From the IMG/VR virus record IMGVR_UViG_3300045988_150584: a DNA stretch of 64,000 nucleotides. One strand, given 5' to 3'. The DNA is from a virus. Positions 1 through 64,000 of the stretch are shown one piece after another. Both the position numbers and the translations under genes were made by a program. The notes beneath the pieces were generated by a model. It was not told where the DNA came from and did not search any database. It saw only the letters and a program-made list of their open reading frames with translations. Each line of letters opens with the position of its first letter. Positions within the stretch are counted from its first letter, which is position 1.

Positions 1-55
1 ACCCTTAAATTCCGCCGTGAAAGGGCGGTGACTCTACCAATTCGTCCAACGCACC
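1..55 (-). tRNA. tRNA-Glu(UUC), 3' part cut by window edge
   Basis: Reverse complement reads GGTGCGT..CCGCC-CTTTCAC-GGCGG-AATTT-AAGGGT. The anticodon arm matches classical bacterial tRNA-Glu. The T-arm runs off the window. Confidence 0.7.
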
Positions 56-78
56 ATATAAAAGCATAGTATTTCTGA

Positions 79-155
79 TGGTACTCCCAACGAGACTCGA
101 ACTCGTATTGCCGACTTGAGAGGCCGGCTTCCTATACCGATTAGAAGATGGGAGC
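79..155 (-). tRNA. tRNA-Glu(CUC)
   Basis: Manual cloverleaf on the reverse complement: acceptor GCTCCCA/TGGGAGT, anticodon arm CCGGC-CTCTCAA-GTCGG, T-arm ACGAG-TTCGAGT-CTCGT. CCA is encoded. Confidence 0.75.
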
Positions 156-162
156 ATATAAA

Positions 163-237
163 TGGCTGGGGTAGTTGGACTTGAACCAACGATACGAGAG
201 TCAAAGTCCCGTGCCTTAACCACTTGGCTATACCCCA
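163..237 (-). tRNA. tRNA-Gln(UUG)
   Basis: Reverse complement TGGGGTATAGCCAAGTGGTTAAGGC.. with anticodon arm CGGGA-CTTTGAC-TCTCG, T-arm GTTGG-TTCAAGT-CCAAC and acceptor TGGGGTA/TACCCCA. CCA is encoded. Confidence 0.9.
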
Positions 238-246
238 ATATTGATT

Positions 247-323
247 TGGTACGCCAGACAGGACTTGAACCCGTAGCCTAAAGATTAGAAATCTTTTGCT
301 CTATCCGATTGAGCTACTGGCGC
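247..323 (-). tRNA. tRNA-Arg(UCU)
   Basis: Reverse complement GCGCCAGTAGCTCAATCGGATAGAGC.. with anticodon arm AAAGA-TTTCTAA-TCTTT and T-loop GGGTTCAAGTCC. CCA is encoded. Confidence 0.9.
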
Positions 324-326
324 ATA

Positions 327-413
327 TGGTGCTGGCGGTGGGACTTGAACCCACACGGTATCTCTACCAACGGATTTTGAGTCCGTCGCGTCTGCCGATT
401 CCACCACGCCAGC
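327..413 (-). tRNA. tRNA-Leu(CAA)
   Basis: Acceptor GCTGGCG/CGCCAGC, anticodon arm ACGGA-CTCAAAA-TCCGT, long variable arm, T-loop GGGTTCAAGTCCC. CCA is encoded. Confidence 0.9.
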
Positions 414-427
414 ATATTTTAATTGCA

Positions 428-490
428 GAGCGCCTTGTTTGGCTGATCAGTTAAAAGTTGATTCCATAAATAAGGTTGCTGTATGCGCTC
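428..490 (-). repeat. ACAGCAAY hairpin element (copy S9) upstream of tRNA-Leu(CAA)
   Basis: Sense (minus) strand reads GAGCGC-at-ACAGCAAC-...-GCGCTC. The stem differs in sequence from other copies but stays complementary. Confidence 0.5.
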
Positions 491-494
491 TTCG

Positions 495-577
495 TGGTAC
501 GGGCAACAGGAATCGAACCTGCACGGTTGCCCACCAGATCCTAAATCTGGCGCGTCTGCCAGTTCCGCCATACCCGC
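495..577 (-). tRNA. tRNA-Leu(UAG)
   Basis: Acceptor GCGGGTA/TGCCCGT (two G-U pairs), anticodon arm CCAGA-TTTAGGA-TCTGG, long variable arm, T-loop AGGTTCGATTCCT. CCA is encoded. Confidence 0.9.
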
Positions 578-794
578 ATATTTCCCATCGCAATTATATA
601 GCCGTCGCCATATAACAAGAGATGCGACCATCCCATACGACAGGTTATATTCCACTCGGCTCTACATTCACTGACGGGCTGTGGACTACCGTGAGATTAC
701 CAACTCTCAAAAGGCTCGACGATTATTGAATGCCTGCGATCACAGCATTTCTCCAAACCAATTTGTCAAGTAGAGAAGTCACAAATGTTCGGAG

Positions 795-871
795 TGGAGT
801 GGATAGCGGGATTTGAACCCGCACAGTCTGCTTGGAAGGCAGAAATGCTTGCCATTAAACATCATACCCAC
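795..871 (-). tRNA. tRNA-Gly(UCC)
   Basis: Acceptor GTGGGTA/TATCCAC, anticodon arm TCTGC-CTTCCAA-GCAGA, T-arm GCGGG-TTCAAAT-CCCGC. CCA is encoded. Confidence 0.85.
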
Positions 872-922
872 ATAAAGAAGACAATCATTTTTTAGAGTCT
901 TAGTTGTCTTAATAATGACTCG

Positions 923-999
923 TGGTGTCCCGTGACGGAATCGAACCGCCGACCTCCTGCTTGTAAGGCAGATGCTCTAACCTGCTGAGCTAACCGGAC
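923..999 (-). tRNA. tRNA-Val(UAC)
   Basis: GTCCGGTTAGCTCAGCAGGTTAGAGC.., anticodon arm TCTGC-CTTACAA-GCAGG, T-arm GGCGG-TTCGATT-CCGTC. One G-G mismatch in the acceptor stem. CCA is encoded. Confidence 0.85.
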
Positions 1000-1160
1000 A
1001 AATAGGCCAATTCAAGGCATTGGCCTTGCCTCCAACTCTATGCTGTTGAGTCGCAGCAAGGTTTTACTCTAAAACCTTGCAAAAAAGTCATCACTGCCAG
1101 ACATGACGGTTTCATTCCCACTACGGTTTATAGAGTAACCACCTCTTATGTGGACGGGCA

Positions 1161-1235
1161 TGGGGGCGGAGGTTGGATTTGAACCAACGACCACCAGCTT
1201 ATGAGGCTGGTAAGCTACCTCTGCTACACTCCGCT
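1161..1235 (-). tRNA. tRNA with CAU anticodon (Met, fMet or Ile2 not resolved)
   Basis: Anticodon arm CCAGC-CTCATAA-GCTGG, T-arm GTTGG-TTCAAAT-CCAAC. Acceptor has an A1-C72 mismatch. CCA is encoded. Confidence 0.8.
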
Positions 1236-1301
1236 AAATAAAATTGGCGCTGTCATCCATTCAGACAGTCATTAAGTCGCAGTGACGTTGTGACACCAAT
1301 A

Positions 1302-1376
1302 TGGCTGGAACGATAGGACTCGAACCTACAACCCTCCGATTAACAGTCGGATGCTCTACCATTGAGCTACGAACCA
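1302..1376 (-). tRNA. tRNA-Asn(GUU) with two U-U mismatches in the acceptor stem
   Basis: TGGTTCG-TA-GCTC-AATGGTA-GAGC, anticodon arm TCCGA-CTGTTAA-TCGGA, T-arm GTAGG-TTCGAGT-CCTAT. The 3' acceptor strand CGTTCCA leaves positions 4-69 and 5-68 unpaired. Confidence 0.75.
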
Positions 1377-1387
1377 ATATTTTCAAC

Positions 1388-1470
1388 GAGACGCAACATC
1401 ATTTACACTTGATAGATAAAATCCAGCTCATCTTTTATGTATAGAAATTTGAAGTTGCTGTAAGCGTCTC
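1388..1470 (-). repeat. ACAGCAAY hairpin element (copy S10) upstream of tRNA-Asn
   Basis: Sense strand reads GAGACGC-tt-ACAGCAAC-(~60 nt)-GCGTCTC. Confidence 0.5.
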
Positions 1471-1482
1471 TAACAACGGCAA

Positions 1483-1540
1483 GGCACTTATGTACTTTCT
1501 ATTATCCGCAAGAAAATCCTCCAAAGTTGCTGTGTGTGCC
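1483..1540 (-). repeat. ACAGCAAY hairpin element (copy S11)
   Basis: Sense strand reads GGCAC-ac-ACAGCAAC-...-GTGCC, immediately downstream of tRNA-Pro. Confidence 0.45.
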
Positions 1541-1546
1541 TTTTTA

Positions 1547-1623
1547 TGGTCTGAGTAGCTGGTCTCGAACCAGCGGCCTCGTGATCCCAAATCACGCGCT
1601 CTACCTACTGAGCTATACCCAGA
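1547..1623 (-). tRNA. tRNA-Pro(UGG)
   Basis: Acceptor TCTGGGT/ACTCAGA, anticodon arm CGTGA-TTTGGGA-TCACG, T-arm GCTGG-TTCGAGA-CCAGC. CCA is encoded. Confidence 0.9.
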
Positions 1624-1685
1624 TTTACTTTTGAGAGAATCAGTAAAAGCAGCATCGCCACGAGCAGGCTTCTCTCCTGATGCCG

Positions 1686-2100
1686 TGGAGCAGAGGGGAA
1701 TTGAACCCCTGTCCGAAATTCCTACATGAACAAAACATTCTTACGCAATAGATAGCAATTTGCATTTTGTCATAAGACGAGCTGCTTGGTGCTATCAACC
1801 AACTCAGAGCCGCACCAGTCTTGCGACCTCCACCACCTTATTTCTTTTCACAGTAATAAGGAAAACTGCAATGTCAGCCTGATTCTTTATTACCGCAGAT
1901 GCTCACCCAGACTAAAAGTGCATCGTTTAGGCATCCATCAACTGCAATTAAGCAGCAATACCCTCCATAACAGCATACAGAGCGGGATGAATCATAACCA
2001 CAATAGAATCATTGTCATTTCATTTTTGTTTGAGCCTTAGGCGGTCTCCATGCCTGCGTATTTCGTCCTATCAAAACCCCGTCGAACCCATTACTGCCCC
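1686..2100 (-). ncRNA. ssrA: tmRNA (SsrA) embedded in the tRNA array
   Basis: - 5' end GGGGCAGTAATGGGTTCGACGGGG and 3' end GGGGTTCAATTCCCCTCTGCTCCA form a tRNA-like acceptor/T-arm.
- An internal A-rich region is followed by a tag-like ORF ending ..GAG GGT ATT GCT GCT TAA (..EGIAA*), with the stop at 1948-1950.
- The resume codon is not resolved. Confidence 0.85.
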
Positions 2101-2113
2101 ATATTTAATTTTG

Positions 2114-2190
2114 TGGTCGGAGTAGAAAGAGTCGAACTTTCGACCTCACGATTATCAGTCGTGCGCTCTACCTACTGAGCTATACTCCGA
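2114..2190 (-). tRNA. tRNA-Ile(GAU)
   Basis: TCGGAGTATAGCTCAGTAGGTAGAGC, anticodon arm CACGA-CTGATAA-TCGTG, T-loop AAGTTCGACTCTT. CCA is encoded. Confidence 0.9.
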
Positions 2191-2305
2191 GATAAAGCCA
2201 TGCGTCCGTAGAACCTCGTCTGCAGCCGATAGGTTTTTAGCTGGAATAGCAGTCAAGTAATGAGCTGAACCGCACAAACGCCAACATAACCAACATGGCA
2301 CGATC

Positions 2306-2381
2306 TGGTGGAAACAATGAGAATCGAACTCACGACCTCCTGCTTGCAAGGCAGGCGCTCTCCCAGCTGAGCTATGTCCCC
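2306..2381 (-). tRNA. tRNA-Ala(UGC)
   Basis: GGGGACATAGCTCAGCTGGGAGAGC, anticodon arm CCTGC-CTTGCAA-GCAGG. The G3-U70 identity pair is present. CCA is encoded. Confidence 0.9.
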
Positions 2382-2387
2382 ATGTAA

Positions 2388-2412
2388 CCGTCCTCTTTCG
2401 AGGACGGATTTT
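2388..2412. other. GC hairpin between CDS 2426-3232 and the tRNA array
   Basis: ccgtcctc-tttc-gaggacgg. The T-run lies on the plus-strand side only, so its role as terminator of the minus-strand gene is doubtful; it may be a processing site or a barrier. Confidence 0.4.
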
Positions 2413-2425
2413 ATTTGATTTGAGA

Positions 2426-3232
2426 TTAGGAGCTGAAAGCGGGGGCGAGGCCATAGGAATACCCGGCGTTGCCGGAGCCCGCGTAGCCGGTCGCGTACAC
2501 AAAGCAGAAGCCGGAGCTGTTGTTGTAGTACGGAGAACGCAACAGGTTACAGCGACGATTCCCGTCATCATCTTCCTTATAGTAAGGAACATCCTCCTGC
2601 TGATAGTATTCGTACCAATGTCCCTCGCCAGGCATCGAATAAAAACAGCGACCGTACAGTTCTTTCTCACTCTTGAGCCAAACCTTACAAATGCTCTTAA
2701 TAATTTCCTTGCTGCAATCGCCAGCGCTTGTAAGTTTAATAACCGGCTTAATAATTGCCTGCAATTCATCGGAACAAAGCGAGAAGAACTCCGTATCCAG
2801 CCTGCGTCTTACAACAGAAGCTTCATATCCGCCGCGATTCGTACTTTCGTCGTTCCACGACCAGTCCTCGTTATAAACTCTAACCATATCCCAAGAAAGA
2901 GGTGCTTTGCCAGTCCCATCTGCAAGATCATCATGATTAAATCCAATAATCTGCCATACAGCAACGAACCCATTCTTCATGTGGTCTTTCTTCTGTGCGC
3001 CAAGTGCAAACACATCACGCGCCTTACCAGACAATCCGATCTGATTGATTTCGTCCCAAGAAAGATGGTTCAAATCTTTCAAAGGCATCGCAAGCGGCGC
3101 TTTACAAACGGTCTCAACAATATGCTCACTCGTCGAACTATCATCGAAACTAAGAGTTACTGCATCGCCATCGCAAACGATATTCATTGCCGAAAACTTG
3201 CTAAGATCCTTTGTTGCAATTTTGAACTGCAT
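2426..3232 (-). CDS. hypothetical protein with a C-terminal ..LLRSPYY..G..YGLAPAF motif (DUF6273-like)
   Basis: ORF 2426..3241, with ATG (MQFKIATKD) preferred as start. The composition is protein-like, unlike the antisense 283-aa ORF. The C-terminal motif recalls Firmicutes surface and phage proteins. Confidence 0.6.
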   Translation of the reverse strand: MQFKIATKDLSKFSAMNIVCDGDAVTLSFDDSSTSEHIVETVCKAPLAMPLKDLNHLSWDEINQIGLSGKARDVFALGAQKKDHMKNGFVAVWQIIGFNHDDLADGTGKAPLSWDMVRVYNEDWSWNDESTNRGGYEASVVRRRLDTEFFSLCSDELQAIIKPVIKLTSAGDCSKEIIKSICKVWLKSEKELYGRCFYSMPGEGHWYEYYQQEDVPYYKEDDDGNRRCNLLRSPYYNNSSGFCFVYATGYAGSGNAGYSYGLAPAFSS

Positions 3233-3248
3233 AAAACACACCCCGTAA

Positions 3249-3270
3249 AAATTATTTTGCTAATTCCTTA
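3249..3270 (-). promoter_or_regulatory. class-B intercistronic motif copy
   Basis: Reads TAAGGAATTAGCAAAATAATTT on the minus strand, just upstream of CDS 2426-3232. Confidence 0.5.
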
Positions 3271-3913
3271 GAAAGAAAATTCAATACTTGAATCATACCT
3301 ATCATTGAGCCTTCGCTCTACCTCCATTACCTTCTCACAATGTTCAGCCACCAGGGAGATAAGTCTGAGCTTCAAGGAGCGACCTTTAACTTCTTACCCC
3401 AGCCTTACACAGCGAACTGTATTAGGCCAATTCCTGCGCGGGATTGTTTACCCGCAAATTTCACCGTTCGTTCAGAAAATTTGATAGTTTCATACAATTT
3501 CTTTTTCATCATATCGTATTAAAGATCAAACACCAAAACTGTCCTACGGCTACTTTAACCGGCGACTTTCGTTATAGTCGAGTTTCTTCGACATCAAGAC
3601 AGGAGCGCATTGTTGGCATTTCCTCCGGTTGTACTGGTTGCCACACCAGCATCCTTGAGGATTATTCTCCACAGGAGCGTCTATTGCTGCGCCCGAAAGT
3701 TCCGTGCTTTTTGTAGCGATAACTCTTGGCAACACACATTTTCGTTGGCGGTTTCTGCCTTCCAGCAATACATCGCTGCATTACTGCCGCCTGGACAATA
3801 AAAGGTATCCCTCGTAAATCCAGCGGGAACTACTGTGCGTCTCGGAGTGCTGACACACTTTATTCACCGAGTTAATCATAAGCATGATTCAAATATTGAA
3901 TTTTCAAAGATCA
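3271..3913 (-). ncRNA. candidate large structured non-coding RNA (~640 nt ORF-free, flanked by tRNA genes)
   Basis: - No credible ORF in any frame.
- Nested complementary segments on the minus strand, for example GGCGG..CAGC-gatgtatt-GCTG..CCGCC.
- Repeated GCTCCTGT and a GCAGCAAT core.
- Lies inside an RNA-gene cluster. The strand is assumed from context. Confidence 0.35.
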
Positions 3914-3989
3914 TGGAGCTGGCGACAGGACTTGAACCCGCAACCTGATGATTACAAATCACCTGCGCTACCAATTGTGCCACGCCAGC
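3914..3989 (-). tRNA. tRNA-Thr(UGU)
   Basis: Acceptor GCTGGCG/CGCCAGC, anticodon arm GGTGA-TTTGTAA-TCATC, T-arm GCGGG-TTCAAGT-CCTGT. CCA is encoded. Confidence 0.9.
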
Positions 3990-4051
3990 ATATTGTTTAG
4001 CTATGTCCTCTTGTCATTATTGAGTATAGCACATGGGCACATAGTTGTCAA

Positions 4052-4072
4052 TAGGAATTAGCAAAATAATTT
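4052..4072 (+). promoter_or_regulatory. class-B motif copy (no plus-strand gene downstream)
   Basis: TAGGAATTAGCAAAATAATTT, sharing a 20-nt identity with the copy at 61207-61228. Confidence 0.4.
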
Positions 4073-4081
4073 CAGATTTTT

Positions 4082-4157
4082 TGGTGGCTGAGGCTGGGCT
4101 TGAACCAGCGTCTCCGCTTTATGGGAGCGGCAAGAAAACCAGCTTCTCCACTCAGCC
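4082..4157 (-). tRNA. tRNA with CAU anticodon and C33 in the anticodon loop
   Basis: Acceptor GGCTGAG/CTCAGCC, D-arm GAGA..TCTT, anticodon arm CCGCT-CCCATAA-AGCGG (C where U33 is nearly universal), T-arm GCTGG-TTCAAGC-CCAGC. CCA is encoded. Confidence 0.75.
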
Positions 4158-4186
4158 AAATAGGGAGGGGCAAAAGCCCCGTCCCA
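4158..4186 (-). terminator. hairpin downstream of the HU gene
   Basis: Minus strand GGGACGGGGC-TTTT-GCCCCTCCC followed by TATTT. The T-tract is weak. Confidence 0.45.
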
Positions 4187-4189
4187 TAG

Positions 4190-4474
4190 TTACTCTCGAA
4201 TACTTCTTAAAAGTTCTGCTCCGGACTTAAATACGACATTCTGGAACTCTGGAACAACAATGCTTTCTTTCGTTACCGGATGAAGAGCAGGATGTGACTT
4301 GTACTTTTTCACATCAAATGTTCCAAACCCATAAATCGAAACGCGATCTCCATTTCTAAGAGCATTCGCAATTTCATCAAAAATATCGTCAACGATATCC
4401 TTGACCATGTACTTCTTATACGCCTTATTATTCTGAGCAAGCGTATTTACTAAATCTGCTTTATTGATATTCAT
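4190..4474 (-). CDS. HU/IHF-family DNA-binding protein
   Basis: 94 aa, MNINKADLV...SIYGFGTFDVKKYK..VVFKSG. The length is typical and the GFGxF arm motif is present. Confidence 0.9.
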   Translation of the reverse strand: MNINKADLVNTLAQNNKAYKKYMVKDIVDDIFDEIANALRNGDRVSIYGFGTFDVKKYKSHPALHPVTKESIVVPEFQNVVFKSGAELLRSIRE

Positions 4475-5709
4475 GCTAATTTATCGCTCCCTTGTGGGCG
4501 ATAACGAGTCGTATCAAAGTCAATATCGTAAAATGCTTTGACACCATTATAATCACAGACACAAACTAACTGCTGCTGCGCTCCGTAAATGCGCTTTCCA
4601 ACGCAGTAGTCATCCATACCAAGAAAGCTGCCGGCCATAATCGTTTTCACGCCTTGAACACTATCAGTCTTATTGTGATGTAAATGACCTGAAAGAATAG
4701 CGTACACCGGATCTTTTGCCATTGTCTGAAGCGATTGAACTTTCCCAGCAGATCCATCATAATCGCCATGCACACCAAGATAAGTCTTGCCGCGAATATC
4801 AAGCAGATACATCGTATCGTCGATCTTTCTATAATGATCAAACGATACATTCTCGAAAGCTTGTAAACGAGCTTTCAAATACCACTCAACTAAATCGTCA
4901 AGACGCTCATGGATTGAAGCAACATCTTTCTCTTCAAGCCGAGAATGATTTCCAGCAACAGAAGAAAAGTAAACATTCTTAAAGTGATGGCTTAATGTAG
5001 ACAAAAACTCCGCAAGAAGTTCAGATACTCCAACGACCTGTTGAATGACATTTTCTCTGTTCGACACGGCAATAGACTTATGGATATTTCCGCTAATCAA
5101 GTCTCCGTTTGCCCATACATAGCAATTCTCCGCTCCATGCAAAGCGGCAATTTCAAAGATGCGATCCAGATATTCATTAAGAAGCTGCACGCAAACATCA
5201 GAATTATAGTAATTCCAATAATTGTCTACACACGCTCCAAAATGCAAATCATTTAAGCTCACAAGCAAATCGTTTCCGCTTGGTTCAATTACACATGGCA
5301 CATAATCCAACCGTGGAATTACGCCAGAAGTAATTGCCCTCTCAAAAATATCAGAGTTTTCATCCTTGCGAGCCAAGTCGCGCACAACTTTATTAAGAGC
5401 GTTTCTCTGATCAAAAAACCGTTGGCGTTCTTTCTTAAATTCAAGCATCTTCTGCTCAATCTCATCAAGATATGCACTTCCGAGATCCTGCGTTGCCTTC
5501 TGCTTGAAGTATTTCATCACATGATAGCCAGAATACGGTGTTACATTCGCGGCTTTACGAAGACTATCGTAATGGACATCAAGCCCAAGCAGATCAACAA
5601 TATCTGACCATTCTAAGTCAGAAGGGTTCTGCTCAACCTTAATCTCAATCAGCCGTAGGCCATACTCATAATTGTCTTCATTTTCAAGCTGTTTATATTT
5701 TGGATTCAA
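4471..5709 (-). CDS. calcineurin-like metallophosphoesterase (SbcD/Mre11-like nuclease candidate)
   Basis: Motifs DLHFG, GDLISG, GNHS and GHLHH occur in the canonical order. Confidence 0.8.
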   Translation of the reverse strand: MNPKYKQLENEDNYEYGLRLIEIKVEQNPSDLEWSDIVDLLGLDVHYDSLRKAANVTPYSGYHVMKYFKQKATQDLGSAYLDEIEQKMLEFKKERQRFFDQRNALNKVVRDLARKDENSDIFERAITSGVIPRLDYVPCVIEPSGNDLLVSLNDLHFGACVDNYWNYYNSDVCVQLLNEYLDRIFEIAALHGAENCYVWANGDLISGNIHKSIAVSNRENVIQQVVGVSELLAEFLSTLSHHFKNVYFSSVAGNHSRLEEKDVASIHERLDDLVEWYLKARLQAFENVSFDHYRKIDDTMYLLDIRGKTYLGVHGDYDGSAGKVQSLQTMAKDPVYAILSGHLHHNKTDSVQGVKTIMAGSFLGMDDYCVGKRIYGAQQQLVCVCDYNGVKAFYDIDFDTTRYRPQGSDKLA

Positions 5710-5909
5710 TATTCATCCCTCCCATCATCGGGCGGCAACTGAATACTGCGGCGAATTGTCAGAGTAACGCCAACAACGCCGTCCCAGCGTTTTAACAGCT
5801 CTAAGAGGCTGTATGTTCTTACGGAATCAGTATCATATTCTGTGATTGTCATATCACTGGTGTCAATTATGGCATTTTCAAAGCTTTCGCTTTTAACCAC
5901 CATTGACAT
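5706..5909 (-). CDS. hypothetical protein
   Basis: Internal ATG (MSMVVKS..) is preceded by GAGGAAAG. It overlaps the stop of the upstream gene. Confidence 0.5.
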   Translation of the reverse strand: MSMVVKSESFENAIIDTSDMTITEYDTDSVRTYSLLELLKRWDGVVGVTLTIRRSIQLPPDDGRDEY

Positions 5910-6144
5910 TATGCTTTCCTCGCTGCTGAATGATTCGCTTGCGACGAATCTCACGCTCTCGATCAATCCGTGCAACAATTTCGGCGGCGAGATGGTTTGT
6001 ACTCGCAATCGCCCTCATGTTTCCTTCACTCTCTGTTGCGTAGTAATGATGCCGCTTTGAATCCTGCATCATTGTTCGCGTTACCTTGTACTCAGGATAC
6101 AATTCTCTGAGAATACGCGCTTCTTCCTTAGTTACTGGAATCAT
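5893..6144 (-). CDS. hypothetical protein
   Basis: 83-aa ORF, the first gene after the 6145-6436 control region. Confidence 0.5.
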   Translation of the reverse strand: MIPVTKEEARILRELYPEYKVTRTMMQDSKRHHYYATESEGNMRAIASTNHLAAEIVARIDREREIRRKRIIQQRGKHNVNGG

Positions 6145-6274
6145 ATAAAGTCTTCATTCCTTTTCAAAAAAGATGTCTGGGCTGCGGATATCGCACCGCA
6201 GCCATAGACAGGAGAATCCCGAATAGATTAGTAAATACGGTTTTCTTCCCTTAAAGGTCTTTTTCTTTTTGGTT

Positions 6275-6307
6275 GCAAATACTCCGTTGAACAACGGGTA
6301 TTTCGTT
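6275..6307. promoter_or_regulatory. 33-bp direct repeat copy 1 containing a CGTTG-AA-CAACG palindrome
   Basis: gcaaatactccgttgaacaacgggtatttcgtt, repeated at 6342-6374 with one mismatch. Confidence 0.6.
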
Positions 6308-6341
6308 ATATTTGCCAAGCATTATTTGGCATATTTGATAG

Positions 6342-6374
6342 GCAAATACTCCGTTGAACAACGGGTGTTTCGTT
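6342..6374. promoter_or_regulatory. 33-bp direct repeat copy 2 containing a CGTTG-AA-CAACG palindrome
   Basis: gcaaatactccgttgaacaacgggtgtttcgtt. Confidence 0.6.
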
Positions 6375-6411
6375 TTATCAGACTTCAAAATAAAACATGG
6401 GGACATTTTGT

Positions 6412-6431
6412 GCTGTTTAGCTAATTCCTAA
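6412..6431 (-). promoter_or_regulatory. class-B motif copy
   Basis: TTAGGAATTAGCTAAACAGC on the minus strand, directly after the stop of the 898-aa gene. Confidence 0.5.
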
Positions 6432-6436
6432 CAACA

Positions 6437-9133
6437 TCATGCGACGCTCCGCTGACGTCGTTTCTTCTCACGCTCATAATTGCGAATATGGATAGCCTGA
6501 CAGTCATTGCAGCGTTTCTTGTTCTTCACGATGCCGTCTACCTCAAACTCTTTTCCGCAATCAATACACCGCAATTTCTTTTTGCCGAGTGGATGATATC
6601 CAGAGCAATTCGTACACACTTTCTGCTGCGGGGAAAGCGGAACGAAACGCTCTCCGCATTTTTTGCACTGAATAGAGCCATCTGGAATATTTCGCTTGAG
6701 ATTCTCCAGAACGATATCGCCAAAGCACATCCAAAAAACATTTTTCCTACGACTATTCTTGCTATGAAATAGATATTTCACAAGAATGTCGCAAACATCC
6801 AAACGCTCAAGGCCAAGCTCATCGAATTGCTTCAAGATATTATCCCGAATATACGCAAAGTTCGAGTCATCGTCATAAAAGCTAATTGAATAACGATACT
6901 GTTTTTCCACATCATTATACAAATCCGTCACAGGTAATAAAAGTTCAATCTGTTTCATCGGATTACTAAGCATATACTGATATCTGAAGACACCAATATT
7001 CTTCGCGGCAAAAGACATCCGCTTATTAGGGACGATATGTTCAAGCTGGTTTACAACACTATTGTTCGTTCGCTGAACCTGAGATTTTGTTTTCTTTTTA
7101 GCGTGGATAAAAAAATGCGGTGCTTTCATGCTTGTAATTCTCGCAAGACGAGCATTGATTTCATCTGGTCGAGTTGGCTTATACAATGTCTTGGCATAGT
7201 CGATACAAAAGTTGTTCTCCATACAAAGGATTTTAATTGCTTCTATATCAACATCCGCACCGTTCCAAATCTTCGTAATATCATTACTAATAACACCGAT
7301 ATTACCGCCAGTCCATGCGGCGCGAAGCCCTTTGAAGATTTCCTCTGGTGTAATCGTAACAGCGCCGGCTTTTGCCATTTCGTAATATAAAGGAACAACC
7401 CCTTCCATATTGCGCTCAGCAATAGCCACGAGTAAGGAATCTGCGCATACAAGACTTTTATCTCCATCGCAATCAAATTGCAGGATCTTTGAAATTAAGT
7501 CATGGCAGCTCGTATAGATAGCATTTTGAGAAAACCACTTTTTCGTTGCGCTGGTAACAACATTTTTACGAATAGCATGTTCACGATATAGGTGCGGTGA
7601 GCGTAGACAGTCCAATTTACTTACCGTGCGATAAAGGTAACAAGATACCTCTCCATCTGCAAGCAGACCAACAGGACTGCGATTTCCAAGAAACAGCCAT
7701 TCACAAAAAGCATAGAGATCCGGAATCAAGAACATATACTTTGCGCTTAAATCAATCTTTGCCGCTCTCGCCTCAGTAACAAGATTCTTCTTGATTTGCC
7801 GTAGCATCTCTTTTGTGTACGGATCGGAAAGTAATTCCGGATAGATACTAAGACACTCCTGAAAAGCATTCTTATTGCGATACTGTGTAGAAGCTCCGAA
7901 CACATCAAGCATGGTATTCTTATCCGATGCAATTTTAGCAATTTTGTCAATCGTCTTTCCCGCGAGCTGTTCAAGTTCATCGGGACTCAAATCCGTAAGA
8001 GTCTGAAGCATTTGGTAGTTAAGCTTTGCGTCAGGGATAAAATCCTCTTCCTCATTACACTTACCGACAGTGCAGCCATTCGCCAAAAACAAATCAATGT
8101 ATTCCTGCCAACTCGTGTAATACTTGTACATCTTAAATTGACTTTTCGTAAAAATGACCTGAATATCCTCCGCGATTACATCATGTTCAAACCCATAGAT
8201 ATCTGTTACCAAACCATGATTTACAGACGGATCGCGTTCGTTTGCTTCCGAAATAAACTTATCAAACGGGAATACGGCAAGAAGCCCTTTTACCCAAGGA
8301 AGACGAACCATAGTATTCTTTGCATTACAAGAGGGAAGAACCATTCCACAACCATCCGTATGTGTAATCGGAATTTCCATGTCCCTACGCTCTACACTGT
8401 ATGTTTTGTGATCAATAAAATCAACAGTTCCACGAACCATTGTTTCCATATCATCCACAACGATGGTCTTTCTGATATCGAAATCTTCCCACAAATCAGT
8501 TGCGCTATTACACAGTGCAAGATACGCCAGGTACTTATTGATATTGATTCCGCCAAGCTCGTTGATTTTTTGAACGCTCAGTCCACACATAATGGTTTTT
8601 TGATACTTCTCCCAAACTCTTTCCTTAATGAAAACTGTTTTCTTTGTTCTGATCTGCCCAGCAGATGCCGTAAAACAAATATAACGCTCTCCGTTAAAGG
8701 TATATCCGTTTAGGATGAGATCTTCAATTACATCAAAATAATATGTGCGAATAACCATGAAATCGTCATACAGTTTTCCTGTTTCCATGCCGAGTGTTCT
8801 TGTAAGCATCGACTCAAAAACAGAAATCACATTCTTATCAACCACATATTCAGTTCGTAACTCGCGCTGCGAACGGTGTGCTTGAAGAAGCGATACAAGC
8901 TCAGACTTCTTAATCTTAATCATTTGGTTTGTACCACGAATTTCTTTCGCAATCTGTTTTACACGGGAATTATCCATCGCAACAGGAATCGGATCTGACT
9001 TTCCCATGCCATACAATTTACGAAACTGAGACTCAGCTTTCTCCCTGGCTATTTCTCCAGCACATAGCTGCTTAATAATTTCTCGCTCTGATTTTAATTT
9101 CGATTTTGAAGAACAATGCTTATTGATCTCCAC
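6437..9133 (-). CDS. YonO / RdRP-like two-barrel single-subunit RNA polymerase candidate with C-terminal Zn-ribbons
   Basis: - 898 aa, with motifs in the order seen in eukaryotic RdRPs and phage YonO-type enzymes.
- YICFTASAGQIRTKK (SxSQLR-like), THTDGCGMVLPS (DGxGxxS), VRLPWVKGLL (RxxxxKGxL), CLRSPHLYREH (RxPxxH) and QFDCDGDKS (DxDGD metal-binding loop).
- Four CxxC pairs at the C-terminus.
- The GTG start at 9133 is uncertain. The frame stays open and protein-like up to an AAGGAG-N9-ATT at 9211. Confidence 0.7.
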   Translation of the reverse strand: MEINKHCSSKSKLKSEREIIKQLCAGEIAREKAESQFRKLYGMGKSDPIPVAMDNSRVKQIAKEIRGTNQMIKIKKSELVSLLQAHRSQRELRTEYVVDKNVISVFESMLTRTLGMETGKLYDDFMVIRTYYFDVIEDLILNGYTFNGERYICFTASAGQIRTKKTVFIKERVWEKYQKTIMCGLSVQKINELGGININKYLAYLALCNSATDLWEDFDIRKTIVVDDMETMVRGTVDFIDHKTYSVERRDMEIPITHTDGCGMVLPSCNAKNTMVRLPWVKGLLAVFPFDKFISEANERDPSVNHGLVTDIYGFEHDVIAEDIQVIFTKSQFKMYKYYTSWQEYIDLFLANGCTVGKCNEEEDFIPDAKLNYQMLQTLTDLSPDELEQLAGKTIDKIAKIASDKNTMLDVFGASTQYRNKNAFQECLSIYPELLSDPYTKEMLRQIKKNLVTEARAAKIDLSAKYMFLIPDLYAFCEWLFLGNRSPVGLLADGEVSCYLYRTVSKLDCLRSPHLYREHAIRKNVVTSATKKWFSQNAIYTSCHDLISKILQFDCDGDKSLVCADSLLVAIAERNMEGVVPLYYEMAKAGAVTITPEEIFKGLRAAWTGGNIGVISNDITKIWNGADVDIEAIKILCMENNFCIDYAKTLYKPTRPDEINARLARITSMKAPHFFIHAKKKTKSQVQRTNNSVVNQLEHIVPNKRMSFAAKNIGVFRYQYMLSNPMKQIELLLPVTDLYNDVEKQYRYSISFYDDDSNFAYIRDNILKQFDELGLERLDVCDILVKYLFHSKNSRRKNVFWMCFGDIVLENLKRNIPDGSIQCKKCGERFVPLSPQQKVCTNCSGYHPLGKKKLRCIDCGKEFEVDGIVKNKKRCNDCQAIHIRNYEREKKRRQRSVA

Positions 9134-9230
9134 CTCAAGCGCCTTTTCTTCATCAGTATAAAATGCACTCGTATCAAAACTATAAATATGAATTTGCCGA
9201 TCAAGACTAATGGCTAATCACTCCTTGCCG

Positions 9231-9578
9231 TTATTCATTAACCCTTTGTAAATCGCCAGTCCAGAAAAGCCAGCCATCTGGATCTTCTTTCAAGGCAACA
9301 ACTGAGTTCAGCTTTTGAACCGAAGCAGATCTATCATACTGCACAGTAAAGATGTCTCCTGCATGAGTCTCTACAAAATCACGATAGCGCTTAGACAAAC
9401 GCAAATAATCCGGATGTTTCATGATCTGTTCAATATTCAATCGAACCAAATCACCCTCACGCAAATCCTGCGGAGCAGAACCGCGATTCCGCATAGAAAT
9501 GTACATCTCTGCCAAACTATGAGAAATACCCTTCTTCTTTGCCAGACTCCTAAACTTTCTTGTTTGTGATCTGTTCAT
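9231..9578 (-). CDS. hypothetical protein
   Basis: Start MNRSQTRKF follows AGAGG and overlaps the upstream stop (TGATATG). Confidence 0.55.
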   Translation of the reverse strand: MNRSQTRKFRSLAKKKGISHSLAEMYISMRNRGSAPQDLREGDLVRLNIEQIMKHPDYLRLSKRYRDFVETHAGDIFTVQYDRSASVQKLNSVVALKEDPDGWLFWTGDLQRVNE

Positions 9579-9579
9579 A

Positions 9580-10128
9580 TCAACCTCTTGCCGCGATATA
9601 GCTATCAAGCAAATCAAGAATCTCTTCTACAAGAGACACCCAATTCGGATCAATCTTAATTTCATCCTTGTGATTTCGGTAATACTCAGGAGCAGAATCG
9701 CCCTTAACATACCCCATGGCCTGCCAATCACAAATCATTTCCAAATACGCACAGATTTTTGTATCAACATCATAATAGGACATGAAGTCTCCATTACTGT
9801 CAATCCAATACTGCCAGTGATGGTCGTTGATATGATAGTGGCGCTCCCATGCCCGTTCAAAAGCAGCGTCATCAATCACTTCGCCAGCAACAGGATAAAA
9901 ATGCTGACGATATGGCAAAAATTCTTCCTCAGACATCTTACTATCATCGTGATTGCGGATACGCCATTCCATCTCATCAAGAATTTTAGGGCGTTGGAAT
10001 AAATCAATTCCATTTAAGGCATCACGCAATTCCAGCCATGCCTTCTTAATATTTTCCTTGTGCTGAGCAATGTAATTCATATACTCAGTTGTTTTTTCTA
10101 ATAACTCTGTCTTATTAAACTCGTTCAT
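9580..10128 (-). CDS. hypothetical protein with an HDDSK..E motif (DUF5662-like)
   Basis: 182 aa with RNHDDSKMSEEE and His-rich HYHINDHHWQYW. The family assignment is from memory only. Confidence 0.4.
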   Translation of the reverse strand: MNEFNKTELLEKTTEYMNYIAQHKENIKKAWLELRDALNGIDLFQRPKILDEMEWRIRNHDDSKMSEEEFLPYRQHFYPVAGEVIDDAAFERAWERHYHINDHHWQYWIDSNGDFMSYYDVDTKICAYLEMICDWQAMGYVKGDSAPEYYRNHKDEIKIDPNWVSLVEEILDLLDSYIAARG

Positions 10129-10136
10129 ATTTTCTC

Positions 10137-11303
10137 CTATGATCTGTACATCTTTCTAATTCTAATGATATTCTTTCCGAGCAATTCGGCAGCGCGAGTT
10201 ACTTCTTCGACCGTCGTATTCCATCCAAACGAAACTCTAATTGTAGATTTTGCCTGCGTATAATTCCGACCAATAGCTCTCAAAACATGACTCGGCTCTA
10301 AACTGCCAGCAGAGCAAGCAGAAGCAGCAGAAATACATACACCGTCCGAATTCATCAGATGAAGAATAGCCTCAGATTCAACATCATTTATGGTGATACT
10401 CAAAATACTGCTTAGCTGATACGATTTCTCATAATGCTCATTGATTCTAATTCCCTCATCGCATACAGAGTACAGCTCTTTCAAAAATGCTTCCCGTAGC
10501 ACTAATGCGTCACGAGAAAATTCGTTTGGCGTTGAAAACTTTGCTGCAGTACCAAGCGCCACAATACCCGCTACATTCTCTGTGCCAGCTCTCACACCAA
10601 ATTCTTGCCCACCACCATATATAATCGGTTCAATATGCTTTTTAAGGCCACCGCGAACATACAAAGCTCCAACACCAATTGGCGCACCGAACTTATGCCC
10701 ACTAATAGACAGCATATCAACGCCGCAAGAATTCACATTGACATCAATATGACCAACTGCCTGCACTGCATCCGTATGAAATACCGCGCCATAATAATTA
10801 CAAAGATCTGCAATGCTTTTTACATCCTGAATAACACCAATCTCGTTATTCACCCACATGACAGACACAAGACCCACATTGTCTTCTTTGAGATATTTTT
10901 CAAGCTCAAATAAATCAACCTGTCCATATGTATCAACAGAAAGCGGCTTTACAACTATTCCAAGGCGCGTCAGTAAATTGCGTTGGTTCAAAATGGCATG
11001 ATGCTCAATTTTACTAACAAGCATTACATTATGGTTCGTTGCATTTAGAGCAGATGCCATTCCGATAAGCGCCAGATTATCCGACTCAGATCCGCCAGAA
11101 GTAAAAATAATCTCATCTGGGCTATCCGCGCCAATTAGCTTAGACACATCATAACGAGCTTGATAAATGGCTTGATGTGCTTGCCGGCCAGCAGAATGAA
11201 GAGAACTTGGATTTCCGCATTTCCCAACACCATACCAATAGTCCAGAGCTTCACGCACAGGCGGTCGAACGCTCGTTGTCGCTGCATGATCTAAATAAAT
11301 CAT
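10137..11303 (-). CDS. cysteine desulfurase (NifS/IscS-type, class V aminotransferase)
   Basis: MIYLDHAATT.., SGGSESDNLAL, SISGHKFGAPIGVGALYV (PLP-binding lysine), and C-terminal ..SAASACSAGS (catalytic Cys loop). The start follows AAGGAG. Confidence 0.85.
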   Translation of the reverse strand: MIYLDHAATTSVRPPVREALDYWYGVGKCGNPSSLHSAGRQAHQAIYQARYDVSKLIGADSPDEIIFTSGGSESDNLALIGMASALNATNHNVMLVSKIEHHAILNQRNLLTRLGIVVKPLSVDTYGQVDLFELEKYLKEDNVGLVSVMWVNNEIGVIQDVKSIADLCNYYGAVFHTDAVQAVGHIDVNVNSCGVDMLSISGHKFGAPIGVGALYVRGGLKKHIEPIIYGGGQEFGVRAGTENVAGIVALGTAAKFSTPNEFSRDALVLREAFLKELYSVCDEGIRINEHYEKSYQLSSILSITINDVESEAILHLMNSDGVCISAASACSAGSLEPSHVLRAIGRNYTQAKSTIRVSFGWNTTVEEVTRAAELLGKNIIRIRKMYRS

Positions 11304-11383
11304 CTTTTTCTCCTTTATGGGTGGACGGGCTTTGCCCGTCCGCGCCATGCTATCATAAAAATTACACACTAACATTTGAATTG

Positions 11384-11560
11384 TTAGTATATGTCATTCA
11401 CACACTCCGAAAAATAAGCATGTTGATTTTCTTGTAAGATGCTTTCGTAATACGGAATATCTTCCGATTGCTCAATAGGAGTAAAATCATCACATCTTTT
11501 ATCACATAAACACTTGTCAGACCAATAGCATCCATGACAAGTCAAAGCATTGTCGTTCAT
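11384..11560 (-). CDS. small Cys-rich protein (58 aa)
   Basis: ATGA overlap with the upstream stop. Sequence MNDNALTCHGCYWSDKCLCDKRCDDF.. falls below the track's size cutoff. Confidence 0.45.
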   Translation of the reverse strand: MNDNALTCHGCYWSDKCLCDKRCDDFTPIEQSEDIPYYESILQENQHAYFSECVNDIY

Positions 11561-11889
11561 ATTTCATTGTTCCTTTCCTCTGTCACATGCGCATCATCTC
11601 CTAACATCTCCAATCTTTTTAACCTGCCCTTTTCAAGACGCGCTTTGGAGGCGGCAATCTGTGCCTCCGTCATAACTACTTTCTTTTTTGGTTTTACTTT
11701 GAACCATTCTGCTGGAATATGAGCAATCAAACTTCCATCCGGATTCACATGCCGAATCTCCACCTCATCTGGATACTGCTCTTTAAGCTTCCATATCTGA
11801 TTGATCCACTTCGTTTCACTACTAAAAAATGTTGCAATCTTTTCTCCAGCAACATGATCAATAGCTGTTTCTCTAATATCACCCGTCAT
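11557..11889 (-). CDS. hypothetical protein
   Basis: ORF 11557..11898. The ATG (MTGDIRE) after AGGTGA is preferred. Confidence 0.5.
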   Translation of the reverse strand: MTGDIRETAIDHVAGEKIATFFSSETKWINQIWKLKEQYPDEVEIRHVNPDGSLIAHIPAEWFKVKPKKKVVMTEAQIAASKARLEKGRLKRLEMLGDDAHVTEERNNEI

Positions 11890-12088
11890 GTGCTTCACCT
11901 ATATATTCCAGTAGAAATTCTTTGATTTTCCTTTGACACTGAACTTCTGGTTTGGCCGAAAAACTCTGAATCGCACAGCACTTTCCACCACAAACAACAT
12001 CGCACAATGTAAAAATCGGAATTGCAGCCAAAAGACAGGAAACATCGTCTATATCAACTAAATTCTTATTTTTGTTTTCCATTGTCAT
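11879..12088 (-). CDS. hypothetical protein (Cys-rich)
   Basis: 69-aa ORF packed between its neighbours with short overlaps. Confidence 0.45.
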   Translation of the reverse strand: MTMENKNKNLVDIDDVSCLLAAIPIFTLCDVVCGGKCCAIQSFSAKPEVQCQRKIKEFLLEYIGEAHDG

Positions 12089-12638
12089 CCTCTACATAAA
12101 CACATCGGTCAAAATCAAAAACCCAAACAAAAGGATTCTGTTCCCACCCGATCTTAGCTCGTTTCTTCTCTGATAAACCACTGTTCCATTTAGACGCAAA
12201 GGCAAGCTTAGGCGATAAAACACCTGGCAACCAAATACCCTCTCGTTCGATATCATCAAGTGAAATATCATGTAATCGTTCTACGCGAACATCTGTGATT
12301 CTTATAAAATTCCTTGCAGCATCATTTGGCATTTGAACAGACGGTTTCCAGTTGAACAAAAGGTAGCCTTGCGGCGGATCTCTGTCCAAACGATACACAT
12401 ACTTGCCATCAATCATTGCCCATGTTTCTTTTAGAGCAAGAATATCTCCCTTTTCGTATGGCGGCTTAATGACCTTGCGCTCTTCTTCTACATCTTTGGC
12501 ATCCAATAAAAATCCCGCTTCGGTCATTTCTCCACCTAAGATATCTTGCTTATTCATGGCAATGCGAAAACAATGCTTTTCATTTTCAACGATTTGTCTC
12601 AACGCATCGCCATTAAGCCTTATGTACTTCACACTCAT
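12066..12638 (-). CDS. hypothetical protein, ASCH/PUA-like fold suspected
   Basis: MSVKYIRL...WKPSVQMPNDAARNFIRITDVRVERLHDISLDDIEREG resembles phage ASCH-type proteins. This rests on sequence pattern only. Confidence 0.4.
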   Translation of the reverse strand: MSVKYIRLNGDALRQIVENEKHCFRIAMNKQDILGGEMTEAGFLLDAKDVEEERKVIKPPYEKGDILALKETWAMIDGKYVYRLDRDPPQGYLLFNWKPSVQMPNDAARNFIRITDVRVERLHDISLDDIEREGIWLPGVLSPKLAFASKWNSGLSEKKRAKIGWEQNPFVWVFDFDRCVYVEDDNGKQK

Positions 12639-12658
12639 ATTCGCACCCTGATTCCTCC

Positions 12659-13249
12659 TTATACATGAGTCCATATCTGACCACTGACTATTTTAGAAAT
12701 TAGATTCGCAGATACTCCGTATTGATTTGCTAATTCCTTTCTGTTGCACCTTACACCAGAACCTCTTGGCACATAGTTCATGCGAATTTCTCGCACATCG
12801 TCCTCGGTCAGCTTCGACATACCATTACAGCTTCCAGCATAAGCGCCAAGGTGTGACAGATATCCGAGTTGTGCCGGCACATCATAGTCAATCAATTCAA
12901 GATCAACAGCATGAAAATAATTTTCCTGCCTTGTACACCATTCAAGGTTATCCACCCAATTGTGCTGCTTGCAACCGTCAATATGATTGACAATCTCATA
13001 CCCGATGGGGTTCGGAATAAAAGTCTCAGCAACACACCGATGTATCCTCACATTAAGCCGATGTCCAAACACAGAAATGCAAACCTGCTGATATCCGCCA
13101 GCACCATAACCGCAAGAGTAGAGCTTTCCAGTAATGGCACTTCGTATTCTGCCGAAAGTAGACACCTCAAACCGCCATGAGTAGTCAACGCCCTGATATA
13201 TAGCACCGTGCCATACTTCGTTATCAAAATCCCGAAACACCACAATCAC
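12659..13249 (-). CDS. HNH homing endonuclease (NUMOD4 + HNH_3 type)
   Basis: FEVSTFGRIRS, HRCVAETFIPNP, VNHIDGCKQHNWVDNLEWCTRQEN, and a C-terminal HTH-like tail. Confidence 0.85.
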   Translation of the reverse strand: MIVVFRDFDNEVWHGAIYQGVDYSWRFEVSTFGRIRSAITGKLYSCGYGAGGYQQVCISVFGHRLNVRIHRCVAETFIPNPIGYEIVNHIDGCKQHNWVDNLEWCTRQENYFHAVDLELIDYDVPAQLGYLSHLGAYAGSCNGMSKLTEDDVREIRMNYVPRGSGVRCNRKELANQYGVSANLISKIVSGQIWTHV

Positions 13250-13258
13250 TCCCCAATA

Positions 13259-13501
13259 TTATTGCACCAGAATCTTATCCGCTACGGAGTCGTAATATCG
13301 CGTCCAAAGATGTTGAATGAGGGCTTTTCTATGCGGCTGTTCCAAACGATCAAGCACATCAAGTAGCTCTTTAATTGCCGTGTCATTCTTCTCAACGATA
13401 CTCAAAACACGCCACACTTCGATTCCAAATTCGTTTCCGTAATTCTTTTGCAGTTCAGCCGGCAAAGTCTGCTTAGCAACTCGTTCACTAATATTACCCA
13501 T
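13259..13501 (-). CDS. hypothetical protein
   Basis: ATG (MGNISERV) overlaps the upstream stop by 8 nt. Confidence 0.45.
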   Translation of the reverse strand: MGNISERVAKQTLPAELQKNYGNEFGIEVWRVLSIVEKNDTAIKELLDVLDRLEQPHRKALIQHLWTRYYDSVADKILVQ

Positions 13502-13763
13502 TGGTTTCACCAGAGTCTTTCGGAGTAAAACCATTGCAATTACGCAGCCATATAGGATCGAAATTGACAGGCCACATGAACCAGCCGCTCACAACACCAT
13601 GCTTCTCAGCACGAATGTCCAGCTTTGCAGCTTGAAGAAAATTTGCCGACTCAAACATTGAAAATAAATTTGTATCGTTTCCAGGATAGTGACAACAGCT
13701 ATGCGCGTCGCCTGGGACATCACCTCTGTATTTGCACTTATAACACATTCCTAATTCATACAT
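13494..13763 (-). CDS. hypothetical Cys-rich protein
   Basis: 89 aa, CYKCKYRGDVPGDAHSCCHYPG. Confidence 0.5.
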   Translation of the reverse strand: MYELGMCYKCKYRGDVPGDAHSCCHYPGNDTNLFSMFESANFLQAAKLDIRAEKHGVVSGWFMWPVNFDPIWLRNCNGFTPKDSGETNG

Positions 13764-14040
13764 GATCTTTCACCTCACGAGAAGATTGCCTAAGCCGCTC
13801 AATAGCCCTACGCAATCTTAAATTTTCTTTTTCAAGCTCGTGAAGCTGAACATCATAACTGACAACAGATCCCGCAAGCTCCATATTTTGCTCTATCAGG
13901 TCTTCAGCTCTGGTACGAACCAAAGCAACAAAGACACACGCATTACAATCTTCATCCCACCACGCACACTGTTCACCAATACACTTTGATCCAACGCCGC
14001 CCCTGATAGAAGCAAGTGGGCAATATTTCTCATTTTCCAC
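13756..14040 (-). CDS. hypothetical protein (Cys cluster plus coiled coil)
   Basis: ORF 13756..14058. The GTG after GGGAGG is preferred. Confidence 0.45.
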   Translation of the reverse strand: MENEKYCPLASIRGGVGSKCIGEQCAWWDEDCNACVFVALVRTRAEDLIEQNMELAGSVVSYDVQLHELEKENLRLRRAIERLRQSSREVKDHV

Positions 14041-14042
14041 GC

Positions 14043-14498
14043 TTAATAAACCTCCCACTTATAATCAAAACAGCGCCGATAGCCACCTTTGCCAGCACCA
14101 CCGACCTTTCCTCTCCGGATCAGACGATTTGAATAATTGCGGTAATACTTCTTAGCTTTTGAATTCTTAGGATAGACGATATAAGCACCTTTGCGATGCC
14201 AGATATCACGCACATAGCATCCTTCAATAGCCCGCATCAAATCATTGCGCTTTTTCACGCGCATTTTTCTTCGATACACCTTACCAGTCTTGCGCTTTCC
14301 GGTTCGTTCAAAATTATCTTTCTGGCAGAAAGCATCCCCACAATACCCACCAACAAAGAAAGGAAAATCAACCTTATCACACCCGCAATGGTCATACTGA
14401 AAAACACCAGCCTCATCAGCGTTGCGATATCTTCTTTCCACATCTTCTGAAATAGGGCATTCGTCACAGCAGAAATAGGCAGATCCAACATCAATCAT
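14043..14498 (-). CDS. hypothetical protein (Cys-rich N-terminus, basic C-terminus)
   Basis: 151-aa ORF, tightly packed. Confidence 0.5.
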   Translation of the reverse strand: MIDVGSAYFCCDECPISEDVERRYRNADEAGVFQYDHCGCDKVDFPFFVGGYCGDAFCQKDNFERTGKRKTGKVYRRKMRVKKRNDLMRAIEGCYVRDIWHRKGAYIVYPKNSKAKKYYRNYSNRLIRRGKVGGAGKGGYRRCFDYKWEVY

Positions 14499-14942
14499 TC
14501 AACTCACCTCAGCATCGTAATTGCTCCTACGGACTCTCTTTACCATAGCAAAACCATCATCAGTTAGCTTCTTCTCATAACCATAGCGTGTCAGCGCCCG
14601 CTCGTAAAAACGAAACCGACGATGATCCTCACCGTAAACAACGATCTTTGTCTCAAATGTCTCTGATAGAAAGACTTCATTCTCAAATTCGAGAAGTTTA
14701 TCTCTACACCAGATAAGAGCCTCAGCGCCGCAGCGTCCAGTGTACTTCAAAGAAATATTGTTATCCTTGGTCTGATCGAAATAGCCATTTAAGGCTTTCT
14801 TTTTGTCTGCCACCGCAAATACGACATGATACTCGACGGATCTTGACCGGTAGAAGCGATAGAACGCGACCATACAATACTGCCCGTTTGAGAGCCTATG
14901 TCGCTCGTAGTAGCACTCGTTTTCACTGTTCCATGTCATCAT
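14499..14942 (-). CDS. hypothetical protein
   Basis: Start MMTWNSENE overlaps the end of the small membrane ORF. Confidence 0.5.
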   Translation of the reverse strand: MMTWNSENECYYERHRLSNGQYCMVAFYRFYRSRSVEYHVVFAVADKKKALNGYFDQTKDNNISLKYTGRCGAEALIWCRDKLLEFENEVFLSETFETKIVVYGEDHRRFRFYERALTRYGYEKKLTDDGFAMVKRVRRSNYDAEVS

Positions 14943-15099
14943 CTTGATTCTGCGAATGGCAACGTGGGAACGGGCAATTATCACAATCAGTACCGTCGCA
15001 ACGCCCGCCGTCATTTCTAAGTGCGCGAACAATCACATAGCAAATAGCGAAAATAGCAAAAATCAGACCAATAAGAGTCAGTACGTCATCAATTTTCAT
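14923..15099 (-). CDS. small membrane protein with a Cys-rich tail (FeoB-associated Cys-rich-like)
   Basis: MKIDDVLTLIGLIFAIFAICYVIVRALRNDGGRCDGTDCDNCPFPRC.. (58 aa). The ATG directly follows a class-B motif with no SD. Confidence 0.45.
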   Translation of the reverse strand: MKIDDVLTLIGLIFAIFAICYVIVRALRNDGGRCDGTDCDNCPFPRCHSQNQDDDMEQ

Positions 15100-15119
15100 A
15101 TGGTTTAGCTAATTCCTTT
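15098..15119 (-). promoter_or_regulatory. class-B motif copy overlapping a stop codon
   Basis: AAAGGAATTAGCTAAACCATAT. It encodes the ..KGIS* end of the NTPase gene and abuts the next ATG. Confidence 0.5.
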
Positions 15120-16343
15120 ACTCGTTTTTTCAATCCACTCCGTAAGCAAATCCCTCATACGCTTACTTGGCAGATATAAGCTGATTTCTTCACCGTTTCT
15201 AATTGCAGAACGCCAGATCCACTGAATCATAGTTGACAACGCATAATGGTCGTTATCAAAAATTACACCCTTACTCGCGTAATAGTGAACGATATCGCCA
15301 TTCGCAAAAAGATTGATTGGGTAGGCCAACGCCCGACAGTGACTAAATTGGTTGGTTGCCTTTGCATTAAAGACTACCGATGAGTTCCAATAGCCTTTTC
15401 CTCTGATTCGTCCCCAATACTCCTTGTAAGTACCGCACATTCGCTCTTGTGCCGGAATATCACCGCTTCGCTTTTGAAAGTAGTTCATTAAATTGCGGCG
15501 AACCTGATTCACACCATCTGTTTTTGACTTGTACCAGTTCATAGAAAGCGCGTGTTTCATATCGCCAACGCTATTGATTCGCTGACCGTCATCAATATGA
15601 ATCATGTCTTTCAGACGATACACATAATCCGGAACATACTCCGGTTTGTCAGAAAAGATATATCCTCCGCCCTCAGTGCGACGAATGCCGATATTCACAT
15701 ACGGAATGTTGTTGATCTGCATAAACAGATCCATTTCTGAGTTTTTGAACAGATAGGTAAGCACAAACACATCTTCAACAGCTTCCAGCAGCTCTTTTGA
15801 GAAGAGCCAGTACCACACATTTCCGTTCTGCTTTGATTTGTTATAAACCAGTGGTCTTGATGCCATGAGTCGAAACATATGGGAAAATACGCCGCCCTCA
15901 TATGGCTTATCAGTTCTGCGGTATTCGTCCGGAGCAGCCTCATAAACATAGCCGGCATCAATGGCAAGCTGGATATCAGAATAAGCAATCTGCTTATCCG
16001 CCTGCAGCACGGTCACTTCTTCATCAATGATGATGCAGTATCCATTTTCTTTTAGGAGCTGGATCGTCTCTTGGGTATAGTACATAAGACACTGATGTGT
16101 CGATGTAATATTGCGCCCCTGTCGGATCAGCCCCAATGTGTGCATCGCCTTAGAAAAGAAATATTCGGGGAGTCTGTCACTCGGCTCAACAAAATCTGCT
16201 TGAGGGCAGTTGTTCTTAATTCTTTCCGCTTCTGGGAGGTACGGAGTGATATAGAGAAACTTCTTTTCCGGATGAGCATTGATATAGCCAATCGTCGCGC
16301 TGGTCTTTCCGCTGCCCATAATAGCATCACATACTCTGACCAT
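15105..16343 (-). CDS. P-loop NTPase, helicase-like
   Basis: Walker A AIMGSGKTS and Walker B/DExx IIIDEEVTV. 412 aa. Confidence 0.6.
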   Translation of the reverse strand: MVRVCDAIMGSGKTSATIGYINAHPEKKFLYITPYLPEAERIKNNCPQADFVEPSDRLPEYFFSKAMHTLGLIRQGRNITSTHQCLMYYTQETIQLLKENGYCIIIDEEVTVLQADKQIAYSDIQLAIDAGYVYEAAPDEYRRTDKPYEGGVFSHMFRLMASRPLVYNKSKQNGNVWYWLFSKELLEAVEDVFVLTYLFKNSEMDLFMQINNIPYVNIGIRRTEGGGYIFSDKPEYVPDYVYRLKDMIHIDDGQRINSVGDMKHALSMNWYKSKTDGVNQVRRNLMNYFQKRSGDIPAQERMCGTYKEYWGRIRGKGYWNSSVVFNAKATNQFSHCRALAYPINLFANGDIVHYYASKGVIFDNDHYALSTMIQWIWRSAIRNGEEISLYLPSKRMRDLLTEWIEKTSKGIS

Positions 16344-16674
16344 CTTCGTCTACCTCATCATCAAAGCCTTCTTCAAAATAGTCACAGTATGTTTCATCTG
16401 GAACGCAATACGAATACGGCTCCCAGAAACTCACACGATCTACGGAAATATAATCAACCGAAGCATCCTCTCCATAGCGGACTTTCAAACAAACCGGAAT
16501 ACCCAGACGATTTCTGATAATGGACTCTACAACGCCGGCCTGCTGCGAAGAAGCGGCTTCAACATAGCAGCCCTTATGAACATTGTCAATCAGATTCCGA
16601 TAAGAGTAGGTGGACATTTCGTGGCTTTCCAGCTTCATGACATCTTCGTATGCGGGTTGTGTTTTACGTCTCAT
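16327..16674 (-). CDS. hypothetical acidic protein
   Basis: 115-aa ORF, the first gene after the intergenic region that carries a CGTTGTTCAACG site. Confidence 0.5.
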   Translation of the reverse strand: MRRKTQPAYEDVMKLESHEMSTYSYRNLIDNVHKGCYVEAASSQQAGVVESIIRNRLGIPVCLKVRYGEDASVDYISVDRVSFWEPYSYCVPDETYCDYFEEGFDDEVDEDGQSM

Positions 16675-16745
16675 TTTCAGCCTCCAAAGTCATCCGATTT
16701 TCCGCGTTTTCGACCGAGTTGGTCGAAAATAAAGAAATTTACATG

Positions 16746-16778
16746 GCAAACATACCGTTGTTCAACGCATTTCTTGTG
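16746..16778. promoter_or_regulatory. third copy of the 33-bp operator-like element (CGTTG-TT-CAACG)
   Basis: ggcaaacataccgttgttcaacgcatttcttg aligns with the 6275 and 6342 repeats. Confidence 0.5.
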
Positions 16779-16833
16779 TCCGTACCCCTTAATACCGGAC
16801 AAATCTTTTTTGTTTGTAGCAATGGAATAATCA

Positions 16834-17580
16834 TCACCCTACGAAATCCTGGTCTGAGACCACATTGATGCACATGTTTTTGTAGAGAGCTTTGTCCTCT
16901 TCATCGGTAATGCCAAGGTAACGCAAAGTCACTTCTGGAGAACTATGCCCAAATGCTCTTTGTAACATGGTGATGTCCAAATTTGCTTTTTCGCTATTGT
17001 ACTTGTATTGATGCCATCCCCATGTCTTACGGCAGGTATGAGTCCCGATATTCTGCTTCAATCCGCAAGCTGCCGCTGCTTCTTTCAGAACCTTACGGAA
17101 AGTACCGACCTGAATAGCACCACCTTCTCTTGATGGAAAAAGATATCCTTCTGAGTGTAGATACGCACCTTTGATTGGAAATGCCCACTCAAGAGCATCC
17201 TTACAAGCAGCATTCAGAAAAACAGTTCTATGCTTCTTTGTTTTGCTCTGGTAGATGTCGATTCCGTCTGAGGTATCTTCTTCATCCTCAATCAGCCTTA
17301 CAGAACCATCAGGAGAGAATACCTGGTTCATCTTCAAATCCAAAAGTTCATTTGCTCTTAATCCGAGATTGATGCCTAAGGTGAATGCAAGTACATACTT
17401 GTTATTCTTATGCTCGTACAACCAATTCGCCATAGCAATAATATCCTTATGAGTCTTGATAGGATATACGGTTTGACGTTCACCAGTCTTGCAGTTGTTG
17501 GGTTTCTTCTTGCCAAGTAGCTTCTCAATCTCTGGGTGTAAGGTGATTTGTAGGATCGTACCTTCGGTAGACTGAGTCAT
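16834..17580 (-). CDS. tyrosine recombinase / phage integrase
   Basis: GINLGLRANELLDLK (box I Arg), HTCRKTWG (HxxR), GHSSPEVTLRYLG (catalytic Tyr region). The start MTQSTEG follows AAGGAG. Confidence 0.9.
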   Translation of the reverse strand: MTQSTEGTILQITLHPEIEKLLGKKKPNNCKTGERQTVYPIKTHKDIIAMANWLYEHKNNKYVLAFTLGINLGLRANELLDLKMNQVFSPDGSVRLIEDEEDTSDGIDIYQSKTKKHRTVFLNAACKDALEWAFPIKGAYLHSEGYLFPSREGGAIQVGTFRKVLKEAAAACGLKQNIGTHTCRKTWGWHQYKYNSEKANLDITMLQRAFGHSSPEVTLRYLGITDEEDKALYKNMCINVVSDQDFVG

Positions 17581-17596
17581 ATTCATCACTCCTTGC

Positions 17597-17617
17597 ATAT
17601 TGTTTAGCTAATTCTTT
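17597..17617 (-). promoter_or_regulatory. class-B motif copy immediately 5' of the integrase RBS
   Basis: AAAGAATTAGCTAAACAATAT followed by GCAAGGAG. Confidence 0.5.
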
Positions 17618-17623
17618 AGAAGC

Positions 17624-17645
17624 AGAAAAAGCGTTGTTCAACGAA
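17624..17645. promoter_or_regulatory. CGTTG-TT-CAACG palindrome upstream of the integrase
   Basis: aaaagcgttgttcaacgaacaa. Confidence 0.5.
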
Positions 17646-17706
17646 CAATCTTTACATAAGATATTATACCACAAATCGGTCTGAAGTCAATAAAAATCGG
17701 AAAGAA

Positions 17707-17727
17707 AATATTGTTTAGTCAATTCCG
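17707..17727 (-). promoter_or_regulatory. class-B motif copy (variant)
   Basis: CGGAATTGACTAAACAATATT. Confidence 0.4.
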
Positions 17728-17751
17728 TTCATTTGCAAATTCGATAGAAAT

Positions 17752-18050
17752 GCGTTGATTAAGGCATATTCCGTAGCATAAAATTATAAAAATGTATTTT
17801 TATGTGTTGATCTAAAGACGAAGATCCAGCGTTGATTAAGGCATTCTTCCGAAGACAAGTCTGTAGCAGAAGATATTTATATTTGTAAGGGAATATATCG
17901 TTGATGAACGGTGTGTTTGAGAGATGGTGTTTGGTGAAAAAGATAGAGGCGTGGAGAAGAGGGTACAAAGCCAAATTTTTGGCGTTGCTAAAGTCGTGAA
18001 AATGTAAACCCACCCCCCCTATGCAGATAGCAAAATAGGCGTTGATCTCC
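17752..18050. repeat. iteron array (five GCGTTGAT-type repeats), putative replication origin or regulator binding array
   Basis: gcgttgattaaggcat at 17752 and 17829, tcgttgatgaacgg at 17898, gcgttgcta at 17982, gcgttgatctcc at 39-50 of 18xxx (18039). Spacing is 55-85 bp in a non-coding region. Confidence 0.55.
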
Positions 18051-18120
18051 GTTAGTTCCGCATACTCCACAAAAGCGGAATCGAAAAAGGCGGTGTTTCT
18101 GCTGCCGTTCATGTCTGCCG

Positions 18121-18545
18121 GTGCGGGGCTGGCTCTGGCGGTTGATCTGCTGGGCGTTCGGTGAGACGGGGAGAAAAGCGGCGTTTTACTGTCGTTTTCT
18201 CTTCGTTCCCTCTCTTTTTCCGCTCTTCTTCTCTCTGTCTCTGCCCGTCTCCGCTCATGGTCTACAGTGCCGCGCTTCTGGCTCTTCTGGCTCTGGCTCG
18301 ATCTCTGCGGCTCTGGTGGGGCTGGTTGTCTGCTGGCGGTCTTGTCTCCGCTGCTGCCGTGCTGGCTCTGGTTCTTCTGGCGTGTCCGCTTCTGGGCTTG
18401 ATCTCTGGGCGGCTCTGCCGTTGGTGCTGTCTCCGTGTCTCTCTCCGTCTGTCTCCGCTTTGGGGCTGGTGCTTCGTCCGCTCTGGTGCTGTCTGGGCGT
18501 GTCCAGGCGTTCCCGTGTCCAGTGCTGCGGCTCTGGTGGGGCTGG
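18121..18545. other. strand-asymmetric, nearly A-free (plus strand) GT/C-rich tract
   Basis: By manual count there are only 8 A in 18181-18540 (360 nt). Motifs GGCTCTGG, CTGGTGGGGCTGG and TCTCCG recur. All six frames are open simply because stop codons cannot form. Confidence 0.8.
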
Positions 18546-18681
18546 CGCTGGGAGACGATGCAGGCCAAAAGGATATGGCATAATGCACAATTCTGTAAGG
18601 CTGTATTTGTATGATGTGCTAATAGCATATTGCACAAAAAGATGCTGTTTTTAGCTTGCTATTTTTACATTTTGTCAAGGT

Positions 18682-18701
18682 GTTATTTAGCTATTTCCTA
18701 T
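18682..18701 (-). promoter_or_regulatory. class-B-like element abutting a sigma70-type promoter
   Basis: Plus strand gttatttagctatttcctat. It pairs with the near-identical arrangement at 37789-37836. Confidence 0.45.
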
Positions 18702-18729
18702 TGCAAATTCCGCTTTTGTGTGGTATAAT
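18701..18729 (+). promoter_or_regulatory. sigma70-like promoter for the rightward block
   Basis: TTGCAA-17 nt-TATAAT with a TGg extended -10. Confidence 0.6.
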
Positions 18730-18790
18730 CCTTAATGTAAGGTAAAGGAAACGAGATCGACGGCGGCGGGTGCGCCGCTGCTGGACGATC

Positions 18791-18812
18791 TAAGGAAGTA
18801 GTTAAATAATAT
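18791..18812 (+). promoter_or_regulatory. class-B motif copy directly 5' of an RBS
   Basis: TAAGGAAGTAGTTAAATAATAT followed by GGAGG. Confidence 0.5.
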
Positions 18813-18825
18813 GGAGGTAAACATC

Positions 18826-19173
18826 ATGAATAAGCTGTCCGCCCTCGTCCCTCTGAAAAGCAAGATCACCGTCTACGTTCCCGCTACGGTATCCGTAGAT
18901 CAGGAGATCGACAACGCCGCATACATTGAGCGCGTCGCGCGTACTCTGTCCGCCTGTTTCGGTGGTGCTACGGCTTCGCCGGTTCGCGGTTATTGGGTCT
19001 CCGATTCTGGCGAGCTGGTGAAAGAATCTACAACGATGGTTTTTGCGTACTGCTCCACGGCTGACGCTGAAAAGTATATTGATGATGTCGTTTCCCTCTG
19101 CTACGAGCTGAAGCGCGAAATGGGGCAAGAAGCGATTGCCCTTGAATACAACGGCGAAATGTATTTCATCTGA
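18826..19173 (+). CDS. hypothetical protein
   Basis: MNKLSALVPLKS.., GGAGG 8 nt upstream. A GC-rich hairpin follows at 19186-19214. Confidence 0.6.
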   Translation: MNKLSALVPLKSKITVYVPATVSVDQEIDNAAYIERVARTLSACFGGATASPVRGYWVSDSGELVKESTTMVFAYCSTADAEKYIDDVVSLCYELKREMGQEAIALEYNGEMYFI

Positions 19174-19219
19174 TCGAGTATAACAGCGGCGGCGGGTTCA
19201 TTCCCGCCGCGCCGGTAAA

Positions 19220-19525
19220 ATGAAAGCGGGGTTTGAAATGAAAGCAACGAGAAAGCAAATCAAGGCAGCAAACGAGATCGCGGCACGGTTTAGCGGATGG
19301 CACGAGCCGCACGAGATCGCGGCGATGTATGACGAGCTGGAGAAGATCGGCGTTTCTACTGGCTGCATCACAAACCGGCAGGACTTCCCGAATCTTGGAT
19401 GCTGGCAAGGCCATTGCGAGTGGTATATAAACGGCGAGGAAGTGGAAAACAGCGTTTTTGTGTACTCCGTCTATGAAGGGAATCCGAATATCACGCGCAA
19501 CGATTACAACATTTACTTTTCTTGA
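19220..19525 (+). CDS. hypothetical protein
   Basis: 101-aa ORF. The start could be 19238. Confidence 0.5.
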   Translation: MKAGFEMKATRKQIKAANEIAARFSGWHEPHEIAAMYDELEKIGVSTGCITNRQDFPNLGCWQGHCEWYINGEEVENSVFVYSVYEGNPNITRNDYNIYFS

Positions 19526-19640
19526 AATCCCGCCTGATGATGGTTAGATGGTGACTAACCGAAACGGCCACGGCTGGCCGTCGTGGGAAACCGAAATTAA
19601 AACGCGCTGCGGCGCTGGTCAATGAAATGAGGTAAACGAA

Positions 19641-20423
19641 ATGAAAAAGTACAATGTCAAGTCGATCATGTCCCGCGCCTGGGCTATCTATCACGAAACC
19701 GACAAAGGCGATGGCCTGCGCCCTGTGTTCTCTCTCTGTCTGGCTATGGCGTGGGAGGACGCAAAGAACACGCCGGAAAACATCCTGCACCAGTGGGCGG
19801 CGATGGATACCAAAGCGCAGATCAACATGCTGACGGCTAACATCAAGAAGGCAGCAAAGAACGAGATCGGATACAGCACGGAAGATCACTATGCAGAGTT
19901 TAACGAGACTGTTGCATGGTTCTTGAATCATCACGGGATCGACGGTCTTGTAAATGAGGCTTGGGTAAAGCTGGCGGAACGGCTGGATGCTGACTATCTG
20001 GACAAGCTCAACGCAAAACGCGCCGCATCTGGTAAGGTCAATATTTCTCTGGTGGCTCTGGTGTATCGTAGCGCAAAGGATGCAATCCGCGCCGTATATC
20101 GTGACGATATCAAGCACGGACGCGCTCGCGTTCACGAGATCACCGACAAGAACGGCGAAAGCCGCGACTATCTGGACACGATGGCAAGCACCGGCAAGGA
20201 TGAGACGGCAAGCACCGCAACGCTGCGCGTAGCGCTGGAACAGTTTGTAAACAGCCGCGACGAGATCGACCGCATGATTATTGAATGCAAGTGCGACAAT
20301 TACACGGAACGCGAGATCGCGGAAGTTGTCGGAATCAATCGCGCCGCCGTCCATAAGCGCATTGACAAGATGCGCGAGGCTCTGCGGAATATCGGCCTTA
20401 CACCTGCGGAAGCTGTGGCGTAA
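19641..20423 (+). CDS. sigma-factor-like protein (region 4 HTH at the C-terminus)
   Basis: C-terminal NYTEREIAEVVGINRAAVHKRIDKMREAL is a typical sigma70 region 4.2 HTH. The upstream segment VALVYRSAKDAIRAVYRDDIKH is region-2-like. The N-terminal ~100 aa are unrelated. Confidence 0.6.
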   Translation: MKKYNVKSIMSRAWAIYHETDKGDGLRPVFSLCLAMAWEDAKNTPENILHQWAAMDTKAQINMLTANIKKAAKNEIGYSTEDHYAEFNETVAWFLNHHGIDGLVNEAWVKLAERLDADYLDKLNAKRAASGKVNISLVALVYRSAKDAIRAVYRDDIKHGRARVHEITDKNGESRDYLDTMASTGKDETASTATLRVALEQFVNSRDEIDRMIIECKCDNYTEREIAEVVGINRAAVHKRIDKMREALRNIGLTPAEAVA

Positions 20424-20442
20424 GGAAGTAGTTAAACAGTAT
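20421..20442 (+). promoter_or_regulatory. class-B motif copy overlapping the sigma-like gene's stop
   Basis: TAAGGAAGTAGTTAAACAGTAT. The first 16 nt are identical to the copy at 18791. Confidence 0.45.
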
Positions 20443-20534
20443 GAGCGCCGCTCCGGTAGGAGCTGGGGAGGCTGCTCTGAAAAAATCTTGAACGACGGTA
20501 AGCAAACGGCGGGAACGCTTGGAGGGTGTAGCGG

Positions 20535-20822
20535 ATGGATGCAAACAAAGCTTTTCAGATGGTTGAAAAAGCCTTTTCAGATAAGCGGCTTGTATTGGTA
20601 ACGGATGGAACGGTAACGCGCCGCGTGGTATCTGTTGGACTGGCGGAAAAGCTCTACATTCACACGGAGGCGGGCGGATGGGTGGAGATCAAGCGGAGCT
20701 TTTGCGGTCTGACTTTGGACGGCTGGGGCTTGCTGGATACGGCGGAAGGCTTGCTTATTGCGCCTGAATGGTGGATTGAAAACGGAACGGATGACGGGAA
20801 CGGAGGAAAAGAAAATGTATGA
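20535..20822 (+). CDS. hypothetical protein
   Basis: GGAGGG RBS. 95 aa. Confidence 0.55.
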   Translation: MDANKAFQMVEKAFSDKRLVLVTDGTVTRRVVSVGLAEKLYIHTEAGGWVEIKRSFCGLTLDGWGLLDTAEGLLIAPEWWIENGTDDGNGGKENV

Positions 20823-21030
20823 GCGGAGACGGAGAAGATCAAAGACGCGCTCGCAAGTGATGCTGCAGCAGCGTTTGATGGGGCTTTTGCTGGTGGTGCT
20901 GTCCGTGGTGATGCTGATTGTTTGCGCACATGGAACGACGATAGAAGATCGTGACGGAACGGGCGCTCTTATGGTGCTGCCGATGGGCTTGTATCTCATC
21001 TTTACAAAAAATATCTGCATCTACTGGTAA
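20815..21030 (+). CDS. small membrane protein
   Basis: MYERRRRRSKTRSQ.. followed by a hydrophobic segment LLLVVLSVVMLIV. GGAGG RBS. Confidence 0.55.
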   Translation: MYERRRRRSKTRSQVMLQQRLMGLLLVVLSVVMLIVCAHGTTIEDRDGTGALMVLPMGLYLIFTKNICIYW

Positions 21031-21074
21031 GCAAGCGGAAAATCTGGCGGGTAGATATAACAGGAGGATGAAAC

Positions 21075-21299
21075 ATGCAAAGCTTTACACAAACGGAAAT
21101 CAAATGGATGATCGGAGCGCTTCAAGAAAAAGCGCGAGCGTATCATGAAGCCGCTCGCATGGCGGATAACGCGGACAATAGCAATAATTCTTTGGATGGT
21201 TCGTTGTACCGTCTGCGGGAGGAACAGTTTGACGCGATGGCCTGCAAGCTCCAGAAGGTGCTGGACGGCAAGAGCAGGCGCGTAGAAATCACATTGTAA
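21075..21299 (+). CDS. hypothetical protein
   Basis: AGGAGG RBS. 74 aa. Confidence 0.55.
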   Translation: MQSFTQTEIKWMIGALQEKARAYHEAARMADNADNSNNSLDGSLYRLREEQFDAMACKLQKVLDGKSRRVEITL

Positions 21300-21317
21300 A
21301 TAAATGGAGGTAACATT

Positions 21318-21734
21318 ATGCCGAGCGTAACTCGTGAGCAGGTCAACAAGTGGAGCGCGAAACTTCAAAACGGTTTTCGGTTCGATATCCAGCGCTATGT
21401 TATTTGGGGTGAGAAGCAGATCAAGAAGTCTATCGAGCTGGCGGATGGTCGGATTCTGACTGCTGAAATTCACTTCCGCGACGCGCGGGACGGATACAAG
21501 TACATCGGAAACGAGGCTTGTATCTCTCTGGCAATCTGGACGCGCTGCGAAAACAGCGACATGATGAAATCGGAGGGCATGGGATATCACGAGGTTCTGG
21601 GCGCGGTTCAGCCGAAAAAGAGCTATGCGGATCTCGTCAAGCTGTCCGCCGTCATGGATGAGCCGAAGATCATGGAGATGATGAACGCGCACATGAACGC
21701 CTTAAATAATCCGTGGGTTCTCGGAGGTCGATAA
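21318..21734 (+). CDS. hypothetical protein
   Basis: GGAGG RBS. 138 aa. Confidence 0.6.
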   Translation: MPSVTREQVNKWSAKLQNGFRFDIQRYVIWGEKQIKKSIELADGRILTAEIHFRDARDGYKYIGNEACISLAIWTRCENSDMMKSEGMGYHEVLGAVQPKKSYADLVKLSAVMDEPKIMEMMNAHMNALNNPWVLGGR

Positions 21735-21737
21735 CTC

Positions 21738-22136
21738 ATGCAGCGGAAAGAGTTTGAAAACAGAATCAAAAATCTTTTGCCGAAAGCGGCGGATGATGTC
21801 GTGGAGTCCTGGGCGGCATATGCGACGGAGTTAGACCATTACGGAACGGAAGTAACGGCGGATTTTTACGACAAGAATTATATAGCGCTGCTGCTTGTCA
21901 AACAGCGCCACGGCGAAGAGATCGCAACGCAGCTTTTCAATTTTGGCAAGTGCTTTACATTCAACTATTTTGAGCTACAAGGCGCGGCGGAAAAGCTGGA
22001 AGCCGGCTGGTCGTTGGATGAAACCGTGAAATATACGGTTGAAAATGGCTGCGATGCTGTACCGGAGGAACAGAAAGCATTCTGGGATGCGCTGACGGCA
22101 TTTTGGGAGGAAGAAAACAAAGAAAATCTTTCGTGA
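21738..22136 (+). CDS. hypothetical protein
   Basis: GGAGG RBS. 132 aa. Confidence 0.6.
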   Translation: MQRKEFENRIKNLLPKAADDVVESWAAYATELDHYGTEVTADFYDKNYIALLLVKQRHGEEIATQLFNFGKCFTFNYFELQGAAEKLEAGWSLDETVKYTVENGCDAVPEEQKAFWDALTAFWEEENKENLS

Positions 22137-22138
22137 AA

Positions 22139-22173
22139 GTAAGCAAATCCATTTTTCCACTGGTAGATACAAT
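22139..22173 (+). promoter_or_regulatory. class-A bipartite motif (copy 1)
   Basis: GTAAGCAAA-N14-GGTAGATACAAT. The offset between blocks is 23 nt, as in all other copies. Confidence 0.7.
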
Positions 22174-22210
22174 AGGAACGCTAAAAATAAAATGGAGGTT
22201 GAAGCGTCGG

Positions 22211-22387
22211 ATGAAACGGAACAGAAAAGCAACGCATATCCAGTGGGATGTTGACGAGCTGGAAGATTTGGAACTGCTGCCAACGGAAATTGATATTCCG
22301 GACGATATGACGGATATGGAGGAAATTTCCGACTATATCACAGATCAAACAGGTTTTTGTCATAACGGATTCATTGTGGAGGATTGA
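22211..22387 (+). CDS. small acidic protein
   Basis: MKRNRKATHIQWDVDELEDLE.. GGAGG is upstream. Confidence 0.5.
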   Translation: MKRNRKATHIQWDVDELEDLELLPTEIDIPDDMTDMEEISDYITDQTGFCHNGFIVED

Positions 22388-22390
22388 ATC

Positions 22391-22984
22391 ATGTCGATCA
22401 TGAAAATGTATGTCGAGGAATATCTTGCTGCCGAGCAGGTTGCAGAAAACCGCTATATCATTCATCTATCTAACGGAAAAGAGATCGAGGTTACAGAGCA
22501 TCCCGTGCATAACGGAAACATGTGGGACTGGAAAATTGATTCTCAGGTGTTTGACACGGATGACTACGCGCTGAATTATCTGAAAAAGCTTGTAGCAGAG
22601 AAGCAACGAGCGAAGCGCGAGGCGGAACGGACGCAGCGTGAGGCGGAAGAAGCTGCTTATGTAAAAGAGCGGAACGAAGCGGCACAAAAGAAAGTCGCGC
22701 AGGCCATCGAAACTTTGAAAAGCGGCGGATGTTTGGTTAATTTTGATGTTGAAATCTTCAAAAGCCGCTATCATAGTAGCTCGTACAGCATTTTCAATTA
22801 TCTGGCGCGTCAATATGGTGTAAAAATCCCAATTAAAACGCAAGGCTGGATCAATAGCAGTCTGCTGGATATCACGGTCAAAGATGGAAAGATGAGCGGC
22901 GGACATATGAGCGGGAAAAATCAATCGACCGTCATTTACAAGTATATGAATCAGTTGATCGAAGCAGTTGGAAAGGATGTGTGA
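22391..22984 (+). CDS. hypothetical protein
   Basis: GGAGG RBS. 197 aa with a central charged coiled-coil segment. Confidence 0.6.
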   Translation: MSIMKMYVEEYLAAEQVAENRYIIHLSNGKEIEVTEHPVHNGNMWDWKIDSQVFDTDDYALNYLKKLVAEKQRAKREAERTQREAEEAAYVKERNEAAQKKVAQAIETLKSGGCLVNFDVEIFKSRYHSSSYSIFNYLARQYGVKIPIKTQGWINSSLLDITVKDGKMSGGHMSGKNQSTVIYKYMNQLIEAVGKDV

Positions 22985-22988
22985 CTAA

Positions 22989-23261
22989 ATGGAAAGTCGC
23001 ATTAAAATCAAAGCTACAGTATCAGAAATGAGAGAGTTTTTTGAGAAAGATAGCGGTGTGCGTTATTATGAGATTAAAGATAAGCGCTACACGCAGGCGG
23101 AATTGGACGCCATGTCTAATGAAAAATACAATAGCGAGGTGTTTACATTTTCCGTTATCTATCGGTACATGGAGTTAGAAAAACCGCTGACCGGCGCATT
23201 TACCATTGAAGGGCTGACGAAAAAGATGGATGCGCTCAGAAAAGCCCATCATCTGCTATGA
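22989..23261 (+). CDS. hypothetical protein
   Basis: 90-aa ORF. Confidence 0.5.
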   Translation: MESRIKIKATVSEMREFFEKDSGVRYYEIKDKRYTQAELDAMSNEKYNSEVFTFSVIYRYMELEKPLTGAFTIEGLTKKMDALRKAHHLL

Positions 23262-23470
23262 AAAATTATATTGTATCACAAGATAGAAAGACTGGTTTAT
23301 GGTACGCACATATGAGAGGATACCAGCATGTCCCCGTCTCTGGCAGCTTTTCTGAAAAGCGCCGCGATGCAGCCGAATATGCGAAAATGTATAACGGACT
23401 TCCGCATAAGGTGGATGAGATCGAGCGGAAAAGAAGAGAAGCGTTTGAGAAAGAAATGGAAAAAGCCTGA
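23258..23470 (+). CDS. hypothetical protein
   Basis: 70-aa ORF overlapping the upstream stop. Confidence 0.5.
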   Translation: MKNYIVSQDRKTGLWYAHMRGYQHVPVSGSFSEKRRDAAEYAKMYNGLPHKVDEIERKRREAFEKEMEKA

Positions 23471-23491
23471 GATATTCTCAGGCTTTTTTTT
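23464..23491 (+). terminator. rho-independent terminator
   Basis: agcctgag-atatt-ctcaggct followed by T8. Confidence 0.8.
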
Positions 23492-23499
23492 GTTGCTCG

Positions 23500-23534
23500 G
23501 TAAGCAAAATCAAGTTTTTATCGGTAGTTATAGT
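23500..23534 (+). promoter_or_regulatory. class-A bipartite motif (copy 2), pointing into a minus-strand gene
   Basis: GTAAGCAAA-N14-GGTAGTTATAGT. The only downstream plus-strand ORF is a 23-codon one. Confidence 0.65.
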
Positions 23535-24025
23535 GTGGAGGCAAAGCGCCGCTTGAAATCGACATGCTGGCGTTCAAAGCAAGAGCAGATATCAGATCGC
23601 AGGCCGGTTTTCTTTCGATTGAAAAATCGGTTTAGTGTGTTTGTGATTTGCTTTTGGCTTGCCTCTGCAACGAAAAACTGTTCGGACTCATAGCCGCTTT
23701 TCGTTATATAGTTGATCTGGAAAACGATGATCGGCTTGCTGCGCGATGTTTTCAGACCGATATATGTATGGCAGTCGGAAATGATGTTTCCAAATGTGTC
23801 CGAATGAGTTGCTTGCATTTTCTGCATCTCTTTAACGGTGTAGCAGGTCTCCAGTGCGTCGTTGATGATGTATTGCTGGATGACCTGCGGAAGATCGCCG
23901 GTATACGGAAGCAGAATTTTGTCGTGGTATGCGCTGATAAACTGGATATCACGGAAAGAGATTTGCAAGGCTGCTTTTAACGGGCGAATGCGGAGAGCGA
24001 GATCGCATTTTGTATTGTTATTCAT
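23528..24025 (-). CDS. hypothetical protein on the opposite strand to its neighbours
   Basis: MNNNTKCDLALRIRPL.. after AAGGAG. 165 aa. Confidence 0.6.
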   Translation of the reverse strand: MNNNTKCDLALRIRPLKAALQISFRDIQFISAYHDKILLPYTGDLPQVIQQYIINDALETCYTVKEMQKMQATHSDTFGNIISDCHTYIGLKTSRSKPIIVFQINYITKSGYESEQFFVAEASQKQITNTLNRFFNRKKTGLRSDICSCFERQHVDFKRRFASTL

Positions 24026-24215
24026 TTGTTGTACGCTCCTTTCATGCTCTAATAATAGCACAAAAACGGCGAAAACTCAAGCAAAATGCACATTTTTATG
24101 ATGATTTTGTACGATTTATTGTATATTTTGCACAATGAATATTAGTGGATAAAATTCGGTGTTTTATCCATGAACAGCAGCTACAAATGTTGAAAGGTCT
24201 GGAGGAAGATACTGA

Positions 24216-24665
24216 ATGACTTCGTTTGATGGAGATAAAAAGATCGAAACGAAATATACTGCGGAATTTGTCACGGATAAAAAGGACTATGCCTATATTA
24301 TCGGTGGTCGTTATAACGATGGTGAGCCGTGGGAGAAATATCAGAAAAAAGAGTTTGATGACCTGGACAAAGCGCTGGAGTTTTATATGCGCGGTCTTGT
24401 GGACGATTCCTTTTTAGATATCAAGCTTTTTGAGCAGATTTTTGTAGATGGTGTTTGTCAAAGAGAGTCGTTTATCGAGCCGCCGAATACACTGCGCTTT
24501 TATCTCCGTACTACGGTCAATAAAGAGCTGGAGAAAGAAATCCGCTCTTTGCGTGAGAAAAATGAGCGATTGAATGAGGTCGGAGAGCTGATGCGCGAGT
24601 TTGTTCGCATGTATCATATGGAAGATCGTCTCAATGAGTTTATCAAAGAAAAATCAAAAATTTAG
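24216..24665 (+). CDS. hypothetical protein
   Basis: GGAGG RBS. 149 aa. Confidence 0.6.
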   Translation: MTSFDGDKKIETKYTAEFVTDKKDYAYIIGGRYNDGEPWEKYQKKEFDDLDKALEFYMRGLVDDSFLDIKLFEQIFVDGVCQRESFIEPPNTLRFYLRTTVNKELEKEIRSLREKNERLNEVGELMREFVRMYHMEDRLNEFIKEKSKI

Positions 24666-24699
24666 TAAGCAACCGCTCCGTTTGGAGGGTAGTTGTAAT
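24665..24699 (+). promoter_or_regulatory. class-A bipartite motif (copy 3)
   Basis: GTAAGCAAC-N14-GGTAGTTGTAAT. Confidence 0.65.
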
Positions 24700-24732
24700 A
24701 GGGAAACCTAAAAATTAAAGGAGGATTCAAAA

Positions 24733-24978
24733 ATGTCTGTCAATCTCAACAAGTCTGGTCTCGGTAAGTTTGCTGGTATGCGCGGTACAATTTTCAAGTC
24801 GGAGATCGCCGCTGCCAAGCCCAGTAAGCAGATCGTCGGTAAGGGTATCGGCAAGGGCTGTAACTATCCGATGGATTCCGATGCGGAGTTTGAGAAGCGC
24901 CTGCGCCGCTATGAGCGTAAGAAGCAGGCCGAGGAAGCTGCTGCCGCTGCTGCGGCGGCTGGTACGATGGAGGCGTGA
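24733..24978 (+). CDS. hypothetical protein (Ala-rich C-terminus)
   Basis: The leader AAGGAGGATTCAAAAATG is identical to that of the gene at 26689. Confidence 0.55.
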   Translation: MSVNLNKSGLGKFAGMRGTIFKSEIAAAKPSKQIVGKGIGKGCNYPMDSDAEFEKRLRRYERKKQAEEAAAAAAAAGTMEA

Positions 24979-24981
24979 GAT

Positions 24982-25293
24982 ATGTTTAATGGCAAGCCTG
25001 TCTGGAAGCAGGACGATTTCACATATGAAGCTGTAAAGGTTGGTGACTATGTGGAGCAGGCAATCGTAGATGCTGTAATGGATTGTGTGCCGCCCGCTTG
25101 TATGCGGGCAGACTGCTCCCAGATGGGCGAGCCTTATTCTACCAGGATGGATGAAAAGACCGGCAGATGGAGAGACACTTACGAAACTTTCCGTAAGGTC
25201 GGTGGCGAGTGGCCTAATGGCATTTGGGAGTATTGCGGTCACTGTTTCAGAGGTGAAACGGTTGAGCGTGGAATCGAGCCGTATCATATCTGA
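24982..25293 (+). CDS. hypothetical protein
   Basis: GGAGG RBS. 103 aa. Confidence 0.55.
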   Translation: MFNGKPVWKQDDFTYEAVKVGDYVEQAIVDAVMDCVPPACMRADCSQMGEPYSTRMDEKTGRWRDTYETFRKVGGEWPNGIWEYCGHCFRGETVERGIEPYHI

Positions 25294-25309
25294 GATGAGA
25301 GGTGTATGT

Positions 25310-25525
25310 ATGAATGATATCGAAAAGATCAATGTAGCTCCCGATAGTTATTTCCAGCATATTGTAAAGCCGTGTTTGCTGGATTTGCGCAATCGCAAGG
25401 ACGATGCAAAGACGGATATGGAGCGCGGATATTACGAAGATCGCTATGCTGCACAAGCGAAAGACTTCGCGGAGGCGCTACATATTTCTGCGGAGGCGCT
25501 GGATGAATTGATCGGAGGTGTTTGA
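25310..25525 (+). CDS. hypothetical protein
   Basis: MNDIEKINVAPDSY.. after GAGAGG. Confidence 0.5.
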   Translation: MNDIEKINVAPDSYFQHIVKPCLLDLRNRKDDAKTDMERGYYEDRYAAQAKDFAEALHISAEALDELIGGV

Positions 25526-25610
25526 AATGAAGAAGATCATCGGCTAAAAGCAGCGCAGTTTTGGAATGGTGTCTGCGAAATCAAAAACCATACCCCATTT
25601 TTTTCGTTTT

Positions 25611-26117
25611 ATGAGTAAGCAAAACTCAGCTTTTGAGGGTAGATATAATAGGAGGTGTTTTATACATAAAACTTGTAAGATTTGTGGTCGTTCTTTTGAC
25701 GATGAGAACTGTGAGGGCGTTGTTGTCAACGAAGGTACGGATAACGAATATTTTGTTTGCGAGGATTGTGTTCCGGATGAATGCAACAATGGGCATATTA
25801 TTTCCTGCGAAAATTGTGGTTCGTATTTTACTCCTGATAGGCTGCACGATGAGCATATCGGGGGCTTTACTTTTACCGAATGTCCGGCCTGTGGGAAAGA
25901 TGTAGTGGAATGCGTATCACGAGAAGAGTTTGAGGAAGAGCATTTTCTTTCTAAATACTCTGTCATTGTCAGAATGGGCAATTATTCCCGTGGATATGTA
26001 ATTTCTGCGCAGAATCCCGCTGACATGATAAAAAAGTTGATGCGCCGTGCTGAGCTTTGCTCCGCCGCTGAGATCTCATATTCCGAAATTCTTATGGATG
26101 AGGATGTGATAAAATGA
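25611..26117 (+). CDS. Zn-ribbon protein, start codon unresolved
   Basis: CKICG..CEDC..CENCG..CPACG. The ATG at 25611 has no RBS and would read through the class-A motif. A perfect AGGAGG at 25650-25655 is followed 6 nt later by an in-frame ATA at 25662. Confidence 0.55.
   Translation: MSKQNSAFEGRYNRRCFIHKTCKICGRSFDDENCEGVVVNEGTDNEYFVCEDCVPDECNNGHIISCENCGSYFTPDRLHDEHIGGFTFTECPACGKDVVECVSREEFEEEHFLSKYSVIVRMGNYSRGYVISAQNPADMIKKLMRRAELCSAAEISYSEILMDEDVIK
25615..25649 (+). promoter_or_regulatory. class-A bipartite motif (copy 4)
   Basis: GTAAGCAAA-N14-GGTAGATATAAT, directly followed by AGGAGG. Confidence 0.7.
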
Positions 26118-26350
26118 GCGCTTTTACACTGAGAAATAAAATCGAAGAGTCAAAATCAATGTATTTAGAGCGTCGCGGAAAGCTTGATTGGCAGTGGACG
26201 GACGAGGGACTTCCTTATGCAATCATGGACTATCATAGCTGCGTCGGTTCGGTTTTGGATTTTACGGAAGATGACTGGCAGGCCGCTGAGGAAAATGGAT
26301 TTTCTCGTGATGAAGTCATTGCTTTATGCGAAGATCGTGAGGATGAATAA
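26114..26350 (+). CDS. hypothetical acidic protein
   Basis: 78 aa, overlapping the upstream stop. Confidence 0.5.
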   Translation: MSAFTLRNKIEESKSMYLERRGKLDWQWTDEGLPYAIMDYHSCVGSVLDFTEDDWQAAEENGFSRDEVIALCEDREDE

Positions 26351-26587
26351 ATGACAGAAAAAGATATTGTGAATGTGCTGTATCGTGACGGATATCACGC
26401 TGCGGCAAAGCTGATCGAAAAGAAGTCTGAGACCATCGAAAGCAGAAAATCTCTGATGCTGTGGAAAGATGATTTTACCAGTGAAAACAAGTGGAAATCC
26501 CTTTGTGCGGCTCTTGATGTTCCGGAAGATACAGTCACGCTGGAGCTGAAATGCAATGTTGTTGCAGCATTTCCATATAAAAAATAA
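26351..26587 (+). CDS. hypothetical protein
   Basis: 78 aa. Confidence 0.5.
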   Translation: MTEKDIVNVLYRDGYHAAAKLIEKKSETIESRKSLMLWKDDFTSENKWKSLCAALDVPEDTVTLELKCNVVAAFPYKK

Positions 26588-26599
26588 TTTCAACGGCTG

Positions 26600-26634
26600 G
26601 TGTGCAAAGACGAAATTTTAGGGGTAGATATAAT
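26600..26634 (+). promoter_or_regulatory. class-A bipartite motif (copy 5, weaker first block)
   Basis: GTGTGCAAA-N14-GGTAGATATAAT. Confidence 0.6.
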
Positions 26635-26688
26635 AGAAAGCCCAAAACAATCATCACAACTACTTTCTACTTTAAGGAGGATTCAAAA

Positions 26689-27615
26689 ATGGCAGCAAAT
26701 GTCGAAACTATGTTTTATGTGCGTGAAAAGCCCTGGCACGGTCTGGGGGTTGAGGTTCAGGAGGCGTTGAATAGCGCTGATGCGCTGAAAATGGCTGGTC
26801 TTGATTGGGAGGTCAAGCAGAGAAACATTCAGGTCTGCGGCGGTGCGAAGATCGAGAATTATAAGGCGAATGTCCGTAGCACAGATGGTCGTGTGCTTGG
26901 AGTTGTCTCTGACCGCTATCAGATCGTGCAGAATAGGGACGCTTTTAGCTTTACCGATGAGCTGATCGGCGGCGATGTCCGCTATGAAACTGCTGGCAGC
27001 TTGCAGAATGGCAAGAAGATTTGGCTGCTGGCAAAGATGCCTGAGCGCGAGGTCGTTGGTGATAAAGTCGAGCCGTACCTTTGTTTCTCGAATACGCACG
27101 ACGGAAGCGGTTCTATCCGTGTCTGCATGACCCCGATTCGTGTTGTCTGCAATAACACTTTGAATCTTGCGCTGAATAGCGCGAAGCGTCAGTGGGCAAC
27201 AAAGCATGTCGGCAATATCGACGAGAAGATGCAGGAAGCGCGTATGTGTCTCCAGCTTGCGGATGCCTACATGGATGAGCTTGCTGTTTGCGCAGATCGT
27301 CTTGCAAATACGACAATCACCGATGAACAGCTTGATAAGCTGCTTGACGAGATGTTCCCTGTTGACGATGACGATACCGAGCGCAAGAAGAACAGCGTGA
27401 AAAAGGCAAAGGACGAGTTCATGATCTGCTATTTCCGTCCGGATATTATGAAGTTCCTTAATACCGGCTGGGGCGTTGTGAATGCTATGAGCGATATGAT
27501 TTCGCATTCTGCACCGCGCCGTCAGACTGGCAGTTACCGTGAAAACAACTGGAACAGAATCATGGATGGTCACAAGATGCTCGACCGCATGACAGAGCTT
27601 GTTTGCGCACGATAA
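26689..27615 (+). CDS. DUF932-family protein (phage/plasmid-like, TIGR03299 type)
   Basis: MAANVETMFYVREKPWHGLG.., DRYQIVQNRDAFSFTDELIG, CMTPIRVVCNNTL. Confidence 0.75.
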   Translation: MAANVETMFYVREKPWHGLGVEVQEALNSADALKMAGLDWEVKQRNIQVCGGAKIENYKANVRSTDGRVLGVVSDRYQIVQNRDAFSFTDELIGGDVRYETAGSLQNGKKIWLLAKMPEREVVGDKVEPYLCFSNTHDGSGSIRVCMTPIRVVCNNTLNLALNSAKRQWATKHVGNIDEKMQEARMCLQLADAYMDELAVCADRLANTTITDEQLDKLLDEMFPVDDDDTERKKNSVKKAKDEFMICYFRPDIMKFLNTGWGVVNAMSDMISHSAPRRQTGSYRENNWNRIMDGHKMLDRMTELVCAR

Positions 27616-27625
27616 ACAGTGATTG

Positions 27626-27653
27626 AGAGCCGCCCGTTCGGGCGGCTCTTTTC
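27626..27653 (+). terminator. rho-independent terminator
   Basis: agagccgccc-gttc-gggcggctct followed by tttcg. Confidence 0.7.
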
Positions 27654-27668
27654 GTAAAGGGGTGTAAT

Positions 27669-27860
27669 ATGGAAGAAAATCGCGTTGTCTGGTTCAAAAC
27701 ATGTTTAGATGCAATTCCGGATAGCTGCAAAAATTGCGCCTGTCACTGGTGCTATCTTCCGTTGAAAAAGCGGAAGTGGGGTTATTCTGATGAGTTGAAA
27801 AAGAAATACTTGACTCAGCGGCACGAAGATTGTCCGCTGCATTTGGAGGTTATGAAATGA
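27669..27860 (+). CDS. small Cys-rich protein
   Basis: 63 aa, CKNCACHWC. Confidence 0.5.
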   Translation: MEENRVVWFKTCLDAIPDSCKNCACHWCYLPLKKRKWGYSDELKKKYLTQRHEDCPLHLEVMK

Positions 27861-28294
27861 AACTTTTCCTTTTGATTCACGAACAGGATACAGATGCCGC
27901 TTGGGGTTCGTCTGTCGATCTTTTTTCGACGCTGGAAGCAGCGCAGGCCAAGATGAAAACGGTTTATGAGAAGACCGTCGAAAGTTGGGATTTCGATATT
28001 GAAAATCAAACGGACGATTATTGCTGCGAGTTTTCCGATATGGATGCCTCTATTCGAGACGGTTCTGATGTTGAGACGTGGCGTATTGAAGAAAAAGAGC
28101 TTGATATCAATATCGCTGTCAAGGTTCATGGCGGGATGGTGCAAGCGGTGTATTCCGATGCTGATGTCGGTGTCGAGGTTTATGATCTTGACTCTTCTGA
28201 TTTTGCGGAGGAAAGCGAGCTGACCGAAACGGAGTGGCGTGAGCGCGAGCTTGACGAGCAGATTGCTCAGCCTGGTTGGAGAGCTGTATGGTAA
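27857..28294 (+). CDS. acidic hypothetical protein
   Basis: MKLFLLIHEQDTDAAWG.., strongly acidic. ATGAAATGA overlap with the upstream gene. Confidence 0.55.
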   Translation: MKLFLLIHEQDTDAAWGSSVDLFSTLEAAQAKMKTVYEKTVESWDFDIENQTDDYCCEFSDMDASIRDGSDVETWRIEEKELDINIAVKVHGGMVQAVYSDADVGVEVYDLDSSDFAEESELTETEWRERELDEQIAQPGWRAVW

Positions 28295-28369
28295 AACTGT
28301 CCTGATGAGTCTTTGGAAAGTAAGACGAAACTGCCCTATTGGGCAGTCGGCAGAAAAAATTATATTCTG

Positions 28370-28404
28370 GTGGGCAAAAGCCCATTTGAATGGGTAGATA
28401 TAAT
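28370..28404 (+). promoter_or_regulatory. class-A bipartite motif (copy 6, weaker first block)
   Basis: GTGGGCAAA-N14-GGTAGATATAAT followed by AGGAGG. Confidence 0.6.
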
Positions 28405-28417
28405 AGGAGGCGATAAT

Positions 28418-28951
28418 GTGTCGATGCCAAATTTTAATACGATGAGAAATTTTCCTCTCTATGTGAGAGATTTCATTTCTGAGGTTGATTATTGTCCAGC
28501 TTGCAATACATATGGAGAAGATGGTGTGTGTCCGATTTGCGGCGCAGCTACGGAGCGAAAAGCATATCTGGACGAGGTGGCAGCGTTTGAGTTTGAGGAA
28601 GAGATGGAGACACGGTTAAATGACGCAAATGCAAAGCTTGAATTTCATTCTATTTCAACTATTGGTGGAAAATATTATGGGGTTCAGTTTTATGTGGAGG
28701 AAAAGCATGACCCGAATGAGTATGATAATGACGATTGCCATTACTATTTTGATGTGTGCCGTAGCGTAGCGATTCGCCGGTATAACAGTGAGATCAATAA
28801 GATCAATCGAATTTTGAAAATGCTTGCGAAAGAATATGGGTTCGATGAGGTCTATTGTTCTGCTGTATTTGGAAACGGTGAAGCTATTTACACAAAGGTG
28901 GAAAACACACAGCGAGCGCGTATTGTTCGCGCCATAAAAGAAATTGCGTAA
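28418..28951 (+). CDS. hypothetical protein with an N-terminal Zn-ribbon
   Basis: GTG 8 nt after AGGAGG (the ATG at 28424 is an alternative). CPACN..CPICG. Confidence 0.55.
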   Translation: MSMPNFNTMRNFPLYVRDFISEVDYCPACNTYGEDGVCPICGAATERKAYLDEVAAFEFEEEMETRLNDANAKLEFHSISTIGGKYYGVQFYVEEKHDPNEYDNDDCHYYFDVCRSVAIRRYNSEINKINRILKMLAKEYGFDEVYCSAVFGNGEAIYTKVENTQRARIVRAIKEIA

Positions 28952-28964
28952 TGGAGGAGTTACG

Positions 28965-29186
28965 ATGAAATCAAAATGTCTGACTTATACCGTGGAGCTT
29001 ACACGAGAAGAAATAGACACTGTAACGACAGCGTTAAATAGCGAGTACAAATTCCTGAAAGAAAAATATGCAAATGCGCGTCAGCAGAATGCTGCGGAGG
29101 TATATGAACGAATGGATGAGGCGCGTACCTTGCGGAACGATTTTGCAAGGCTCATCGGTGTGACTTTTATGGGCGAAGATGCCTAA
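28965..29186 (+). CDS. hypothetical protein
   Basis: MKSKCLTY.. after GGAGG. Confidence 0.5.
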   Translation: MKSKCLTYTVELTREEIDTVTTALNSEYKFLKEKYANARQQNAAEVYERMDEARTLRNDFARLIGVTFMGEDA

Positions 29187-29233
29187 ACGATTCTTGAAGA
29201 AAAACGGAAATGATGATATAATGCGGAGGTAAC

Positions 29234-29701
29234 ATGAACGGAAACAAGGTGATTCGAGTGACTTTTGGTGAACGGATTGAACAGGCTAAGAAAAAAGCTG
29301 AGGAAGAATATCAGGAGAAGCTGGAGCGTTCAAAGCAGTCTGATGTCGATGTAAGAGATTTTTTTGATGACGAAGAGCTTGACCGTATTCTTTCAGATAA
29401 TGAGTTCTTCAATGGAAGAGTTGCCGATTTGCCGAAGATGCAGCGATATGAAAAGTTAAAGCTTGCGGCTCAGTGGATGAACGATCATAGCATGGAGGTC
29501 GTTTGTGTTGACATTGACAAGCCGTCTCAGTCCAGACCGAATGTGGTCGTTTCGATGGAGTTGCGACGTCTCTCTTCCCTTCGTGGACGCGAGTTAAAAA
29601 TCTTTTCTGCAATGAACGTACTGGCAGACACCGTATTTTTGAGCGGCCTGAAAGATGAAGCTATTCGTTTCAGCTTTGGGATTGAGAGCCTCTGGCAGTA
29701 A
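29234..29701 (+). CDS. hypothetical protein
   Basis: GGAGG RBS. 155 aa. Confidence 0.55.
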   Translation: MNGNKVIRVTFGERIEQAKKKAEEEYQEKLERSKQSDVDVRDFFDDEELDRILSDNEFFNGRVADLPKMQRYEKLKLAAQWMNDHSMEVVCVDIDKPSQSRPNVVVSMELRRLSSLRGRELKIFSAMNVLADTVFLSGLKDEAIRFSFGIESLWQ

Positions 29702-29711
29702 GGAGAAGTAT

Positions 29712-29918
29712 ATGAAAGTCCTATATCCGTGGAAAATGGTTGGCAGATATGCTGATGGTGAAGAGATCGAGGTCGGCGGCTTTGACGAAGAAGATTGCAT
29801 GACACGTCTGATTTCCATGATAGATAAGCATGGCGATTTAGTCTGGTATTCCGGTGTTTCCGATGAGGACTATGTGGCTGGTGAGTATATCGGACGAGAA
29901 AACTTTATCTACGATTAA
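29712..29918 (+). CDS. hypothetical protein
   Basis: MKVLYPWKMVG.. after AGGAG. Confidence 0.5.
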   Translation: MKVLYPWKMVGRYADGEEIEVGGFDEEDCMTRLISMIDKHGDLVWYSGVSDEDYVAGEYIGRENFIYD

Positions 29919-29935
29919 CTGAATATAACGACGAA

Positions 29936-29967
29936 AGACGCTGGAAAAACCAGCGTCTTTTTTTTTG
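29936..29967 (+). terminator. rho-independent terminator
   Basis: aagacgctgg-aaaaa-ccagcgtctt followed by a T-run. Confidence 0.8.
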
Positions 29968-29974
29968 TGCCTTA

Positions 29975-30009
29975 GTGAGCAAATGGAATTTTTACAAGGT
30001 GGTTGTAGT
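29975..30009 (+). promoter_or_regulatory. class-A bipartite motif (copy 7, degenerate)
   Basis: GTGAGCAAA-N14-GGTGGTTGTAGT. Confidence 0.5.
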
Positions 30010-30046
30010 GAAGAGATTATTTGAAATACGAAAGGGTGTTTTTTTT

Positions 30047-30697
30047 ATGACTATCAGACATGATCGTTCTTATCTGCCGGCTGATATTGATTGGCTGATT
30101 GAAAACGGATATGCCGAAGAGGATCTTCATAGCCTGCGTTTTCAGATTAGCGTTGCCGATATGAGCATCGAAGATGCTAATACTTTCATGCACGGCGTTA
30201 TGGACGCTATTGCAAAGGAGTTTGTTTGTTTCCAGTATGATAAGGAGCTGGAAAAGAAATATCGTTTTGACAGCACCGATTGGGATTTGTTCTTTTGGTG
30301 CAATTCTCTCTATATGACGCGGCGTATCCATTCTGATGACGATAGAGACCTTACTTACTTTACGCTTATATTTAACAAGTGTCATACGCCGAAGAAACGG
30401 GCTGAGATTGGCAGCGGCGTTCTTGCTCTGATGATAAAGCGCTTTATGGACTATGACGCGCTGGATATTGCAGTCCAGTTTGCCGTTGCGTGGAATAAGG
30501 ATAAGCTGGAATCCGACGCAAAGACCATCGCAGAAAAGCTTGATGGAAAGCGACTGACCTATAACGGATTTGACGGACGGATTGTGCGGCGTGGCGGAAA
30601 GGCGTACTTCATGAAGAAGTATGCGAAAAACATCGGATATTCGATTGATGCGGTTGAGCTGGTTCGGTTTGCGAAAAAGGATGGAGGTCTGGAATGA
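30047..30697 (+). CDS. hypothetical protein
   Basis: MTIRHDRSYL.., 216 aa. Confidence 0.55.
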   Translation: MTIRHDRSYLPADIDWLIENGYAEEDLHSLRFQISVADMSIEDANTFMHGVMDAIAKEFVCFQYDKELEKKYRFDSTDWDLFFWCNSLYMTRRIHSDDDRDLTYFTLIFNKCHTPKKRAEIGSGVLALMIKRFMDYDALDIAVQFAVAWNKDKLESDAKTIAEKLDGKRLTYNGFDGRIVRRGGKAYFMKKYAKNIGYSIDAVELVRFAKKDGGLE

Positions 30698-31056
30698 GAT
30701 ATTTTAGTACGCAGCGCCCGCTTACTCCTGGCGCTTTTCCAAAGCCGTCCGATAACAGGGTAATTGCGGTTGAAAACTTCGACACATACGATGGGCGGAT
30801 GTTTTGTCCTGCGGTCAGTCGGCTGGCGTATGGATATGTTGACTATGAAAAACCTCTGACGGAAGAACAGTCATCTGATTATGAGCTGATTCCACAGAAG
30901 TTCCCGCAGTATGTCAAAACATACGATGGCTATATCGGTGTTCTGATCGGTTTGGAATACGGCGAATTTCCAATCTATCGTTTTCCAGGCGGCGAGCGGG
31001 TTGCAGATCAGTACGAGATTGAGACTGGCAGTAATGCCCGCTCCGATCTTGAATGA
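30694..31056 (+). CDS. hypothetical protein
   Basis: GGAGG RBS. 120 aa. Confidence 0.55.
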   Translation: MRYFSTQRPLTPGAFPKPSDNRVIAVENFDTYDGRMFCPAVSRLAYGYVDYEKPLTEEQSSDYELIPQKFPQYVKTYDGYIGVLIGLEYGEFPIYRFPGGERVADQYEIETGSNARSDLE

Positions 31057-31076
31057 AAACATAGGAGGTATGAACA

Positions 31077-31211
31077 TTGGCTGTACTGTGTTTTGTTTTT
31101 TTGGTAGTCAAGCTGACTTATGATGGTTGTAAAACGGCGTATGCAAAATGGTACGCGGAAAACTGTAACCCGTACCGTGCATATCGTCAGGCAGTGAATG
31201 AGAACAGATGA
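31077..31211 (+). CDS. possible small membrane-anchored protein (44 aa, TTG start)
   Basis: AGGAGG-N9-TTG, then AVLCFVFLVVKL hydrophobic N-terminus. Below the track's size cutoff. Confidence 0.3.
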   Translation: MAVLCFVFLVVKLTYDGCKTAYAKWYAENCNPYRAYRQAVNENR

Positions 31212-31223
31212 TGGAGGTCATAT

Positions 31224-32138
31224 ATGAGCTTACTTGATAAGTTTAACAGTATTGAGGTAAAGGCGGATACTCGTATTTCGGAGCGTGATCGTGAGTTTTG
31301 CATGGCCTATCATGAGGCTTATGTCAAGGGTCGTGCTGCGTTGAAGTCCTTGCGTCAGTTAGTTGAGGAATATTTGAATGATCAGCAGTCGATCATTTCT
31401 CGCGTTGTCCCAAAAGATGAGATGTACGATAGGTCGTTTTTCCTTGGGGACAGCGTACATGTCCATGATATCACAAGTTGTTTGCGTAACGCACACCATG
31501 TCCTCATTAGCGCCCTTGTTTCCTATTTCGAGAGAACATATAAGGTTTCGTTGGAGGCAAGCGAAATTGAAGAAGTCCTTCTTCCGAAAGAGCCAGATCG
31601 TTATGCGTCGTATAACAGCGCTGAATACAAAGAATATTACGAAGCGGTGGAAAGCACGGAGCTGAAGTACGAAGACATTCTCGACCAAATTTTCATTCAG
31701 CTTGGCGGTTTCTCGTTCCAGGAAAAGGCGCTGAACGAGCTGAAGCAGAAAGCTCACGATGCTGCATGGAACAGATATTACGGGAACAAGTGTTATGAAC
31801 AGAAAAAGGCTGTCATTTCCTTTGCTCACTATGCTTGCAGCTTTGATAGCTGGCATGAAGAGTATTATCACGGCGAGCATAAGATTCAGCTTACTGACGG
31901 AATGAAAAATGTCATTCGCGCCCTTGCATATTTTGAGTGCGGCACTGCGGACAACATTCCTTGGACGCTCAATACTCTGCTTGGATACCAGTGGAGAACT
32001 TACAACACGGAAATGCAGCTTGGCTTGGAAAAGCTGAAGAGTATCAAGTGTTTCAAAAACGGTCGCGTGGATGTTCGCTTTACCAGCGAGGCATTCGCCC
32101 GTGAGTTTGCAGAGATGTTTCTTGGAAATGAACTTTAA
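31224..32138 (+). CDS. hypothetical protein
   Basis: GGAGG RBS. 304 aa. Confidence 0.6.
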   Translation: MSLLDKFNSIEVKADTRISERDREFCMAYHEAYVKGRAALKSLRQLVEEYLNDQQSIISRVVPKDEMYDRSFFLGDSVHVHDITSCLRNAHHVLISALVSYFERTYKVSLEASEIEEVLLPKEPDRYASYNSAEYKEYYEAVESTELKYEDILDQIFIQLGGFSFQEKALNELKQKAHDAAWNRYYGNKCYEQKKAVISFAHYACSFDSWHEEYYHGEHKIQLTDGMKNVIRALAYFECGTADNIPWTLNTLLGYQWRTYNTEMQLGLEKLKSIKCFKNGRVDVRFTSEAFAREFAEMFLGNEL

Positions 32139-32150
32139 TGGAGGTGCGTT

Positions 32151-32345
32151 ATGACAAAGCAAGAACGGCTTATTGTATCGGCTTATACCGGTGTGTTGAT
32201 GTGTGACTTTTCGGAGTTTCAGATTTATGTGGAACAGCTTTTACAGCGACCGGTTTTCACACATGAGCTTGCAATGGCAGATGTGTGGCAAGAGATCAAG
32301 GAAAAATCTAAACCGGCGTTTCTGGCGCTATGTCAGGATGAATAG
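32151..32345 (+). CDS. hypothetical protein
   Basis: GGAGG RBS. 64 aa. Confidence 0.5.
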   Translation: MTKQERLIVSAYTGVLMCDFSEFQIYVEQLLQRPVFTHELAMADVWQEIKEKSKPAFLALCQDE

Positions 32346-32354
32346 GAGGCATAT

Positions 32355-32630
32355 ATGGGAAAGTGCATTACAAGTTGTGGGAAGGACAAAGCTCGTTGCT
32401 GTACAGATGATTGTTTTCTCCGTGTTGCAGAAGGTAGCCGCCTGAGAGATTTGAAGTACAACAATATTGCGTGTTTCTGTAGCGGATTGTCCGTCTATGA
32501 TGACGGAAAAGAGGTTGCCTGCGGTTTTATCGGAGAGGTTCTTCGTTCCGTTGCACATCTGGCGGATCGTGAGATTGAGAGCTGCAACACATTTTTCGAT
32601 ATGTTTGTGATTCGTCTTAAAAAGAAGTAA
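32355..32630 (+). CDS. hypothetical Cys-rich protein
   Basis: AGGAGG RBS. 91 aa. Confidence 0.5.
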   Translation: MGKCITSCGKDKARCCTDDCFLRVAEGSRLRDLKYNNIACFCSGLSVYDDGKEVACGFIGEVLRSVAHLADREIESCNTFFDMFVIRLKKK

Positions 32631-32661
32631 GCAAATCAATATACCAGTTGGTAGTTATAGT
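32627..32661 (+). promoter_or_regulatory. class-A bipartite motif (copy 8)
   Basis: GTAAGCAAA-N14-GGTAGTTATAGT. The first block extends to GAAGTAAGCAAATCAATAT, which resembles class B. Confidence 0.7.
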
Positions 32662-32677
32662 GTATTGGAGGTGTAGC

Positions 32678-35600
32678 ATGAAATACAAATATTTAGGTCA
32701 GTCGATTCCGCAAGATAGCCGTCGTGAATTAAATAATAAGATCCTTTATCTTGTAGATAACGATTTGGCTGAGTCTTCTGGTATTACCTGCGAGGATATC
32801 TATAACGCTTACACTGGTGATGGTGGATTGCACGGTCTGCACTATTCTGATTACAACAGCTATTCCGAATACTCCAGCGCAAAGAAAGAAATTGAAAACG
32901 GTCAATTTTTCACACTGGATAGCGTATGCAAGTTTATCATGGATTGTCTCTCGTTGAGCAATCAGGATGTCTTTGCAGATCTGACATGTGGGATGGGCAA
33001 TTTTTTCAATTACGCGCCGATGGAGACAAACGCTTATGGTTGCGAATTGGATGCGAAAGCTTATAAGGTTGCACATTATCTATATCCAAAAGCAAATTTG
33101 ACCTGTGGAGATATTCGCAGTTATGAACCTGGTATCAAGCTGGACTATGTTGTTGGGAATCCGCCTTTCAATCTTCGTTGGTGGGTGGATGGCGCACAGA
33201 TTCTTTCTCAGCTTTACTATTGCCAGAAAGCCGCAGCTTTGCTAAAGCCTATGGGCATTATGGCGCTTGTTGTGCCGAAATCATTTCTGGCAGATGATTT
33301 TAGTGACGGCGGATTGGTTAAGGAGATGGAAAATCATTTTAGTTTCCTTGGTCAGTTTATGCTTCGCGCAGATACCTTTGCATCAACGGGCGTTGCCGAT
33401 TATGAGACAAAGGTACAGTTTTGGCAGCGAAATAGCGATATGGATAGCTGGAAACGGAATCCATACTCCACAGAGATGACGATGCAAGTGGATTGTATGA
33501 ACGCAACTATGGTCAGAAAAGTTCGTGAACAGATCGTAGCGGATGCTCAGGCAGTATTCGTGAAAAATCGTTCGCATATTTTACTGGAACTCGCAAGAGA
33601 TCACGATTCATCTGCTGAGTTTTTGTACAAAGTGAAGAAATACCTATATACAATTAAAACGCACCCAAATCTCAAAGAAAAATACACGAAATGCTGTGAA
33701 TATCTTAACCGTTATTATACGGAGAAGCAGCCTGAAAGTATGTCTTATGAAGAGTGGTGTCGCGTCCGCTTGACGGAGGCAAAAGTATTAGCTTATTTGC
33801 GGAATGTCGTAAAGCATCAGCATCCCGCTCAGTACGAAGATAAGATTTGTCTTGTAAAGCGGGACTATGATCTTGTGTATAAGGCATATAGCCCCAAAAT
33901 GGCGCGTCAATTATCGGATGGGATGAAAACGCCTACTCCGATTTATGATATTGCCATCAGCGAAGAAGATACGGAGCGGTATGGAAGATACGCTCGGCTT
34001 CTGCGTCGTAAACAGCACGAATACGGTGTTGAACAGCAAAAGTTTTCTGAAATGATTGAAGATACCGACATTAAGTCGTGGTTGGATGGTTTTGTTCTGC
34101 ATGACGAAGAAAATGAAGAAGATATTATGCTGAACGATTTGCAAAAACACGACATCAATCTTGTTCTACAAAAGCGATATGCTCTTTTGCAGTGGGAACA
34201 GGGCTGCGGTAAGACACTTGCCGGTATTGCTATCGGTCGTTATAGGATGGAACAGCAGAATGCGTTTTGCACATTTGTTGTCTCTTCTGCAATCTCAATA
34301 AAGAATACCTGGGATGTTATGCTCCCTAATTTCGGAGTCAGATATGTCATGGTGAACAGGCTCGTTGATCTTGACAAGGTGCAGCGTGGAGATTTTGTCC
34401 TCATTACACTGAACAAGCTTGGCAAATATCGTAAGCAAGTAAAGCGCTGGGTAAGGATTCATAATCAAAATATCGCACTTTGCTTTGATGAGAGCGACGA
34501 GATGACGAATCCATCCAGTTTACGCACGAAGTCTGTGCTGGACTGCTTTCGCCGCTGCCGTTTTAAGCTTGAGATGACTGGTACAAGTACACGGAATAAT
34601 ATCAGCGAGTTTGCACCGCAGTTGGAATTGGCCTATAACAATTCGTTCAACATGATTTCCTGGTGCAATACGATTTATCATTATGATCGAGCCAGCAAGA
34701 AAGACGGCGTTGAAGAAGGTCTCCATGTATACGGGAATCCGTATTATGGACAGCCTATCCCCGCATATCACAAGGGGTATAACCTTTTTGCAGATTCTCA
34801 CCTTCCGGAAAAGATCACGGTCTTTGGCGTTGGACAGAGAACGCAGGATATTTATAATGCGGACGAACTGGATAACATTCTTTCCAGATTTGTGATTACA
34901 CGGACGCTGGAAGAAATCTCTGGCAGAGATATCAAGCGTATCCACCAAGTCCCCGTTCGTTTTACGGAAAGCGAACGCGCGGTTTATACCAAAGCGATTG
35001 AAGAGTTTCATGTCATGCGTAGCAATTATTTTGCTTCGACTGGAAATTCTCGCAAGGATTCCATGATGCGACTTATTCAGCAAATTACGCTATTGCTCAG
35101 GATCAGCGCAGCTCCTAATACAATTCGTGAGTATGACGGAGGTTTGCCGACGAAAATTGCAAAAGTGATTGAGATGCTGCAGAGCATGGACGGCGAGATC
35201 GTAGCTGTCGGTGTACGGCACAAGGTTGTTGTTGATGCTTATGCAAAGGCAATTCGAGAAATCATGCCAGACAGACCTTTGTTTGTCGTTACTGGATCTA
35301 CTACTACGCTTGCAAAGCGTAGAGCATTGCGTAAGATCTTAAAAGAAAGCAAGAATGGAATCTTACTTTGTACGCAGCAAAGCTTGCCAAGTTCTGTGAG
35401 CTTTGAATATGTGGATAAGGTAATAATTCCTGAGCTGCACTACAACAATTCTCGGATGAGCCAGTTTTATATGCGCTTTATTCGTTTTACTTCTGAGCGG
35501 ATGAAAGATATCTATTTTGTTACCTATCTTGGAAGCATTGAGTCGAACCAGATGCAGATGGTGCTTGCCAAGGAAAAGATCAATATGTTCATGCGAGGGA

Positions 35601-35731
35601 AAGATACCGACTTGGATGAAATCTATAATCGGTTTGGTGTGGACTATAATCTTCTGTCTGCTCTGATGTCACGCGAGATGGATGAGAACGGGAAGTTCCA
35701 TATCCGGTGGGGTGAACAAGAAATTGCATGA
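32678..35731 (+). CDS. N6-adenine DNA methyltransferase fused to an SNF2/DEAD-like helicase
   Basis: N-terminus: DLTCGMGNFF (SAM motif I) and VVGNPPFNLRW (NPPF motif IV). Centre and C-terminus: LLQWEQGCGKTLAGIAI (Walker A), CFDESDEM (DExx) and a helicase C-like region. 1017 aa. Confidence 0.85.
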   Translation: MKYKYLGQSIPQDSRRELNNKILYLVDNDLAESSGITCEDIYNAYTGDGGLHGLHYSDYNSYSEYSSAKKEIENGQFFTLDSVCKFIMDCLSLSNQDVFADLTCGMGNFFNYAPMETNAYGCELDAKAYKVAHYLYPKANLTCGDIRSYEPGIKLDYVVGNPPFNLRWWVDGAQILSQLYYCQKAAALLKPMGIMALVVPKSFLADDFSDGGLVKEMENHFSFLGQFMLRADTFASTGVADYETKVQFWQRNSDMDSWKRNPYSTEMTMQVDCMNATMVRKVREQIVADAQAVFVKNRSHILLELARDHDSSAEFLYKVKKYLYTIKTHPNLKEKYTKCCEYLNRYYTEKQPESMSYEEWCRVRLTEAKVLAYLRNVVKHQHPAQYEDKICLVKRDYDLVYKAYSPKMARQLSDGMKTPTPIYDIAISEEDTERYGRYARLLRRKQHEYGVEQQKFSEMIEDTDIKSWLDGFVLHDEENEEDIMLNDLQKHDINLVLQKRYALLQWEQGCGKTLAGIAIGRYRMEQQNAFCTFVVSSAISIKNTWDVMLPNFGVRYVMVNRLVDLDKVQRGDFVLITLNKLGKYRKQVKRWVRIHNQNIALCFDESDEMTNPSSLRTKSVLDCFRRCRFKLEMTGTSTRNNISEFAPQLELAYNNSFNMISWCNTIYHYDRASKKDGVEEGLHVYGNPYYGQPIPAYHKGYNLFADSHLPEKITVFGVGQRTQDIYNADELDNILSRFVITRTLEEISGRDIKRIHQVPVRFTESERAVYTKAIEEFHVMRSNYFASTGNSRKDSMMRLIQQITLLLRISAAPNTIREYDGGLPTKIAKVIEMLQSMDGEIVAVGVRHKVVVDAYAKAIREIMPDRPLFVVTGSTTTLAKRRALRKILKESKNGILLCTQQSLPSSVSFEYVDKVIIPELHYNNSRMSQFYMRFIRFTSERMKDIYFVTYLGSIESNQMQMVLAKEKINMFMRGKDTDLDEIYNRFGVDYNLLSALMSREMDENGKFHIRWGEQEIA

Positions 35732-35735
35732 TGCG

Positions 35736-35770
35736 GTAAGCAAACGCAATATCTTGTGGGTAAATATATC
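35736..35770 (+). promoter_or_regulatory. class-A bipartite motif (copy 9, variant second block)
   Basis: GTAAGCAAA-N14-GGTAAATATATC. Confidence 0.55.
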
Positions 35771-35799
35771 AGAGGACACAAAAAGTCTTTTATCTTAGC

Positions 35800-35821
35800 A
35801 AAGGAGTTAGCAAATCAATAT
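35800..35821 (+). promoter_or_regulatory. class-B motif copy
   Basis: AAAGGAGTTAGCAAATCAATAT followed by TGGAGG. Confidence 0.45.
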
Positions 35822-35969
35822 TGGAGGTGTCATATGGGCTACTCTTTTATCCATCGTCGGCAGATACAATAGCGGAAGCGCATAAGGAATTGGCAAAAGA
35901 GCTGGAAGCGTCAAGAAAGATCGAATAAAATAAGCCTCCCCAAAACGGGGAGGCGGAAAGAGAGCATAT

Positions 35970-36173
35970 ATGGAAGAGACTTTCGTAAGAATGTGCAAGG
36001 TAAATGGTGTAACGCAGCGATTGAAAGATTTCTGGACGGTTTCTGTGAAGGATGGAAAATATGTGATATCAGCTAATGGGCAACCGATTTGTCATGGCGC
36101 TGTTCAACTCGGACAGACATGCGAAGCTATACTTCGTGAGTGCTGCGGCGGAGTATTCAGTAAAGTTAGTTAG
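35970..36173 (+). CDS. hypothetical protein
   Basis: 67 aa. Converges on the ImmA-like gene with an 8-nt overlap. Confidence 0.45.
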   Translation: MEETFVRMCKVNGVTQRLKDFWTVSVKDGKYVISANGQPICHGAVQLGQTCEAILRECCGGVFSKVS

Positions 36174-36780
36174 TAACTCTTTTCTGAAGGTATACACGAC
36201 GCATATCATTCTCCCAGGCGGTTTTTCGATGATATCTTGTCCATTTCACATATTCAGACCAGCGGTGTTCAGATGCTTCTTTGGATAGGCCAAATACGCG
36301 CTTGATATCTGATGGAGATTCAATTCTGAGTACCTCATACAGTGGCATAGGGCAAAGTAATGTGGCTGCAAATTGATCTGCTTCTGCTTCAAATTCCGGA
36401 GCAGTGAGGTTGTTAAAACCGTTTTCTGCAAGCATCGGTTCTGCGACCAGCGGAAGATGTTTTAGGATGACATGTCCAAGCTCATGTGCTTTTGTCCATA
36501 ATCTTCTCCCATCAACATTGTTATCGGCACAATCTTCATTCCACAGGATAAGATAACGGTCGTTTGCAATGTCATAGTGCGTACAGCCAGACTTGCTTTC
36601 ACACAGAATGATTACATCCCGAACGGTACACTGGTTGATTGCAGCAAACTCCTGATAGGTCAGCGCTCTACAGTTTGGTAACTGCGCAAGGATATCGCAG
36701 GTACAGATCGGGAATGAGATGCTGCCCATTCCCCTGTACACTTGCAATACTTGATTGTATATGTAAGGATATCTAATCAC
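36166..36780 (-). CDS. ImmA/IrrE-family zinc metallopeptidase
   Basis: HELGHVILKH (HEXXH). Sits immediately downstream of an XRE repressor. GTG start after GGAGG. Confidence 0.85.
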   Translation of the reverse strand: MIRYPYIYNQVLQVYRGMGSISFPICTCDILAQLPNCRALTYQEFAAINQCTVRDVIILCESKSGCTHYDIANDRYLILWNEDCADNNVDGRRLWTKAHELGHVILKHLPLVAEPMLAENGFNNLTAPEFEAEADQFAATLLCPMPLYEVLRIESPSDIKRVFGLSKEASEHRWSEYVKWTRYHRKTAWENDMRRVYLQKRVTN

Positions 36781-36836
36781 GGATATATACCTCCAGTGGG
36801 ATGTAGTATATCATATTCGGTGTCCAATAAAGCGGA

Positions 36837-37184
36837 CTAATTCTCGTCCTTAAAGGCATATTCAAAGCCCAGTCGGATCATTTTCATCATTTTTTCACGA
36901 TCTTGTGCTGACATTTTTGATTTTGCCCGCTGCAAGGAGACAAAATCATCATCCGATAGCAGTTCTTCCGCAGATGACGGAATGTCTGATAGTCCGATCA
37001 AGTAATCAGATGAAACGCCAAAGTATTTTGCGATGATCTTAACCTTATCAATAGACGGTGAAGTGTTTGTTTTCCATTTGCGGATTAAGGATGTCCCGAT
37101 TCCGAGATCTTCTTCCAATTTTGCCATAGTGATCCCGCGCTCAGCGCAAAGCTCCTTTATTCTAAGATACAAAATTGATTCCAT
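36837..37184 (-). CDS. XRE/Cro-CI family HTH repressor (ImmR-like)
   Basis: LRIKELCAERGITMAKLEEDLGIGTSLIRKWKTNTSPSIDKVKIIAKYFGVSSDYLIG. The start MESILYL follows GGAGG. Confidence 0.9.
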   Translation of the reverse strand: MESILYLRIKELCAERGITMAKLEEDLGIGTSLIRKWKTNTSPSIDKVKIIAKYFGVSSDYLIGLSDIPSSAEELLSDDDFVSLQRAKSKMSAQDREKMMKMIRLGFEYAFKDEN

Positions 37185-37226
37185 GTGGTTGTCCTCCAAT
37201 GCAGATAATATTTTCACGCTTTTCTA

Positions 37227-37255
37227 TTGACAGCGATAAGATATTCTGCTATACT
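37227..37255 (+). promoter_or_regulatory. sigma70-type rightward promoter of the switch
   Basis: TTGACA-17 nt-TATACT. It overlaps operator CGATAAGATATT (37234-37245). Confidence 0.7.
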
Positions 37256-37264
37256 GCGTAGTGT

Positions 37265-37280
37265 CGATAAGATATTATCG
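37265..37280. promoter_or_regulatory. palindromic operator
   Basis: CGATAA-GATA-TTATCG, located between the two predicted transcription start sites. Confidence 0.6.
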
Positions 37281-37291
37281 CTATGGTTGAA

Positions 37292-37320
37292 ATTATAGAC
37301 CATATTTTCACGGTTGTCAA
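37292..37320 (-). promoter_or_regulatory. sigma70-type leftward promoter for the repressor operon
   Basis: Minus strand TTGACA-17 nt-TATAAT, facing the rightward promoter. Confidence 0.7.
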
Positions 37321-37353
37321 CATGATAATCAATATTGGAGGGTGTGTATCAGG

Positions 37354-37797
37354 ATGAATGTATTAAACGGTTCAGAGCAGTATGAGATGAGAGCAGAGGA
37401 TTTTGGTATGGAGAGCGCACAGCCCGATAAGATCGTCCTCCCGTATCTTGGGATGTTATGGGGAGATTTTCTTTTGGATATTATGAACGCTGTATCTCGA
37501 AAGATGGCGCTTCCTCATGACGCATTATATGAGCAGCTTGTAAAACAAGTTTCTGCTGTATTCTCTTTTAATATTCAGCCGGCGCAAATTCGTATTATTG
37601 CCTATGTTGATGTATTCCCGTTTGACGGAACATCGTTTCGTGATCGAGTTTTTGTTCAGGCCAGTAATGATGAAATCGCCTCTGTGTTGGACAGGTTTTT
37701 TCAATGTGGTTGTTGTGGATTAGAAGATGACTATTCTACATATTATCACGAAAAATATATGGCGTGGCGCGAAGCAAAAAAAATAAAACTTATTTAG
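37354..37797 (+). CDS. hypothetical protein (first rightward gene of the switch)
   Basis: MNVLNGSEQYEM.. after GGAGGG. 147 aa. Confidence 0.55.
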   Translation: MNVLNGSEQYEMRAEDFGMESAQPDKIVLPYLGMLWGDFLLDIMNAVSRKMALPHDALYEQLVKQVSAVFSFNIQPAQIRIIAYVDVFPFDGTSFRDRVFVQASNDEIASVLDRFFQCGCCGLEDDYSTYYHEKYMAWREAKKIKLI

Positions 37798-37836
37798 CAA
37801 TTTCCTATTGACAAACGGCTTCCGCTGCGCTATACT
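37789..37836 (+). promoter_or_regulatory. class-B-like element plus sigma70-type promoter
   Basis: cttatttagcaatttcctaTTGACA-17 nt-TATACT. The architecture is near-identical to 18682-18729. Confidence 0.65.
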
Positions 37837-37890
37837 ATCACTTGTAAGGAGCAAGTTAAACAACTTATAATTTGAATAGGAGGGTGGCGC

Positions 37891-38850
37891 GTGGATAACA
37901 GTAGTTACCGTAGCCAGTATATCGCCTCTGATACTGCAAAGGTATCTGAACAATCCGCAAATGCGGTAATTGCATTTTGGAGGCGTGTTGCAAAGGCAGA
38001 GGGTGAAATCGGAAAGAGTCTGGAAGATGGGTATTCAAGAGCAGAATACATCGAACTGATCTCAAAGTTGAATATCACAAGCCCCAATGTCCTGCTTCCT
38101 ACAAAAAGCCGAATCGGAAAGTATTTGAAGTGGCTGCGAGAAAAAGGCGTTCTTGAAAAAGAGTATGTCGATAATCTTTATGCCGTTCGATACAATGCGA
38201 TTAACGCAAATCATGTTTACGACAGCAAGTATTTCAAAGATTTTGAGTCGTTACAATCTGCGATTGAATCTACCTTGTGGGCTGCTGAGAAAGTTGATGA
38301 TAGTGTCTTTGCTCTTCAAATCTCCGCAATTTACTTTGCGTGGCTTGGTTTACACATCGAAGAGGCACTTCAAATCAAGAAAGATGATATTAAAGATGAT
38401 TGTGTAAAAATTGGAGATCGAACCATCATTCCAAACAGTACGATTATGGCGTATCTTTGTGATTACCGTGATGCGGTTGACTACGAGTCTCAGGCAAAGG
38501 GTGTCATTCGTTTGAAGTATATAAACTCCGAATGGCTGTTTCGCACCGCCCGCTCGACGCATGTGGATGTACCTAAGGTAATGAGGATCTTCATTCGTAA
38601 CTTCGGTTTGGCCGGCAATGAAGAAGCAAATATCTTTAATTATGATAAGGTGTACTGGTCTGGCATATTCAGCCGTGCGCATGAATACGAGCAGGAAAAC
38701 GGTGAGATTGAGGCTGGTAACATCCCACTTCTTGAAAAACTATTTAATGAAAAGTATCCGTCTGTTTCTGTAGCGCATAAGCGTTTGCACGAATATCAAG
38801 GTTTCAAGCAGCATTTCTTTTCTGATAGCGCCTCCAACGAGGAAGCTTAA
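37891..38850 (+). CDS. integrase-like protein lacking the canonical catalytic Arg/His/Tyr pattern
   Basis: GTG start after AGGAGGG. AWLGLHIEEALQIKKDDI resembles recombinase box I but has His in place of Arg. No HxxR motif was seen. Confidence 0.4.
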   Translation: MDNSSYRSQYIASDTAKVSEQSANAVIAFWRRVAKAEGEIGKSLEDGYSRAEYIELISKLNITSPNVLLPTKSRIGKYLKWLREKGVLEKEYVDNLYAVRYNAINANHVYDSKYFKDFESLQSAIESTLWAAEKVDDSVFALQISAIYFAWLGLHIEEALQIKKDDIKDDCVKIGDRTIIPNSTIMAYLCDYRDAVDYESQAKGVIRLKYINSEWLFRTARSTHVDVPKVMRIFIRNFGLAGNEEANIFNYDKVYWSGIFSRAHEYEQENGEIEAGNIPLLEKLFNEKYPSVSVAHKRLHEYQGFKQHFFSDSASNEEA

Positions 38851-38875
38851 AAGGCGAAAAGCCTTTTAGGTTTTA
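38851..38875 (+). terminator. weak hairpin terminator
   Basis: aaggc-gaaaa-gcctt followed by tt..tttt. Confidence 0.4.
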
Positions 38876-38876
38876 C

Positions 38877-38898
38877 ATAGGAATTAGCTAAACAAGAT
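38877..38898 (+). promoter_or_regulatory. class-B motif copy
   Basis: ATAGGAATTAGCTAAACAAGAT. Confidence 0.45.
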
Positions 38899-38970
38899 AT
38901 GTCCGAATAGTTTCCGGTGAAACGCAGTTGAGAGCAGGTTCAACTCCTGAGCGGATACAAAGCTAATCTT

Positions 38971-39249
38971 ATGAACGAGAGAGGGGTGATGCGATTGGTT
39001 GGGTGTCAGTATTGCAAGAAAGCTCGTGCTTTCTGGGCTTACGATAGCCACGGAAGTCCTCACGGAAGCTATCAGAACGCACATATTGAGGTTGGAACGA
39101 ATATCTTCCACGATACCGCTGGGCGGCAAATGCGCATTCGTTACTGTCCTATGTGCGGAAGATCTCTGCTGGATACCTCAGATGCGGGGGGGGTAACACA
39201 AGTGTTGTTTCCATTTTTGCAGCCCCGAAATCGTCTCGCCGTATCCTAA
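38971..39249 (+). CDS. Zn-ribbon protein whose C-terminus depends on a G8 tract
   Basis: CQYCKK...CPMCG. G8 lies at 39186-39193; with G7 the protein would stop right after the tract. The start may be 38989. Confidence 0.5.
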   Translation: MNERGVMRLVGCQYCKKARAFWAYDSHGSPHGSYQNAHIEVGTNIFHDTAGRQMRIRYCPMCGRSLLDTSDAGGVTQVLFPFLQPRNRLAVS

Positions 39250-39262
39250 CTTAAATTAAGGA

Positions 39263-39511
39263 GTGTATGAAATGGCTAACAAGCGAAACGACAGCGGTTA
39301 CTTCTGGGTTGATAAGGCTTTGACCTGTAACGGCTGTAAGTTCCTCAACTTTTACAAGTGCGGTTGCCGACGCAACCAAGAGCCTGGAAAGGTTCGTCCG
39401 CTTTCGTCCTATACCAATGGCGATGATTATGTCGCGGTTCTCAAGCCGACGGACTGCGATTATCAGAAAGAGCAGAAGCCGCAGGTCAAGGATGATAAGG
39501 AGAACGAGTAA
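39263..39511 (+). CDS. hypothetical protein
   Basis: AAGGAG RBS. 82 aa. Confidence 0.55.
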   Translation: MYEMANKRNDSGYFWVDKALTCNGCKFLNFYKCGCRRNQEPGKVRPLSSYTNGDDYVAVLKPTDCDYQKEQKPQVKDDKENE

Positions 39512-39681
39512 TGCCCATATTTGTTCTTCTCGTGTTTGTGGGCGCAGCTCTTTTGTGGCTGCTACTATCCTTTGGGTTTATCCCTATCGGTAAGTTATCC
39601 AACAGACTTCTGAAAGATGCTTCCGATGCAATGTCAAAGGATGAAAAAGATGAAAAAATTGAAGATAAGGAAGAAAAATAA
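39511..39681 (+). CDS. small membrane protein (56 aa)
   Basis: TAATG overlap. MPIFVLLVFVGAALLWLLLSFGFIPIG.. with an acidic tail. Below the track's size cutoff. Confidence 0.5.
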   Translation: MPIFVLLVFVGAALLWLLLSFGFIPIGKLSNRLLKDASDAMSKDEKDEKIEDKEEK

Positions 39682-39684
39682 CCT

Positions 39685-40584
39685 ATGAGAAAGAATGGTT
39701 TTGTTGGTGCTATCGTTTTGGCGATCATCATTTTTGGCGGCGTGATTCTCGGTTTTAGCTGCACATCGCGTGTCCCTACCGGTTATGTTGGAGTCGTTTA
39801 TAATATGAACGGCGGCGTTGATGGTGAGGTTCTGAGTCAGGGCTGGCATCTTGTAGCGCCTACAAAGAAAGTAACCACCTATTCTATCGGTTTGGAGCAG
39901 TCCTACCTTACAAGCGAAGAAAAGGGCGATTCTCCGAACGATGAGAGCTTTTCCATTCCGACGTCCGATGGCAAGACTGTCCGTGTAAATCTTGAGTTCT
40001 CTTACAGATTTGACGAAGAGCGTGTTGCTGAAACATTTACGACTTTCAAGGGCAAGTCTGGCGAACAGATCAAGGATACATTTATCAAGCCTAAGATTAT
40101 CGCTTGGACACAGGAAGTCTCCGCCAATTACCCAGTCACGGATATCTTCGGTGACAAGCGCACGGAGATCAACGCCGAGTTGGACACCTATTTGCGCGAC
40201 AAGTTTGATAAGTATGGCATTATTATCGACACGGTAAACTTCACCGATATCAGCGTAGACGATGAAACCGCCGCCGCGATTCAGAAGAAGGTCACTGCGC
40301 AGCAGGAACTTGAACTGGCTAATATCGAAGCTCAGACTGCCAAGGTTCAGGCCGAAAAGGATCGTCAGGTTGCTGAGATCAACGCTGAGAAGCAGATCAT
40401 TGATGCAAATGCAAAGGCTGAGGTAACGCGCATCGAAGCGGAGGCAGAAGCTCAGGCGAACCGTGAGATTGCAGCATCCCTTACCCCGAATCTGATTGAG
40501 AAGATCAAGTACGAGCGCTGGGACGGTGAGCTTCCTACCGTATCTGGTTCTGGAGCAATCGTCAGCATTGACGGCGTTGACTGA
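39685..40584 (+). CDS. SPFH/band-7 (stomatin-prohibitin-like) membrane protein
   Basis: N-terminal TM segment, then GYVGVVYNMNGGVDGEVLSQGWHLVAP.., followed by an Ala/Glu-rich coiled coil. Confidence 0.8.
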   Translation: MRKNGFVGAIVLAIIIFGGVILGFSCTSRVPTGYVGVVYNMNGGVDGEVLSQGWHLVAPTKKVTTYSIGLEQSYLTSEEKGDSPNDESFSIPTSDGKTVRVNLEFSYRFDEERVAETFTTFKGKSGEQIKDTFIKPKIIAWTQEVSANYPVTDIFGDKRTEINAELDTYLRDKFDKYGIIIDTVNFTDISVDDETAAAIQKKVTAQQELELANIEAQTAKVQAEKDRQVAEINAEKQIIDANAKAEVTRIEAEAEAQANREIAASLTPNLIEKIKYERWDGELPTVSGSGAIVSIDGVD

Positions 40585-40597
40585 TCGGAGGCCGTGA

Positions 40598-40882
40598 ATG
40601 AAGAATAAGGTTCGTGATATCCTTGCGGATAAGAAAGTGAAGCTACAAGAATTGACTGCACAGGCAGAAGCGGCGGTTGATCTTGTAACGAGAACAATTT
40701 CTGGTTTGGAGCTTGTCAACCAAGAAATTGATGATACGGTTGCAGAAATTGACAAGTATTCTGCTGAGCTTGCGTGTACGCGACAGGCGCTCAGCAAGAA
40801 TCGTACACACAATACTGCACTCATTGCAAATTTTGCAAAACTTCTGGAAGTTCCGGAAACAGAAAGTCAGCCAGTAGCCTAA
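40598..40882 (+). CDS. coiled-coil protein
   Basis: 94 aa. Confidence 0.5.
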   Translation: MKNKVRDILADKKVKLQELTAQAEAAVDLVTRTISGLELVNQEIDDTVAEIDKYSAELACTRQALSKNRTHNTALIANFAKLLEVPETESQPVA

Positions 40883-40894
40883 TAGCTACTTGTA

Positions 40895-40950
40895 ACGACG
40901 CGAACAGCAATTTTCTTACATATATTTGGGTTATATCGTACATGCGTCGT
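40895..40950 (+). repeat. ACAGCAAT hairpin element (copy S1)
   Basis: ACGACGC-ga-ACAGCAAT-(32 nt)-GCGTCGT. Confidence 0.5.
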
Positions 40951-40978
40951 GTGAAATAAAACTTGGAGGAATGATGTC

Positions 40979-41158
40979 GTGAAGCTGAAGTTCAATGTTG
41001 GTGATCGTGTTTTTGATAAGAAGTACGGTCATGGTGTGGTTCAGAGAGTTGATGCTGGAAACAGCGAGTTCCCGTATCTTATCTTCTATGAAGATGGTAC
41101 GAAGATCTGGTATAAGGCAAAGGGTGTAACTCTTGCCCCTGCGGAACAGCAGGATTAA
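40979..41158 (+). CDS. small protein (59 aa, GTG start)
   Basis: GGAGG-N9-GTG. VKLKFNVGDRVFDKKYGHGVVQRV.. is SH3/Tudor-like. Below the track's size cutoff. Confidence 0.45.
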   Translation: MKLKFNVGDRVFDKKYGHGVVQRVDAGNSEFPYLIFYEDGTKIWYKAKGVTLAPAEQQD

Positions 41159-41170
41159 GTAAGTTAAAAA

Positions 41171-41223
41171 GACGCAAACAGCAATCTAATAAAATCAAAC
41201 TTGAAATTTGACAGGTAAGCGTC
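41171..41223 (+). repeat. ACAGCAAT hairpin element (copy S2) upstream of tRNA-Ser
   Basis: GACGC-aa-ACAGCAAT-(33 nt)-GCGTC. Confidence 0.5.
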
Positions 41224-41237
41224 TTGTGGTGTGATAT

Positions 41238-41328
41238 GGAGTAGTAATCCTAATTGGTAAGGAAGTAGTTTGCTAAACTACCAGTAATCGGGAACGATGT
41301 GCAGGTTCGAGTCCTGTCTACTCTGCCA
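41238..41328 (+). tRNA. tRNA-Ser(GCU)
   Basis: Acceptor GGAGTAG/CTACTCT, anticodon arm GTAGT-TTGCTAA-ACTAC, long variable arm, T-arm GCAGG-TTCGAGT-CCTGT. CCA is encoded. Confidence 0.85.
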
Positions 41329-41490
41329 ACAAAAGCAAGTAGACAAAGAGAAAGTCTGTTCGCAATCGAAGCCGGCAATCATTGATTATTTTGTCCGCTT
41401 TCTTCACGGTAACTGCATGGCAGTAGTGCGAATACAAAACAGATTGGGTTCTGTTGTATGGGAGTGTGGCCTATACCTTGCTTGATATAT

Positions 41491-41577
41491 GCTGATGTGA
41501 TGGAACTGGCATACATGGGGGACTTAAAATCCCCCGCCGATTGTGGATTATGGGTTCGACTCCCATCATCAGCACCA
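41491..41577 (+). tRNA. tRNA-Leu(UAA)
   Basis: Acceptor GCTGATG/CATCAGC, anticodon arm GGGGA-CTTAAAA-TCCCC, long variable arm, T-loop GGGTTCGACTCCC. CCA is encoded. Confidence 0.85.
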
Positions 41578-41659
41578 GCCGTTGTGATGATCGGCTTTCA
41601 TCTCCTTCTTTGTGTGACGGTGGGACAGACCACTACTGCCGTGTAAGTGCGGCATAAAT

Positions 41660-41771
41660 GAGAGCGTCTGGATGACAGCTTTAAGGTGTATCGAACGGCG
41701 GACACCTACAGCAATGTTCTTTAAGAAAACTGGAATTTTTCTGCTTACGGGTTCGATTCCCGTAGCTCTCA
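41660..41771 (+). ncRNA. tRNA-like RNA P3 (good acceptor and T-arm, no canonical D or anticodon arms)
   Basis: Acceptor GAGAGCG/AGCTCTC and T-arm ACGGG-TTCGATT-CCCGT. The interior contains hairpin AGGTGT..ACACCT followed by ACAGCAATGTT, plus two CTTTAAG heptamers. Confidence 0.45.
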
Positions 41772-41841
41772 AGAGCCGTTAAATAATCTTCTCGAACTGG
41801 TGAGCAATTCACAACTTCTCTGGGAAGATGTAATAAGAAAT

Positions 41842-41952
41842 GCAGAGGTAGCTCAGTCGGTAGAGCATCAGACAAAAAATGTGCTAAGCATTAGCGCTAA
41901 CAGCAATGTTAAAGGAATCCGAGTGTCGGAGGTTCAAGTCCTCCCCTCTGCG
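41842..41952 (+). ncRNA. tRNA gene P4 with a ~38-nt insertion in the anticodon loop (body Phe/Lys-like)
   Basis: - Perfect acceptor GCAGAGG/CCTCTGC.
- Canonical D-arm TAGCTCAGTCGGTAGAGC and T-arm GGAGG-TTCAAGT-CCTCC.
- Anticodon stem TCAGA/TCCGA encloses CAAAAAATGTGCTAAGCATTAGCGCTAACAGCAATGTTAAAGGAA. Confidence 0.6.
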
Positions 41953-41959
41953 TCTATAT

Positions 41960-42031
41960 TCGTGCGTAACATCTGCGAAAGTACACCGTGGATGCGATTG
42001 GTATATGTCAGTTCGATTCTGACCGCACGAG
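41960..42031 (+). ncRNA. tRNA-like RNA P7 (normal length, non-canonical core)
   Basis: Acceptor TCGTGCG/CGCACGA and T-arm GTCAG-TTCGATT-CTGAC. I could not fold the 40-nt interior into D and anticodon arms. Confidence 0.4.
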
Positions 42032-42110
42032 CCTATGCGGTGTCTCACTGAAATAAATGTGGTGTGGGTGAGTAAAATCAGGGCTGTTGAAGAACTTGTA
42101 TCGTAGCGCT

Positions 42111-42180
42111 GCGGTGCATGGAACGTCTGGCAGAAGCAGTTTTACAATACAGAGCTGTTCGAGTCAGCTCCACCGCCCCA
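42111..42180 (+). ncRNA. tRNA-like RNA P8 (short, non-canonical core)
   Basis: Acceptor GCGGTGC/CCACCGC (6 of 7 paired), T-arm AGCTG-TTCGAGT-CAGCT, CCA encoded. No 5-7-5 anticodon arm was found. Confidence 0.4.
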
Positions 42181-42183
42181 AAT

Positions 42184-42298
42184 GCCAGGGTAGCTCAATC
42201 GGTAGAGCGCGTAATAACGCGACTTGTTAAGCCGCTTGCAGCAAATTTCTTTTGGTCTGTTAAACCCGTGGTTGCAGGTTCGATTCCTGCCCCTGGCT
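42184..42298 (+). ncRNA. tRNA gene P5 (Asn-like CTGTTAA loop) with a ~44-nt insertion between the D-arm and the anticodon region
   Basis: Acceptor GCCAGGG/CCCTGGC, D-arm TAGCTCAATCGGTAGAGC, T-arm GCAGG-TTCGATT-CCTGC. The insertion carries GCAGCAAAT, and only a 3-bp GGT/ACC stem flanks CTGTTAA. Confidence 0.5.
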
Positions 42299-42384
42299 CA
42301 ACGTGAATGACTGCTTAAACCATTCTAAACCGACACGACAAAAGGGCAGAAATGGTGACAGCTCGGAGAGACGAGCATCTATAT

Positions 42385-42502
42385 ACGGCAGTGGTGAAGC
42401 GGTAACACAGCAGCCATACAAATGCGAAAAGTGGATTTTCGCTAACAGCTATTTCACAATCCAAGCTGCCAATCGTAGGTTCGATTCCTACCTGCCGTTC
42501 CA
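42385..42502 (+). ncRNA. tRNA gene P6 with a ~43-nt insertion in the anticodon loop
   Basis: Perfect acceptor ACGGCAG/CTGCCGT. Anticodon stem GCAGC/GCTGC encloses CATACAAATGCGAAAAGTGGATTTTCGCTAACAGCTATTTCACAATCCAA. T-arm GTAGG-TTCGATT-CCTAC. CCA is encoded. Confidence 0.6.
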
Positions 42503-42562
42503 CGGGTATAGAGTTGACTTTTCCGTTCAAACAGCCCCTTATAAAGTTGGTAGTAACGGTAT

Positions 42563-42626
42563 GAGACGCACACAGCAATTTGTAAGTAAAGTATTTAGCC
42601 TGATAAGCGGATTTCTTTTGCGTCTC
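42563..42626 (+). repeat. ACAGCAAT hairpin element (copy S8) closing the RNA cluster
   Basis: GAGACGC-ac-ACAGCAAT-(40 nt)-GCGTCTC. Confidence 0.5.
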
Positions 42627-42691
42627 GCCCCTCCTTTAAGACACAGACAGCATCGAATGTGAAATGGTGTCTTGAAGGCTATTTCAAACAA

Positions 42692-42712
42692 AAAGAAATT
42701 AGTTAAACAATT
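42692..42712 (+). promoter_or_regulatory. class-B motif copy directly 5' of an RBS
   Basis: AAAGAAATTAGTTAAACAATT followed by CAAGGAGG. Confidence 0.5.
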
Positions 42713-42728
42713 CAAGGAGGAAGAAAGT

Positions 42729-44273
42729 ATGAATGGTTTTATGTCTGCTATGAAAAGCACTTTGAACGATGAGTTCAATGTTTCTGTTACCGAAAACGGT
42801 GCTGTTGGCTATCGTACTACCGGCAAGGAACTATTGGATCTCAACTTTGCCGTTGCATCTCTTCGTAAGGCATCTCCGAGCGATATTGCAAACCGCTTCG
42901 TCAGAGCGTTTTTCGAGGATAAGATTACGGCAATGAAATGGCTGTTCTTTGCGCGTGATGTTCGTGGTGGTCTTGGCGAGCGTCGTTTGTTCCGCATCGT
43001 GTTTCAGCGTATGGCGGAGGAAAATCCGGAATACATCATTCCGCTGATTTCCCTTGTGCCTGAGTATGGACGCTATGACGATTTGTGGTGTTTGCTCGAT
43101 ACAAAGCTTGCACCTAATGTGCTGAACATCATTGCGCAGCAGCTCCGCGATGACATTCAGAATTTGAGCGATGGCAATAGTATTTCTCTTCTCGCAAAGT
43201 GGCTTCCGTCTGCGAATGCTCATTCCGCTGACGCAAAGCGTTATGCTAAGCAGATCTACAAGTTTATGGGCATTTCTGAGCGCGACTACCGTAAGGTGCT
43301 GTCCAAGCTGCGTTCTAAGCTGGATATCGTGGAGAAGAAAATGTCCGAAAAGCGTTGGGATGAGATTGCGTATGAAGCTGTCCCGTCTCGTGCAAATCTG
43401 ATTTACAACTCCGCATTCCTTCGTAACGACGAAGATCGCCGCCGCGATTTCCTGTCCCGTTTGGAAAAGGGCGAAACGAAAATCAATGCGTCTACGCTTT
43501 TCCCGCATGACATTGTTGCAAAGTATAGCGATGGCTGGCGTGGCCTGAAGCCTACGGATAAAACACTGGAAGCTCTTTGGAACGCACTTCCCGATACCGT
43601 AAACGGATGCGGCAATACCATCGTCGTTGCGGATGGCAGCGGCAGTATGACCGTGAATGTCGGTGGCAGCAATGTTACCGCACTGGCTGTTGCAAATGCA
43701 CTTGCGATTTATTTCGCAGAGCGTTCCTCTGGTCAGTTCAAGGACAATTACATTACATTTTCTGAGCATCCTCAGCTCGTCGATTTGAGTAAGGGCAAGA
43801 ATCTCCGCGAGAAGATTCAGATTGCGCTTAAACACAGCGAGGTAGCAAACACAAATATCGAAGCGGTGTTTGACCTTATCTTGACTACGGCAAAGAAAAA
43901 CAACATGGGACAGAGCGATCTTCCTGCAAATATCCTTATTATCTCCGATATGGAGTTTGACTACTGCGCAACATCGAATGGTGGAAGCAGATATAATCGT
44001 GGTCGCGTTGATTCTCGTCTGTTTGACAAGATTGCAAAGCGCTATGAGGATGCTGGGTATAAACTGCCAAGGCTCGTGTTCTGGAACGTGAATAGCCGCA
44101 CGAATACCATCCCTATTAAGGAAAACGAGATGGGAGTTGCGCTTGTAAGCGGTTTTAGTCCGAACATCGCAAAGATGGTGATGAGTGGTCAAACTGATCC
44201 GTATGAGTGTCTGCTTGAAACGCTGAACTCTGATCGCTATAAGCCTATCGGTGACGCTCTGGAAAATCAGTAA
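42729..44273 (+). CDS. DUF2828-family protein with a vWA/MIDAS-like domain
   Basis: N-terminus VTENGAVGYRTTGKELLDLNF.., GRYDDLW, and VVADGSGSM (DxSxS MIDAS-like). 514 aa. Family recalled from memory of plant and phage DUF2828 proteins. Confidence 0.65.
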   Translation: MNGFMSAMKSTLNDEFNVSVTENGAVGYRTTGKELLDLNFAVASLRKASPSDIANRFVRAFFEDKITAMKWLFFARDVRGGLGERRLFRIVFQRMAEENPEYIIPLISLVPEYGRYDDLWCLLDTKLAPNVLNIIAQQLRDDIQNLSDGNSISLLAKWLPSANAHSADAKRYAKQIYKFMGISERDYRKVLSKLRSKLDIVEKKMSEKRWDEIAYEAVPSRANLIYNSAFLRNDEDRRRDFLSRLEKGETKINASTLFPHDIVAKYSDGWRGLKPTDKTLEALWNALPDTVNGCGNTIVVADGSGSMTVNVGGSNVTALAVANALAIYFAERSSGQFKDNYITFSEHPQLVDLSKGKNLREKIQIALKHSEVANTNIEAVFDLILTTAKKNNMGQSDLPANILIISDMEFDYCATSNGGSRYNRGRVDSRLFDKIAKRYEDAGYKLPRLVFWNVNSRTNTIPIKENEMGVALVSGFSPNIAKMVMSGQTDPYECLLETLNSDRYKPIGDALENQ

Positions 44274-44288
44274 AACTCCAACCCAAAA

Positions 44289-44323
44289 GTAAGCAAACCA
44301 CGAAATAAGTGGGTAGTTAAAGT
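44289..44323 (+). promoter_or_regulatory. class-A bipartite motif (copy 10)
   Basis: GTAAGCAAA-N14-GGTAGTTAAAGT, followed immediately by GC hairpin gggcggcgg-acac-ccgccgccc (44325-44346). Confidence 0.65.
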
Positions 44324-44371
44324 AGGGCGGCGGACACCCGCCGCCCTATCATTATATCCGGAGGTTCGTTT

Positions 44372-44656
44372 ATGGACTTGGTTACAAAATATATTATGAC
44401 GCATTCTGATGGTCGCCGTCATCCTATTTGCGGCTCTGCTATTGCTGCTGCATTTTGTGTGTCGAGCGTTGAAGTGAGACGGCTTGTAAACGCCGCCCGT
44501 ACAAATGGTGATCCGATTTGTTCCAGTGGGCGTGGATACTACATTGCAAAGGACAAAGATGAAATCCAGAAAACAATCGAGTCTCTACAAGGTCGCATCG
44601 CTGGCATGAGTAATGCTGTGTCCGGACTGCAGCAGTATATGGAAGGAGCATTCTGA
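44372..44656 (+). CDS. winged-helix-like DNA-binding protein (putative)
   Basis: 94 aa, ..GSAIAAAFCVSSVEVRRLVNAARTNGDPICSSGRGYYIA.. The assignment rests on pattern only. Confidence 0.4.
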   Translation: MDLVTKYIMTHSDGRRHPICGSAIAAAFCVSSVEVRRLVNAARTNGDPICSSGRGYYIAKDKDEIQKTIESLQGRIAGMSNAVSGLQQYMEGAF

Positions 44657-44967
44657 TGCCAGATGTTGTTATGACGAATCATAGTGTGAAGCGAACAAAA
44701 GAAAGAATTGGACTAAGCAAGAAAATCGCAGATAAGAACGCGCAGAGAGCGCTTGAATACGGTGTTACGCACTCTGAGGCAAAAGGTGGCTTATGTCGGT
44801 ATCTTGATAAACTGTATCTGTCGAATGGTAATGCAAATAATGTTCGCGTTTATCACAGATATGTATATCTCTTTCGTGGGAACACGCTTTTGACAATCAT
44901 TCCATTACCAAACAAATTCTATGCTCTGGCGGACAAACTTCAAAAGCAGAAAGGCGAAATAGAATGA
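44656..44967 (+). CDS. hypothetical protein
   Basis: 103 aa, with a start/stop overlap. Confidence 0.5.
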   Translation: MPDVVMTNHSVKRTKERIGLSKKIADKNAQRALEYGVTHSEAKGGLCRYLDKLYLSNGNANNVRVYHRYVYLFRGNTLLTIIPLPNKFYALADKLQKQKGEIE

Positions 44968-45920
44968 GAATTGTAAAAACACATACTGGAAAAATTTATG
45001 TTGATAAGGATAAGAAACTGGAATTTTTAACGGTTGGCGACTATGGCAAGGAAAACAATATTAAAGCAAGTTTTCTTGGTTTGAACAAAGAAATCAACGG
45101 TGTTCAACATCATACGGTTGACCTGGCGGATAAGTGGGTTGCTACTATCAGCACTCAGAAAGGTTGTCCGATGAATTGCCAGTTTTGTGATTGCCCGAAG
45201 TATGGATTTCACGGAAATGTATCTCGTGAGGAACTGGCTTATGAAATTGAGACAATTCTTGCAAACGAACGAGTAACACATACTAATCGTTTCAATGTTC
45301 ACTTTGCTCGCATGGGTGAGCCTACATTCAACGATGCCGTTCTTCCGTTTGCTGAATTTGATTTGAAGCCGCTGGTTAAGCGGTTTATTACGGCAGATAC
45401 AATTCATCCTGTTGTTTCAACTATGCTTCCGAAAGCAAATGCCAATTTGAAGTCATTCATCATGGAATGGTGTCGCATTAAGAACAGTGTGTACAGTGGA
45501 GAAGCTGGTCTGCAATTTAGCATCAATTCGACGAATCAGGCGCAGCGTAATGAACAGTTTAACGGAAAGAGCTTATCCTTATCAGAAATTTCAAGTCTCG
45601 CATCTAAGCTTCCTACGCCGGTCGGTAGAAAATACACATTGAATTTTGCGGTAACGGCTGACACGATTTTGGATGCGGTGGAGCTTGGGAAGCTGTTCGA
45701 TAAGGAAAAGTTTATCGTAAAAATTACGCCGATTCACCAGACAAATGCAGCCATTAAGAATGGATTTGATGTGACCACGGAATATACTGACTACGATGTT
45801 TACCGCAAGTTTGAAGATCCACTTGTTGCTGCTGGATGGGATGTCATTGTGTTCGTACCGAGCGAGGAAGAAGATAGCGACCGTATTACTTGCGGGAATG
45901 CCTTAATTTCAGATAAGTGA
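44964..45920 (+). CDS. RlmN/Cfr-like radical SAM RNA methyltransferase
   Basis: STQKGCPMNCQFCDCP (CxxxCxxC), FARMGEPTFN (MGMGEP-like), and C-terminal DRITCGNAL (second catalytic Cys, CGQL-like). Confidence 0.65.
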   Translation: MRIVKTHTGKIYVDKDKKLEFLTVGDYGKENNIKASFLGLNKEINGVQHHTVDLADKWVATISTQKGCPMNCQFCDCPKYGFHGNVSREELAYEIETILANERVTHTNRFNVHFARMGEPTFNDAVLPFAEFDLKPLVKRFITADTIHPVVSTMLPKANANLKSFIMEWCRIKNSVYSGEAGLQFSINSTNQAQRNEQFNGKSLSLSEISSLASKLPTPVGRKYTLNFAVTADTILDAVELGKLFDKEKFIVKITPIHQTNAAIKNGFDVTTEYTDYDVYRKFEDPLVAAGWDVIVFVPSEEEDSDRITCGNALISDK

Positions 45921-45928
45921 GGTGCAGG

Positions 45929-46336
45929 ATGTACAAGCACTACGAAAACATTACAAGAGAAGTTTTGGATACAATAAAGGTTGGAGATTTGGTCAGAGTA
46001 AACGATTGGACGAGTCCAATGCTTGTGAAAGCGGTATCTAAGAATTTCTTTGTGATGACTTGTAAGAAAGGCGAAGATACATATTACTCTGTGTGTTCAA
46101 AACTGCCGTGGGACGGTATTCGTCACAATGCTATGGTTGGCGGCATGTTCCATTGTGGATGTGATGATTGGATTTTCGGGACGCCGCTTGGAATTAGAGA
46201 CGAAAACATCTACCAGTTTAATGATCCGGAGTTAAATAGGTTGTATCTACAAGAGTTTGAGGATGGTAAAACGCACATTTCTGAACGAAATGGAGCTGCT
46301 ATCTATGATTTGTATGTAGAGCGCTGTGATGACTAA
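45929..46336 (+). CDS. hypothetical protein
   Basis: MYKHYENITREV.. after GAGGTG. Confidence 0.5.
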   Translation: MYKHYENITREVLDTIKVGDLVRVNDWTSPMLVKAVSKNFFVMTCKKGEDTYYSVCSKLPWDGIRHNAMVGGMFHCGCDDWIFGTPLGIRDENIYQFNDPELNRLYLQEFEDGKTHISERNGAAIYDLYVERCDD

Positions 46337-46350
46337 GGAGGTTATGCAAG

Positions 46351-46626
46351 ATGGTTGTAAGTCTACGCGAAATAGTGATGTCGCATGAAAAGATTTATTC
46401 GCTGCTCTATTCTCCGTGTAGAATCGAGAGTGACCCGATTGAAAAGCAGATTGTAGAAATTAGTACGAAGTCTCTGCGTTGGTCGGATGATGGGACGATG
46501 TTTGTCTATGTCTGGGGTTGGCCTGGGCCGGACTTTAACAGATATTCTGCAAAGACATACGGAAAAGGCTGGGCATTTACAAAACAGGAAATCATTGATG
46601 CCTGGGAGAGCGAGAATAGGAAGTAG
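46351..46626 (+). CDS. hypothetical protein
   Basis: AAGGAGG RBS. 91 aa. The stop TAG lies inside a class-B motif. Confidence 0.5.
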   Translation: MVVSLREIVMSHEKIYSLLYSPCRIESDPIEKQIVEISTKSLRWSDDGTMFVYVWGWPGPDFNRYSAKTYGKGWAFTKQEIIDAWESENRK

Positions 46627-46637
46627 CAAATCAATCC
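46616..46637 (+). promoter_or_regulatory. class-B motif copy overlapping a stop codon
   Basis: ATAGGAAGTAGCAAATCAATCC. Confidence 0.4.
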
Positions 46638-46729
46638 TATGTACAGTTCATTTCTTAAAATAATTCACTGAAAAACACAGAGTTTTTCGTTGCAAGCAAG
46701 CGCAACTAATGATTGGAGTGTAATTTGCC

Positions 46730-47110
46730 ATGCCCCTTAAAACACCTGAATCACAGCGACGAATGGCTGAAATGCAGCACATGAGAGACTGTGGATTTAC
46801 TTTGCAGCAAATCGGAGATCAATATGGAATAAGCCGAGAGCGAGTTCGTCAGATTGTAAATAACATTCACAAGAAAAAGCGTACTTGTGGTGTGAAAAAT
46901 ATCTGCTATCCAAATTTCAAAAAATGGGCGCTTGATAATGGGTATTCCACTTTAACAAAGCTTGCTAATGATATGGATATGTGTTCATCTCTTGTTAGAA
47001 GTCTTCTGATCAAGGGTGAACCCCCTACAAAGCGCTCCATTAGGAAGATAACTGAATTCACTGGAATGTCTGCGGATGAAGTATTTTATCTACCGGATGT
47101 TGCAGCGTAA
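46730..47110 (+). CDS. sigma70 region-4-type HTH protein
   Basis: GFTLQQIGDQYGISRERVRQIVNNI. Confidence 0.6.
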   Translation: MPLKTPESQRRMAEMQHMRDCGFTLQQIGDQYGISRERVRQIVNNIHKKKRTCGVKNICYPNFKKWALDNGYSTLTKLANDMDMCSSLVRSLLIKGEPPTKRSIRKITEFTGMSADEVFYLPDVAA

Positions 47111-47116
47111 AGATTG

Positions 47117-47151
47117 GTAAGCAAATTGTTATTACGATGGGTAGTTATAAC
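47117..47151 (+). promoter_or_regulatory. class-A bipartite motif (copy 11)
   Basis: GTAAGCAAA-N14-GGTAGTTATAAC. Confidence 0.65.
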
Positions 47152-47168
47152 GAAAGGGGTGTGGTTGC

Positions 47169-47480
47169 ATGAATGGTCTTGGTGAGGCTGTGATGATAAC
47201 ATGGGCTGAATATGGTCTAAAAATCGAAAATACGAGTGAAACAGCAGAATCACTTGTGATTTATGTTTCTGTCCCAGAGCATAGTTACAAAAGAAATGCC
47301 AGAGGCTCTGAAATGGCTGCTATGGATCTTGCAAAACGATTTAAGACCGTAATGACGGAGATGGGCGTTAAGCGTTTGACCGTTAAAGCCCGCGTTCGTG
47401 CTGGTGAATACTGGACGAAAGAAATGGCTGATAGCGCCAATATCGAGATGCGAAAAAACATCTTTGGAAGTCAATATTAA
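47169..47480 (+). CDS. hypothetical protein
   Basis: 103 aa. Confidence 0.5.
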   Translation: MNGLGEAVMITWAEYGLKIENTSETAESLVIYVSVPEHSYKRNARGSEMAAMDLAKRFKTVMTEMGVKRLTVKARVRAGEYWTKEMADSANIEMRKNIFGSQY

Positions 47481-47494
47481 GGAGGGTGTAATAG

Positions 47495-48574
47495 GTGATT
47501 AAGAAGGTTGATCGGAAAAATCGGTTTGTAGCAATGTTTAATCCTACAACTGGCTTCTATGCTCGTAGTGGTGTGATTGATGAGAATGGGCATGACACCG
47601 GCGTAGATCCGTTTATGACAGCATTCCCAGAGCTGATTGATGTCGGTGTGATGGGTCATTGTGTCCACGGAGCAAGCGGTCTTTGCTTTAAGTCTGGCGT
47701 TCAGTGTTATCAGAACGGACTAAAGACAAAAGAACCAAATATGACGCTTGAAAATTTCAAACGCATTGTTGATGAATGTAGGGGTAAAACATTCCAGCTC
47801 GCGCTTGGTGGTCGTGGTGATGTTGACCAGCACGAAAATTTTGCTGAGATTTTGCAGTATTGCAGGGAAAACAATATCGTGCCGAATTTCACTTCTTCAG
47901 GGCTTGGCTTTACAGATGAGATTGTAGATCTGTGTAAAAGATACTGTGGTGCAGTAGCAATCTCCTGGTATCGCCAGAAGCATACATACCGTGCGATTCA
48001 GATGCTTTTGGATGCTGGCGTAAAAACGAACATTCATTATGTTCTTGGAAACAATTCCATTGAAGAAGCAATTATGCGGCTAAAAAATAATGGTTTTCCT
48101 GCTGGCATTAACGCAGTGATTTTCCTTCTTCACAAACCCGTTGGACTCGGCAGCGAAGAGAATGTTTTGCAGATGGATAACCCGCTCGTAAGACAGTTCT
48201 TTGAGATTGTGGATATGCAGAAATTCAATTTCAAAATTGGCTTCGATTCATGTTCTATTCCAGCCGTTTTGAATCTGACTCACAATATCGACCACGATAG
48301 TATTGATACTTGCGAGGGCGGCAGATGGAGCATGTATATCACAAGCGACATGAAAGCTTTGCCCTGTAGTTTCGATAATCAAGAGCTGCGTTGGGCATTT
48401 GATATTAGCAATTCCAGTATCGAAGAAGCTTGGAATAGTCCGCAGTTTGAAAGATTTAGAAGTCATTTCAGAAATTCTTGCCCGAATTGTCAGTGCCAAC
48501 ACGCTTGTATGGGCGGTTGTCCGATTCGTCCGCAAGTAGTTTTGTGCGATAGGGCGGAAAAGGAGCTGTATTAA
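47495..48574 (+). CDS. radical SAM/SPASM-like protein with an atypical N-terminal Cys pattern
   Basis: C-terminal CPNCQCQHACMGGCP is SPASM-like. The N-terminal GHCVHGASGLCFKSGVQCY is not the canonical CxxxCxxC. GTG start after AAGGAGGG. Confidence 0.5.
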   Translation: MIKKVDRKNRFVAMFNPTTGFYARSGVIDENGHDTGVDPFMTAFPELIDVGVMGHCVHGASGLCFKSGVQCYQNGLKTKEPNMTLENFKRIVDECRGKTFQLALGGRGDVDQHENFAEILQYCRENNIVPNFTSSGLGFTDEIVDLCKRYCGAVAISWYRQKHTYRAIQMLLDAGVKTNIHYVLGNNSIEEAIMRLKNNGFPAGINAVIFLLHKPVGLGSEENVLQMDNPLVRQFFEIVDMQKFNFKIGFDSCSIPAVLNLTHNIDHDSIDTCEGGRWSMYITSDMKALPCSFDNQELRWAFDISNSSIEEAWNSPQFERFRSHFRNSCPNCQCQHACMGGCPIRPQVVLCDRAEKELY

Positions 48575-48763
48575 ATGAGAGATCCGAAGCGAATCCGAAA
48601 ATTCTGCAATGAGCTTGCAGATTTATGGGAGAGCAAATGTCCAGATTTGAGATTTGGTCAAATAATGGCTTATGTTTCAAGCAAATGTGGAGATTCATTT
48701 TATACGGAAGATGAAGAACTGATGAATCAACTAAAGAAAATATTTGAACGAGGTACAGTATGA
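48575..48763 (+). CDS. hypothetical protein
   Basis: 62 aa. Confidence 0.45.
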   Translation: MRDPKRIRKFCNELADLWESKCPDLRFGQIMAYVSSKCGDSFYTEDEELMNQLKKIFERGTV

Positions 48764-49311
48764 AAAATAAAACTACATGGATTATCGTTGGCATTGTTTT
48801 TGCCGTTATCATTCTGATTGTTGGCGTTTTTGCCGGTGCAAACAACAAAGCGGTATTTTTGGAAGAGCAGATTAACGGCGCTCAGGCCAATATCAATATT
48901 GCTGAAAAGCGTCGTGTTGATTTGGTTTATAACCTTGTGGATGCGGTACGGGCATATCAGGATTATGAGGGCAAAACGCTTGAGGCTATCACTGCTGCCA
49001 GATCCAGTGTAAGCAATGGTGATATTGATGAAGCAAAGGTGTCTATCAACGCTGTGGCAGAAGCGTATCCGGAGCTGAAAGCAAATGAAAACTATCAGCA
49101 GCTTATGAATGAGCTTGCTATGACAGAAAACCAGATCGCACAGTATCGCAATAATTATAATGAGCAGGTTCGAGCATATAACAAGATGATCCGGTCGTTC
49201 CCAAACAATGTCATTCTGAGCATTCTTGGATATGAGCGAATTGAAACGACCTATACTGACTATGGTGCGCCGGTCGATGCACCGCAGAATCTCTTTGATA
49301 ATGGTAATTAA
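48760..49311 (+). CDS. lemA: LemA-family membrane protein
   Basis: N-terminal TM segment, then ..RRVDLVYNLVDAVRAYQDYEGKTLEAITAARS.., ELKANENYQQLMNEL.., RNNYNEQVRAYN. Confidence 0.85.
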   Translation: MKNKTTWIIVGIVFAVIILIVGVFAGANNKAVFLEEQINGAQANINIAEKRRVDLVYNLVDAVRAYQDYEGKTLEAITAARSSVSNGDIDEAKVSINAVAEAYPELKANENYQQLMNELAMTENQIAQYRNNYNEQVRAYNKMIRSFPNNVILSILGYERIETTYTDYGAPVDAPQNLFDNGN

Positions 49312-50056
49312 AAAACGAGAACTGCTTTTCAGCATAATTATTGTCTGTGTCCTACTTTGCCTTGGCTTATTTATAAGCGGAAAGATTTCGTATGGAGCGG
49401 CGCAAACAGCGGAGAAGTATGCAACCGCAACGATTATTGAGGATCATTCGCAATTCCGGTACGGTATGAATACTGACTTCGGCAATGTGTTGCTGTATGG
49501 AGAGCTGAGTACGGATTCACCTGTGACTTTCGATGAGATTGGCAATGGTTATATTTACATTGAGAAAGTTCGTGAGGATTACACAAGACATACCAGAACC
49601 GTTACAAAGAAAGACAGCAATGGCAATACATACACAGAAACAGAGGTCTACTACTCATGGGACTATGTTTCCAGTGAACATCTTGCTACGGATACGATTG
49701 TGTTTTTGGATGAACCATTTTCATATGGCACAATTACTTTGCCAGTGCGACGTCTGAACTTGGCTGATGCAGGTGTTGAAAAGCAGCGATGGAACTATAT
49801 CTATAAGAACAGCGATACAAGATACTATTACAATGTAACAGATGTATCTCTTGTCGGGACTGTCTTTGCAACATTGAGTGACGGGACAATAAAGAACGCT
49901 TCTTCTTTATACGAAAACGATACTCCAACGGAAGTAATTGAATCCGTACAACAGTCGGAAACGCTTTATTTGATTTTCTTTTGGCTGGCTTGGGTGGTTT
50001 TTATGGTCGGCTGTGTTTATGGATTTTTGTATTTAGAAAATCGTTGGCTCGATTGA
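49301..50056 (+). CDS. membrane protein partner of LemA
   Basis: N- and C-terminal hydrophobic segments. Overlaps the lemA stop. Confidence 0.55.
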   Translation: MVIKKRELLFSIIIVCVLLCLGLFISGKISYGAAQTAEKYATATIIEDHSQFRYGMNTDFGNVLLYGELSTDSPVTFDEIGNGYIYIEKVREDYTRHTRTVTKKDSNGNTYTETEVYYSWDYVSSEHLATDTIVFLDEPFSYGTITLPVRRLNLADAGVEKQRWNYIYKNSDTRYYYNVTDVSLVGTVFATLSDGTIKNASSLYENDTPTEVIESVQQSETLYLIFFWLAWVVFMVGCVYGFLYLENRWLD

Positions 50057-50075
50057 ATATCAGAAAGGCAATGAC

Positions 50076-50282
50076 ATGAACCTATATGCTGTTTTTGCAG
50101 ATTATAGAAAGAACAATGAGCATAGATATCCGTATTATGTTTGTGCAAATTCTATTCGTGAGGCTCGAACAAAATTTCAAGATAAAATATCTTGGCTTAC
50201 GATATTAAAGATCGAGCCTGTAACGGATAAAGAGCTGTGTCATAGAATTTTCAGCAATCCATTGGGGTACATTTTCTTTTGA
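50076..50282 (+). CDS. hypothetical protein
   Basis: 68 aa. Confidence 0.45.
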   Translation: MNLYAVFADYRKNNEHRYPYYVCANSIREARTKFQDKISWLTILKIEPVTDKELCHRIFSNPLGYIFF

Positions 50283-50301
50283 TTTGTTTTGGAGGGGCAA
50301 A

Positions 50302-50913
50302 ATGATTATTGAAGACAAGCGATATGAGATTGATGAAGTTTTTCATATGATCGGAGAAGAGTATTTATCTCTTGACACGGATAAAGGGAAGAAAAACTCG
50401 GATATCGTAGTGGACGGGTTTCGCGTTCATCCGATTTCGCTCCGTTATATGACTTTCTATCAGAAAGGTACTGCATGTGCATATTGCGGAAAAGTCGGAA
50501 CGCATTTTAAGCTTTGTGGCGATCCAGATTCGCATCGTAGACATTTCAACTTGTTTGCAGATGACGGCTCTCTGATTACGAAGGATCATATTGTTCCTAA
50601 AAGCAAAAGCGGAAAAGATTGCGTTTCTAACATGCAGCCGATGTGCAAAGCGTGTAATACAGAGAAAGGTAACTATCATCCTGAAATTAAAGTTGATTAC
50701 ATCGCAGCATTAAATCAGAGAACGGGTAACACTTCCCTTTTTAGAACAATTAACAAAGCGGCATATCATGTTATTTCGGCGCATTTGCGTCCACCCAAGA
50801 AAGACAAGGATCTTATCATTAACACCTCGATCAATGCGGTACTTGCAATTCAGAATGCCATCAAAACTGGCTGTTCGTATTGCGGATACACATGGTCGAT
50901 TGAGCAGCGATAA
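50302..50913 (+). CDS. HNH endonuclease
   Basis: CAYCG.., ITKDHIVPKSKSGKDCVSNMQPMCKACNTEKGN. Confidence 0.85.
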   Translation: MIIEDKRYEIDEVFHMIGEEYLSLDTDKGKKNSDIVVDGFRVHPISLRYMTFYQKGTACAYCGKVGTHFKLCGDPDSHRRHFNLFADDGSLITKDHIVPKSKSGKDCVSNMQPMCKACNTEKGNYHPEIKVDYIAALNQRTGNTSLFRTINKAAYHVISAHLRPPKKDKDLIINTSINAVLAIQNAIKTGCSYCGYTWSIEQR

Positions 50914-50932
50914 GGAGCTTGTTAAATAATAT
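50911..50932 (+). promoter_or_regulatory. class-B motif copy overlapping a stop codon, 5' of an RBS
   Basis: TAAGGAGCTTGTTAAATAATAT followed by CAAGGAG. Confidence 0.45.
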
Positions 50933-50946
50933 CAAGGAGTGAAAAT

Positions 50947-51462
50947 ATGAAAGTTAGACGCGATTTTGTAACGAACAGTAGCTCCAGCAGTTTTATTATC
51001 GCTTTTGCGGATAAGGCTGATGGTCTACAACAGATTGACGATCTCAGACACAGATACGGCTCTGATTATGTCGATCAGCTCTTGAAGGATTTCTCAAACA
51101 GCGAACCGATCTCTCATGACAAAATCAGAGAGCGCTTTGAGGATGAGTTTGAGTGTGAGGCAAGCTACGTTCTCAGTTATGGCGATGATGGTTGGTGGTC
51201 TGATGATAAACCGACCTTTAGAAAAAAGTGGGAGGAAGCTCATCCTGGCGCAACTGGTGCTGACTTCTATAATTCTCCGGAGCGGAAAGCCGCTATCAAA
51301 GAGTATGTAGAAAATGCTTTCAAGAAGTTGTTTAACGACATTGGTTCTGCTCCATATCTGGTTGAGCTTGAATATGAAGACCATACGGATATTGGCAGTG
51401 CGTTAGAACACGATATTCTTCCAAACTGTGATTTTACGGTACGTGGTTTTAGTCATCATTAA
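50947..51462 (+). CDS. paralog 1 of the DFVTNSSSSS[FY]-motif family
   Basis: MKVRRDFVTNSSSSSFIIAF.. 171 aa. Confidence 0.6.
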   Translation: MKVRRDFVTNSSSSSFIIAFADKADGLQQIDDLRHRYGSDYVDQLLKDFSNSEPISHDKIRERFEDEFECEASYVLSYGDDGWWSDDKPTFRKKWEEAHPGATGADFYNSPERKAAIKEYVENAFKKLFNDIGSAPYLVELEYEDHTDIGSALEHDILPNCDFTVRGFSHH

Positions 51463-51476
51463 AAGGAGGACACGAT

Positions 51477-52037
51477 TTGAAATTTCGCAAAGATTTTGTG
51501 ACCAATTCCAGTAGCTCCAGCTATACATGTGATATTTGTGGCGCAACGGAATCTGGCTGGGATATTAGTTTAGAAGAGGCCGGCATGGTTGAATGCGTAA
51601 ATGGGCATACGATCTGCAATGATGAGCTGCTTGAGATTCCGCGCAAAGAGCTGATTAAAAAGATTCTGGAATCTGGTTACGAGACTGAAAGTGAAGAAGA
51701 GCTGAATAGTCAGCACGACGATGATTCACTTCTCGATATCTTCTGGGATCAGGCAGACAATCGTTATGCTGCTCCGGAAGAGTTTTGTCCGATTTGCCAG
51801 TTTATCGAGTATTCGCAGCACGATCTTGGAAAGTATCTTGAAAAAGAGTACAAGGTTTCCCGCAGTGATGTGTTCGCAAAGGTGAAAGCGGTGAATAAGC
51901 GCCGCAAGAAGCTATACGACAGCGAATATGTGACAGAGGTATGTAAGCAGTTCGATCTTAATCCTGTCGATATTGTAGCTGGTCTGAAGAAGAGATTCGT
52001 TACCTACCGTGCATTCAGCGACTATATTCGGAGGTAA
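51477..52037 (+). CDS. paralog 2 of the DFVTNSSSSS[FY]-motif family (with a Zn-ribbon insertion)
   Basis: TTG start after AGGAGG. KFRKDFVTNSSSSSYTCDICG..CPICQ. Confidence 0.6.
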   Translation: MKFRKDFVTNSSSSSYTCDICGATESGWDISLEEAGMVECVNGHTICNDELLEIPRKELIKKILESGYETESEEELNSQHDDDSLLDIFWDQADNRYAAPEEFCPICQFIEYSQHDLGKYLEKEYKVSRSDVFAKVKAVNKRRKKLYDSEYVTEVCKQFDLNPVDIVAGLKKRFVTYRAFSDYIRR

Positions 52038-52042
52038 TTGAA

Positions 52043-52477
52043 ATGAAAATTAGAGAAGATTTTGTAACGAATAGTAGTAGCTCAAGCTATGTTATCGCCT
52101 ATAAAGCGTCTCCAAACTTCGATGAAGAGACTATTCAGCGCTATCCGATTCTGAAAGGGTTTACCACTGTTTTAGAAAGCGTTTTGCTTGCCGCAAATGA
52201 TTATGGTGACACGACAGAGGGCGAGCAGATTAAAACCATTGAGGAACTGGATAAGTATTTTGTTGGATGCTATGGATATGGGGAGATCAATACGCTTCCA
52301 CGCATCTTGGATGATGACCATTATCTAAAAGAACATTATGATAAGTGTTCTAAGCTGTTAAACGATGGTTATAACATCGTTTTCAAGCAGGTCGATTATA
52401 ACGATAGCACTTTTGATTCTATCATTCGCAACCTGGCAAACACAGATGGCATTGTCCAGATTATTGCTGATGAATAA
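52043..52477 (+). CDS. paralog 3 of the DFVTNSSSSS[FY]-motif family
   Basis: MKIREDFVTNSSSSSYVIAY.. 144 aa. Confidence 0.6.
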   Translation: MKIREDFVTNSSSSSYVIAYKASPNFDEETIQRYPILKGFTTVLESVLLAANDYGDTTEGEQIKTIEELDKYFVGCYGYGEINTLPRILDDDHYLKEHYDKCSKLLNDGYNIVFKQVDYNDSTFDSIIRNLANTDGIVQIIADE

Positions 52478-52490
52478 TTGGAGGTAAACC

Positions 52491-53930
52491 ATGTACGCAG
52501 CATATGTAACTCGTATTAAGAATTTGCGCAAACATTCAAACGCGGATCGACTTCTCTGCGGTGAATGTTTTGGCAATACGGTAATTGTGGGCTTGGATAC
52601 AAAGCCAGAAGAGCTGGGTGTCTATTTCCCCGTAGATGGCAAGCTTGGCACTGAGTATGCGGTGAAGAACGACCTGCTTCGCCGTAAGGATGAGAACGGT
52701 AAGCCTGCTGGTGGTTATCTCGATCCTGAAAAGCGTAATATTAAGGCGTTGAAGCTTCGTGGCGAAAAGAGCGATGGCTTGTTTATGCCATTGTCCAGTT
52801 TGAGTGGGTTCACAGATATTGCAAAGCTCCGTGATGGCGATGTAATTACCATTTTGAATGGTGTTACAATTTGTGAGAAGTATATCCCCCATCGTAAGAA
52901 GAGTACCATTATGGTTGGGGGGGGTAGGACTCGTAAGCATCACGATCCTGTTGCTCCGCTCTTTGCGGAACATGCTGACACGGAACAGCTCGCATATAAC
53001 CTCAGCGCATTTCACCCAGGCGATCTTGTTGAGATTACTTTGAAAATGCACGGCACATCTCAGCGAACCGGATATCTACCAATGCTTAAAGGATATAAGA
53101 AGACATTGCTTGATAAGCTCCTACATCGCATTGGTTCTCCGATTTATAATTGGGGATATGTAACTGGTACTCGTCGTGTTGTCTTGGATGATTTTGACGG
53201 TGGCTTTTATGGTAGCAATGCTTTCCGTGAACAGCATAGCAAGGTTTTTGAAGGTAAGCTGCATAAGGGCGAAACCGTGTACTATGAAGTCGTTGGCTTT
53301 ACGCAAGACAAGCAGCCTATTATGGCATCTTGCGACAATAAAAAAGTCGGTGATAAGGAATTTGTTAAACAATACGGCGAAAAGACAGTGTTTAGCTATG
53401 GTTGCTATCCAGACGGTGTAAAGGAAGTAACAAATCCGAAAATTACACACGCAACAGTAATGATTGGCGATACCTCTTTTACAGCAAATGAGATTACGGA
53501 ATATGAATCTGCTCCGCAGTCTGATTTCTATGTGTATCGAATGACAATGACAAATGAGGATGGCGATGTTGTTGAATACACACCAGACTTTATGCGTTAT
53601 CGTTGTGAACAGATGGGCGTTAAGTGTGTTCCGCTATTTGCTCGATTCATTATTCCGGATTACATTCAGCTTCCTGATGCTGTTGGGTCTCCGATGGCTG
53701 TCAATGCTGGCGAATATGTCAAGGAAATTGCTGAAAACTTCTATGATGGTGCAGACCCGATTGGTAAGTCGCATGTCCGCGAGGGCGTTGTTTGCCGTAT
53801 CGTAAACCGCCCAAAGTTTACAGCATATAAGCACAAGAATTTTGCATTCAAGGTGCTTGAGGGAATTGTAAAGGATGTTGCGTCTGCTCCGGACATGGAA
53901 GAAGCGCAAGATGATGTAAGCGTTGCATAA
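52491..53930 (+). CDS. ATP-dependent RNA ligase (Rnl2/Rnl5-like, N-terminal OB module)
   Basis: N-terminus YVTRIKNLRKHSNADRLLCGECFGNTVIVG (DRB0094-type OB). Nucleotidyl-lysine motif EITLKMHGTS (KxHGT). An in-frame G8 tract at 52917-52924 encodes GGG. Confidence 0.8.
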   Translation: MYAAYVTRIKNLRKHSNADRLLCGECFGNTVIVGLDTKPEELGVYFPVDGKLGTEYAVKNDLLRRKDENGKPAGGYLDPEKRNIKALKLRGEKSDGLFMPLSSLSGFTDIAKLRDGDVITILNGVTICEKYIPHRKKSTIMVGGGRTRKHHDPVAPLFAEHADTEQLAYNLSAFHPGDLVEITLKMHGTSQRTGYLPMLKGYKKTLLDKLLHRIGSPIYNWGYVTGTRRVVLDDFDGGFYGSNAFREQHSKVFEGKLHKGETVYYEVVGFTQDKQPIMASCDNKKVGDKEFVKQYGEKTVFSYGCYPDGVKEVTNPKITHATVMIGDTSFTANEITEYESAPQSDFYVYRMTMTNEDGDVVEYTPDFMRYRCEQMGVKCVPLFARFIIPDYIQLPDAVGSPMAVNAGEYVKEIAENFYDGADPIGKSHVREGVVCRIVNRPKFTAYKHKNFAFKVLEGIVKDVASAPDMEEAQDDVSVA

Positions 53931-54050
53931 CGACATTACGCATCTTATCCATCAATGTCGAACGGTGTGCTGGAATATATACGGATTTGGTAGCTCCAGC
54001 ACACTGCCGACATATTGTCAGAGATTGTATTTTGAAAGAGAGGTGCTGTG

Positions 54051-54872
54051 ATGAGTGACAGAGAAAAGATTATGAAGCGGCTTTCTGAACACCTCGAAGC
54101 AGTAAGAGACAAACACCCTGAGTGGGTTGGTATTTTTCTTCAAGGTTCACAAAACTACAACTTAGATTATGAGGGCAGCGATATTGATTCCAAGCTGATC
54201 GTCCTCCCTTCGTTTGAAGATTTTGTTTTGAACAAGAGACCGTATAGCTACACACACATCATGGAAAACGATGAACATGTAGATGTTAAGGATATTCGTC
54301 TGATGCTCGATTGCTTCAAAAAGCAGAATGTAAATTTTGTTGAGATTCTTTTTACCCCGTACCGTATCTTGAATCCAAAGTACGAAGCTTTGTTTCAGCC
54401 GATTCTTGATATTGCAGAGAGAGTCGGTCGATATAACAACTATGCTGCATTGAACTGCATGGTCGGAATGGCGCTTGAAAAGCAAAAGGCATTGTGCCAC
54501 CCATATCCTGCAACAAAAGACAAGATTGATAAGTACGGTTTCGACAGCAAACAGTATCATCATATCGAGCGTCTTTATGAGTTCATGCAGCGTTGGCTTA
54601 ATGGCGAGCCATATCGTGATTGCCTCATTTCTAAGCAGAGAGAACGTCTTAGAGAAATCAAGCTTTATATTAACTGCGATCTTACAACGGCGCAGGCCAA
54701 TTCGGACAGAATTGTATCTGAGATGAAGTCAATCAAGGACACTTATATGCAGCAGAATCCTGTCGTGATAGATCGTGAGGTTGATTCAGTTTTCAATAAG
54801 GTTTTGCTTGATTTATTTAAGTTTAATTTCCAGTGTGAGATTGGTAACGGCTCGCCTAATAAAAAGGAGTAA
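54051..54872 (+). CDS. Pol-beta-superfamily nucleotidyltransferase
   Basis: GIFLQGSQNYNLDYEGSDIDSKLIV (GS..x..DxD). Confidence 0.6.
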   Translation: MSDREKIMKRLSEHLEAVRDKHPEWVGIFLQGSQNYNLDYEGSDIDSKLIVLPSFEDFVLNKRPYSYTHIMENDEHVDVKDIRLMLDCFKKQNVNFVEILFTPYRILNPKYEALFQPILDIAERVGRYNNYAALNCMVGMALEKQKALCHPYPATKDKIDKYGFDSKQYHHIERLYEFMQRWLNGEPYRDCLISKQRERLREIKLYINCDLTTAQANSDRIVSEMKSIKDTYMQQNPVVIDREVDSVFNKVLLDLFKFNFQCEIGNGSPNKKE

Positions 54873-54876
54873 GAAT

Positions 54877-55791
54877 ATGTCTATCTTTTTTATGATGGTA
54901 GGTCTTCCGTACAGCGGAAAATCTGTTTATGCGGAGGGGCTGCGAGAGAAGTTCGGTGCAGAGATTCATTCCAGCGATGCAATTCGAGCAGAGATCCTTG
55001 GAGATGTACAGGATCAGACAAACAATCAGATTGTTTTTGATACTCTGCACAAGCGAGTAATTTCTGATTTGTCTGCTGGTAAAAATGTAATTTACGATGC
55101 GACGAATATCAATTACAAGCGGCGTATTGATATGCTGAATCGCTTGTCGAAGGTGAAGTGTCAGAAAGTCTGTATCGTTATGGCGACACCTTTTCACGAA
55201 TGTGAAGAGCGTAGCAAGCATCGTGAGCGGGTTGTCCCACACGAGGTTCTTGTGCGTATGTATAAGAATTTCTGGCTTCCGTATTGGTATGAGGGGTGGG
55301 ACGCAATCGAGCTTGTTTATCCAGATAATTTTGAGCCGTACAGTGTAAGTGATTTATTTAATCGTGATGGAGGGCTGAATAGCTTTGAGCAGGACAATCC
55401 ACATCATACTTTCACGGTTGGGCATCATTGTATCGCTACATATGGGCTTGTTTCTGATGGAAGCACAGAGCTTCAGGAGGCTGCTCTTCTTCATGATATC
55501 GGAAAGCCTTTCACAAAAAGCTTTGTGAATAGCAAGGGCGAAACAACAGAGATTGCTCATTATTATGAACATCAGCATGTTTCCGCCTATGATAGCTTAT
55601 TCTACTCAAATCCGAGTTTGAATCGGCTGTATATCGCAAATATCATCCAGTGGCATATGCGTCCGTTTGAGCTTGAACGAGACCCCCATTCTGGCAAAGC
55701 GCAGAAGCGGTTCAAAAAGCTTGTCGGCAATAAGCTTTATTCAGATGTGATGAAGCTTCATGCCGCTGATATCGAAGCAAAAGGAACTTGA
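54877..55791 (+). CDS. polynucleotide kinase (P-loop) fused to an HD phosphohydrolase
   Basis: MMVGLPYSGKS (Walker A), YDATNINYKRR, and C-terminal HH..LLHDIGKP (HD). Confidence 0.75.
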   Translation: MSIFFMMVGLPYSGKSVYAEGLREKFGAEIHSSDAIRAEILGDVQDQTNNQIVFDTLHKRVISDLSAGKNVIYDATNINYKRRIDMLNRLSKVKCQKVCIVMATPFHECEERSKHRERVVPHEVLVRMYKNFWLPYWYEGWDAIELVYPDNFEPYSVSDLFNRDGGLNSFEQDNPHHTFTVGHHCIATYGLVSDGSTELQEAALLHDIGKPFTKSFVNSKGETTEIAHYYEHQHVSAYDSLFYSNPSLNRLYIANIIQWHMRPFELERDPHSGKAQKRFKKLVGNKLYSDVMKLHAADIEAKGT

Positions 55792-56752
55792 TAAACAATA
55801 CAAAGTGGGTGTTTGGCATTTACAGTAAAGAAGACTTAGATGTAATGCAGTCATGGGATTTGCAGCGAAAAATTCAAGTGACTACAACTCGTATCATTGA
55901 GTGGTATGAGCATTTCGGCGGAAGCGTTTATGTTGCTTTTTCTGGTGGTAAAGATAGTACGGTTTTGCTTGATATCGTTCGCCGTATTTACCCAGATGTG
56001 CCGGCTGTATTTTGTGACACTGGCTTGGAATTTCCGGAAATCCGAGAGTTTGTTAAGCAGCATGATAATGTTGTGATTCTGCGACCTGAGATGAATTTCA
56101 GAAAGGTCATCGAAACATACGGATATCCAGTTGTCTCAAAAAGAGTTGCCGACACTGTAGAATATGGCAGTAAGCCAGGTTCTTATCGGTGGAAAGAGCT
56201 TCACGGAGAGATTATCCGTAGCAATGGTACTCCGTCGGAGTTTAACTGCGAAAAGTGGCGCTATCTTCTGGACGCCCCATTTAAGGTTTCTTCTCGTTGC
56301 TGCAATATTATGAAGAAGAAGCCGCTGAAGAAGTATTTCAAAGAAACTGGTCGCGTTCCCATTATTGCAACTATGGCAGACGAGAGCCGATCTCGTCGAT
56401 CTACATGGATGAGACAGGGTTGTAATGCTTTTAGTAAGAAATCTCCAAGTTCTCAGCCGATGTCTTTCTGGACAGAAAATGATGTTCTTGAGTATTTGCA
56501 CACCTACAATATTCCCTACGCCTCCGTTTACGGTGAGATCATACCTTGTGGGGGGGGTGGACAACGACAGGTGAAAGAAGAACTGGTTGTGTCTTTTGCG
56601 CATTTGGCGCTCATCTGGAGAAGTCCCCGAACCGTTTCCAGCGATTAAAGGAAACGCATCCTAAGCTATGGGAATATTGTATGAAGCCTTGGAGTGAACA
56701 TGGCTTAGGTATGCGAACAGTATTAGAGTACATTGGTATTCCGTGTGAATAG
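55788..56752 (+). pseudogene. PP-loop 'PAPS reductase'-family gene #1, reading frame broken at a G8 tract
   Basis: VAFSGGKDSTVLLD (PP-loop). After G8 at 56550-56557 the conserved C-terminus (..TGERRTGCVFCAFG..) continues in another frame. G9 or G6 would restore it. Confidence 0.75.
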
Positions 56753-56768
56753 AAAGTGAGTTTTTGTA

Positions 56769-58078
56769 ATGCAACCAATTTTCAAAGAATACGCTCATTT
56801 CTTACATGATAATGGGTGTGATATATCTTGGTTTCAAGAAAGAACATATTGGTTGGATCACAACATTGTAAAAGCGTTCACGAGGGGGGGGGCAGCGGTT
56901 AGTTTCGCTATATAAGATTGTTGTTTCTGACGATCTTACCGTTGCTCTTACAAAACACAAACAAAATGTTGATGGTCTGCAATTTGAATCTTGGGACGAA
57001 ACTATCGCGCGTTTCAGACCGCATCTTGAAAGTATTGAGCATGATAGCATCGCTCTTCTTCGACAGTATGGAATTGGGACAGAGCGGAAAATAGTCAATA
57101 CAAATTCTACTGGCAAAGACAGTATGGTTGTTACACATCTTGCAAAAAAAGCAGGATTAAATTTTGAAACATATTTCAATGTTACAACCTTGGATGTTGC
57201 TGAAAGTAATTGTATGGCAAAACGGAATGGATTCAAACACATTCTGCCCAATCCGGAGTATGGTGGATTTTATAAGTACATCCAACGCTATGATGGGGGG
57301 GGGCAACCAAATGATACCAAGTAGATTGAATCGCTTCTGCTGCAATTATTTTAAGGAAAGTCCGACAATTGGCTATTTTCCTGATGATGAGCCTCTGATT
57401 TTCTTATTTGGAATGCGGAATCAAGAATCAGTTCGCCGGTCTGGTTATAAGGACATATGGAAAAACGAAAAGTGGGGCGAACGCGACTGGATCGCTCTTC
57501 TTCCAATTCGTCAATGGTCTGAGTTTGATGTCTGGCTTTATATTTTGTCGGAAGATATTGAGATCAACGACAAGTATAGATACGGATATGATCGCGTTGG
57601 ATGTGGTATTGCTTGTCCGAATTATACAAAGTATACATGGGTTCTTGATAAATACTGGTATCCATATTTGTTTAATCGGTGGAGAAATATCTTACGGAAC
57701 GACTTTATCAACAATAACAAGTGGCTCATTATGAATTGCACCGTCGATGAGTATGTGACAAAAGCATGGACTGGCGGTGTATATCGTGACGAGCCGACAG
57801 AAGATGTTATTTCTGAATTTTCTCAGTATTCTGGGCTGGATATATCAATTGCAAGAAAGTATTTTAATCGCTATTGCGCAAATGGATGTATTAACAAGCG
57901 CCGTCAGCCTCTTCGGATCAAAGATAGAAATGCTCTTGCCATGAATATGAAAATGTTTGGAAGAAATATAAATCATTTTTTGTGCAAGAAATGCCTTATG
58001 AAAGAATTTGGTTGGAACAAATCTCAATGGGACGAAAAAGTCAGCGAATTCAAAGCGCAAGGCTGTCAATTATTTTGA
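56769..58078 (+). pseudogene. PP-loop 'PAPS reductase'-family gene #2, frame broken at two G9 tracts
   Basis: NSTGKDSMVV (PP-loop variant), ..RLNRFCCNYFKESP.., ..GCGIACPNY.. G9 tracts lie at 56884-56892 and 57295-57303. G8 at each would give one continuous ORF. Confidence 0.7.
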
Positions 58079-58099
58079 AAAGAAATTAGTTAAATAACT
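58079..58099 (+). promoter_or_regulatory. class-B motif copy 5' of an RBS
   Basis: AAAGAAATTAGTTAAATAACT followed by CAAAGGAG. Confidence 0.45.
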
Positions 58100-58117
58100 C
58101 AAAGGAGAACACAGTAT

Positions 58118-58639
58118 ATGAAGATGGACAAAGTTGCTGGCAGTGGGAATGACGAATTCTACACGCCAGAGTATGCAATTACACCTATTGCAAAGTATCT
58201 TGCACCCCCCCCCGCCGTAATTTGGTGTCCGTTTGATACGGAAGACAGTTTGTTTGTGAAGCATTTTAGAGCTGCTGGGTATACAGTTTTGGCAACACAT
58301 ATTTGTAATGGTCAGGACTTTTTTACTATGGAGACTCCAAACTGTGACTACATCATTAGTAATCCTCCATATTCACTTAAAGGTGATGTTATTGACCGCC
58401 TGTTTGAAATCGGAAAACCGTTTGCAATGCTTGTTGGCGTTGTTGGATTGTTTGAAAGCCAACATCGGTTTAACCTTTTCAAGTCACATGAATTTGAAAT
58501 TATGTATTTGAATAAGCGCGTTTCATACTTTAAGGACTATGCAGAGCAAAAACCGTCGCTTAATCCTCCGTTTAGTAGCGTCTATATTTGTAGCAAAATG
58601 CTTCCAAGAACCATTGTATTTGAAGAAATCGACAAATAA
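58118..58639 (+). CDS. N6-adenine DNA methyltransferase (small Dam-like, NPPY)
   Basis: DEFYTPEYA.., IISNPPYSLKG. An in-frame C9 tract at 58205-58213 encodes PPP. Confidence 0.75.
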   Translation: MKMDKVAGSGNDEFYTPEYAITPIAKYLAPPPAVIWCPFDTEDSLFVKHFRAAGYTVLATHICNGQDFFTMETPNCDYIISNPPYSLKGDVIDRLFEIGKPFAMLVGVVGLFESQHRFNLFKSHEFEIMYLNKRVSYFKDYAEQKPSLNPPFSSVYICSKMLPRTIVFEEIDK

Positions 58640-58651
58640 TAGGAGTTTTCA

Positions 58652-59533
58652 ATGAGATATACTACTTCCCTTTTCTGCGAGTTCGATAAGTACGCAGCAG
58701 AAAGCTATTGTGCGGTTCATGACACAGCTCCGGAGCTAAATATTGGTGATATTACAAAGGCAGATGAGAAGTCTGTACCTGATTTCAACACCATGTTTGG
58801 CGGATCTCCGTGTCAGGACTTCTCTATCGCAGGGAAACAGGGGGGGGCTGCATGGACATGTAAAAACTGCGGTCATACATATAACCCCCTTGAAGCCCAT
58901 TACACAGAGCGAGATAAATGCCCGAATTGCGGTTCGACTAAGATTGAGAAAACACGCTCGTCTCTTTTGGTTGAATGGCTGCGCTTCCTTCGGGAGAAAA
59001 AGCCTCGTTTTGCTATCTATGAAAATGTCAAGAACATTGTAGGCGCTCGTTTTAGACCGACATTCGATCTGTTTGTTAAAGAGCTTGAGGACTACGGTTA
59101 CAATGTTCACTGGCAAGTATTAAATGCGAAAAATTATGGTATTCCTCAGAATCGAGAGCGTGTCTATTGTGTTATCATTCGTAAAGATTTGGATAACGGA
59201 AAGTTCAAATTCCCAGAGCCTATTCCGCTTAAACATACGCTTGCCGATATGTTAGAAACCGATGTCGATGAAAAATACTATCTCAGTGACGAGAAAGTAG
59301 CTGCAATGATTACCCCCCCCCGCAGCGAATCAGTAAAACAATCCGAGTTGGAGGAAGAAATTCAGCCGACAGACAACATCAATGGGACTTGGTTGCAGAA
59401 AACACATGGAGTCCGATTGAGTAACAAAGGCAACAAGTTTGATGGATATAGTGATATTGCTCTAACTCTTCTTGCGAGAGACTATAAGGGTTTTGGCAAT
59501 CAGCAAATGACAGGAGTAATGGAAATTGACTGA
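58652..59533 (+). CDS. C5-cytosine DNA methyltransferase, N-terminal catalytic part plus first TRD
   Basis: GGSPCQDFSIAGK (motif IV), YENVKNIV (VI), QNRERVY (VIII), TLLARDYKG. A Zn-ribbon insertion is present. In-frame G8 (58840-58847) and C9 (59313-59321) tracts. Confidence 0.8.
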   Translation: MRYTTSLFCEFDKYAAESYCAVHDTAPELNIGDITKADEKSVPDFNTMFGGSPCQDFSIAGKQGGAAWTCKNCGHTYNPLEAHYTERDKCPNCGSTKIEKTRSSLLVEWLRFLREKKPRFAIYENVKNIVGARFRPTFDLFVKELEDYGYNVHWQVLNAKNYGIPQNRERVYCVIIRKDLDNGKFKFPEPIPLKHTLADMLETDVDEKYYLSDEKVAAMITPPRSESVKQSELEEEIQPTDNINGTWLQKTHGVRLSNKGNKFDGYSDIALTLLARDYKGFGNQQMTGVMEID

Positions 59534-59648
59534 TAAAATTATTCAAGTTGGGAACTGGACGCAAGGTGCAAAACGCGAGAATCCGCAAAGAGGTCGAGTA
59601 TACGATCCGTCAGGAATTGCACCATCCCTCACCTGTATGGGGGGGTAA
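59526..59648 (+). pseudogene. TRD fragment of the C5-methyltransferase locus ending at a G7 tract
   Basis: ..QRGRVYDPSGIAPSLTCMGGG*. G7 lies at 59639-59645, and one G fewer continues as GGNLQPFIIV.. Confidence 0.5.
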
Positions 59649-59698
59649 TCTTCAGCCGTTTATAATCGTCCGTAATGAACATGTTGAGTTAGAAAGTA

Positions 59699-60775
59699 GT
59701 GCTGATGAAGAGTAGCGTTTTAATTCCCGCAGCAATTCACGGTCGTTATTCTGACAATGGTAGTATTGTGCAGCGATTAGAGCTTAGGCCAGATAAATGC
59801 ACGAATACGCTTACCTCTGTACAGAAGGACAATATTATAGTGGAATGCTGCATTGATATCCGTTTCTCCACTGAACGGAGTGAAGATGTGAAAGAAAACA
59901 ATATGCCAGTCAATGTTGGAAATGTAAATCCGTCTGGGCATGGAATGAACGGTACGGTCTACGACGCAGATGGCGTTTCTCCGACATTAACGACGAATAA
60001 AGGAGAGGGCGTAAAAATCCGCATTAAATCACCTACGCCCTTACACCAGACAATTATCTATGATGACTACAATAGGAGGATCAAGTCGGATCAGACTTGT
60101 ATAGGAACAGTTATGCCAAATTTCAAAAATGACGCTCCTGGCAATGGAACTAAGCTGATTGAAGTAAGTCCTACACCAGAGGATAAAATCACAATGCTTG
60201 GCGGCTTGCAAAAGCACCAGACTCCGAGAGACGATGGTATCTGCCCATGCGTAAATAGCGCTGCCGGTATGGGTGGTGGGCAAACGCCTATTGCAATGCG
60301 CCCAGGTTTTCGGGTAAGAAAACTCACGCCGAAAGAGTGTTGGCGTTTGATGGGTTTTGACGATGAGGATTTTGAAAAAGCACGCGATGCTATGAACGAG
60401 AATATTTATAATGGTAACGACCGTTCCAGTTCGCAGCTCTATAAGCAGGCCGGTAATAGTATTGTCGTAGATGTCCTTCAGCATATTATGGAGAATCTAT
60501 ATGACGCTATGCCATATCTGTTTGACGATATGTCTGTTGGATCGTTCTTCAGCGGTATTGGCGCTTTTGAAAAAGCTCTATCGCGGCTTGATACAAGGCT
60601 GAGCGAGAATACTCAGAATGGTTCTTCCGCCGAACTTACACAGATTGGATATATCAACGATTATAATGGAGACGCAAATCGTGTATATGATGGCGCTGCC
60701 ATTGCCCGTGCCTTGAAAGCCGAGGCGGGGGGGGCGGAGCAAAGACCGGATGGTACAGTGTCAATGCTTCGTTAA
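59699..60775 (+). CDS. C5-methyltransferase continuation: further TRDs plus motifs IX/X
   Basis: RLELRPDKCTNTLTSVQKDN, NGTVYDADGVSPTLTT, RKLTPKECWRLMGF, QLYKQAGNSIVV (motif X), then FFSGIGAFEKAL (motif I-like). The frame ends 41 nt after G8 at 60727-60734. Confidence 0.65.
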   Translation: MLMKSSVLIPAAIHGRYSDNGSIVQRLELRPDKCTNTLTSVQKDNIIVECCIDIRFSTERSEDVKENNMPVNVGNVNPSGHGMNGTVYDADGVSPTLTTNKGEGVKIRIKSPTPLHQTIIYDDYNRRIKSDQTCIGTVMPNFKNDAPGNGTKLIEVSPTPEDKITMLGGLQKHQTPRDDGICPCVNSAAGMGGGQTPIAMRPGFRVRKLTPKECWRLMGFDDEDFEKARDAMNENIYNGNDRSSSQLYKQAGNSIVVDVLQHIMENLYDAMPYLFDDMSVGSFFSGIGAFEKALSRLDTRLSENTQNGSSAELTQIGYINDYNGDANRVYDGAAIARALKAEAGGAEQRPDGTVSMLR

Positions 60776-60776
60776 A

Positions 60777-60920
60777 GTGATTGGAAGAATAATTCCAGAT
60801 AGCAAGAAGCTTCACCAAAATCAGGAAGTGTATGATACGGATTCGTGTAGCGGCGGAGGGCTTTCGCCTACGATTAAAGCCACGCACTACAAAGATCCAC
60901 CCAAAATTGAGGTGCAGTAG
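60777..60920 (+). pseudogene. TRD-like fragment
   Basis: ..QEVYDTDSCSGGGLSPTIKATHYKDPPKI.., in a different frame from the preceding ORF. Confidence 0.45.
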
Positions 60921-61123
60921 TGGAAACAGTCAGAATTAAGCAAGCCACAAAACAGGGTTTTATTGAGTGCGTCGTGGGGGGGGCTGTCGATCTCTCCTAT
61001 CCAAACTCAAAAACAAGGCGTGGTCGAGTACAAGAGGGCGGAACGATCTGCCCGACAATTACAGCACAGAATACCGGCATCTGCCTTATTGAAAAAGCAG
61101 ATTATTCCCGCAAATCCACTTGA
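60920..61123 (+). CDS. TRD-like ORF (GTG start)
   Basis: KQATKQGFIE..SKTRRGRVQEGGTICPTITAQ. An in-frame G8 tract lies at 60976-60983. Confidence 0.45.
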   Translation: METVRIKQATKQGFIECVVGGAVDLSYPNSKTRRGRVQEGGTICPTITAQNTGICLIEKADYSRKST

Positions 61124-61150
61124 CAGATAGCGTCAAGCGTGTTATTATAT

Positions 61151-61172
61151 AGAGGAAATAGCTAAACAATAT
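61151..61172 (+). promoter_or_regulatory. class-B motif copy
   Basis: AGAGGAAATAGCTAAACAATAT. Confidence 0.45.
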
Positions 61173-61206
61173 CGGAATGGCATGTAGCCATCCGTTTGGT
61201 TCTTTC

Positions 61207-61228
61207 AAAGGAATTAGCAAAATAATTT
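61207..61228 (+). promoter_or_regulatory. class-B motif copy 5' of an RBS
   Basis: AAAGGAATTAGCAAAATAATTT followed by ATTAAAGGAG. Confidence 0.5.
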
Positions 61229-61246
61229 ATTAAAGGAGTTCAGTTT

Positions 61247-61708
61247 ATGGAAAAGCGAATGGTTTCTTATCCGTATCCGAGTCAGAACATTGTTAGTAGC
61301 ATTTTGGATGATGTATTGCGTTCTGTCAGCGCTGCGAGCGTTCCCGCAAATCGTCCTACTGCTATGACGGCGGTTCACCAGCCGGCGCAGGTCATCTTTA
61401 ATCCTCCTGCCACGATTGTGTATTGGAGAGATGGTACTAAGACGGTCGTGCGCTGCGACAACGACGAGTTCTCTGAGGAATTCGGCTTTGCGATGGCCTG
61501 TATGCGCAAGATCTTCGGTACTCGAAATGCGTTTAAGGCGCAGTTCAAGAACGCATACCGCCCTTATCTGAAAAAGAAAAAGGAAAAGCATACCGATAGC
61601 TGTGAGGTCAAGCATTCCGATGCTCCCATCTCTTTGGATAAGATGCTGCGTGATTTTGCTGGAGATGACAGCGTTGGTGTCGCTATTGGATTTAAGCCCA
61701 AGGAGTAA
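61247..61708 (+). CDS. hypothetical protein
   Basis: AAGGAG RBS. 153 aa. ATIVYWRDGTKTVVRCDNDEF is a recurrent phage motif. Confidence 0.55.
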   Translation: MEKRMVSYPYPSQNIVSSILDDVLRSVSAASVPANRPTAMTAVHQPAQVIFNPPATIVYWRDGTKTVVRCDNDEFSEEFGFAMACMRKIFGTRNAFKAQFKNAYRPYLKKKKEKHTDSCEVKHSDAPISLDKMLRDFAGDDSVGVAIGFKPKE

Positions 61709-61739
61709 TCCTTATTTCGTATGTGTTGAGTGCGGCTGT

Positions 61740-61964
61740 GTGTTTCAAGAGCCAAAGCATTATATCGAAACGCATGGTCTCGACACTCCACCATATGAGC
61801 ATTTTACAGTTTGTCCTCATTGCGGCGGAGCGTTTGTAGAAGCACATCGTTGTGATTGCTGCGGTGAATTTATTACCGCCGATTACATTGTGGTTCAAGA
61901 TGGAAAACGCTATTGCGAAGAGTGCTATTCTATTCGGAACATTGAGGATGATTTAGCTGCATAA
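61740..61964 (+). CDS. Zn-ribbon protein, start unresolved
   Basis: CVECG..CPHCG..CDCCG..CEEC. There is no in-frame ATG near the AAGGAG at 61700. The GTG at 61740 is the first canonical start. Confidence 0.45.
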   Translation: MFQEPKHYIETHGLDTPPYEHFTVCPHCGGAFVEAHRCDCCGEFITADYIVVQDGKRYCEECYSIRNIEDDLAA

Positions 61965-61978
61965 ACGGAGGTTTTAAT

Positions 61979-62578
61979 TTGATTAGCGATAAGTTGGGAC
62001 AATCATTGAAAGAGGAATTTCTTTTGATTTGCAAGAGAGATATTTGTCGAGATGGAATCGAAGAACTGTTAGGATGGGTAGAAGAAAGTGATTTCTTTTA
62101 TGCTCCAGCAAGTACAAGATTTCACGGCAATTACAAATATGGTCTGTTAGAGCATTCTTTGAATGTTTACAAAGCCTTAAAGGAACTTGTTAAGCAACAC
62201 GAAGAGGTTGAGGTATCCGATGAGACGCTTGCAATTTCTGCACTATTTCACGATATTTGCAAGGCAAACTTATATGTCGTAGGGAGCAGAAATGTTAAGG
62301 ATGAGCAGACGGGCCAATGGCACAAGGAAGCAATTTATAAGCATGATGACCAGTTTCCTATTGGTCATGGCGAAAAGTCTGTGATTATTTTGCTTCGGCA
62401 TATGGCTCTCACAGACGATGAAATTTATGCGATTCGCTTCCATATGGGCGGATTTGATTCCGCCGTCAAAGGCGGAGATGGAAGTATCAGCAAAGCTTAC
62501 GAACTTTGCCCGCTTGCGGTGTTACTCCATCTTGCAGATATGACCGCAAGTTATCTTATGGAGGATCGTAATGCCTGA
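61979..62578 (+). CDS. HD-domain phosphohydrolase
   Basis: TTG start after GGAGG. FHGNY.., LFHDICKAN, IGHGEKS. Confidence 0.7.
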   Translation: MISDKLGQSLKEEFLLICKRDICRDGIEELLGWVEESDFFYAPASTRFHGNYKYGLLEHSLNVYKALKELVKQHEEVEVSDETLAISALFHDICKANLYVVGSRNVKDEQTGQWHKEAIYKHDDQFPIGHGEKSVIILLRHMALTDDEIYAIRFHMGGFDSAVKGGDGSISKAYELCPLAVLLHLADMTASYLMEDRNA

Positions 62579-63335
62579 TGAAGCAAATTTGAATCTGGTA
62601 CAGAAACTTGCGAAGATCCGCGAAATGGTGGAGGTTCTTCGCAAGAATAAATCCGGATTTAACTACAAGTATGTTACGGAAGATGAGATTCTGGCGCGTG
62701 TGGCTGCCGGCATGAAGAAATACGGTGTGTCGCTGCAGCCAAGTATTGTTCCTGGCACACTTTCTGTAACGCCTGTCAGTTACACAAAAACAAAGAATAC
62801 AAAGTCTGGCGATCAGCTCAAAGAGGAAATCAACGAAACGCTTGTTCATGCAGAACTTACTTTTACTTGGGTAAACTGCGATGATGTAAATGATACTCTC
62901 GTTGTTCCGTGGGCATTGGTTGGACAGCAGGGCGACGCAAGCCAAGCTTTTGGTAGCGGCCTGACATATGCAAATCGTTATTTTATGCTGAAATTCTTCC
63001 AAATCGCAACACCGGACGATGATCCGGACAATTGGCGGAGCAAGAAGGAAGAGGCGGAACAGGAAGCTGAAATGGCTATTGTTCGTCCAATCATCACAAA
63101 GATTGACGATCATGTCAAAACATATCTGAATGCAAATGAAAATGAAGCCGGTGCGAGAAAGGCGCTTATTGAGGTTGTTAAAAAGTATGTCAAAGATGGC
63201 AATAAGCCAACTGCCGACTACATGAATTACCTCACAGATCCCACGGTCGCAGGAGAGCTTCTTGAAGAGCTTCAAAAGCAATTTCCAGTTGGAACAAAGA
63301 AAAAGTCAGTAGCAAAGAAAGAAGGTAATGCGTAA
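62571..63335 (+). CDS. erf: ERF-family single-strand annealing protein
   Basis: LVQKLAKIREMVEVLRKNKSGFNYKYVTEDEILARV.., SQAFGSGLTYANRYFMLKFFQI. Confidence 0.85.
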   Translation: MPDEANLNLVQKLAKIREMVEVLRKNKSGFNYKYVTEDEILARVAAGMKKYGVSLQPSIVPGTLSVTPVSYTKTKNTKSGDQLKEEINETLVHAELTFTWVNCDDVNDTLVVPWALVGQQGDASQAFGSGLTYANRYFMLKFFQIATPDDDPDNWRSKKEEAEQEAEMAIVRPIITKIDDHVKTYLNANENEAGARKALIEVVKKYVKDGNKPTADYMNYLTDPTVAGELLEELQKQFPVGTKKKSVAKKEGNA

Positions 63336-63769
63336 TGGGATTTCGTGAAGGTGCATTTGCTACGGTTTGGGAGATCACAAATCAGGGAGATACCTTCTCT
63401 AAGGTAAGAGTGTCCACAAGCCGTAAAGATAAGAAGACGGATGAATATGTAACCGACTTTAACGGATTCGTCAGTCTGATTGGCGAGGCGAACAAAAAGT
63501 TAGGTCTCATTGAGCGTTCTTTGGATGAAGATGGTCGGTGCAGAATCAAGCTTGGTGCTTGTGATGTCTCTAATCGCTACGATAAGGACGCAGGCCGCGA
63601 GTTTGTAAACTATACGCTGTTCGATTTCGAGATGCCTGATGGGAGCGGAGCTGATGCCGCAGAAGCTCCTAAGGAAAAGAAAACTCCAAAGGGCGGGAAA
63701 AAGCAGAAAGCAAAGCCGTCTGCTCTGACCGAAGAAGAGTCTGATGAAGACGAAGAACTCCCGTTTTAA
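63335..63769 (+). CDS. ssb: single-stranded DNA-binding protein (OB fold with an acidic tail)
   Basis: The N-terminus is OB-like. The C-terminal tail EEESDEDEELPF is SSB-type. Confidence 0.75.
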   Translation: MGFREGAFATVWEITNQGDTFSKVRVSTSRKDKKTDEYVTDFNGFVSLIGEANKKLGLIERSLDEDGRCRIKLGACDVSNRYDKDAGREFVNYTLFDFEMPDGSGADAAEAPKEKKTPKGGKKQKAKPSALTEEESDEDEELPF

Positions 63770-63824
63770 GTCGCTTCGATGAATGCGGTGATGCACTATT
63801 CGATACGATTTAATCATCGAAGAT

Positions 63825-64000
63825 ATGACTTGGAGTTATTCAAGAGTAGCATCATTTGATGATTGCCCGTATAAGTGGTTTCTTTCCTATTTATATCGGG
63901 ATGAAAATGGACATTCTCTGAAAAAGAAAAGTGGCTTTTTTGCAGAATTCGGAAGCTACATGCACAAGATTTTGCAGATGTACTTGAGTGGTCTACTGGA
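63825..64000 (+). CDS. PD-(D/E)XK (Cas4/RecB-like) nuclease, 3' end beyond the window
   Basis: MTWSYSRVASFDDCPYKWFLSYLY.. is typical of the N-terminus of phage RecB-family exonucleases. Confidence 0.6.
   Translation, partial: MTWSYSRVASFDDCPYKWFLSYLYRDENGHSLKKKSGFFAEFGSYMHKILQMYLSGLL

What the first reader, a model, noticed from the sequence alone, without database searches (positions are those of the whole stretch)
40895..42626. ACAGCAAY hairpin family with covarying stems in both tRNA arrays
Six spacer elements share the architecture [5-7-nt stem strand]-NN-ACAGCAA(T/C)-[32-60 nt]-[complementary stem strand].
- Three are on the minus strand: 428-490, 1388-1470 and 1483-1540.
- Three are on the plus strand: 40895-40950, 41171-41223 and 42563-42626.
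- The stems differ in sequence but stay complementary: ACGACGC/GCGTCGT, GACGC/GCGTC, GAGACGC/GCGTCTC (twice), GAGCGC/GCGCTC and GGCAC/GTGCC.
- Every copy is in the sense orientation of its tRNA array, mostly just 5' of a tRNA.
- The same core occurs inside the interrupted tRNA-like genes and in the 3.3-3.9 kb ORF-free region.

This pattern suggests a structured RNA signal, such as a processing site, ribozyme, protein-binding hairpin or miniature mobile element, and I cannot match it to any RNA family I recognise.
Basis: seen in the sequence. Interest (0 to 1): 0.75.

Follow-up and report, generated by a model that had tools for sequence, protein, structure and literature searches.

The report
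Phage Y-RNA-like hairpins for Ro60-like protein
The six hairpins are real members of a widespread, undescribed family of small phage RNAs (a 7-bp closing stem plus an ACAGCAAY bulge) that always lies next to a Ro60-like RNA-binding protein gene, so they are most likely that protein's "Y RNA" partners.

Summary
All six hairpins exist, and each closes with a 7-bp stem. A seventh copy lies at 42638-42673. Four tRNA-like genes carry the same module in place of the anticodon loop.

A covariance model built on the family finds 106 copies in related viral contigs. In these, 99.8% of stem positions are paired and all 7 pairs show compensatory changes. Mismatches are G·U and almost never A·C, so the stem is selected as RNA on the tRNA-sense strand. 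No Rfam family matches.

The gene just 3' of the plus-strand array (42729-44273, DUF2828) folds like Ro60. The stem+ACAGCAA element lies beside this gene, on the same strand, in every DUF2828 phage examined: Listeria, Enterococcus, Staphylococcus, Mycobacterium, Felix O1-like E. coli and Fusobacterium phages. It is absent from two control tRNA arrays.

In other phages the same wrapper encloses YrlA-like tRNA mimics or whole tRNAs.

Best reading (about 0.7): modular Y-RNA-like RNAs. The helix plus ACAGCAAY bulge would be the Ro handle, replacing the canonical GNCGAA motif, and it would display tRNA-derived modules. Binding itself is inferred, not shown. I class it as a new variant of a known kind.

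The parts
40895..40950 (+). Mini element A. Stem ACGACGC (40895-40901) pairs with GCGTCGT (40944-40950). NN = GA. Core ACAGCAAT at 40904-40911. Inner hairpin ATATA/TATAT with a 7-nt loop UUUGGGU.
   Evidence: 49.1 bits, E 4e-9; closing stem present in MFE and centroid.
41169..41226 (+). Mini element B. Stem AAGACGC pairs with GCGTCTT. Core at 41178-41185. Inner hairpin UCAAA/UUUGA with an anticodon-like loop CUUGAAA. It lies 12 nt 5' of tRNA-Ser (41238).
   Evidence: (54.7 bits, E 2e-10).
41660..41771 (+). tRNA-like body x0 (acceptor stem GAGAGC/GCUCUC and a T arm). An internal hairpin GGUGU/ACACC is followed by U-ACAGCAAU (core 41708-41715).
   Evidence: (z -2.9). Orthologues in L011, L031 and L078 keep the hairpin+core+T-arm arrangement.
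41842..41953 (+). tRNA-like x1 (Rfam tRNA 52.5 bits, 111 nt). The anticodon loop is replaced by hairpin GUGCUAA-GCA-UUAGCGC (41881-41897) + UA + ACAGCAAU (41900-41907).
42184..42299 (+). tRNA-like x2 (Rfam tRNA 48.4 bits, 115 nt). Hairpin GCGACUU-GUU-AAGCCGC (42219-42235) + UU + degenerate core GCAGCAAA (42238-42245). The orthologue in L008 has a perfect stem and ACAGCAAU.
42385..42500 (+). tRNA-like x3 (Rfam tRNA 48.6 bits, 115 nt). Hairpin GCGAAAA-GUGGA-UUUUCGC (42424-42442) + UA + variant core ACAGCUAU (42445-42452).
   Evidence: The orthologue L063 +966 has ACAGCAAU.
42563..42626 (+). Mini element C. Stem GAGACGC pairs with GCGTCTC. Core at 42572-42579. It lies in the leader of the Ro60-like gene.
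   Evidence: 46.4 bits; z -3.15. The positional orthologue in L011 has stem AGGGCGC/GCGCCCU.
42638..42673 (+). Newly found seventh mini element C2. Stem AAGACAC pairs with GTGTCTT. NN = AG. Variant core ACAGCATC at 42647-42654. The interior is only 12 nt. It ends 55 nt before the Ro60-like start codon.
   Evidence: 23.5 bits, E 0.0047; z -2.3.
42729..44273 (+). Ro60-like protein gene (DUF2828 + DUF7788/vWA, 514 aa): the inferred protein partner.
   Evidence: -: Pfam DUF2828 and DUF7788.
- PHROG 850 'RNA-binding protein', E 5e-141.
- AF2 model, then Foldseek; the top 11 PDB hits are all full-length Ro60/TROVE proteins, E 3e-8 to 1e-5.
1481..1542 (-). Mini element D. Stem AAGGCAC pairs with GTGCCTT. 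Core at 1533-1526. It begins 5 nt after tRNA-Pro.
   Evidence: (46.2 bits).
1388..1470 (-). Mini element E. Stem GAGACGC pairs with GCGTCTC. Core at 1461-1454. Inner hairpin AGAUGA/UUAUCU. It ends 11 nt before tRNA-Asn.
   Evidence: (47.4 bits).
427..491 (-). Mini element F. Stem AGAGCGC pairs with GCGCTCT. Core at 482-475. Inner hairpin with loop CUUUUAA. It lies between two tRNA-Leu genes.
   Evidence: (44.9 bits).

Best explanation
These are phage Y-RNA-like small RNAs.

**Handle.** Each element has a constant handle: a 7-bp helix of consensus nAGRCRC/GYGYCUn formed by its 5' and 3' ends, with a single-stranded NN-ACAGCAAY on the 5' side of the internal loop and a G after the 3' strand.

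**Module.** The handle encloses an interchangeable interior:
- almost nothing;
- an anticodon-stem-loop-like hairpin;
- a YrlA-type permuted tRNA mimic;
- a whole tRNA.

The order can also be circularly permuted, giving a tRNA-like body whose anticodon loop is replaced by the handle.

**Biogenesis (inferred).** The RNAs are co-transcribed with the tRNA arrays. They are released because the flanking tRNAs are cut out by RNase P and 3' processing.

**Function (inferred).** The handle is the binding site for the phage's Ro60-like DUF2828 protein. It occupies the position of the GNCGAA/CGAA motif of canonical Y RNAs. The variable tRNA-derived module would tether or gate the Ro ring towards tRNA-handling partners.

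**Shown here:** family membership, RNA-level covariation, strand specificity, invariant linkage to the Ro60-like gene, and the Ro60 fold of that protein.

**Not shown:** transcription and RNA ends in this phage, physical binding, and the downstream effector.
For: 1. **The stem is real and acts at the RNA level.**
   - Model R1 finds 106 copies at E<=0.01 in 737 kb of related loci.
   - In 81 distinct sequences 99.8% of cells pair, and all 7 pairs show double changes.
   - There are 135 double-change cells against 34±7.8 in shuffles (0 of 500 reach the observed value). Sliding the partner gives only 27-56% paired.
   - In stems with one non-Watson-Crick pair, that pair is G·U 19 times and A·C once; controls give 8 and 8.
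2. **The neighbouring protein is Ro60-like.** The Foldseek top 11 hits are all Ro60/Rsr/phage Ro60, aligned over about 520-560 columns.
3. **Linkage to that gene.**
   - Elements lie on the same strand, usually within 0.5 kb of the DUF2828 gene, in loci found by protein homology alone: L011 and L013-17.
   - The same holds for Listeria LMLPA3 and Enterococcus VRE9_1, and for Staphylococcus BE22, Mycobacterium Lumos, E. coli REP6 and Fusobacterium phiKSUM, 4 of 4 tested.
   - A T4-like and a crAss-like tRNA array without the gene give no hit better than E about 1.
4. **Y-RNA architecture.**
   - The same wrapper encloses Rfam YrlA hits in L035, L020, L043 and Lumos.
   - Published Y-like RNAs have a 5'-3' stem flanking a loop with CGAA at nt 8-11, which is needed for phage Ro60 binding (PMC12135203). 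They also carry GNCGAAN0-1G near the 5' end and are encoded within 4 kb of Ro on the same strand (PMC4201824).
5. **The handle behaves as a structural module.** The permuted form (hairpin+NN+core inside tRNA-like bodies with a T arm) recurs 41 times, against 0-6 for control motifs.
6. **Transcription in a related phage.** In Listeria phage CKA15, three highly transcribed non-coding regions lie within 2 kb upstream of the DUF2828 gene (PMC12282133). In the 98%-identical LMLPA3, the three elements follow a TTGACA-N17-TATCAT promoter.
Against: - No binding, RNA-end or expression data exist for this phage or for these exact elements.
- The canonical Ro motif (GNCGAA/CGAA) is absent, and the Rfam YrlA model does not hit any window copy.
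- Three of the seven mini copies sit about 40 kb from the Ro-like gene, in the other tRNA array.
- Elements, Ro-like gene and tRNA arrays all co-occur, so linkage to the arrays, or to another conserved neighbour such as the metallophosphoesterase exonuclease, cannot be fully separated from linkage to Ro. The negative control is only two arrays.
- Thermodynamic z-scores of single copies are modest, -0.7 to -3.2.
- The CKA15 region for which coordinates are published corresponds to a ROOL-like RNA, not to these elements.
Confidence: 0.7

Rival explanations
1. Leader-trailer processing stems. The helix plus ACAGCAAY marks cleavage sites for a host or phage nuclease that dices the polycistronic tRNA transcripts, for example the conserved metallophosphoesterase 'exonuclease'. 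Empty copies would be relics whose tRNA has decayed.
For: - The elements are packed between tRNAs with 4-14-nt spacers.
- Some wrappers enclose complete tRNAs: L035 4668-4789 contains a 67.5-bit tRNA.
- A homologous exonuclease gene lies beside elements in the window and in Staphylococcus BE22.
Against: - Most phage tRNAs in the same arrays have no wrapper.
- Mini copies are conserved as such across phages whose Ro-like proteins are 60-70% identical.
- In Staphylococcus BE22, Lumos and Listeria phages the elements stand in tandem next to the Ro-like gene with no tRNA inside or between them.
- The handle also occurs inside tRNA-like bodies, where cleavage would destroy them.
Confidence: 0.12
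2. Free-standing decoys of tRNA anticodon arms. These would soak up host anticodon nucleases or modification enzymes without any Ro-like protein; the conserved core would be a stabilising or recognition tag for another factor.
For: - 19 of 70 short elements carry a hairpin of at least 4 bp with a 7-nt YUNNNRN loop, against 4.7±2.1 in shuffles.
- The 'anticodons' recur: UGG, UUU, GUU, GCU, UGA.
Against: - Three quarters of short copies lack such a hairpin.
- It does not explain the invariant core plus helix, or the adjacency to the Ro-like gene.
- It is compatible with the main explanation as the role of the variable module, rather than being a true alternative.
Confidence: 0.08
3. DNA-level element: a miniature inverted-repeat mobile element, or cassette boundaries that shuffle tRNA genes.
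For: The elements are multi-copy, have inverted termini, and enclose variable cargo that includes whole tRNAs.
Against: - Copies in one genome have different termini that covary pairwise.
- G·U is tolerated but A·C is not, which is strand-specific and points to RNA.
- Every copy in the two window arrays and every covariance-model hit in loci holding a DUF2828 gene has the orientation of those genes.
- Positional orthologues persist across distant phages.
- No transposase or integron integrase was seen beside them.
Confidence: 0.03
4. A small self-cleaving ribozyme, or a promoter for the phage's YonO/RdRP-like RNA polymerase (6437-9133).
For: - There is a conserved 8-nt core next to a helix.
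- The window encodes a PF05183-type polymerase.
Against: - Only 7 bp and about 9 nt are conserved, and the interior varies from 12 to over 110 nt with no shared core.
- No known ribozyme family matches.
- The element occurs in Listeria, Staphylococcus, Mycobacterium and Felix O1-like phages, downstream of ordinary sigma-A promoters and inside tRNA-like genes.
- The downstream pairing partner covaries, which a promoter does not need.
Confidence: 0.02

Closest known systems
Bacterial/phage Y RNAs of the YrlA/YrlB type (Rfam RF02553; Chen et al. 2014, PMC4201824) and the Yrl1/Yrl2 RNAs of Thermus phage phiLo (PMC12135203)
   Same: - Small RNAs encoded beside a Ro60-type gene on the same strand.
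- The 5' and 3' ends pair into a terminal stem.
- A short conserved single-stranded motif follows the 5' strand of that stem.
- Optional tRNA-like module (T arm, closed acceptor hairpin, D arm), plus short forms without it, as in YrlB.
- In four phages the wrapper described here literally encloses sub-threshold Rfam YrlA hits.
   Different: - The core is ACAGCAAY, not GNCGAAN0-1G/CGAA. The nearest alignment is ACGGCGAAU against ACAGC-AAU.
- The terminal helix has its own partly conserved sequence (nAGRCRC).
- The Rfam model starts downstream of the core and misses all window copies.
- The partner protein is the DUF2828 family, with no Pfam TROVE hit; its Ro60 likeness is seen only by fold.
- There are many copies per genome (7 mini plus 4 tRNA-like here), dispersed through tRNA arrays.
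- Non-permuted forms exist in which the handle replaces a tRNA anticodon loop.
tRNA (RF00005) with an insertion in the anticodon loop
   Same: x1-x3 score 48-52 bits as tRNA, with acceptor, D and T arms.
   Different: - A 38-45-nt insert replaces the anticodon loop.
- The best 'spliced' loops lack U33 or need a 4-bp stem.
- The insert is the conserved handle, not a group I or bulge-helix-bulge intron.
ROOL/GOLLD large phage ncRNAs found next to tRNAs
   Same: Same genomic neighbourhood. The window has a ROOL at 3288-3895, and Listeria phage LMLPA3 has a ROOL-like RNA 0.6 kb upstream of its elements.
   Different: Unrelated in size, sequence and structure. The core is not part of ROOL; only a one-mismatch match is present.

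Membership tests
Y RNA / YrlA-like (Ro60 partner RNAs) | Encoded close to a Ro60 orthologue on the same strand | tested here: met
   - In the window, elements A, B, C, C2 and x0-x3 lie 55-1830 nt 5' of the Ro60-like gene, on the + strand.
- The same arrangement holds in all DUF2828 loci examined.
- Elements D-F are about 40 kb away.
Y RNA / YrlA-like (Ro60 partner RNAs) | Terminal stem formed by the 5' and 3' ends, flanking a large internal loop | tested here: met
   A 7-bp covarying stem, present in the MFE or centroid fold of all seven copies.
Y RNA / YrlA-like (Ro60 partner RNAs) | Conserved Ro-binding motif GNCGAAN0-1G / CGAA (GGUCCGA in animals) on the 5' strand | tested here: not met
   The conserved motif at that position is ACAGCAAY; CAGCAA is invariant in 81 sequences. 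It is similar to the canonical motif but not the same.
Y RNA / YrlA-like (Ro60 partner RNAs) | Match to the Rfam RF02553 covariance model | tested here: not met
   No hit over any of the seven mini copies at E<=10. Weak hits (20-26 bits) fall on tRNA sequence. Wrapped relatives in other phages score 32-50 bits, against a gathering threshold of 69.
Y RNA / YrlA-like (Ro60 partner RNAs) | Physically bound by the Ro60 protein | not testable with these tools
   Needs EMSA or RIP. Only the genomic association and the Ro60 fold of the neighbouring protein are shown.
tRNA (for x0-x3) | Cloverleaf with a 7-nt anticodon loop (U33, purine 37), directly or after removal of a recognisable intron | tested here: not met
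   - Rfam tRNA scores are 48-52 bits, but the genes are 111-115 nt long.
- ARAGORN must invoke non-canonical intron positions 30-34.
- The residual loops of x3 and L063 have A at position 33.
Small self-cleaving ribozymes (hammerhead, twister, pistol, hatchet, HDV-like) | Conserved multi-helix catalytic core, or a match to the family model | tested here: not met
   No Rfam hit. Interior sequence and length are not conserved. Cleavage itself was not testable.
Intrinsic terminator / sigma-70 promoter | GC-rich hairpin with a short loop and a U tract; or -35/-10 hexamers | tested here: not met
   None of the predicted sites coincides with an element. The loops are 12-70 nt and there is no U tract.
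MITE / inverted-repeat mobile element | Near-identical terminal inverted repeats among copies, either orientation, target-site duplication | tested here: not met
   The termini differ and covary. Orientation is always sense. Mismatches are biased to G·U. Target-site duplications were not examined systematically.

The most novel reading that the evidence does not exclude
A modular 'bait-display' system.

- One universal Ro-handle (the 7-bp helix plus ACAGCAAY) would let a phage Ro60-like ring carry a library of tRNA-derived modules: anticodon stem-loops of particular isoacceptors (UGG, UUU, GUU, GCU, UGA), YrlA-type mimics, whole tRNAs, and tRNA bodies with the handle in the anticodon loop.
- The RNP might work with the co-conserved metallophosphoesterase exonuclease, as a phage counterpart of the Ro-Y RNA-PNPase machine.
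- It would capture, inhibit or repair the damage of tRNA-targeting host defences.
- This would explain why a Felix O1-like Ro60-like gene (Bas63 gp130) scores as a counter-defence factor.
Probability: 0.2. Interest if true: 0.85.

Novelty: new variant of a known kind. Interest (0 to 1): 0.68.

Why it matters
DUF2828 Ro60-like genes occur in at least 711 GenBank phage records. These include model and applied phages: Listeria P100/A511, Felix O1-like, Staphylococcus, Enterococcus, Campylobacter and mycobacteriophages.

Two recent studies suspected that such proteins have Y-RNA partners but could not name them:
- Phage CKA15 (PMC12282133).
- Phage Bas63, whose gp130 counters the ppl defence (PMC11482910).

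A defined 7-bp helix plus ACAGCAAY signature, with a working covariance model, names concrete candidate RNAs in all these phages. It shows that they are modular and multi-copy. It also reinterprets odd 'interrupted', 'pseudo' or 131-nt tRNA annotations as Ro-handle chimeras.

This makes the Ro-RNA interaction, and its role in translation rescue or counter-defence, directly testable in tractable systems.

Tried and rejected
- **Rfam.** The gathering threshold, and E<=10 over both arrays, gave nothing over the elements.
- **DNA similarity to GenBank phages.** Only tRNA-level hits were found.
- **HDV-like/theta, hatchet, pistol and twister ideas.** Dropped: no model hit and no conserved interior.
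- **Retron-like a1/a2 plus branching G (AGC).** Dropped: no reverse transcriptase turned up among the neighbouring proteins I scanned, the interiors are unstructured, and the same wrapper surrounds tRNAs.
- **Integron attC.** Dropped: no R''/R' cores.
- **Promoter of the YonO/RdRP-like polymerase.** Dropped: the element occurs downstream of sigma-A promoters (Listeria phage) and inside tRNA-like genes.
- **GNRA-tetraloop hairpin (ACA-GCAA-UGU).** It forms only in x0 and x1, not generally.
- **Interrupted tRNAs as spliced tRNAs.** ARAGORN's intron models are non-canonical.
- **Pooled mismatch-type analysis on stems with 5-6 Watson-Crick pairs.** Uninformative because chance partners dominate; it became informative when restricted to 6/7 stems.
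- **Relaxed regex scan (one core mismatch, 6-bp stem).** Too noisy; replaced by the covariance model.
- **Covariance-model hit at 16729-16778.** At E 0.11 and without the core, it is judged spurious.
- **PDB sequence search with the protein.** Found nothing; only the fold search did.
- **Literature.** No function is reported for DUF2828, and a search for the ACAGCAA core together with 'Y RNA' listed no paper describing it.
Full report
**Setting.** The window is a phage contig, IMG/VR UViG_3300045988_167762 (100% match).
- A minus-strand array (1-4157) holds 15 tRNAs, a tmRNA and a ROOL RNA (RF03087, 400 bits).
- A plus-strand array (about 40.9-42.7 kb) holds two normal tRNAs and three 111-115-nt 'tRNA' hits.
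- A strong sigma-70-type promoter (TTGACA-17-TG-TATACT, 4051-4023, minus strand) heads the first array.

**Observation check.**
- ACAGCAAY occurs 12 times against 5.07 expected; 1 of 100 shuffles reaches 12.
- Eight of the 12 lie in the two arrays in sense orientation, and one in antisense.
- Read carefully, every stem is 7 bp: ACGACGC, AAGACGC, GAGACGC twice, AAGGCAC and AGAGCGC. The 3' strand is followed by G.
- The '3.3-3.9 kb ORF-free region' is the ROOL RNA. It holds only a one-mismatch core.
- No Rfam family matches any hairpin, even at E<=10.
- None of the hairpins coincides with a predicted promoter or terminator.

**The family is large.**
- An exact-pattern scan of IMG/VR for GAGACGCNNACAGCAAY returned many loci. 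In them, 57 of 133 matches have GCGTCTC within 110 nt downstream, where chance would give well under 1%.
- Without fixing the stem sequence, 91 of 341 unique ACAGCAAY sites have a perfect 7-nt partner, against 3 of 243 for permuted control motifs.
- I aligned 31 diverse short copies (A2) and built covariance model R1.
- In the window, R1 recovers the six copies at 45-55 bits. It adds a seventh at 42638-42673: AAGACAC-AG-ACAGCATC-12 nt-GTGTCTT, 23.5 bits, E 0.0047.
- In 737 kb of other loci, R1 finds 106 copies at E<=0.01.

**Covariation.**
- In the 81 distinct sequences, 99.8% of stem cells are paired and all seven pairs show changes on both sides.
- There are 135 double-change cells against 34±7.8 in shuffles (0 of 500 reach the observed value). 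Sliding the partner by 1-3 columns gives only 27-56% paired.
- Caveat: this alignment was fitted to the model, so the pair counts lean towards it. The independent enrichment test does not depend on it.
- Where a stem has a single non-Watson-Crick pair, it is G·U 19 times and A·C once; controls give 8 and 8. The helix is therefore selected in RNA of the tRNA-sense strand.
- Consensus: W-[R-A-G-R-C-R-C]-(U/A)(A/U)-A-C-A-G-C-A-A-Y-U-rich ... [G-Y-G-Y-C-U-Y]-G.

**The key anatomical finding: the stem plus core is a wrapper around variable cargo**. The cargo can be:
- 12-60 nt of A/U-rich sequence, as in the window copies;
- a hairpin with a 7-nt anticodon-like loop, present in 19 of 70 short copies against 4.7±2.1 in shuffles;
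- an anticodon arm plus T arm plus an extra hairpin;
- a complete tRNA (L035 4668-4789 encloses a 67.5-bit tRNA);
- a YrlA-type permuted tRNA mimic.

Every sub-threshold Rfam YrlA hit in L035, L020, L043 and mycobacteriophage Lumos sits inside such a wrapper.

**A circularly permuted form also exists.**
- The window's 'interrupted tRNAs' (x0-x3) have a local hairpin whose 3' strand (UUAGCGC, UUUUCGC, and so on) is followed by NN-ACAGCAAY. This module takes the place of the anticodon loop.
- The arrangement (hairpin + NN + core, with a T arm within 70 nt) recurs 41 times in the loci, against 0-6 for control motifs. It is found in several divergent phages.
- The connectivity changes but the geometry does not. 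This argues for a folded RNA module, and against a processing site, promoter or DNA repeat.

**The protein partner.**
- The ORF just 3' of the plus-strand array (42729-44273) is DUF2828+DUF7788/vWA, in PHROG 850 'RNA-binding protein'.
- It has no PDB match by sequence.
- An AlphaFold2 model (pLDDT 70.8) gives Foldseek hits whose top 11 are all full-length Ro60 proteins, with E from 3e-8 to 1e-5. They are Thermus phage phiLo Ro60, Xenopus and human Ro60, and D. radiodurans Rsr.
- Published work agrees: HHpred matches the Listeria phage orthologue to Rsr (PMC12282133), Bas63 gp130 is structurally similar to Ro60 (PMC11482910), and GenBank annotators call the mycobacteriophage orthologues 'Ro-like RNA binding protein'.

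**Linkage between element and gene.**

| Locus or phage | Where the elements lie relative to the DUF2828 gene (same strand) |
|---|---|
| L011 (68% identity), found by protein only | Two copies 35-170 nt upstream |
| L013-17 (40% identity), found by protein only | Two copies with variant cores UCAGCAAU and ACAGCAAA |
| Listeria LMLPA3 | Three tandem copies between a TTGACA-N17-TATCAT promoter and the gene |
| Enterococcus VRE9_1 | One copy 42 nt upstream, plus a YrlA-like copy with the identical stem |
| Staphylococcus BE22 | Three tandem copies starting 17 nt after the stop codon, E down to 5e-10 |
| Mycobacteriophage Lumos | Mini, YrlA-like, mini, in the gap after the gene, then a terminator |
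| Felix O1-like REP6 | Three or four copies in the tRNA array after the gene, one annotated as a 131-nt 'tRNA-Thr' |
| Fusobacterium phiKSUM | One copy 32 nt upstream |

Two control tRNA arrays from phages without the gene nearby (T4-like PG7, crAss-like cr106_1) give nothing better than E about 1. That is a small control.

**Comparison with known Y RNAs.**
- Chen et al. 2014 (PMC4201824) define bacterial and phage YrlA/YrlB by three features: a GNCGAAN0-1G motif near the 5' end, a tRNA-like domain, and location within 4 kb of Ro on the same strand.
- The phiLo study (PMC12135203) describes a 5'-3' stem flanking a loop with CGAA at nt 8-11, each base of which matters for binding.
- The present elements share the architecture and the position of the motif. 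The motif itself is ACAGCAAY; compare the Rfam consensus ACGGCGAAU.
- The helix is itself partly conserved, the Rfam model does not reach the motif, and the protein is the DUF2828 branch.
- I therefore file them as working like Y RNAs. They are a new variant rather than members of RF02553.

**Mechanism.**
- Shown: an RNA-level helix, an invariant single-stranded core, modular cargo, the permuted form, and obligate neighbourhood with a Ro60-fold protein.
- Inferred: co-transcription with tRNAs and release through flanking tRNA processing (spacers are 4-14 nt). Also inferred are binding of the handle by the Ro-like ring and use of the tRNA-derived module as tether, gate or bait.
- Element C/C2 lies in the leader of the Ro-like mRNA, so it could also autoregulate. 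That is speculation.

**Rivals.** Processing stems (0.12), Ro-independent anticodon-arm decoys (0.08), a mobile element (0.03), and a ribozyme or promoter (0.02) are set out with their tests in the Rival explanations section.

**Novelty and interest.**
- The kind of RNA (a Y RNA next to Ro) is known.
- New, as far as Rfam 15 and the searchable literature show, are the signature, its universality across DUF2828 phages, the multi-copy mini forms inside tRNA arrays, and the tRNA chimeras.
- Two recent papers explicitly left the RNA partner undefined. I score interest at 0.68.

Noticed in passing
window 3288-3895 (-); L139 6470-7021: The window's ORF-free block is a ROOL RNA (400 bits). In Listeria phage LMLPA3, L139 6470-7021 scores as ROOL at 89 bits (E 8e-17), just under the gathering threshold. 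By 98%-identity mapping, this corresponds to positions 26,236-26,727 of phage CKA15, which PMC12282133 reports as that phage's most highly transcribed, unexplained non-coding region. That RNA is therefore probably a ROOL homologue.
   Followed up: partly
window 6437-9133 (-): An 898-aa ORF hits Pfam PF05183 (eukaryotic-type RdRP, E 7e-15) and PHROG 8308 (E 3e-255). It is probably a YonO- or crAss-like single-subunit RNA polymerase. Orthologues at 74-99% identity lie next to the same tRNA array in L055, L092, L095 and L117.
   Followed up: partly
window 4471-5709 (-); L141 5774-6952: A metallophosphoesterase 'exonuclease' (PHROG 284) abuts tRNA array 1. It is homologous (28% identity, E 8e-36) to the exonuclease directly following the three elements in Staphylococcus phage BE22. 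Homologues at about 35% identity are near elements in L026, L033, L096, L119 and L127. It may be an effector of the RNP.
   Followed up: partly
window 1685-2100 (-): A phage-encoded tmRNA (Rfam 86.7 bits) with an unusual predicted tag peptide, AVDGCLNDALLVWVSICGNKESG, sits inside the tRNA array.
   Followed up: no
window 39685-40584 (+); L144 1759-2691: A Band 7/SPFH protein gene lies about 2 kb upstream of the Ro-like gene in the window. A 'band-7-like membrane protein' lies at a similar distance upstream of the Ro-like gene in mycobacteriophage Lumos. Homologues at about 81% identity are also in L057 and L078. This may be conserved synteny.
   Followed up: no
window 44964-48574 (+), 10137-11375 (-): Radical-SAM and SPASM-domain proteins lie just downstream of the Ro-like gene, and a class-V aminotransferase (cysteine-desulfurase-like) lies elsewhere in the window. 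They may be RNA or peptide modification functions. The radical-SAM neighbour recurs with the Ro-like gene in L062, L081 and L113.
   Followed up: no
L139 10848-16233 (Listeria phage LMLPA3): In the Listeria phage, the Ro-like gene and its three elements are followed within 3-8 kb by RtcB, a second RNA ligase, a 'tRNA amidotransferase' and phosphoesterases. This is an RNA-repair neighbourhood like the bacterial rsr-yrlBA-rtcBA operon. Separately, PMC12282133 detected the Ro-like protein in purified virions at 57% sequence coverage.
   Followed up: no
short elements in A3 (e.g. window 41195-41211, 40922-40938, 456-438): About a quarter of mini elements contain an anticodon-arm-like hairpin (7-nt loop YUNNNRN) with recurring 'anticodons' UGG, UUU, GUU, GCU and UGA. 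This is 19 of 70 against 4.7 expected.
   Followed up: partly
L143 6321-6451 (E. coli phage REP6) and relatives: Features annotated as a 131-nt 'tRNA-Thr', 'tRNA-OTHER' or 'tRNA-Pseudo' in Felix O1-like phages overlap ACAGCAA-wrapped YrlA-like elements. The region is conserved in more than 230 Felixounavirus records. These annotations are probably wrong.
   Followed up: partly
L013 4623-4698: A suppressor-type tRNA (anticodon CUA) lies immediately 3' of a wrapped element in the DUF2828 loci at 40% identity (L013-L017). This hints at stop-codon recoding in those phages.
   Followed up: no

What the first reader, a model, noticed from the sequence alone, without database searches (positions are those of the whole stretch)
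41660..42502. Six tRNA-like genes with aberrant or interrupted anticodon regions next to two normal tRNAs
**Interrupted tRNAs.** P4 (41842-41952), P5 (42184-42298) and P6 (42385-42502) have perfect acceptor stems and canonical T-arms, and P4 and P5 have canonical D-arms. Each carries a 38-44-nt insertion.
- In P4 and P6 the insertion is inside the anticodon loop.
- In P5 it lies between the D-arm and the anticodon region.
- All three insertions contain an (A/G)CAGC(A/T)A(A)T core.

**Other tRNA-like genes.** P3, P7 and P8 keep an acceptor/T-arm minihelix, but I could not fold a 5-7-5 anticodon arm.

**Why this is unusual.** The insertions are far too short for group I introns, and bacteria and phages are not known to splice short protein-dependent tRNA introns.

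**Possible explanations:**
- a new class of phage tRNA intron healed by the ligase/kinase cassette encoded 10 kb downstream;
- a small mobile element that targets tRNA genes;
- deliberate tRNA mimics, either decoys for anticodon nucleases or Y-RNA-like partners of the adjacent vWA protein.
Basis: partly seen in the sequence, partly recalled or inferred. Interest (0 to 1): 0.85.

Follow-up and report, generated by a model that had tools for sequence, protein, structure and literature searches.

The report
Phage tRNA mimics carrying a Ro-protein handle
The "interrupted tRNAs" are real and conserved: they are tRNA look-alikes that all carry one conserved RNA module, which sits beside a Ro60-like protein gene in very diverse phages, so they are most likely that protein's partner RNAs (a new kind of Y RNA) and not tRNAs with introns.

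Summary
Rfam's tRNA model matches P4, P5 and P6 full length with 44-55-nt inserts, and ARAGORN misses all three.

All three share one module: a 7-bp helix (H1) followed by single-stranded UAACAGCAAY. The same module also forms stand-alone ~60-nt hairpins ("T1") that contain an anticodon-arm mimic. Three T1 copies flank the cluster and three more lie in the window's other tRNA array.

P3-P7 belong to five orthologous families conserved in phages whose neighbouring protein is only 62-77% identical. Covariation supports every helix, including anticodon stems that close around the insert.

The neighbouring "vWA" gene (DUF2828/DUF7788) models as a Ro60 (TROVE+vWA) ring. ACAGCAA is about 70-fold enriched just upstream of it in 70 loci. 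The module also sits beside this gene in 10 of 12 sampled cultured phage lineages, including Felixounavirus, Listeria and Mycobacterium phages.

No Rfam family matches the module. In P4- and P6-type RNAs, no excision point restores a normal anticodon loop.

Best reading (about 0.55): these are Y-RNA-like tRNA mimics, topologically un-permuted YrlA analogues, bound by the Ro-like protein. Binding itself is not shown. I rate this a new variant of a known kind.

The parts
40895..40950 (+). Stand-alone module hairpin T1-a. H1 is ACGACGC/GCGTCGT, followed by GAACAGCAAU, then the arm AUAUA UUUGGGU UAUAU (Pro-like loop).
   Evidence: CM R1 scores 42.9 bits. Parsed.
41169..41225 (+). Stand-alone module hairpin T1-b. 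H1 is AAGACGC/GCGTCTT, followed by AAACAGCAAU, then the arm UCAAA CUUGAAA UUUGA. It ends 12 nt before tRNA-Ser.
   Evidence: R1 scores 54.7 bits. The family shows covariation.
41238..41328 (+). Ordinary tRNA-Ser(GCU) with encoded CCA.
   Evidence: ARAGORN and Rfam, 49.1 bits.
41491..41577 (+). Ordinary tRNA-Leu(UAA) with encoded CCA.
   Evidence: ARAGORN and Rfam, 52.9 bits.
41660..41771 (+). P3 (group A). It has an acceptor stem and T arm but no D arm. Capped H1 is 41685-41689/41702-41706, the UACAGCAAU motif is 41707-41715, and the 5-7-5 arm is 41725-41741.
   Evidence: Orthologues found in about 30 loci. Weak R1 hit, 21.7 bits.
41842..41952 (+). P4 (group B). A tRNA-Phe-like body whose anticodon stem (41868-41872/41918-41922) closes around the junction, capped H1 (41881-41887/41891-41897) and the UAACAGCAAU motif (41898-41907).
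   Evidence: Rfam tRNA 52.5 bits. Anticodon stem is 90.8% paired with 5 of 5 compensatory pairs.
41959..42033 (+). P7 (group E). It has an 8-bp acceptor stem, UAAC, an 8-bp central hairpin and a T arm, but no ACAGCAA.
   Evidence: nhmmer homologues in 14 loci. RNAalifold finds 9 compensatory pairs.
42037..42183 (+). P8. A T-arm/acceptor-like remnant, probably a degenerate recent copy.
   Evidence: 144-bp indel among 95-98% identical relatives. Fold z-score -0.74. No distant homologue.
42184..42298 (+). P5 (group C). A complete tRNA with a CUGUUAA loop at 42257-42263. A 42-nt insert (42212-42253) splits the 5' strand of the anticodon stem. Capped H1 is 42219-42225/42229-42235 and the UUGCAGCAAAU motif is 42236-42246.
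   Evidence: Rfam 48.4 bits. The split stem is 100% paired and covaries. L011 has an orthologue.
42299..42384 (+). Conserved structured spacer that precedes P6 in distant loci.
   Evidence: nhmmer hits in 10 loci. RNAalifold finds 4 compensatory pairs.
42385..42502 (+). P6 (group D). A tRNA-Gly-like body with encoded CCA. The anticodon stem (42410-42414/42465-42469) closes around capped H1 (42424-42430/42436-42442), the UAACAGCUAU motif (42443-42452) and the tail ..AAUCCAA.
   Evidence: Rfam 48.6 bits. 98.4% paired, with 22 of 27 pairs compensatory.
42562..42627 (+). Stand-alone module hairpin T1-c, about 100 nt before the Ro-like gene. The arm is UUAGC CUGAUAA GCGGA.
   Evidence: R1 scores 46.6 bits.
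42729..44273 (+). Ro60-like protein (DUF2828 + DUF7788/vWA), the proposed protein partner.
   Evidence: Pfam. PHROG 850, 'RNA-binding protein'. AF2 model. Foldseek top 11 hits are all Ro60/TROVE.
39685..40584 (+). SPFH/Band-7 protein upstream of the RNA array. It accompanies the array in this clade only.
   Evidence: Pfam Band_7, E = 2e-26. Present in 37 of 86 related loci. Absent from the 12 cultured-phage loci.
52491..53930 (+). RNA ligase, part of the RNA-repair context.
   Evidence: PHROG 968, E = 9e-64. Weak Pfam RNA_ligase match.
54775..55791 (+). Polynucleotide-kinase-like P-loop kinase fused to an HD phosphohydrolase.
   Evidence: Pfam AAA_33, E = 3e-18, and HD. PHROG 505.
427..491 (-). 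T1 hairpin in the main tRNA array, between two tRNA-Leu genes. The arm loop is CUUUUAA.
   Evidence: R1 scores 36.0 bits.
1388..1470 (-). T1-like hairpin in the main tRNA array, with a longer internal loop.
   Evidence: R1 scores 29.7 bits.
1481..1542 (-). T1 hairpin in the main tRNA array, between tRNA-Asn and tRNA-Pro.
   Evidence: R1 scores 36.5 bits.

Best explanation
The cluster is an array of tRNA-mimicking non-coding RNAs that share one protein-binding handle.

**The handle.** It is a helix (H1) whose end is flanked on one strand by ..AAAU and on the other by UAACAGCAAY. This forms an asymmetric internal loop that leads into an anticodon stem.

**Proposed mechanism (inferred).** The Ro60-like ring protein encoded immediately downstream (DUF2828 + vWA) binds this handle. 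That would make these RNAs its Y RNAs.

**Where the handle is grafted:**
- onto mini-hairpins that display a real-looking anticodon arm (T1);
- onto a D-armless tRNA (P3);
- into the anticodon stem of a complete tRNA (P5);
- in place of the anticodon loop of tRNA bodies (P4, P6).

P4 and P6 have the same topology as the known bacterial Y RNA YrlA, in which a tRNA-like L-shape has its anticodon end running into the Ro-binding module. The difference is that here the tRNA is not circularly permuted.

**Shown here:**
- the structures and their conservation;
- the fold of the protein model;
- the genomic linkage between module and gene.

**Inferred:**
- binding of the module by the protein;
- the downstream role, which is most likely tethering the Ro-like protein to tRNA-handling or tRNA-attacking factors during infection (tRNA surveillance or repair, or titration of anticodon nucleases). 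The neighbouring RNA ligase and kinase, or RtcB in relatives, fit this.
For: **1. Structures.**
- The tRNA model matches P4, P5 and P6.
- Covariation supports all helices, including H1 and the anticodon stems that close around the insert.
- The T1 covariance model R1 finds 98 hits. H1 is 99.5% paired with 7 of 7 compensatory pairs. The arm is 75.6% paired with 5 of 5.

**2. Protein.** The AF2 model (pLDDT 73) gives Ro60/TROVE structures as its top 11 PDB matches. These include Thermus phage phiLo Ro60, Xenopus Ro and Deinococcus Rsr (E = 1e-8 to 1e-6, 500-563 aligned columns).

**3. Linkage in related loci.** In 70 loci, ACAGCAA occurs 196, 83, 63 and 27 times in the four 500-nt bins upstream of the gene on its strand. 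The background is about 2-3 per bin.

**4. Depth of the linkage.**
- The module sits next to the gene in 10 of 12 sampled cultured phage lineages: Mycobacterium Faith1, Listeria LMTA-148, Enterococcus VRE9_1, E. coli momo, two Staphylococcus phages, Vibrio, Fusobacterium, Campylobacter and Aeromonas. The Ro-like proteins there are only 33-40% identical.
- In an exact-pattern scan of IMG/VR, all 30 motif matches that lay in a locus holding a Ro-like gene were on the gene's strand.
- Of 56 loci with a CM-validated T1, 51 contain a Ro-like gene or tRNAs. Of 52 chance pattern matches, 2 do.

**5. Precedent.**
- YrlA RNAs are tRNA mimics encoded within 4 kb of Ro60 on the same strand, in more than 250 bacteria and 22 phages (PMC4201824).
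- YrlA lacks the anticodon loop, and its anticodon stem runs into the Ro-binding module. [quoted passage not shown]
- A phage Ro60 binds two stem-bulge-stem RNAs encoded upstream of its gene (PMC12135203).

**6. RNA-repair neighbours recur.** There is an RNA ligase and a kinase-HD gene in the window, RtcB in the Listeria phage, and an RNA ligase adjacent in a Klebsiella jumbo phage.
Against: - No binding data exist.
- The conserved motif does not resemble the known Ro-binding motifs (GGUCCGA, GNCGAA). The Rfam YrlA model does not match (20.4 bits against a gathering score of 69, E = 0.28; no hit).
- T1 copies also lie in the main tRNA array, about 40 kb from the Ro-like gene. About 40% of validated T1 loci show tRNAs but no Ro-like gene within the fetched flanks. 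The primary association could therefore be with tRNA arrays, next to which the Ro-like gene also tends to sit.
- Co-occurrence at whole-genome level was not tested.
- Two of the 12 cultured lineages (Klebsiella jumbo phage, Lak) show no clear module.
- The protein model has only moderate confidence, and TM-scores are 0.37-0.50.
- P7 carries no ACAGCAA motif.
Confidence: 0.55

Rival explanations
1. The module is a cis-acting punctuation or processing signal of phage tRNA arrays, or an operator in the leader of the Ro-like mRNA. Its role would be to guide cleavage, folding or stability of the polycistronic tRNA transcript. The Ro-like gene would be linked to it only because it also lives in tRNA arrays.
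For: - T1 hairpins sit between ordinary tRNAs in the window's other array and in large arrays of other contigs.
- They typically lie about 10 nt from a tRNA.
- The 5-kb region scanned around the array (39500-44500) has no more promoter- or terminator-like sites than shuffled sequence.
- In Vibrio and Fusobacterium phages a short version lies 27-68 nt before the Ro-like start codon.
Against: - A processing signal does not explain why the module is grafted into otherwise complete tRNA bodies, where it destroys the anticodon loop.
- It also does not explain why stand-alone copies carry covarying 5-bp/7-nt arms with genuine anticodon-loop sequences.
- In mycobacteriophage Faith1 the modules flank the Ro-like gene although no tRNA is annotated or detected within 4 kb.
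Confidence: 0.2
2. The inserts are a new class of short, protein-dependent tRNA introns. A phage or host endonuclease would excise them, and the phage RNA ligase and kinase would rejoin the halves.
For: - P5-type RNAs would be perfect tRNAs once the 42-nt bulge is removed. The split anticodon stem covaries across the insert.
- An RNA ligase and a kinase-HD gene lie 10 kb downstream.
- One P6-type orthologue (L044) would regain CUGCCAA if cut between nt 32 and 33.
Against: - No excision point restores Y32-U33...R37 in more than 1 of 18 P4-type or 8 of 30 P6-type RNAs.
- The same module occurs as at least 98 stand-alone hairpins with nothing to splice.
- The insert sequence and helix are under strong purifying selection, while the would-be anticodon drifts within one scaffold: GUU, GCU, UUU, UGU and UCU.
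- The phage already has a normal tRNA-Asn.
- No Rfam intron family matched at E up to 10.
- By inspection, I saw no archaeal-type bulge-helix-bulge at the insert borders.
Confidence: 0.1
3. The RNAs are free-standing decoys or inhibitors for host anticodon nucleases or other tRNA-targeting defences. They would act without the Ro-like protein.
For: - T1 arms copy authentic anticodon loops of tRNAs that known anticodon nucleases cut, such as Lys-UUU and the GUN family (my own knowledge of nuclease targets). The observed loops are CUUUUAA, CUGUUAA, CUGUAAA, CUUGAAA, CUGCAAA and CUGAUAA.
- The anticodon varies among orthologues, as expected in an arms race.
Against: - This does not explain the invariant ACAGCAA handle or its linkage to the Ro-like gene.
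- P4 and P6 types have no anticodon loop to be cut.
Confidence: 0.1
4. The insert is a small selfish mobile element that targets tRNA genes, leaving decaying pseudo-tRNAs.
For: - P8 behaves like a recent gain or loss, as a 144-bp indel among near-identical phages.
- The module is found in several different tRNA scaffolds.
Against: - The inserts occupy orthologous positions in the same gene order across phages with 62-77% protein identity.
- Compensatory changes maintain H1, the acceptor, T and anticodon stems.
- I noticed no target-site duplications or terminal repeats while reading the inserts.
- The motif is conserved from Actinobacteria phages to Proteobacteria phages.
Confidence: 0.04

Closest known systems
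YrlA (Y RNA-like A, Rfam RF02553), partner of bacterial and phage Ro60/Rsr
   Same: - It is encoded beside a Ro60-type gene on the same strand.
- It contains a tRNA-like L-shape with T arm, D arm and acceptor stem.
- It lacks an anticodon loop, and its anticodon stem continues into the protein-binding module.
- Conservation is concentrated on one strand next to a helix.

Sources: PMC4201824, bioRxiv 10.1101/312249.
   Different: - YrlA is circularly permuted: its acceptor stem is closed by a loop and its ends lie in the Ro-binding stem. P4 and P6 keep natural tRNA ends and close the binding helix with a loop.
- The motif is UAACAGCAAY, not GNCGAA.
- The Rfam model does not match.
- The partner protein belongs to the DUF2828 subfamily, not Pfam TROVE.
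- There are 6-10 paralogous RNAs per locus in several topologies.
Thermus phage phiLo Ro60 with Yrl1 and Yrl2 (PDB 9L5Y, 9KOP)
   Same: - It is a phage-encoded Ro60 ring.
- It binds two stem-bulge-stem RNAs encoded just upstream of its gene (PMC12135203).
- These structures are among the best structural matches of the window protein.
   Different: - Yrl1 and Yrl2 use a CGAA motif and are not described as tRNA bodies or as carrying anticodon arms.
- Sequence identity in the structural alignments to the window protein is about 16%.
Metazoan and Deinococcus Y RNAs
   Same: [quoted passage not shown] This is the layout of the stand-alone T1 hairpins.
   Different: - The conserved sequence is different.
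- T1 RNAs are shorter (50-70 nt).
- In T1 the second stem imitates an anticodon arm.
Protein-spliced tRNA introns of archaea and eukaryotes, and group I introns in bacterial tRNA anticodon loops
   Same: The insert lies in or next to the anticodon loop or stem of a tRNA gene.
   Different: - I saw no bulge-helix-bulge by inspection.
- The inserts (42-78 nt) are far below group I intron size, and no Rfam intron family matched.
- Excision would not restore a normal loop in most P4- and P6-type RNAs.
Armless mitochondrial tRNAs of nematodes and mites
   Same: T1 hairpins have a 7-bp terminal stem, a 5-bp/7-nt anticodon arm and two short connectors in place of the D and T arms. Their overall size is similar.
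   Different: - This is a resemblance of shape only, drawn from my own knowledge.
- T1 has an invariant ACAGCAA connector, no consistently encoded CCA, and a bacterial-phage setting.

Membership tests
Canonical tRNA (Rfam RF00005) | Cloverleaf covariance-model score above the gathering threshold (29 bits) | tested here: met
   P4 scores 52.5, P6 48.6 and P5 48.4 bits, all over model positions 1-71. P3, P7 and P8 are not detected even at E up to 10.
Canonical tRNA (Rfam RF00005) | 7-nt anticodon loop (Y32 U33 NNN R37 N38) closed by a continuous 5-bp stem | tested here: not met
   - P4 and P6: the loop is replaced by 45-78 nt across the family, and no excision restores it.
- P5: the loop is present, but the stem's 5' strand is interrupted by 42 nt.
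- ARAGORN rejects all three.
YrlA / Y RNA-like (Rfam RF02553) | Match to the YrlA covariance model | tested here: not met
   The best hit scores 20.4 bits against a gathering score of 69 (E = 0.28). It spans the junction of P8 and P5, so it reflects only the T-arm-then-D-arm order. There were no hits in relatives or cultured phages.
YrlA / Y RNA-like (Rfam RF02553) | Encoded within 4 kb of a Ro60-type gene on the same strand | tested here: met
   - In the window, the whole array lies 0.1-1.8 kb upstream of the gene on the same strand.
- The same holds in 70 related loci and in 10 of 12 cultured lineages.
YrlA / Y RNA-like (Rfam RF02553) | tRNA-like domain whose anticodon stem leads into the protein-binding module, with no anticodon loop | tested here: met
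   This holds for the P4 and P6 types.
YrlA / Y RNA-like (Rfam RF02553) | Ro-binding motif GNCGAA(N)G near the 5' end, with the acceptor stem closed by a loop (permuted) | tested here: not met
   The conserved motif is UAACAGCAAY, and the acceptor stems are open.
YrlA / Y RNA-like (Rfam RF02553) | Physical binding to the Ro60 orthologue | not testable with these tools
   This needs RIP/CLIP or EMSA.
Ro60 / TROVE protein family (for the neighbouring gene) | HEAT-repeat ring followed by a vWA domain | tested here: met
   In the Foldseek PDB search the top 11 hits are all Ro60/TROVE, at probability 1.00 and aligned over nearly the full length. The caveat is that the model has pLDDT 73 and TM-scores of 0.37-0.50.
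Ro60 / TROVE protein family (for the neighbouring gene) | Match to Pfam TROVE, or sequence match to solved Ro60 structures | tested here: not met
   Pfam reports DUF2828, DUF7788 and VWA_2 only. phmmer against PDB sequences finds nothing below E = 0.9.
Group I intron in tRNA | Catalytic core of at least ~200 nt and a match to the Rfam intron model | tested here: not met
   The inserts are 42-78 nt. No intron family matched at E up to 10.
Archaeal/eukaryal-type tRNA intron | Bulge-helix-bulge at the exon-intron borders, and excision that yields a canonical anticodon loop | tested here: not met
   Restoration of a canonical loop fails in most orthologues. The bulge-helix-bulge was checked by eye only.

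The most novel reading that the evidence does not exclude
These are genuine tRNA genes interrupted by a previously unknown class of short, protein-dependent introns. The H1-ACAGCAA module would be the handle by which the Ro60-like ring holds the precursor while an endonuclease and the phage RNA ligase and kinase cut and rejoin it. That would be the first protein-assisted tRNA splicing system in bacteria or phages.

A related exotic variant is that insert-bearing tRNA-Gly-like and tRNA-Asn-like RNAs are aminoacylated and used outside the ribosome.
Probability: 0.07. Interest if true: 0.95.

Novelty: new variant of a known kind. Interest (0 to 1): 0.78.

Why it matters
**Why it would matter if the binding inference holds:**
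- It would define the RNA partners of a large, uncharacterised branch of the Ro60 family. DUF2828 has more than 8000 homologues in the protein search and is present in 711 deposited phage genomes.
- Those genomes include lab-tractable phages: E. coli and Salmonella Felixounavirus, Listeria Pecentumvirus and mycobacteriophage cluster L.
- It would show that Y-RNA-type tRNA mimicry has been reinvented with a different motif and an un-permuted topology.
- It would link Ro-type RNPs to phage tRNA arrays and RNA-repair enzymes. That is relevant to the conflict between phage tRNAs and host anticodon nucleases.

**Practical consequences:**
- These RNAs are invisible to ARAGORN.
- In at least two deposited phage records checked, a module copy lies under an annotated small hypothetical ORF.
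- A covariance model for the module would improve phage annotation.

Tried and rejected
1. **Known RNA families.** An Rfam scan of 41100-42750 at E up to 10 returned only tRNA and chance-level hits. The weak YrlA hit comes from the T arm of P8 being followed by the D arm of P5.
2. **ACAGCAA as a phage promoter.** Rejected for three reasons:
   - The motif is confined to RNA arrays and is absent from the other intergenic regions of the 64-kb window.
   - It always accompanies a covarying helix.
   - It is conserved in phages of Actinobacteria, Firmicutes and Proteobacteria, whose promoters differ.
3. **T1 hairpins as terminators.** No U-tract follows them, and the scan found no more terminator-like sites than in shuffled sequence.
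4. **GNRA-tetraloop hairpin (UAACA GCAA UGUUA) as the conserved unit.** It forms only in P4, not in P3, P5, P6 or T1 (by inspection).
5. **Pairing of the ..AAAU connector with AUUU after the motif.** It is not consistent among the three window T1 copies (by inspection).
6. **Band-7/SPFH as the universal partner.** This lead came from my memory of Burroughs & Aravind 2016, which I could not retrieve. Band-7 is within 4 kb in 37 of 86 related loci but absent from all 12 cultured-phage loci, although 10 of them carry the module.
7. **Intron excision.**
8. **Close relatives.** At 95-98% identity they are too similar to inform on structure, so more distant loci had to be fetched.
9. **Literature.** Searches for DUF2828, PF11443 and "Ro-like" returned nothing on these RNAs.
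Full report

Yes. Rfam's tRNA covariance model matches three of the six candidates over its full length and above threshold:
- P4, 41842-41952: 52.5 bits.
- P6, 42385-42499: 48.6 bits.
- P5, 42184-42298: 48.4 bits.

In each, 44-55 nt sit where the anticodon region should be. ARAGORN reports only the two ordinary neighbours, tRNA-Ser(GCU) and tRNA-Leu(UAA). The shared (A/G)CAGC(A/T)A core is present in P3, P4, P5 and P6. No deposited phage in INPHARED matches this region beyond short tRNA-sized stretches.

**2. Anatomy of the shared module**

Reading the seven copies together with those in relatives shows one recurring unit:
- A 7-9-bp helix, H1. One strand ends in ..CRC and is followed by single-stranded UAACAGCAAY plus about 10 more nucleotides.
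- The other H1 strand begins GYG.. and is preceded by ..AAAU.
- Together these form an asymmetric internal loop that leads into a 5-bp stem.

The unit appears in several topologies:
- **T1, stand-alone hairpins of about 60 nt.** H1 is formed by the two ends. The 5-bp stem is capped by a 7-nt loop that reads like a true anticodon loop: CUUGAAA, CUUUUAA, CUGCAAA, CUGUUAA, CUGAUAA, CUGUAAA or UUUGGGU. Window copies are at 40895-40950, 41169-41225 and 42562-42627.
- **P3 type (group A).** It has an acceptor stem and T arm. The D arm is replaced by extra sequence, a capped H1 and the motif.
- **P5 type (group C).** It is a complete cloverleaf with a CUGUUAA loop. The capped H1 and motif form a 42-nt bulge inside the 5' strand of the anticodon stem, between nt 28 and 29.
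- **P4 and P6 types (groups B and D).** These are tRNA-Phe-like and tRNA-Gly-like bodies. Their anticodon stem is the module's 5-bp stem, and their anticodon loop is replaced by connector, capped H1, motif and tail.

Relative to T1, the tRNA-embedded versions are circular permutations of the same junction.

**3. Conservation and covariation**

I fetched 17 loci with the downstream protein itself, then 80 more with an alignment of its homologues. Seventy of the latter were analysed further (L027-L097 excluding L042). They are distinct phage contigs whose copy of the protein is 62-77% identical to the window's. The families recur there in the same order.

| RNA family | Alignment | Cells paired | Compensatory pairs | Key helices |
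|---|---|---|---|---|
| P5 type | MAFFT, 21 sequences | 96.9% | 20 of 28 | both halves of the split anticodon stem 100%; H1 91% with 6 of 7 |
| P6 type | MAFFT | 98.4% | 22 of 27 | anticodon stem closing 49-78 nt is 100% paired |
| P4 type | MAFFT, body and anticodon stem only | 97.8% | 14 of 21 | anticodon stem 5 of 5 |
| T1 | fitted to model R1, 98 hits at E < 1e-3 in 44 sources | 90.6% | 12 of 12 | H1 99.5% with 7 of 7; arm 75.6% with 5 of 5 |

- Every measure beat all 500 shuffles, except 'further pair types' for the P4 type (122/500). Sliding the partners drops pairing to about 30-57%.
- The T1 alignment was fitted to the model, so its counts lean towards the structure. The three tRNA-type alignments were not fitted.
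- H1 was left out of the P4-type count because MAFFT aligned it poorly.
- P7 is a fifth conserved tRNA-like family with 9 compensatory pairs.
- P8 exists only in near-identical relatives, as a 144-bp indel. It folds no better than shuffled sequence.
- The "spacers" are also conserved in distant loci. The whole 1.8 kb is therefore a dense array of structured RNAs.
- The scan found no more promoter-like or terminator-like sites than in shuffled sequence.

**4. The neighbouring protein is a Ro60 relative**

- The gene at 42729-44273 matches Pfam DUF2828, DUF7788 and weakly VWA_2. It also matches PHROG 850, "RNA-binding protein".
- Sequence search against PDB chains finds nothing.
- An AlphaFold2 model built from 42 homologues has pLDDT 73. 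Its 11 best PDB matches are all Ro60/TROVE structures: Thermus phage phiLo Ro60, Xenopus and human Ro60, and Deinococcus Rsr. They score E = 1e-8 to 1e-6 with 500-563 aligned columns. Isolated vWA domains come only after them.
Some mycobacteriophage records already call it "Ro-like RNA binding protein".

**5. Linkage between module and protein**

- In the 70 loci, ACAGCAA on the gene's strand occurs 196, 83, 63 and 27 times in the four 500-nt bins upstream of the start codon. Elsewhere and on the other strand the count is about 2-3 per bin.
- The protein family is in 711 deposited phage genomes. I pulled 12 lineages, in which the Ro-like proteins are 25-40% identical to the window's.
- A helix-plus-ACAGCAA module lies 0.03-2.5 kb from the gene on the same strand in 10 of the 12: Enterococcus VRE9_1, Listeria LMTA-148, Mycobacterium Faith1, E. 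coli momo (Felixounavirus), Staphylococcus BE22 and Alsa_3, a Vibrio T4-like phage, Fusobacterium phiKSUM, Campylobacter QDYZ and Aeromonas AsFcp_4.
- It is unclear in a Klebsiella jumbo phage and in Lak-B4.
- In Enterococcus VRE9_1 and Staphylococcus BE22, a module copy lies under an annotated small hypothetical ORF.
- Conservation of a 7-nt motif plus a covarying helix across phages of Actinobacteria, Firmicutes, Fusobacteria and Proteobacteria argues against a promoter. It argues for recognition by a conserved phage factor.

**6. Specificity control and a caveat**

An exact-pattern scan of IMG/VR was followed by the covariance model, then tblastn and ARAGORN.

| Loci | With Ro-like gene | With 3 or more tRNAs | With 1-2 tRNAs | Neither |
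|---|---|---|---|---|
| 56 with a CM-validated T1 | 22 | 22 | 7 | 5 |
| 52 pattern-only (chance) | 1 | 0 | 1 | 50 |

All 30 motif matches that lay in a locus holding a Ro-like gene were on the gene's strand.

The caveat is that T1 copies also live inside ordinary tRNA arrays far from the Ro-like gene.
- Three lie in the window's own main array: 427-491, 1388-1470 and 1481-1542, all on the - strand.
- The Ro-like gene itself usually sits in or beside a tRNA array.
- Several of the "tRNA-only" loci come from contigs that do carry the gene elsewhere (compare the contig names).
- Co-occurrence at whole-genome level could not be tested here.
- Band-7/SPFH accompanies the array in this clade (37 of 86 loci) but not in the cultured lineages. 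It is therefore not the universal partner.

**7. How it most likely works**

Known biology supplies a close template.
- Bacterial and phage Ro60 genes are flanked, within 4 kb on the same strand, by Y RNAs whose effector domain mimics tRNA (PMC4201824).
- In YrlA the tRNA-like L-shape lacks an anticodon loop, and its anticodon stem runs into the Ro60-binding helix. Only one strand of that helix is conserved (bioRxiv 10.1101/312249).
- A phage Ro60 binds two stem-bulge-stem RNAs encoded upstream of its gene (PMC12135203).

P4 and P6 have exactly the YrlA topology, except that the tRNA is not permuted and the binding helix is capped. T1 has the classical Y-RNA stem-loop-stem layout.

I therefore propose that H1-UAACAGCAAY is the binding site of the DUF2828 Ro-like protein. 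The attached tRNA parts would be effector modules that bring tRNA-recognising factors to the ring, or titrate them.

- **Shown:** the structures, their conservation, the protein fold and the linkage.
- **Inferred:** binding and function.
- **Consistent context:** RNA ligase and kinase-HD genes in the window, RtcB in the Listeria phage, and an adjacent RNA ligase in a Klebsiella jumbo phage. This fits tRNA damage and repair, as in the Salmonella rsr-yrlBA-rtcBA operon (my own knowledge; compare PMC7790460, which I did not read).

**8. Rivals**

- **Short introns.** This is attractive for the P5 type, which would be a perfect tRNA once the bulge is removed. Four observations count against it:
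  - No excision point restores a canonical loop in more than 1 of 18 P4-type or 8 of 30 P6-type RNAs.
  - The module exists without any tRNA body.
  - The insert is more conserved than the would-be anticodon, which varies (GUU, GCU, UUU, UGU, UCU) within one scaffold.
  - Discriminator bases vary among the GUU-bearing copies.
- **Array punctuation or an mRNA-leader operator.** This remains plausible and is partly compatible with the main model.
- **Selfish insertion.** Orthologous positions and compensatory evolution contradict it.
- **Stand-alone nuclease decoys.** This does not explain the invariant handle.

**9. Comparison with the known, and novelty**

- The RNAs are not members of Rfam YrlA (model score not met, different motif, not permuted).
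- They are not functional canonical tRNAs (anticodon loop absent or anticodon stem interrupted).
- They are not group I or archaeal-type introns.
- They work like Y RNAs of the YrlA type.
- No Rfam 15 family matches the module.
- Literature searches for the protein family or for "Ro-like" phage RNAs returned nothing on these RNAs.
- Burroughs & Aravind (NAR 2016) mention, from my memory of the abstract, Rot/TROVE and SPFH scaffolds with cognate Y RNAs and "a novel tRNA-like molecule". I could not retrieve that paper, so some overlap with prior observation cannot be excluded.
- I rate this a new variant of a known kind: a new Y-RNA-like family for a divergent Ro60 branch, with unusual un-permuted and mini-hairpin topologies.

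**10. Verdict**

The most exciting reading, bacterial protein-dependent tRNA introns, is unlikely at about 0.07. The best-supported reading, at about 0.55, is a widespread and previously unmodelled phage Ro-like RNP whose RNAs are tRNA mimics. It is directly testable in standard phage-host systems. Interest is 0.78.

Noticed in passing
window 3288-3895 (-); L099 2469-3020: A full-length ROOL RNA (400 bits) sits inside the window's main tRNA array. A ROOL-like match (90 bits, just under the 99.1 gathering score) lies about 1 kb upstream of the Ro-like gene in Listeria phage LMTA-148. ROOL, tRNA arrays and the Ro-like gene may therefore travel together.
   Followed up: no
window 1685-2100 (-): A phage-encoded tmRNA lies in the middle of the tRNA array. 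Rfam scores it 86.7 bits and ARAGORN reads the tag as AVDGCLNDALLVWVSICGNKESG.
   Followed up: no
window 427-491, 1388-1470, 1481-1542 (-): Three further T1 module hairpins lie between ordinary tRNAs in the other tRNA array, about 40 kb from the Ro-like gene. The module is therefore not confined to the gene's immediate neighbourhood.
   Followed up: partly
window 41329-41490, 41578-41659, 42299-42384: The "spacers" between the tRNA-like genes are themselves conserved in distant loci. The third has a predicted structure with 4 compensatory pairs and contains GGUGACAGC. These may be additional ncRNAs or leaders.
   Followed up: partly
L013-L015 3623-3698 (L016 2872-2947, L017 2870-2945); L167 5335-5405; L210 11646-11720; L215 6717-6787: Suppressor-type tRNAs with a CUA anticodon (ARAGORN calls them "Pyl") occur in arrays that carry T1 hairpins. 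In L013 the T1 lies immediately upstream of one. This hints at TAG recoding in some of these phages.
   Followed up: no
L162 10941-11012; L167 8384-8456; L215 4933-5005; L011 10614-10686: ARAGORN reports tRNAs with 8-nt or otherwise irregular anticodon loops ("???" with aaaa, ggta or aa). These could be frameshift-suppressor-like tRNAs or further aberrant tRNA mimics.
   Followed up: no
L013-L015 4671-4757: An 87-nt "tRNA-Cys(GCA)" with a long variable arm (class II shape) lies directly upstream of the distant Ro-like gene. This is an odd combination of anticodon and scaffold.
   Followed up: no
L098 3844-3960; L102 5516-5605: In the deposited Enterococcus VRE9_1 and Staphylococcus BE22 records, small "hypothetical protein" CDSs are annotated over T1-type module hairpins. 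These are probably false ORFs.
   Followed up: partly
window 44964-48574 and 55788-56648: Matches to radical-SAM (weak, below the Pfam cut-off), SPASM and PAPS-reductase/PP-loop domains lie downstream of the Ro-like gene, near the RNA ligase and kinase. They may be a nucleoside- or RNA-modification cassette.
   Followed up: no
window ~16000-22000: GC skew changes sign near 17-18 kb, next to a 4-kb stretch of raised GC (52-53% against about 42-45%). This may be a strand-switch or origin-like boundary of the phage genome.
   Followed up: no
L104 2436-3644; L099 6852-8062: An RNA ligase gene lies directly upstream of the Ro-like gene in Klebsiella jumbo phage fENko-Kae01. RtcB and a "tRNA-splicing ligase" gene lie 1.3 kb downstream of it in Listeria phage LMTA-148. 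The Ro-like gene and RNA ligases are thus repeatedly linked.
   Followed up: partly
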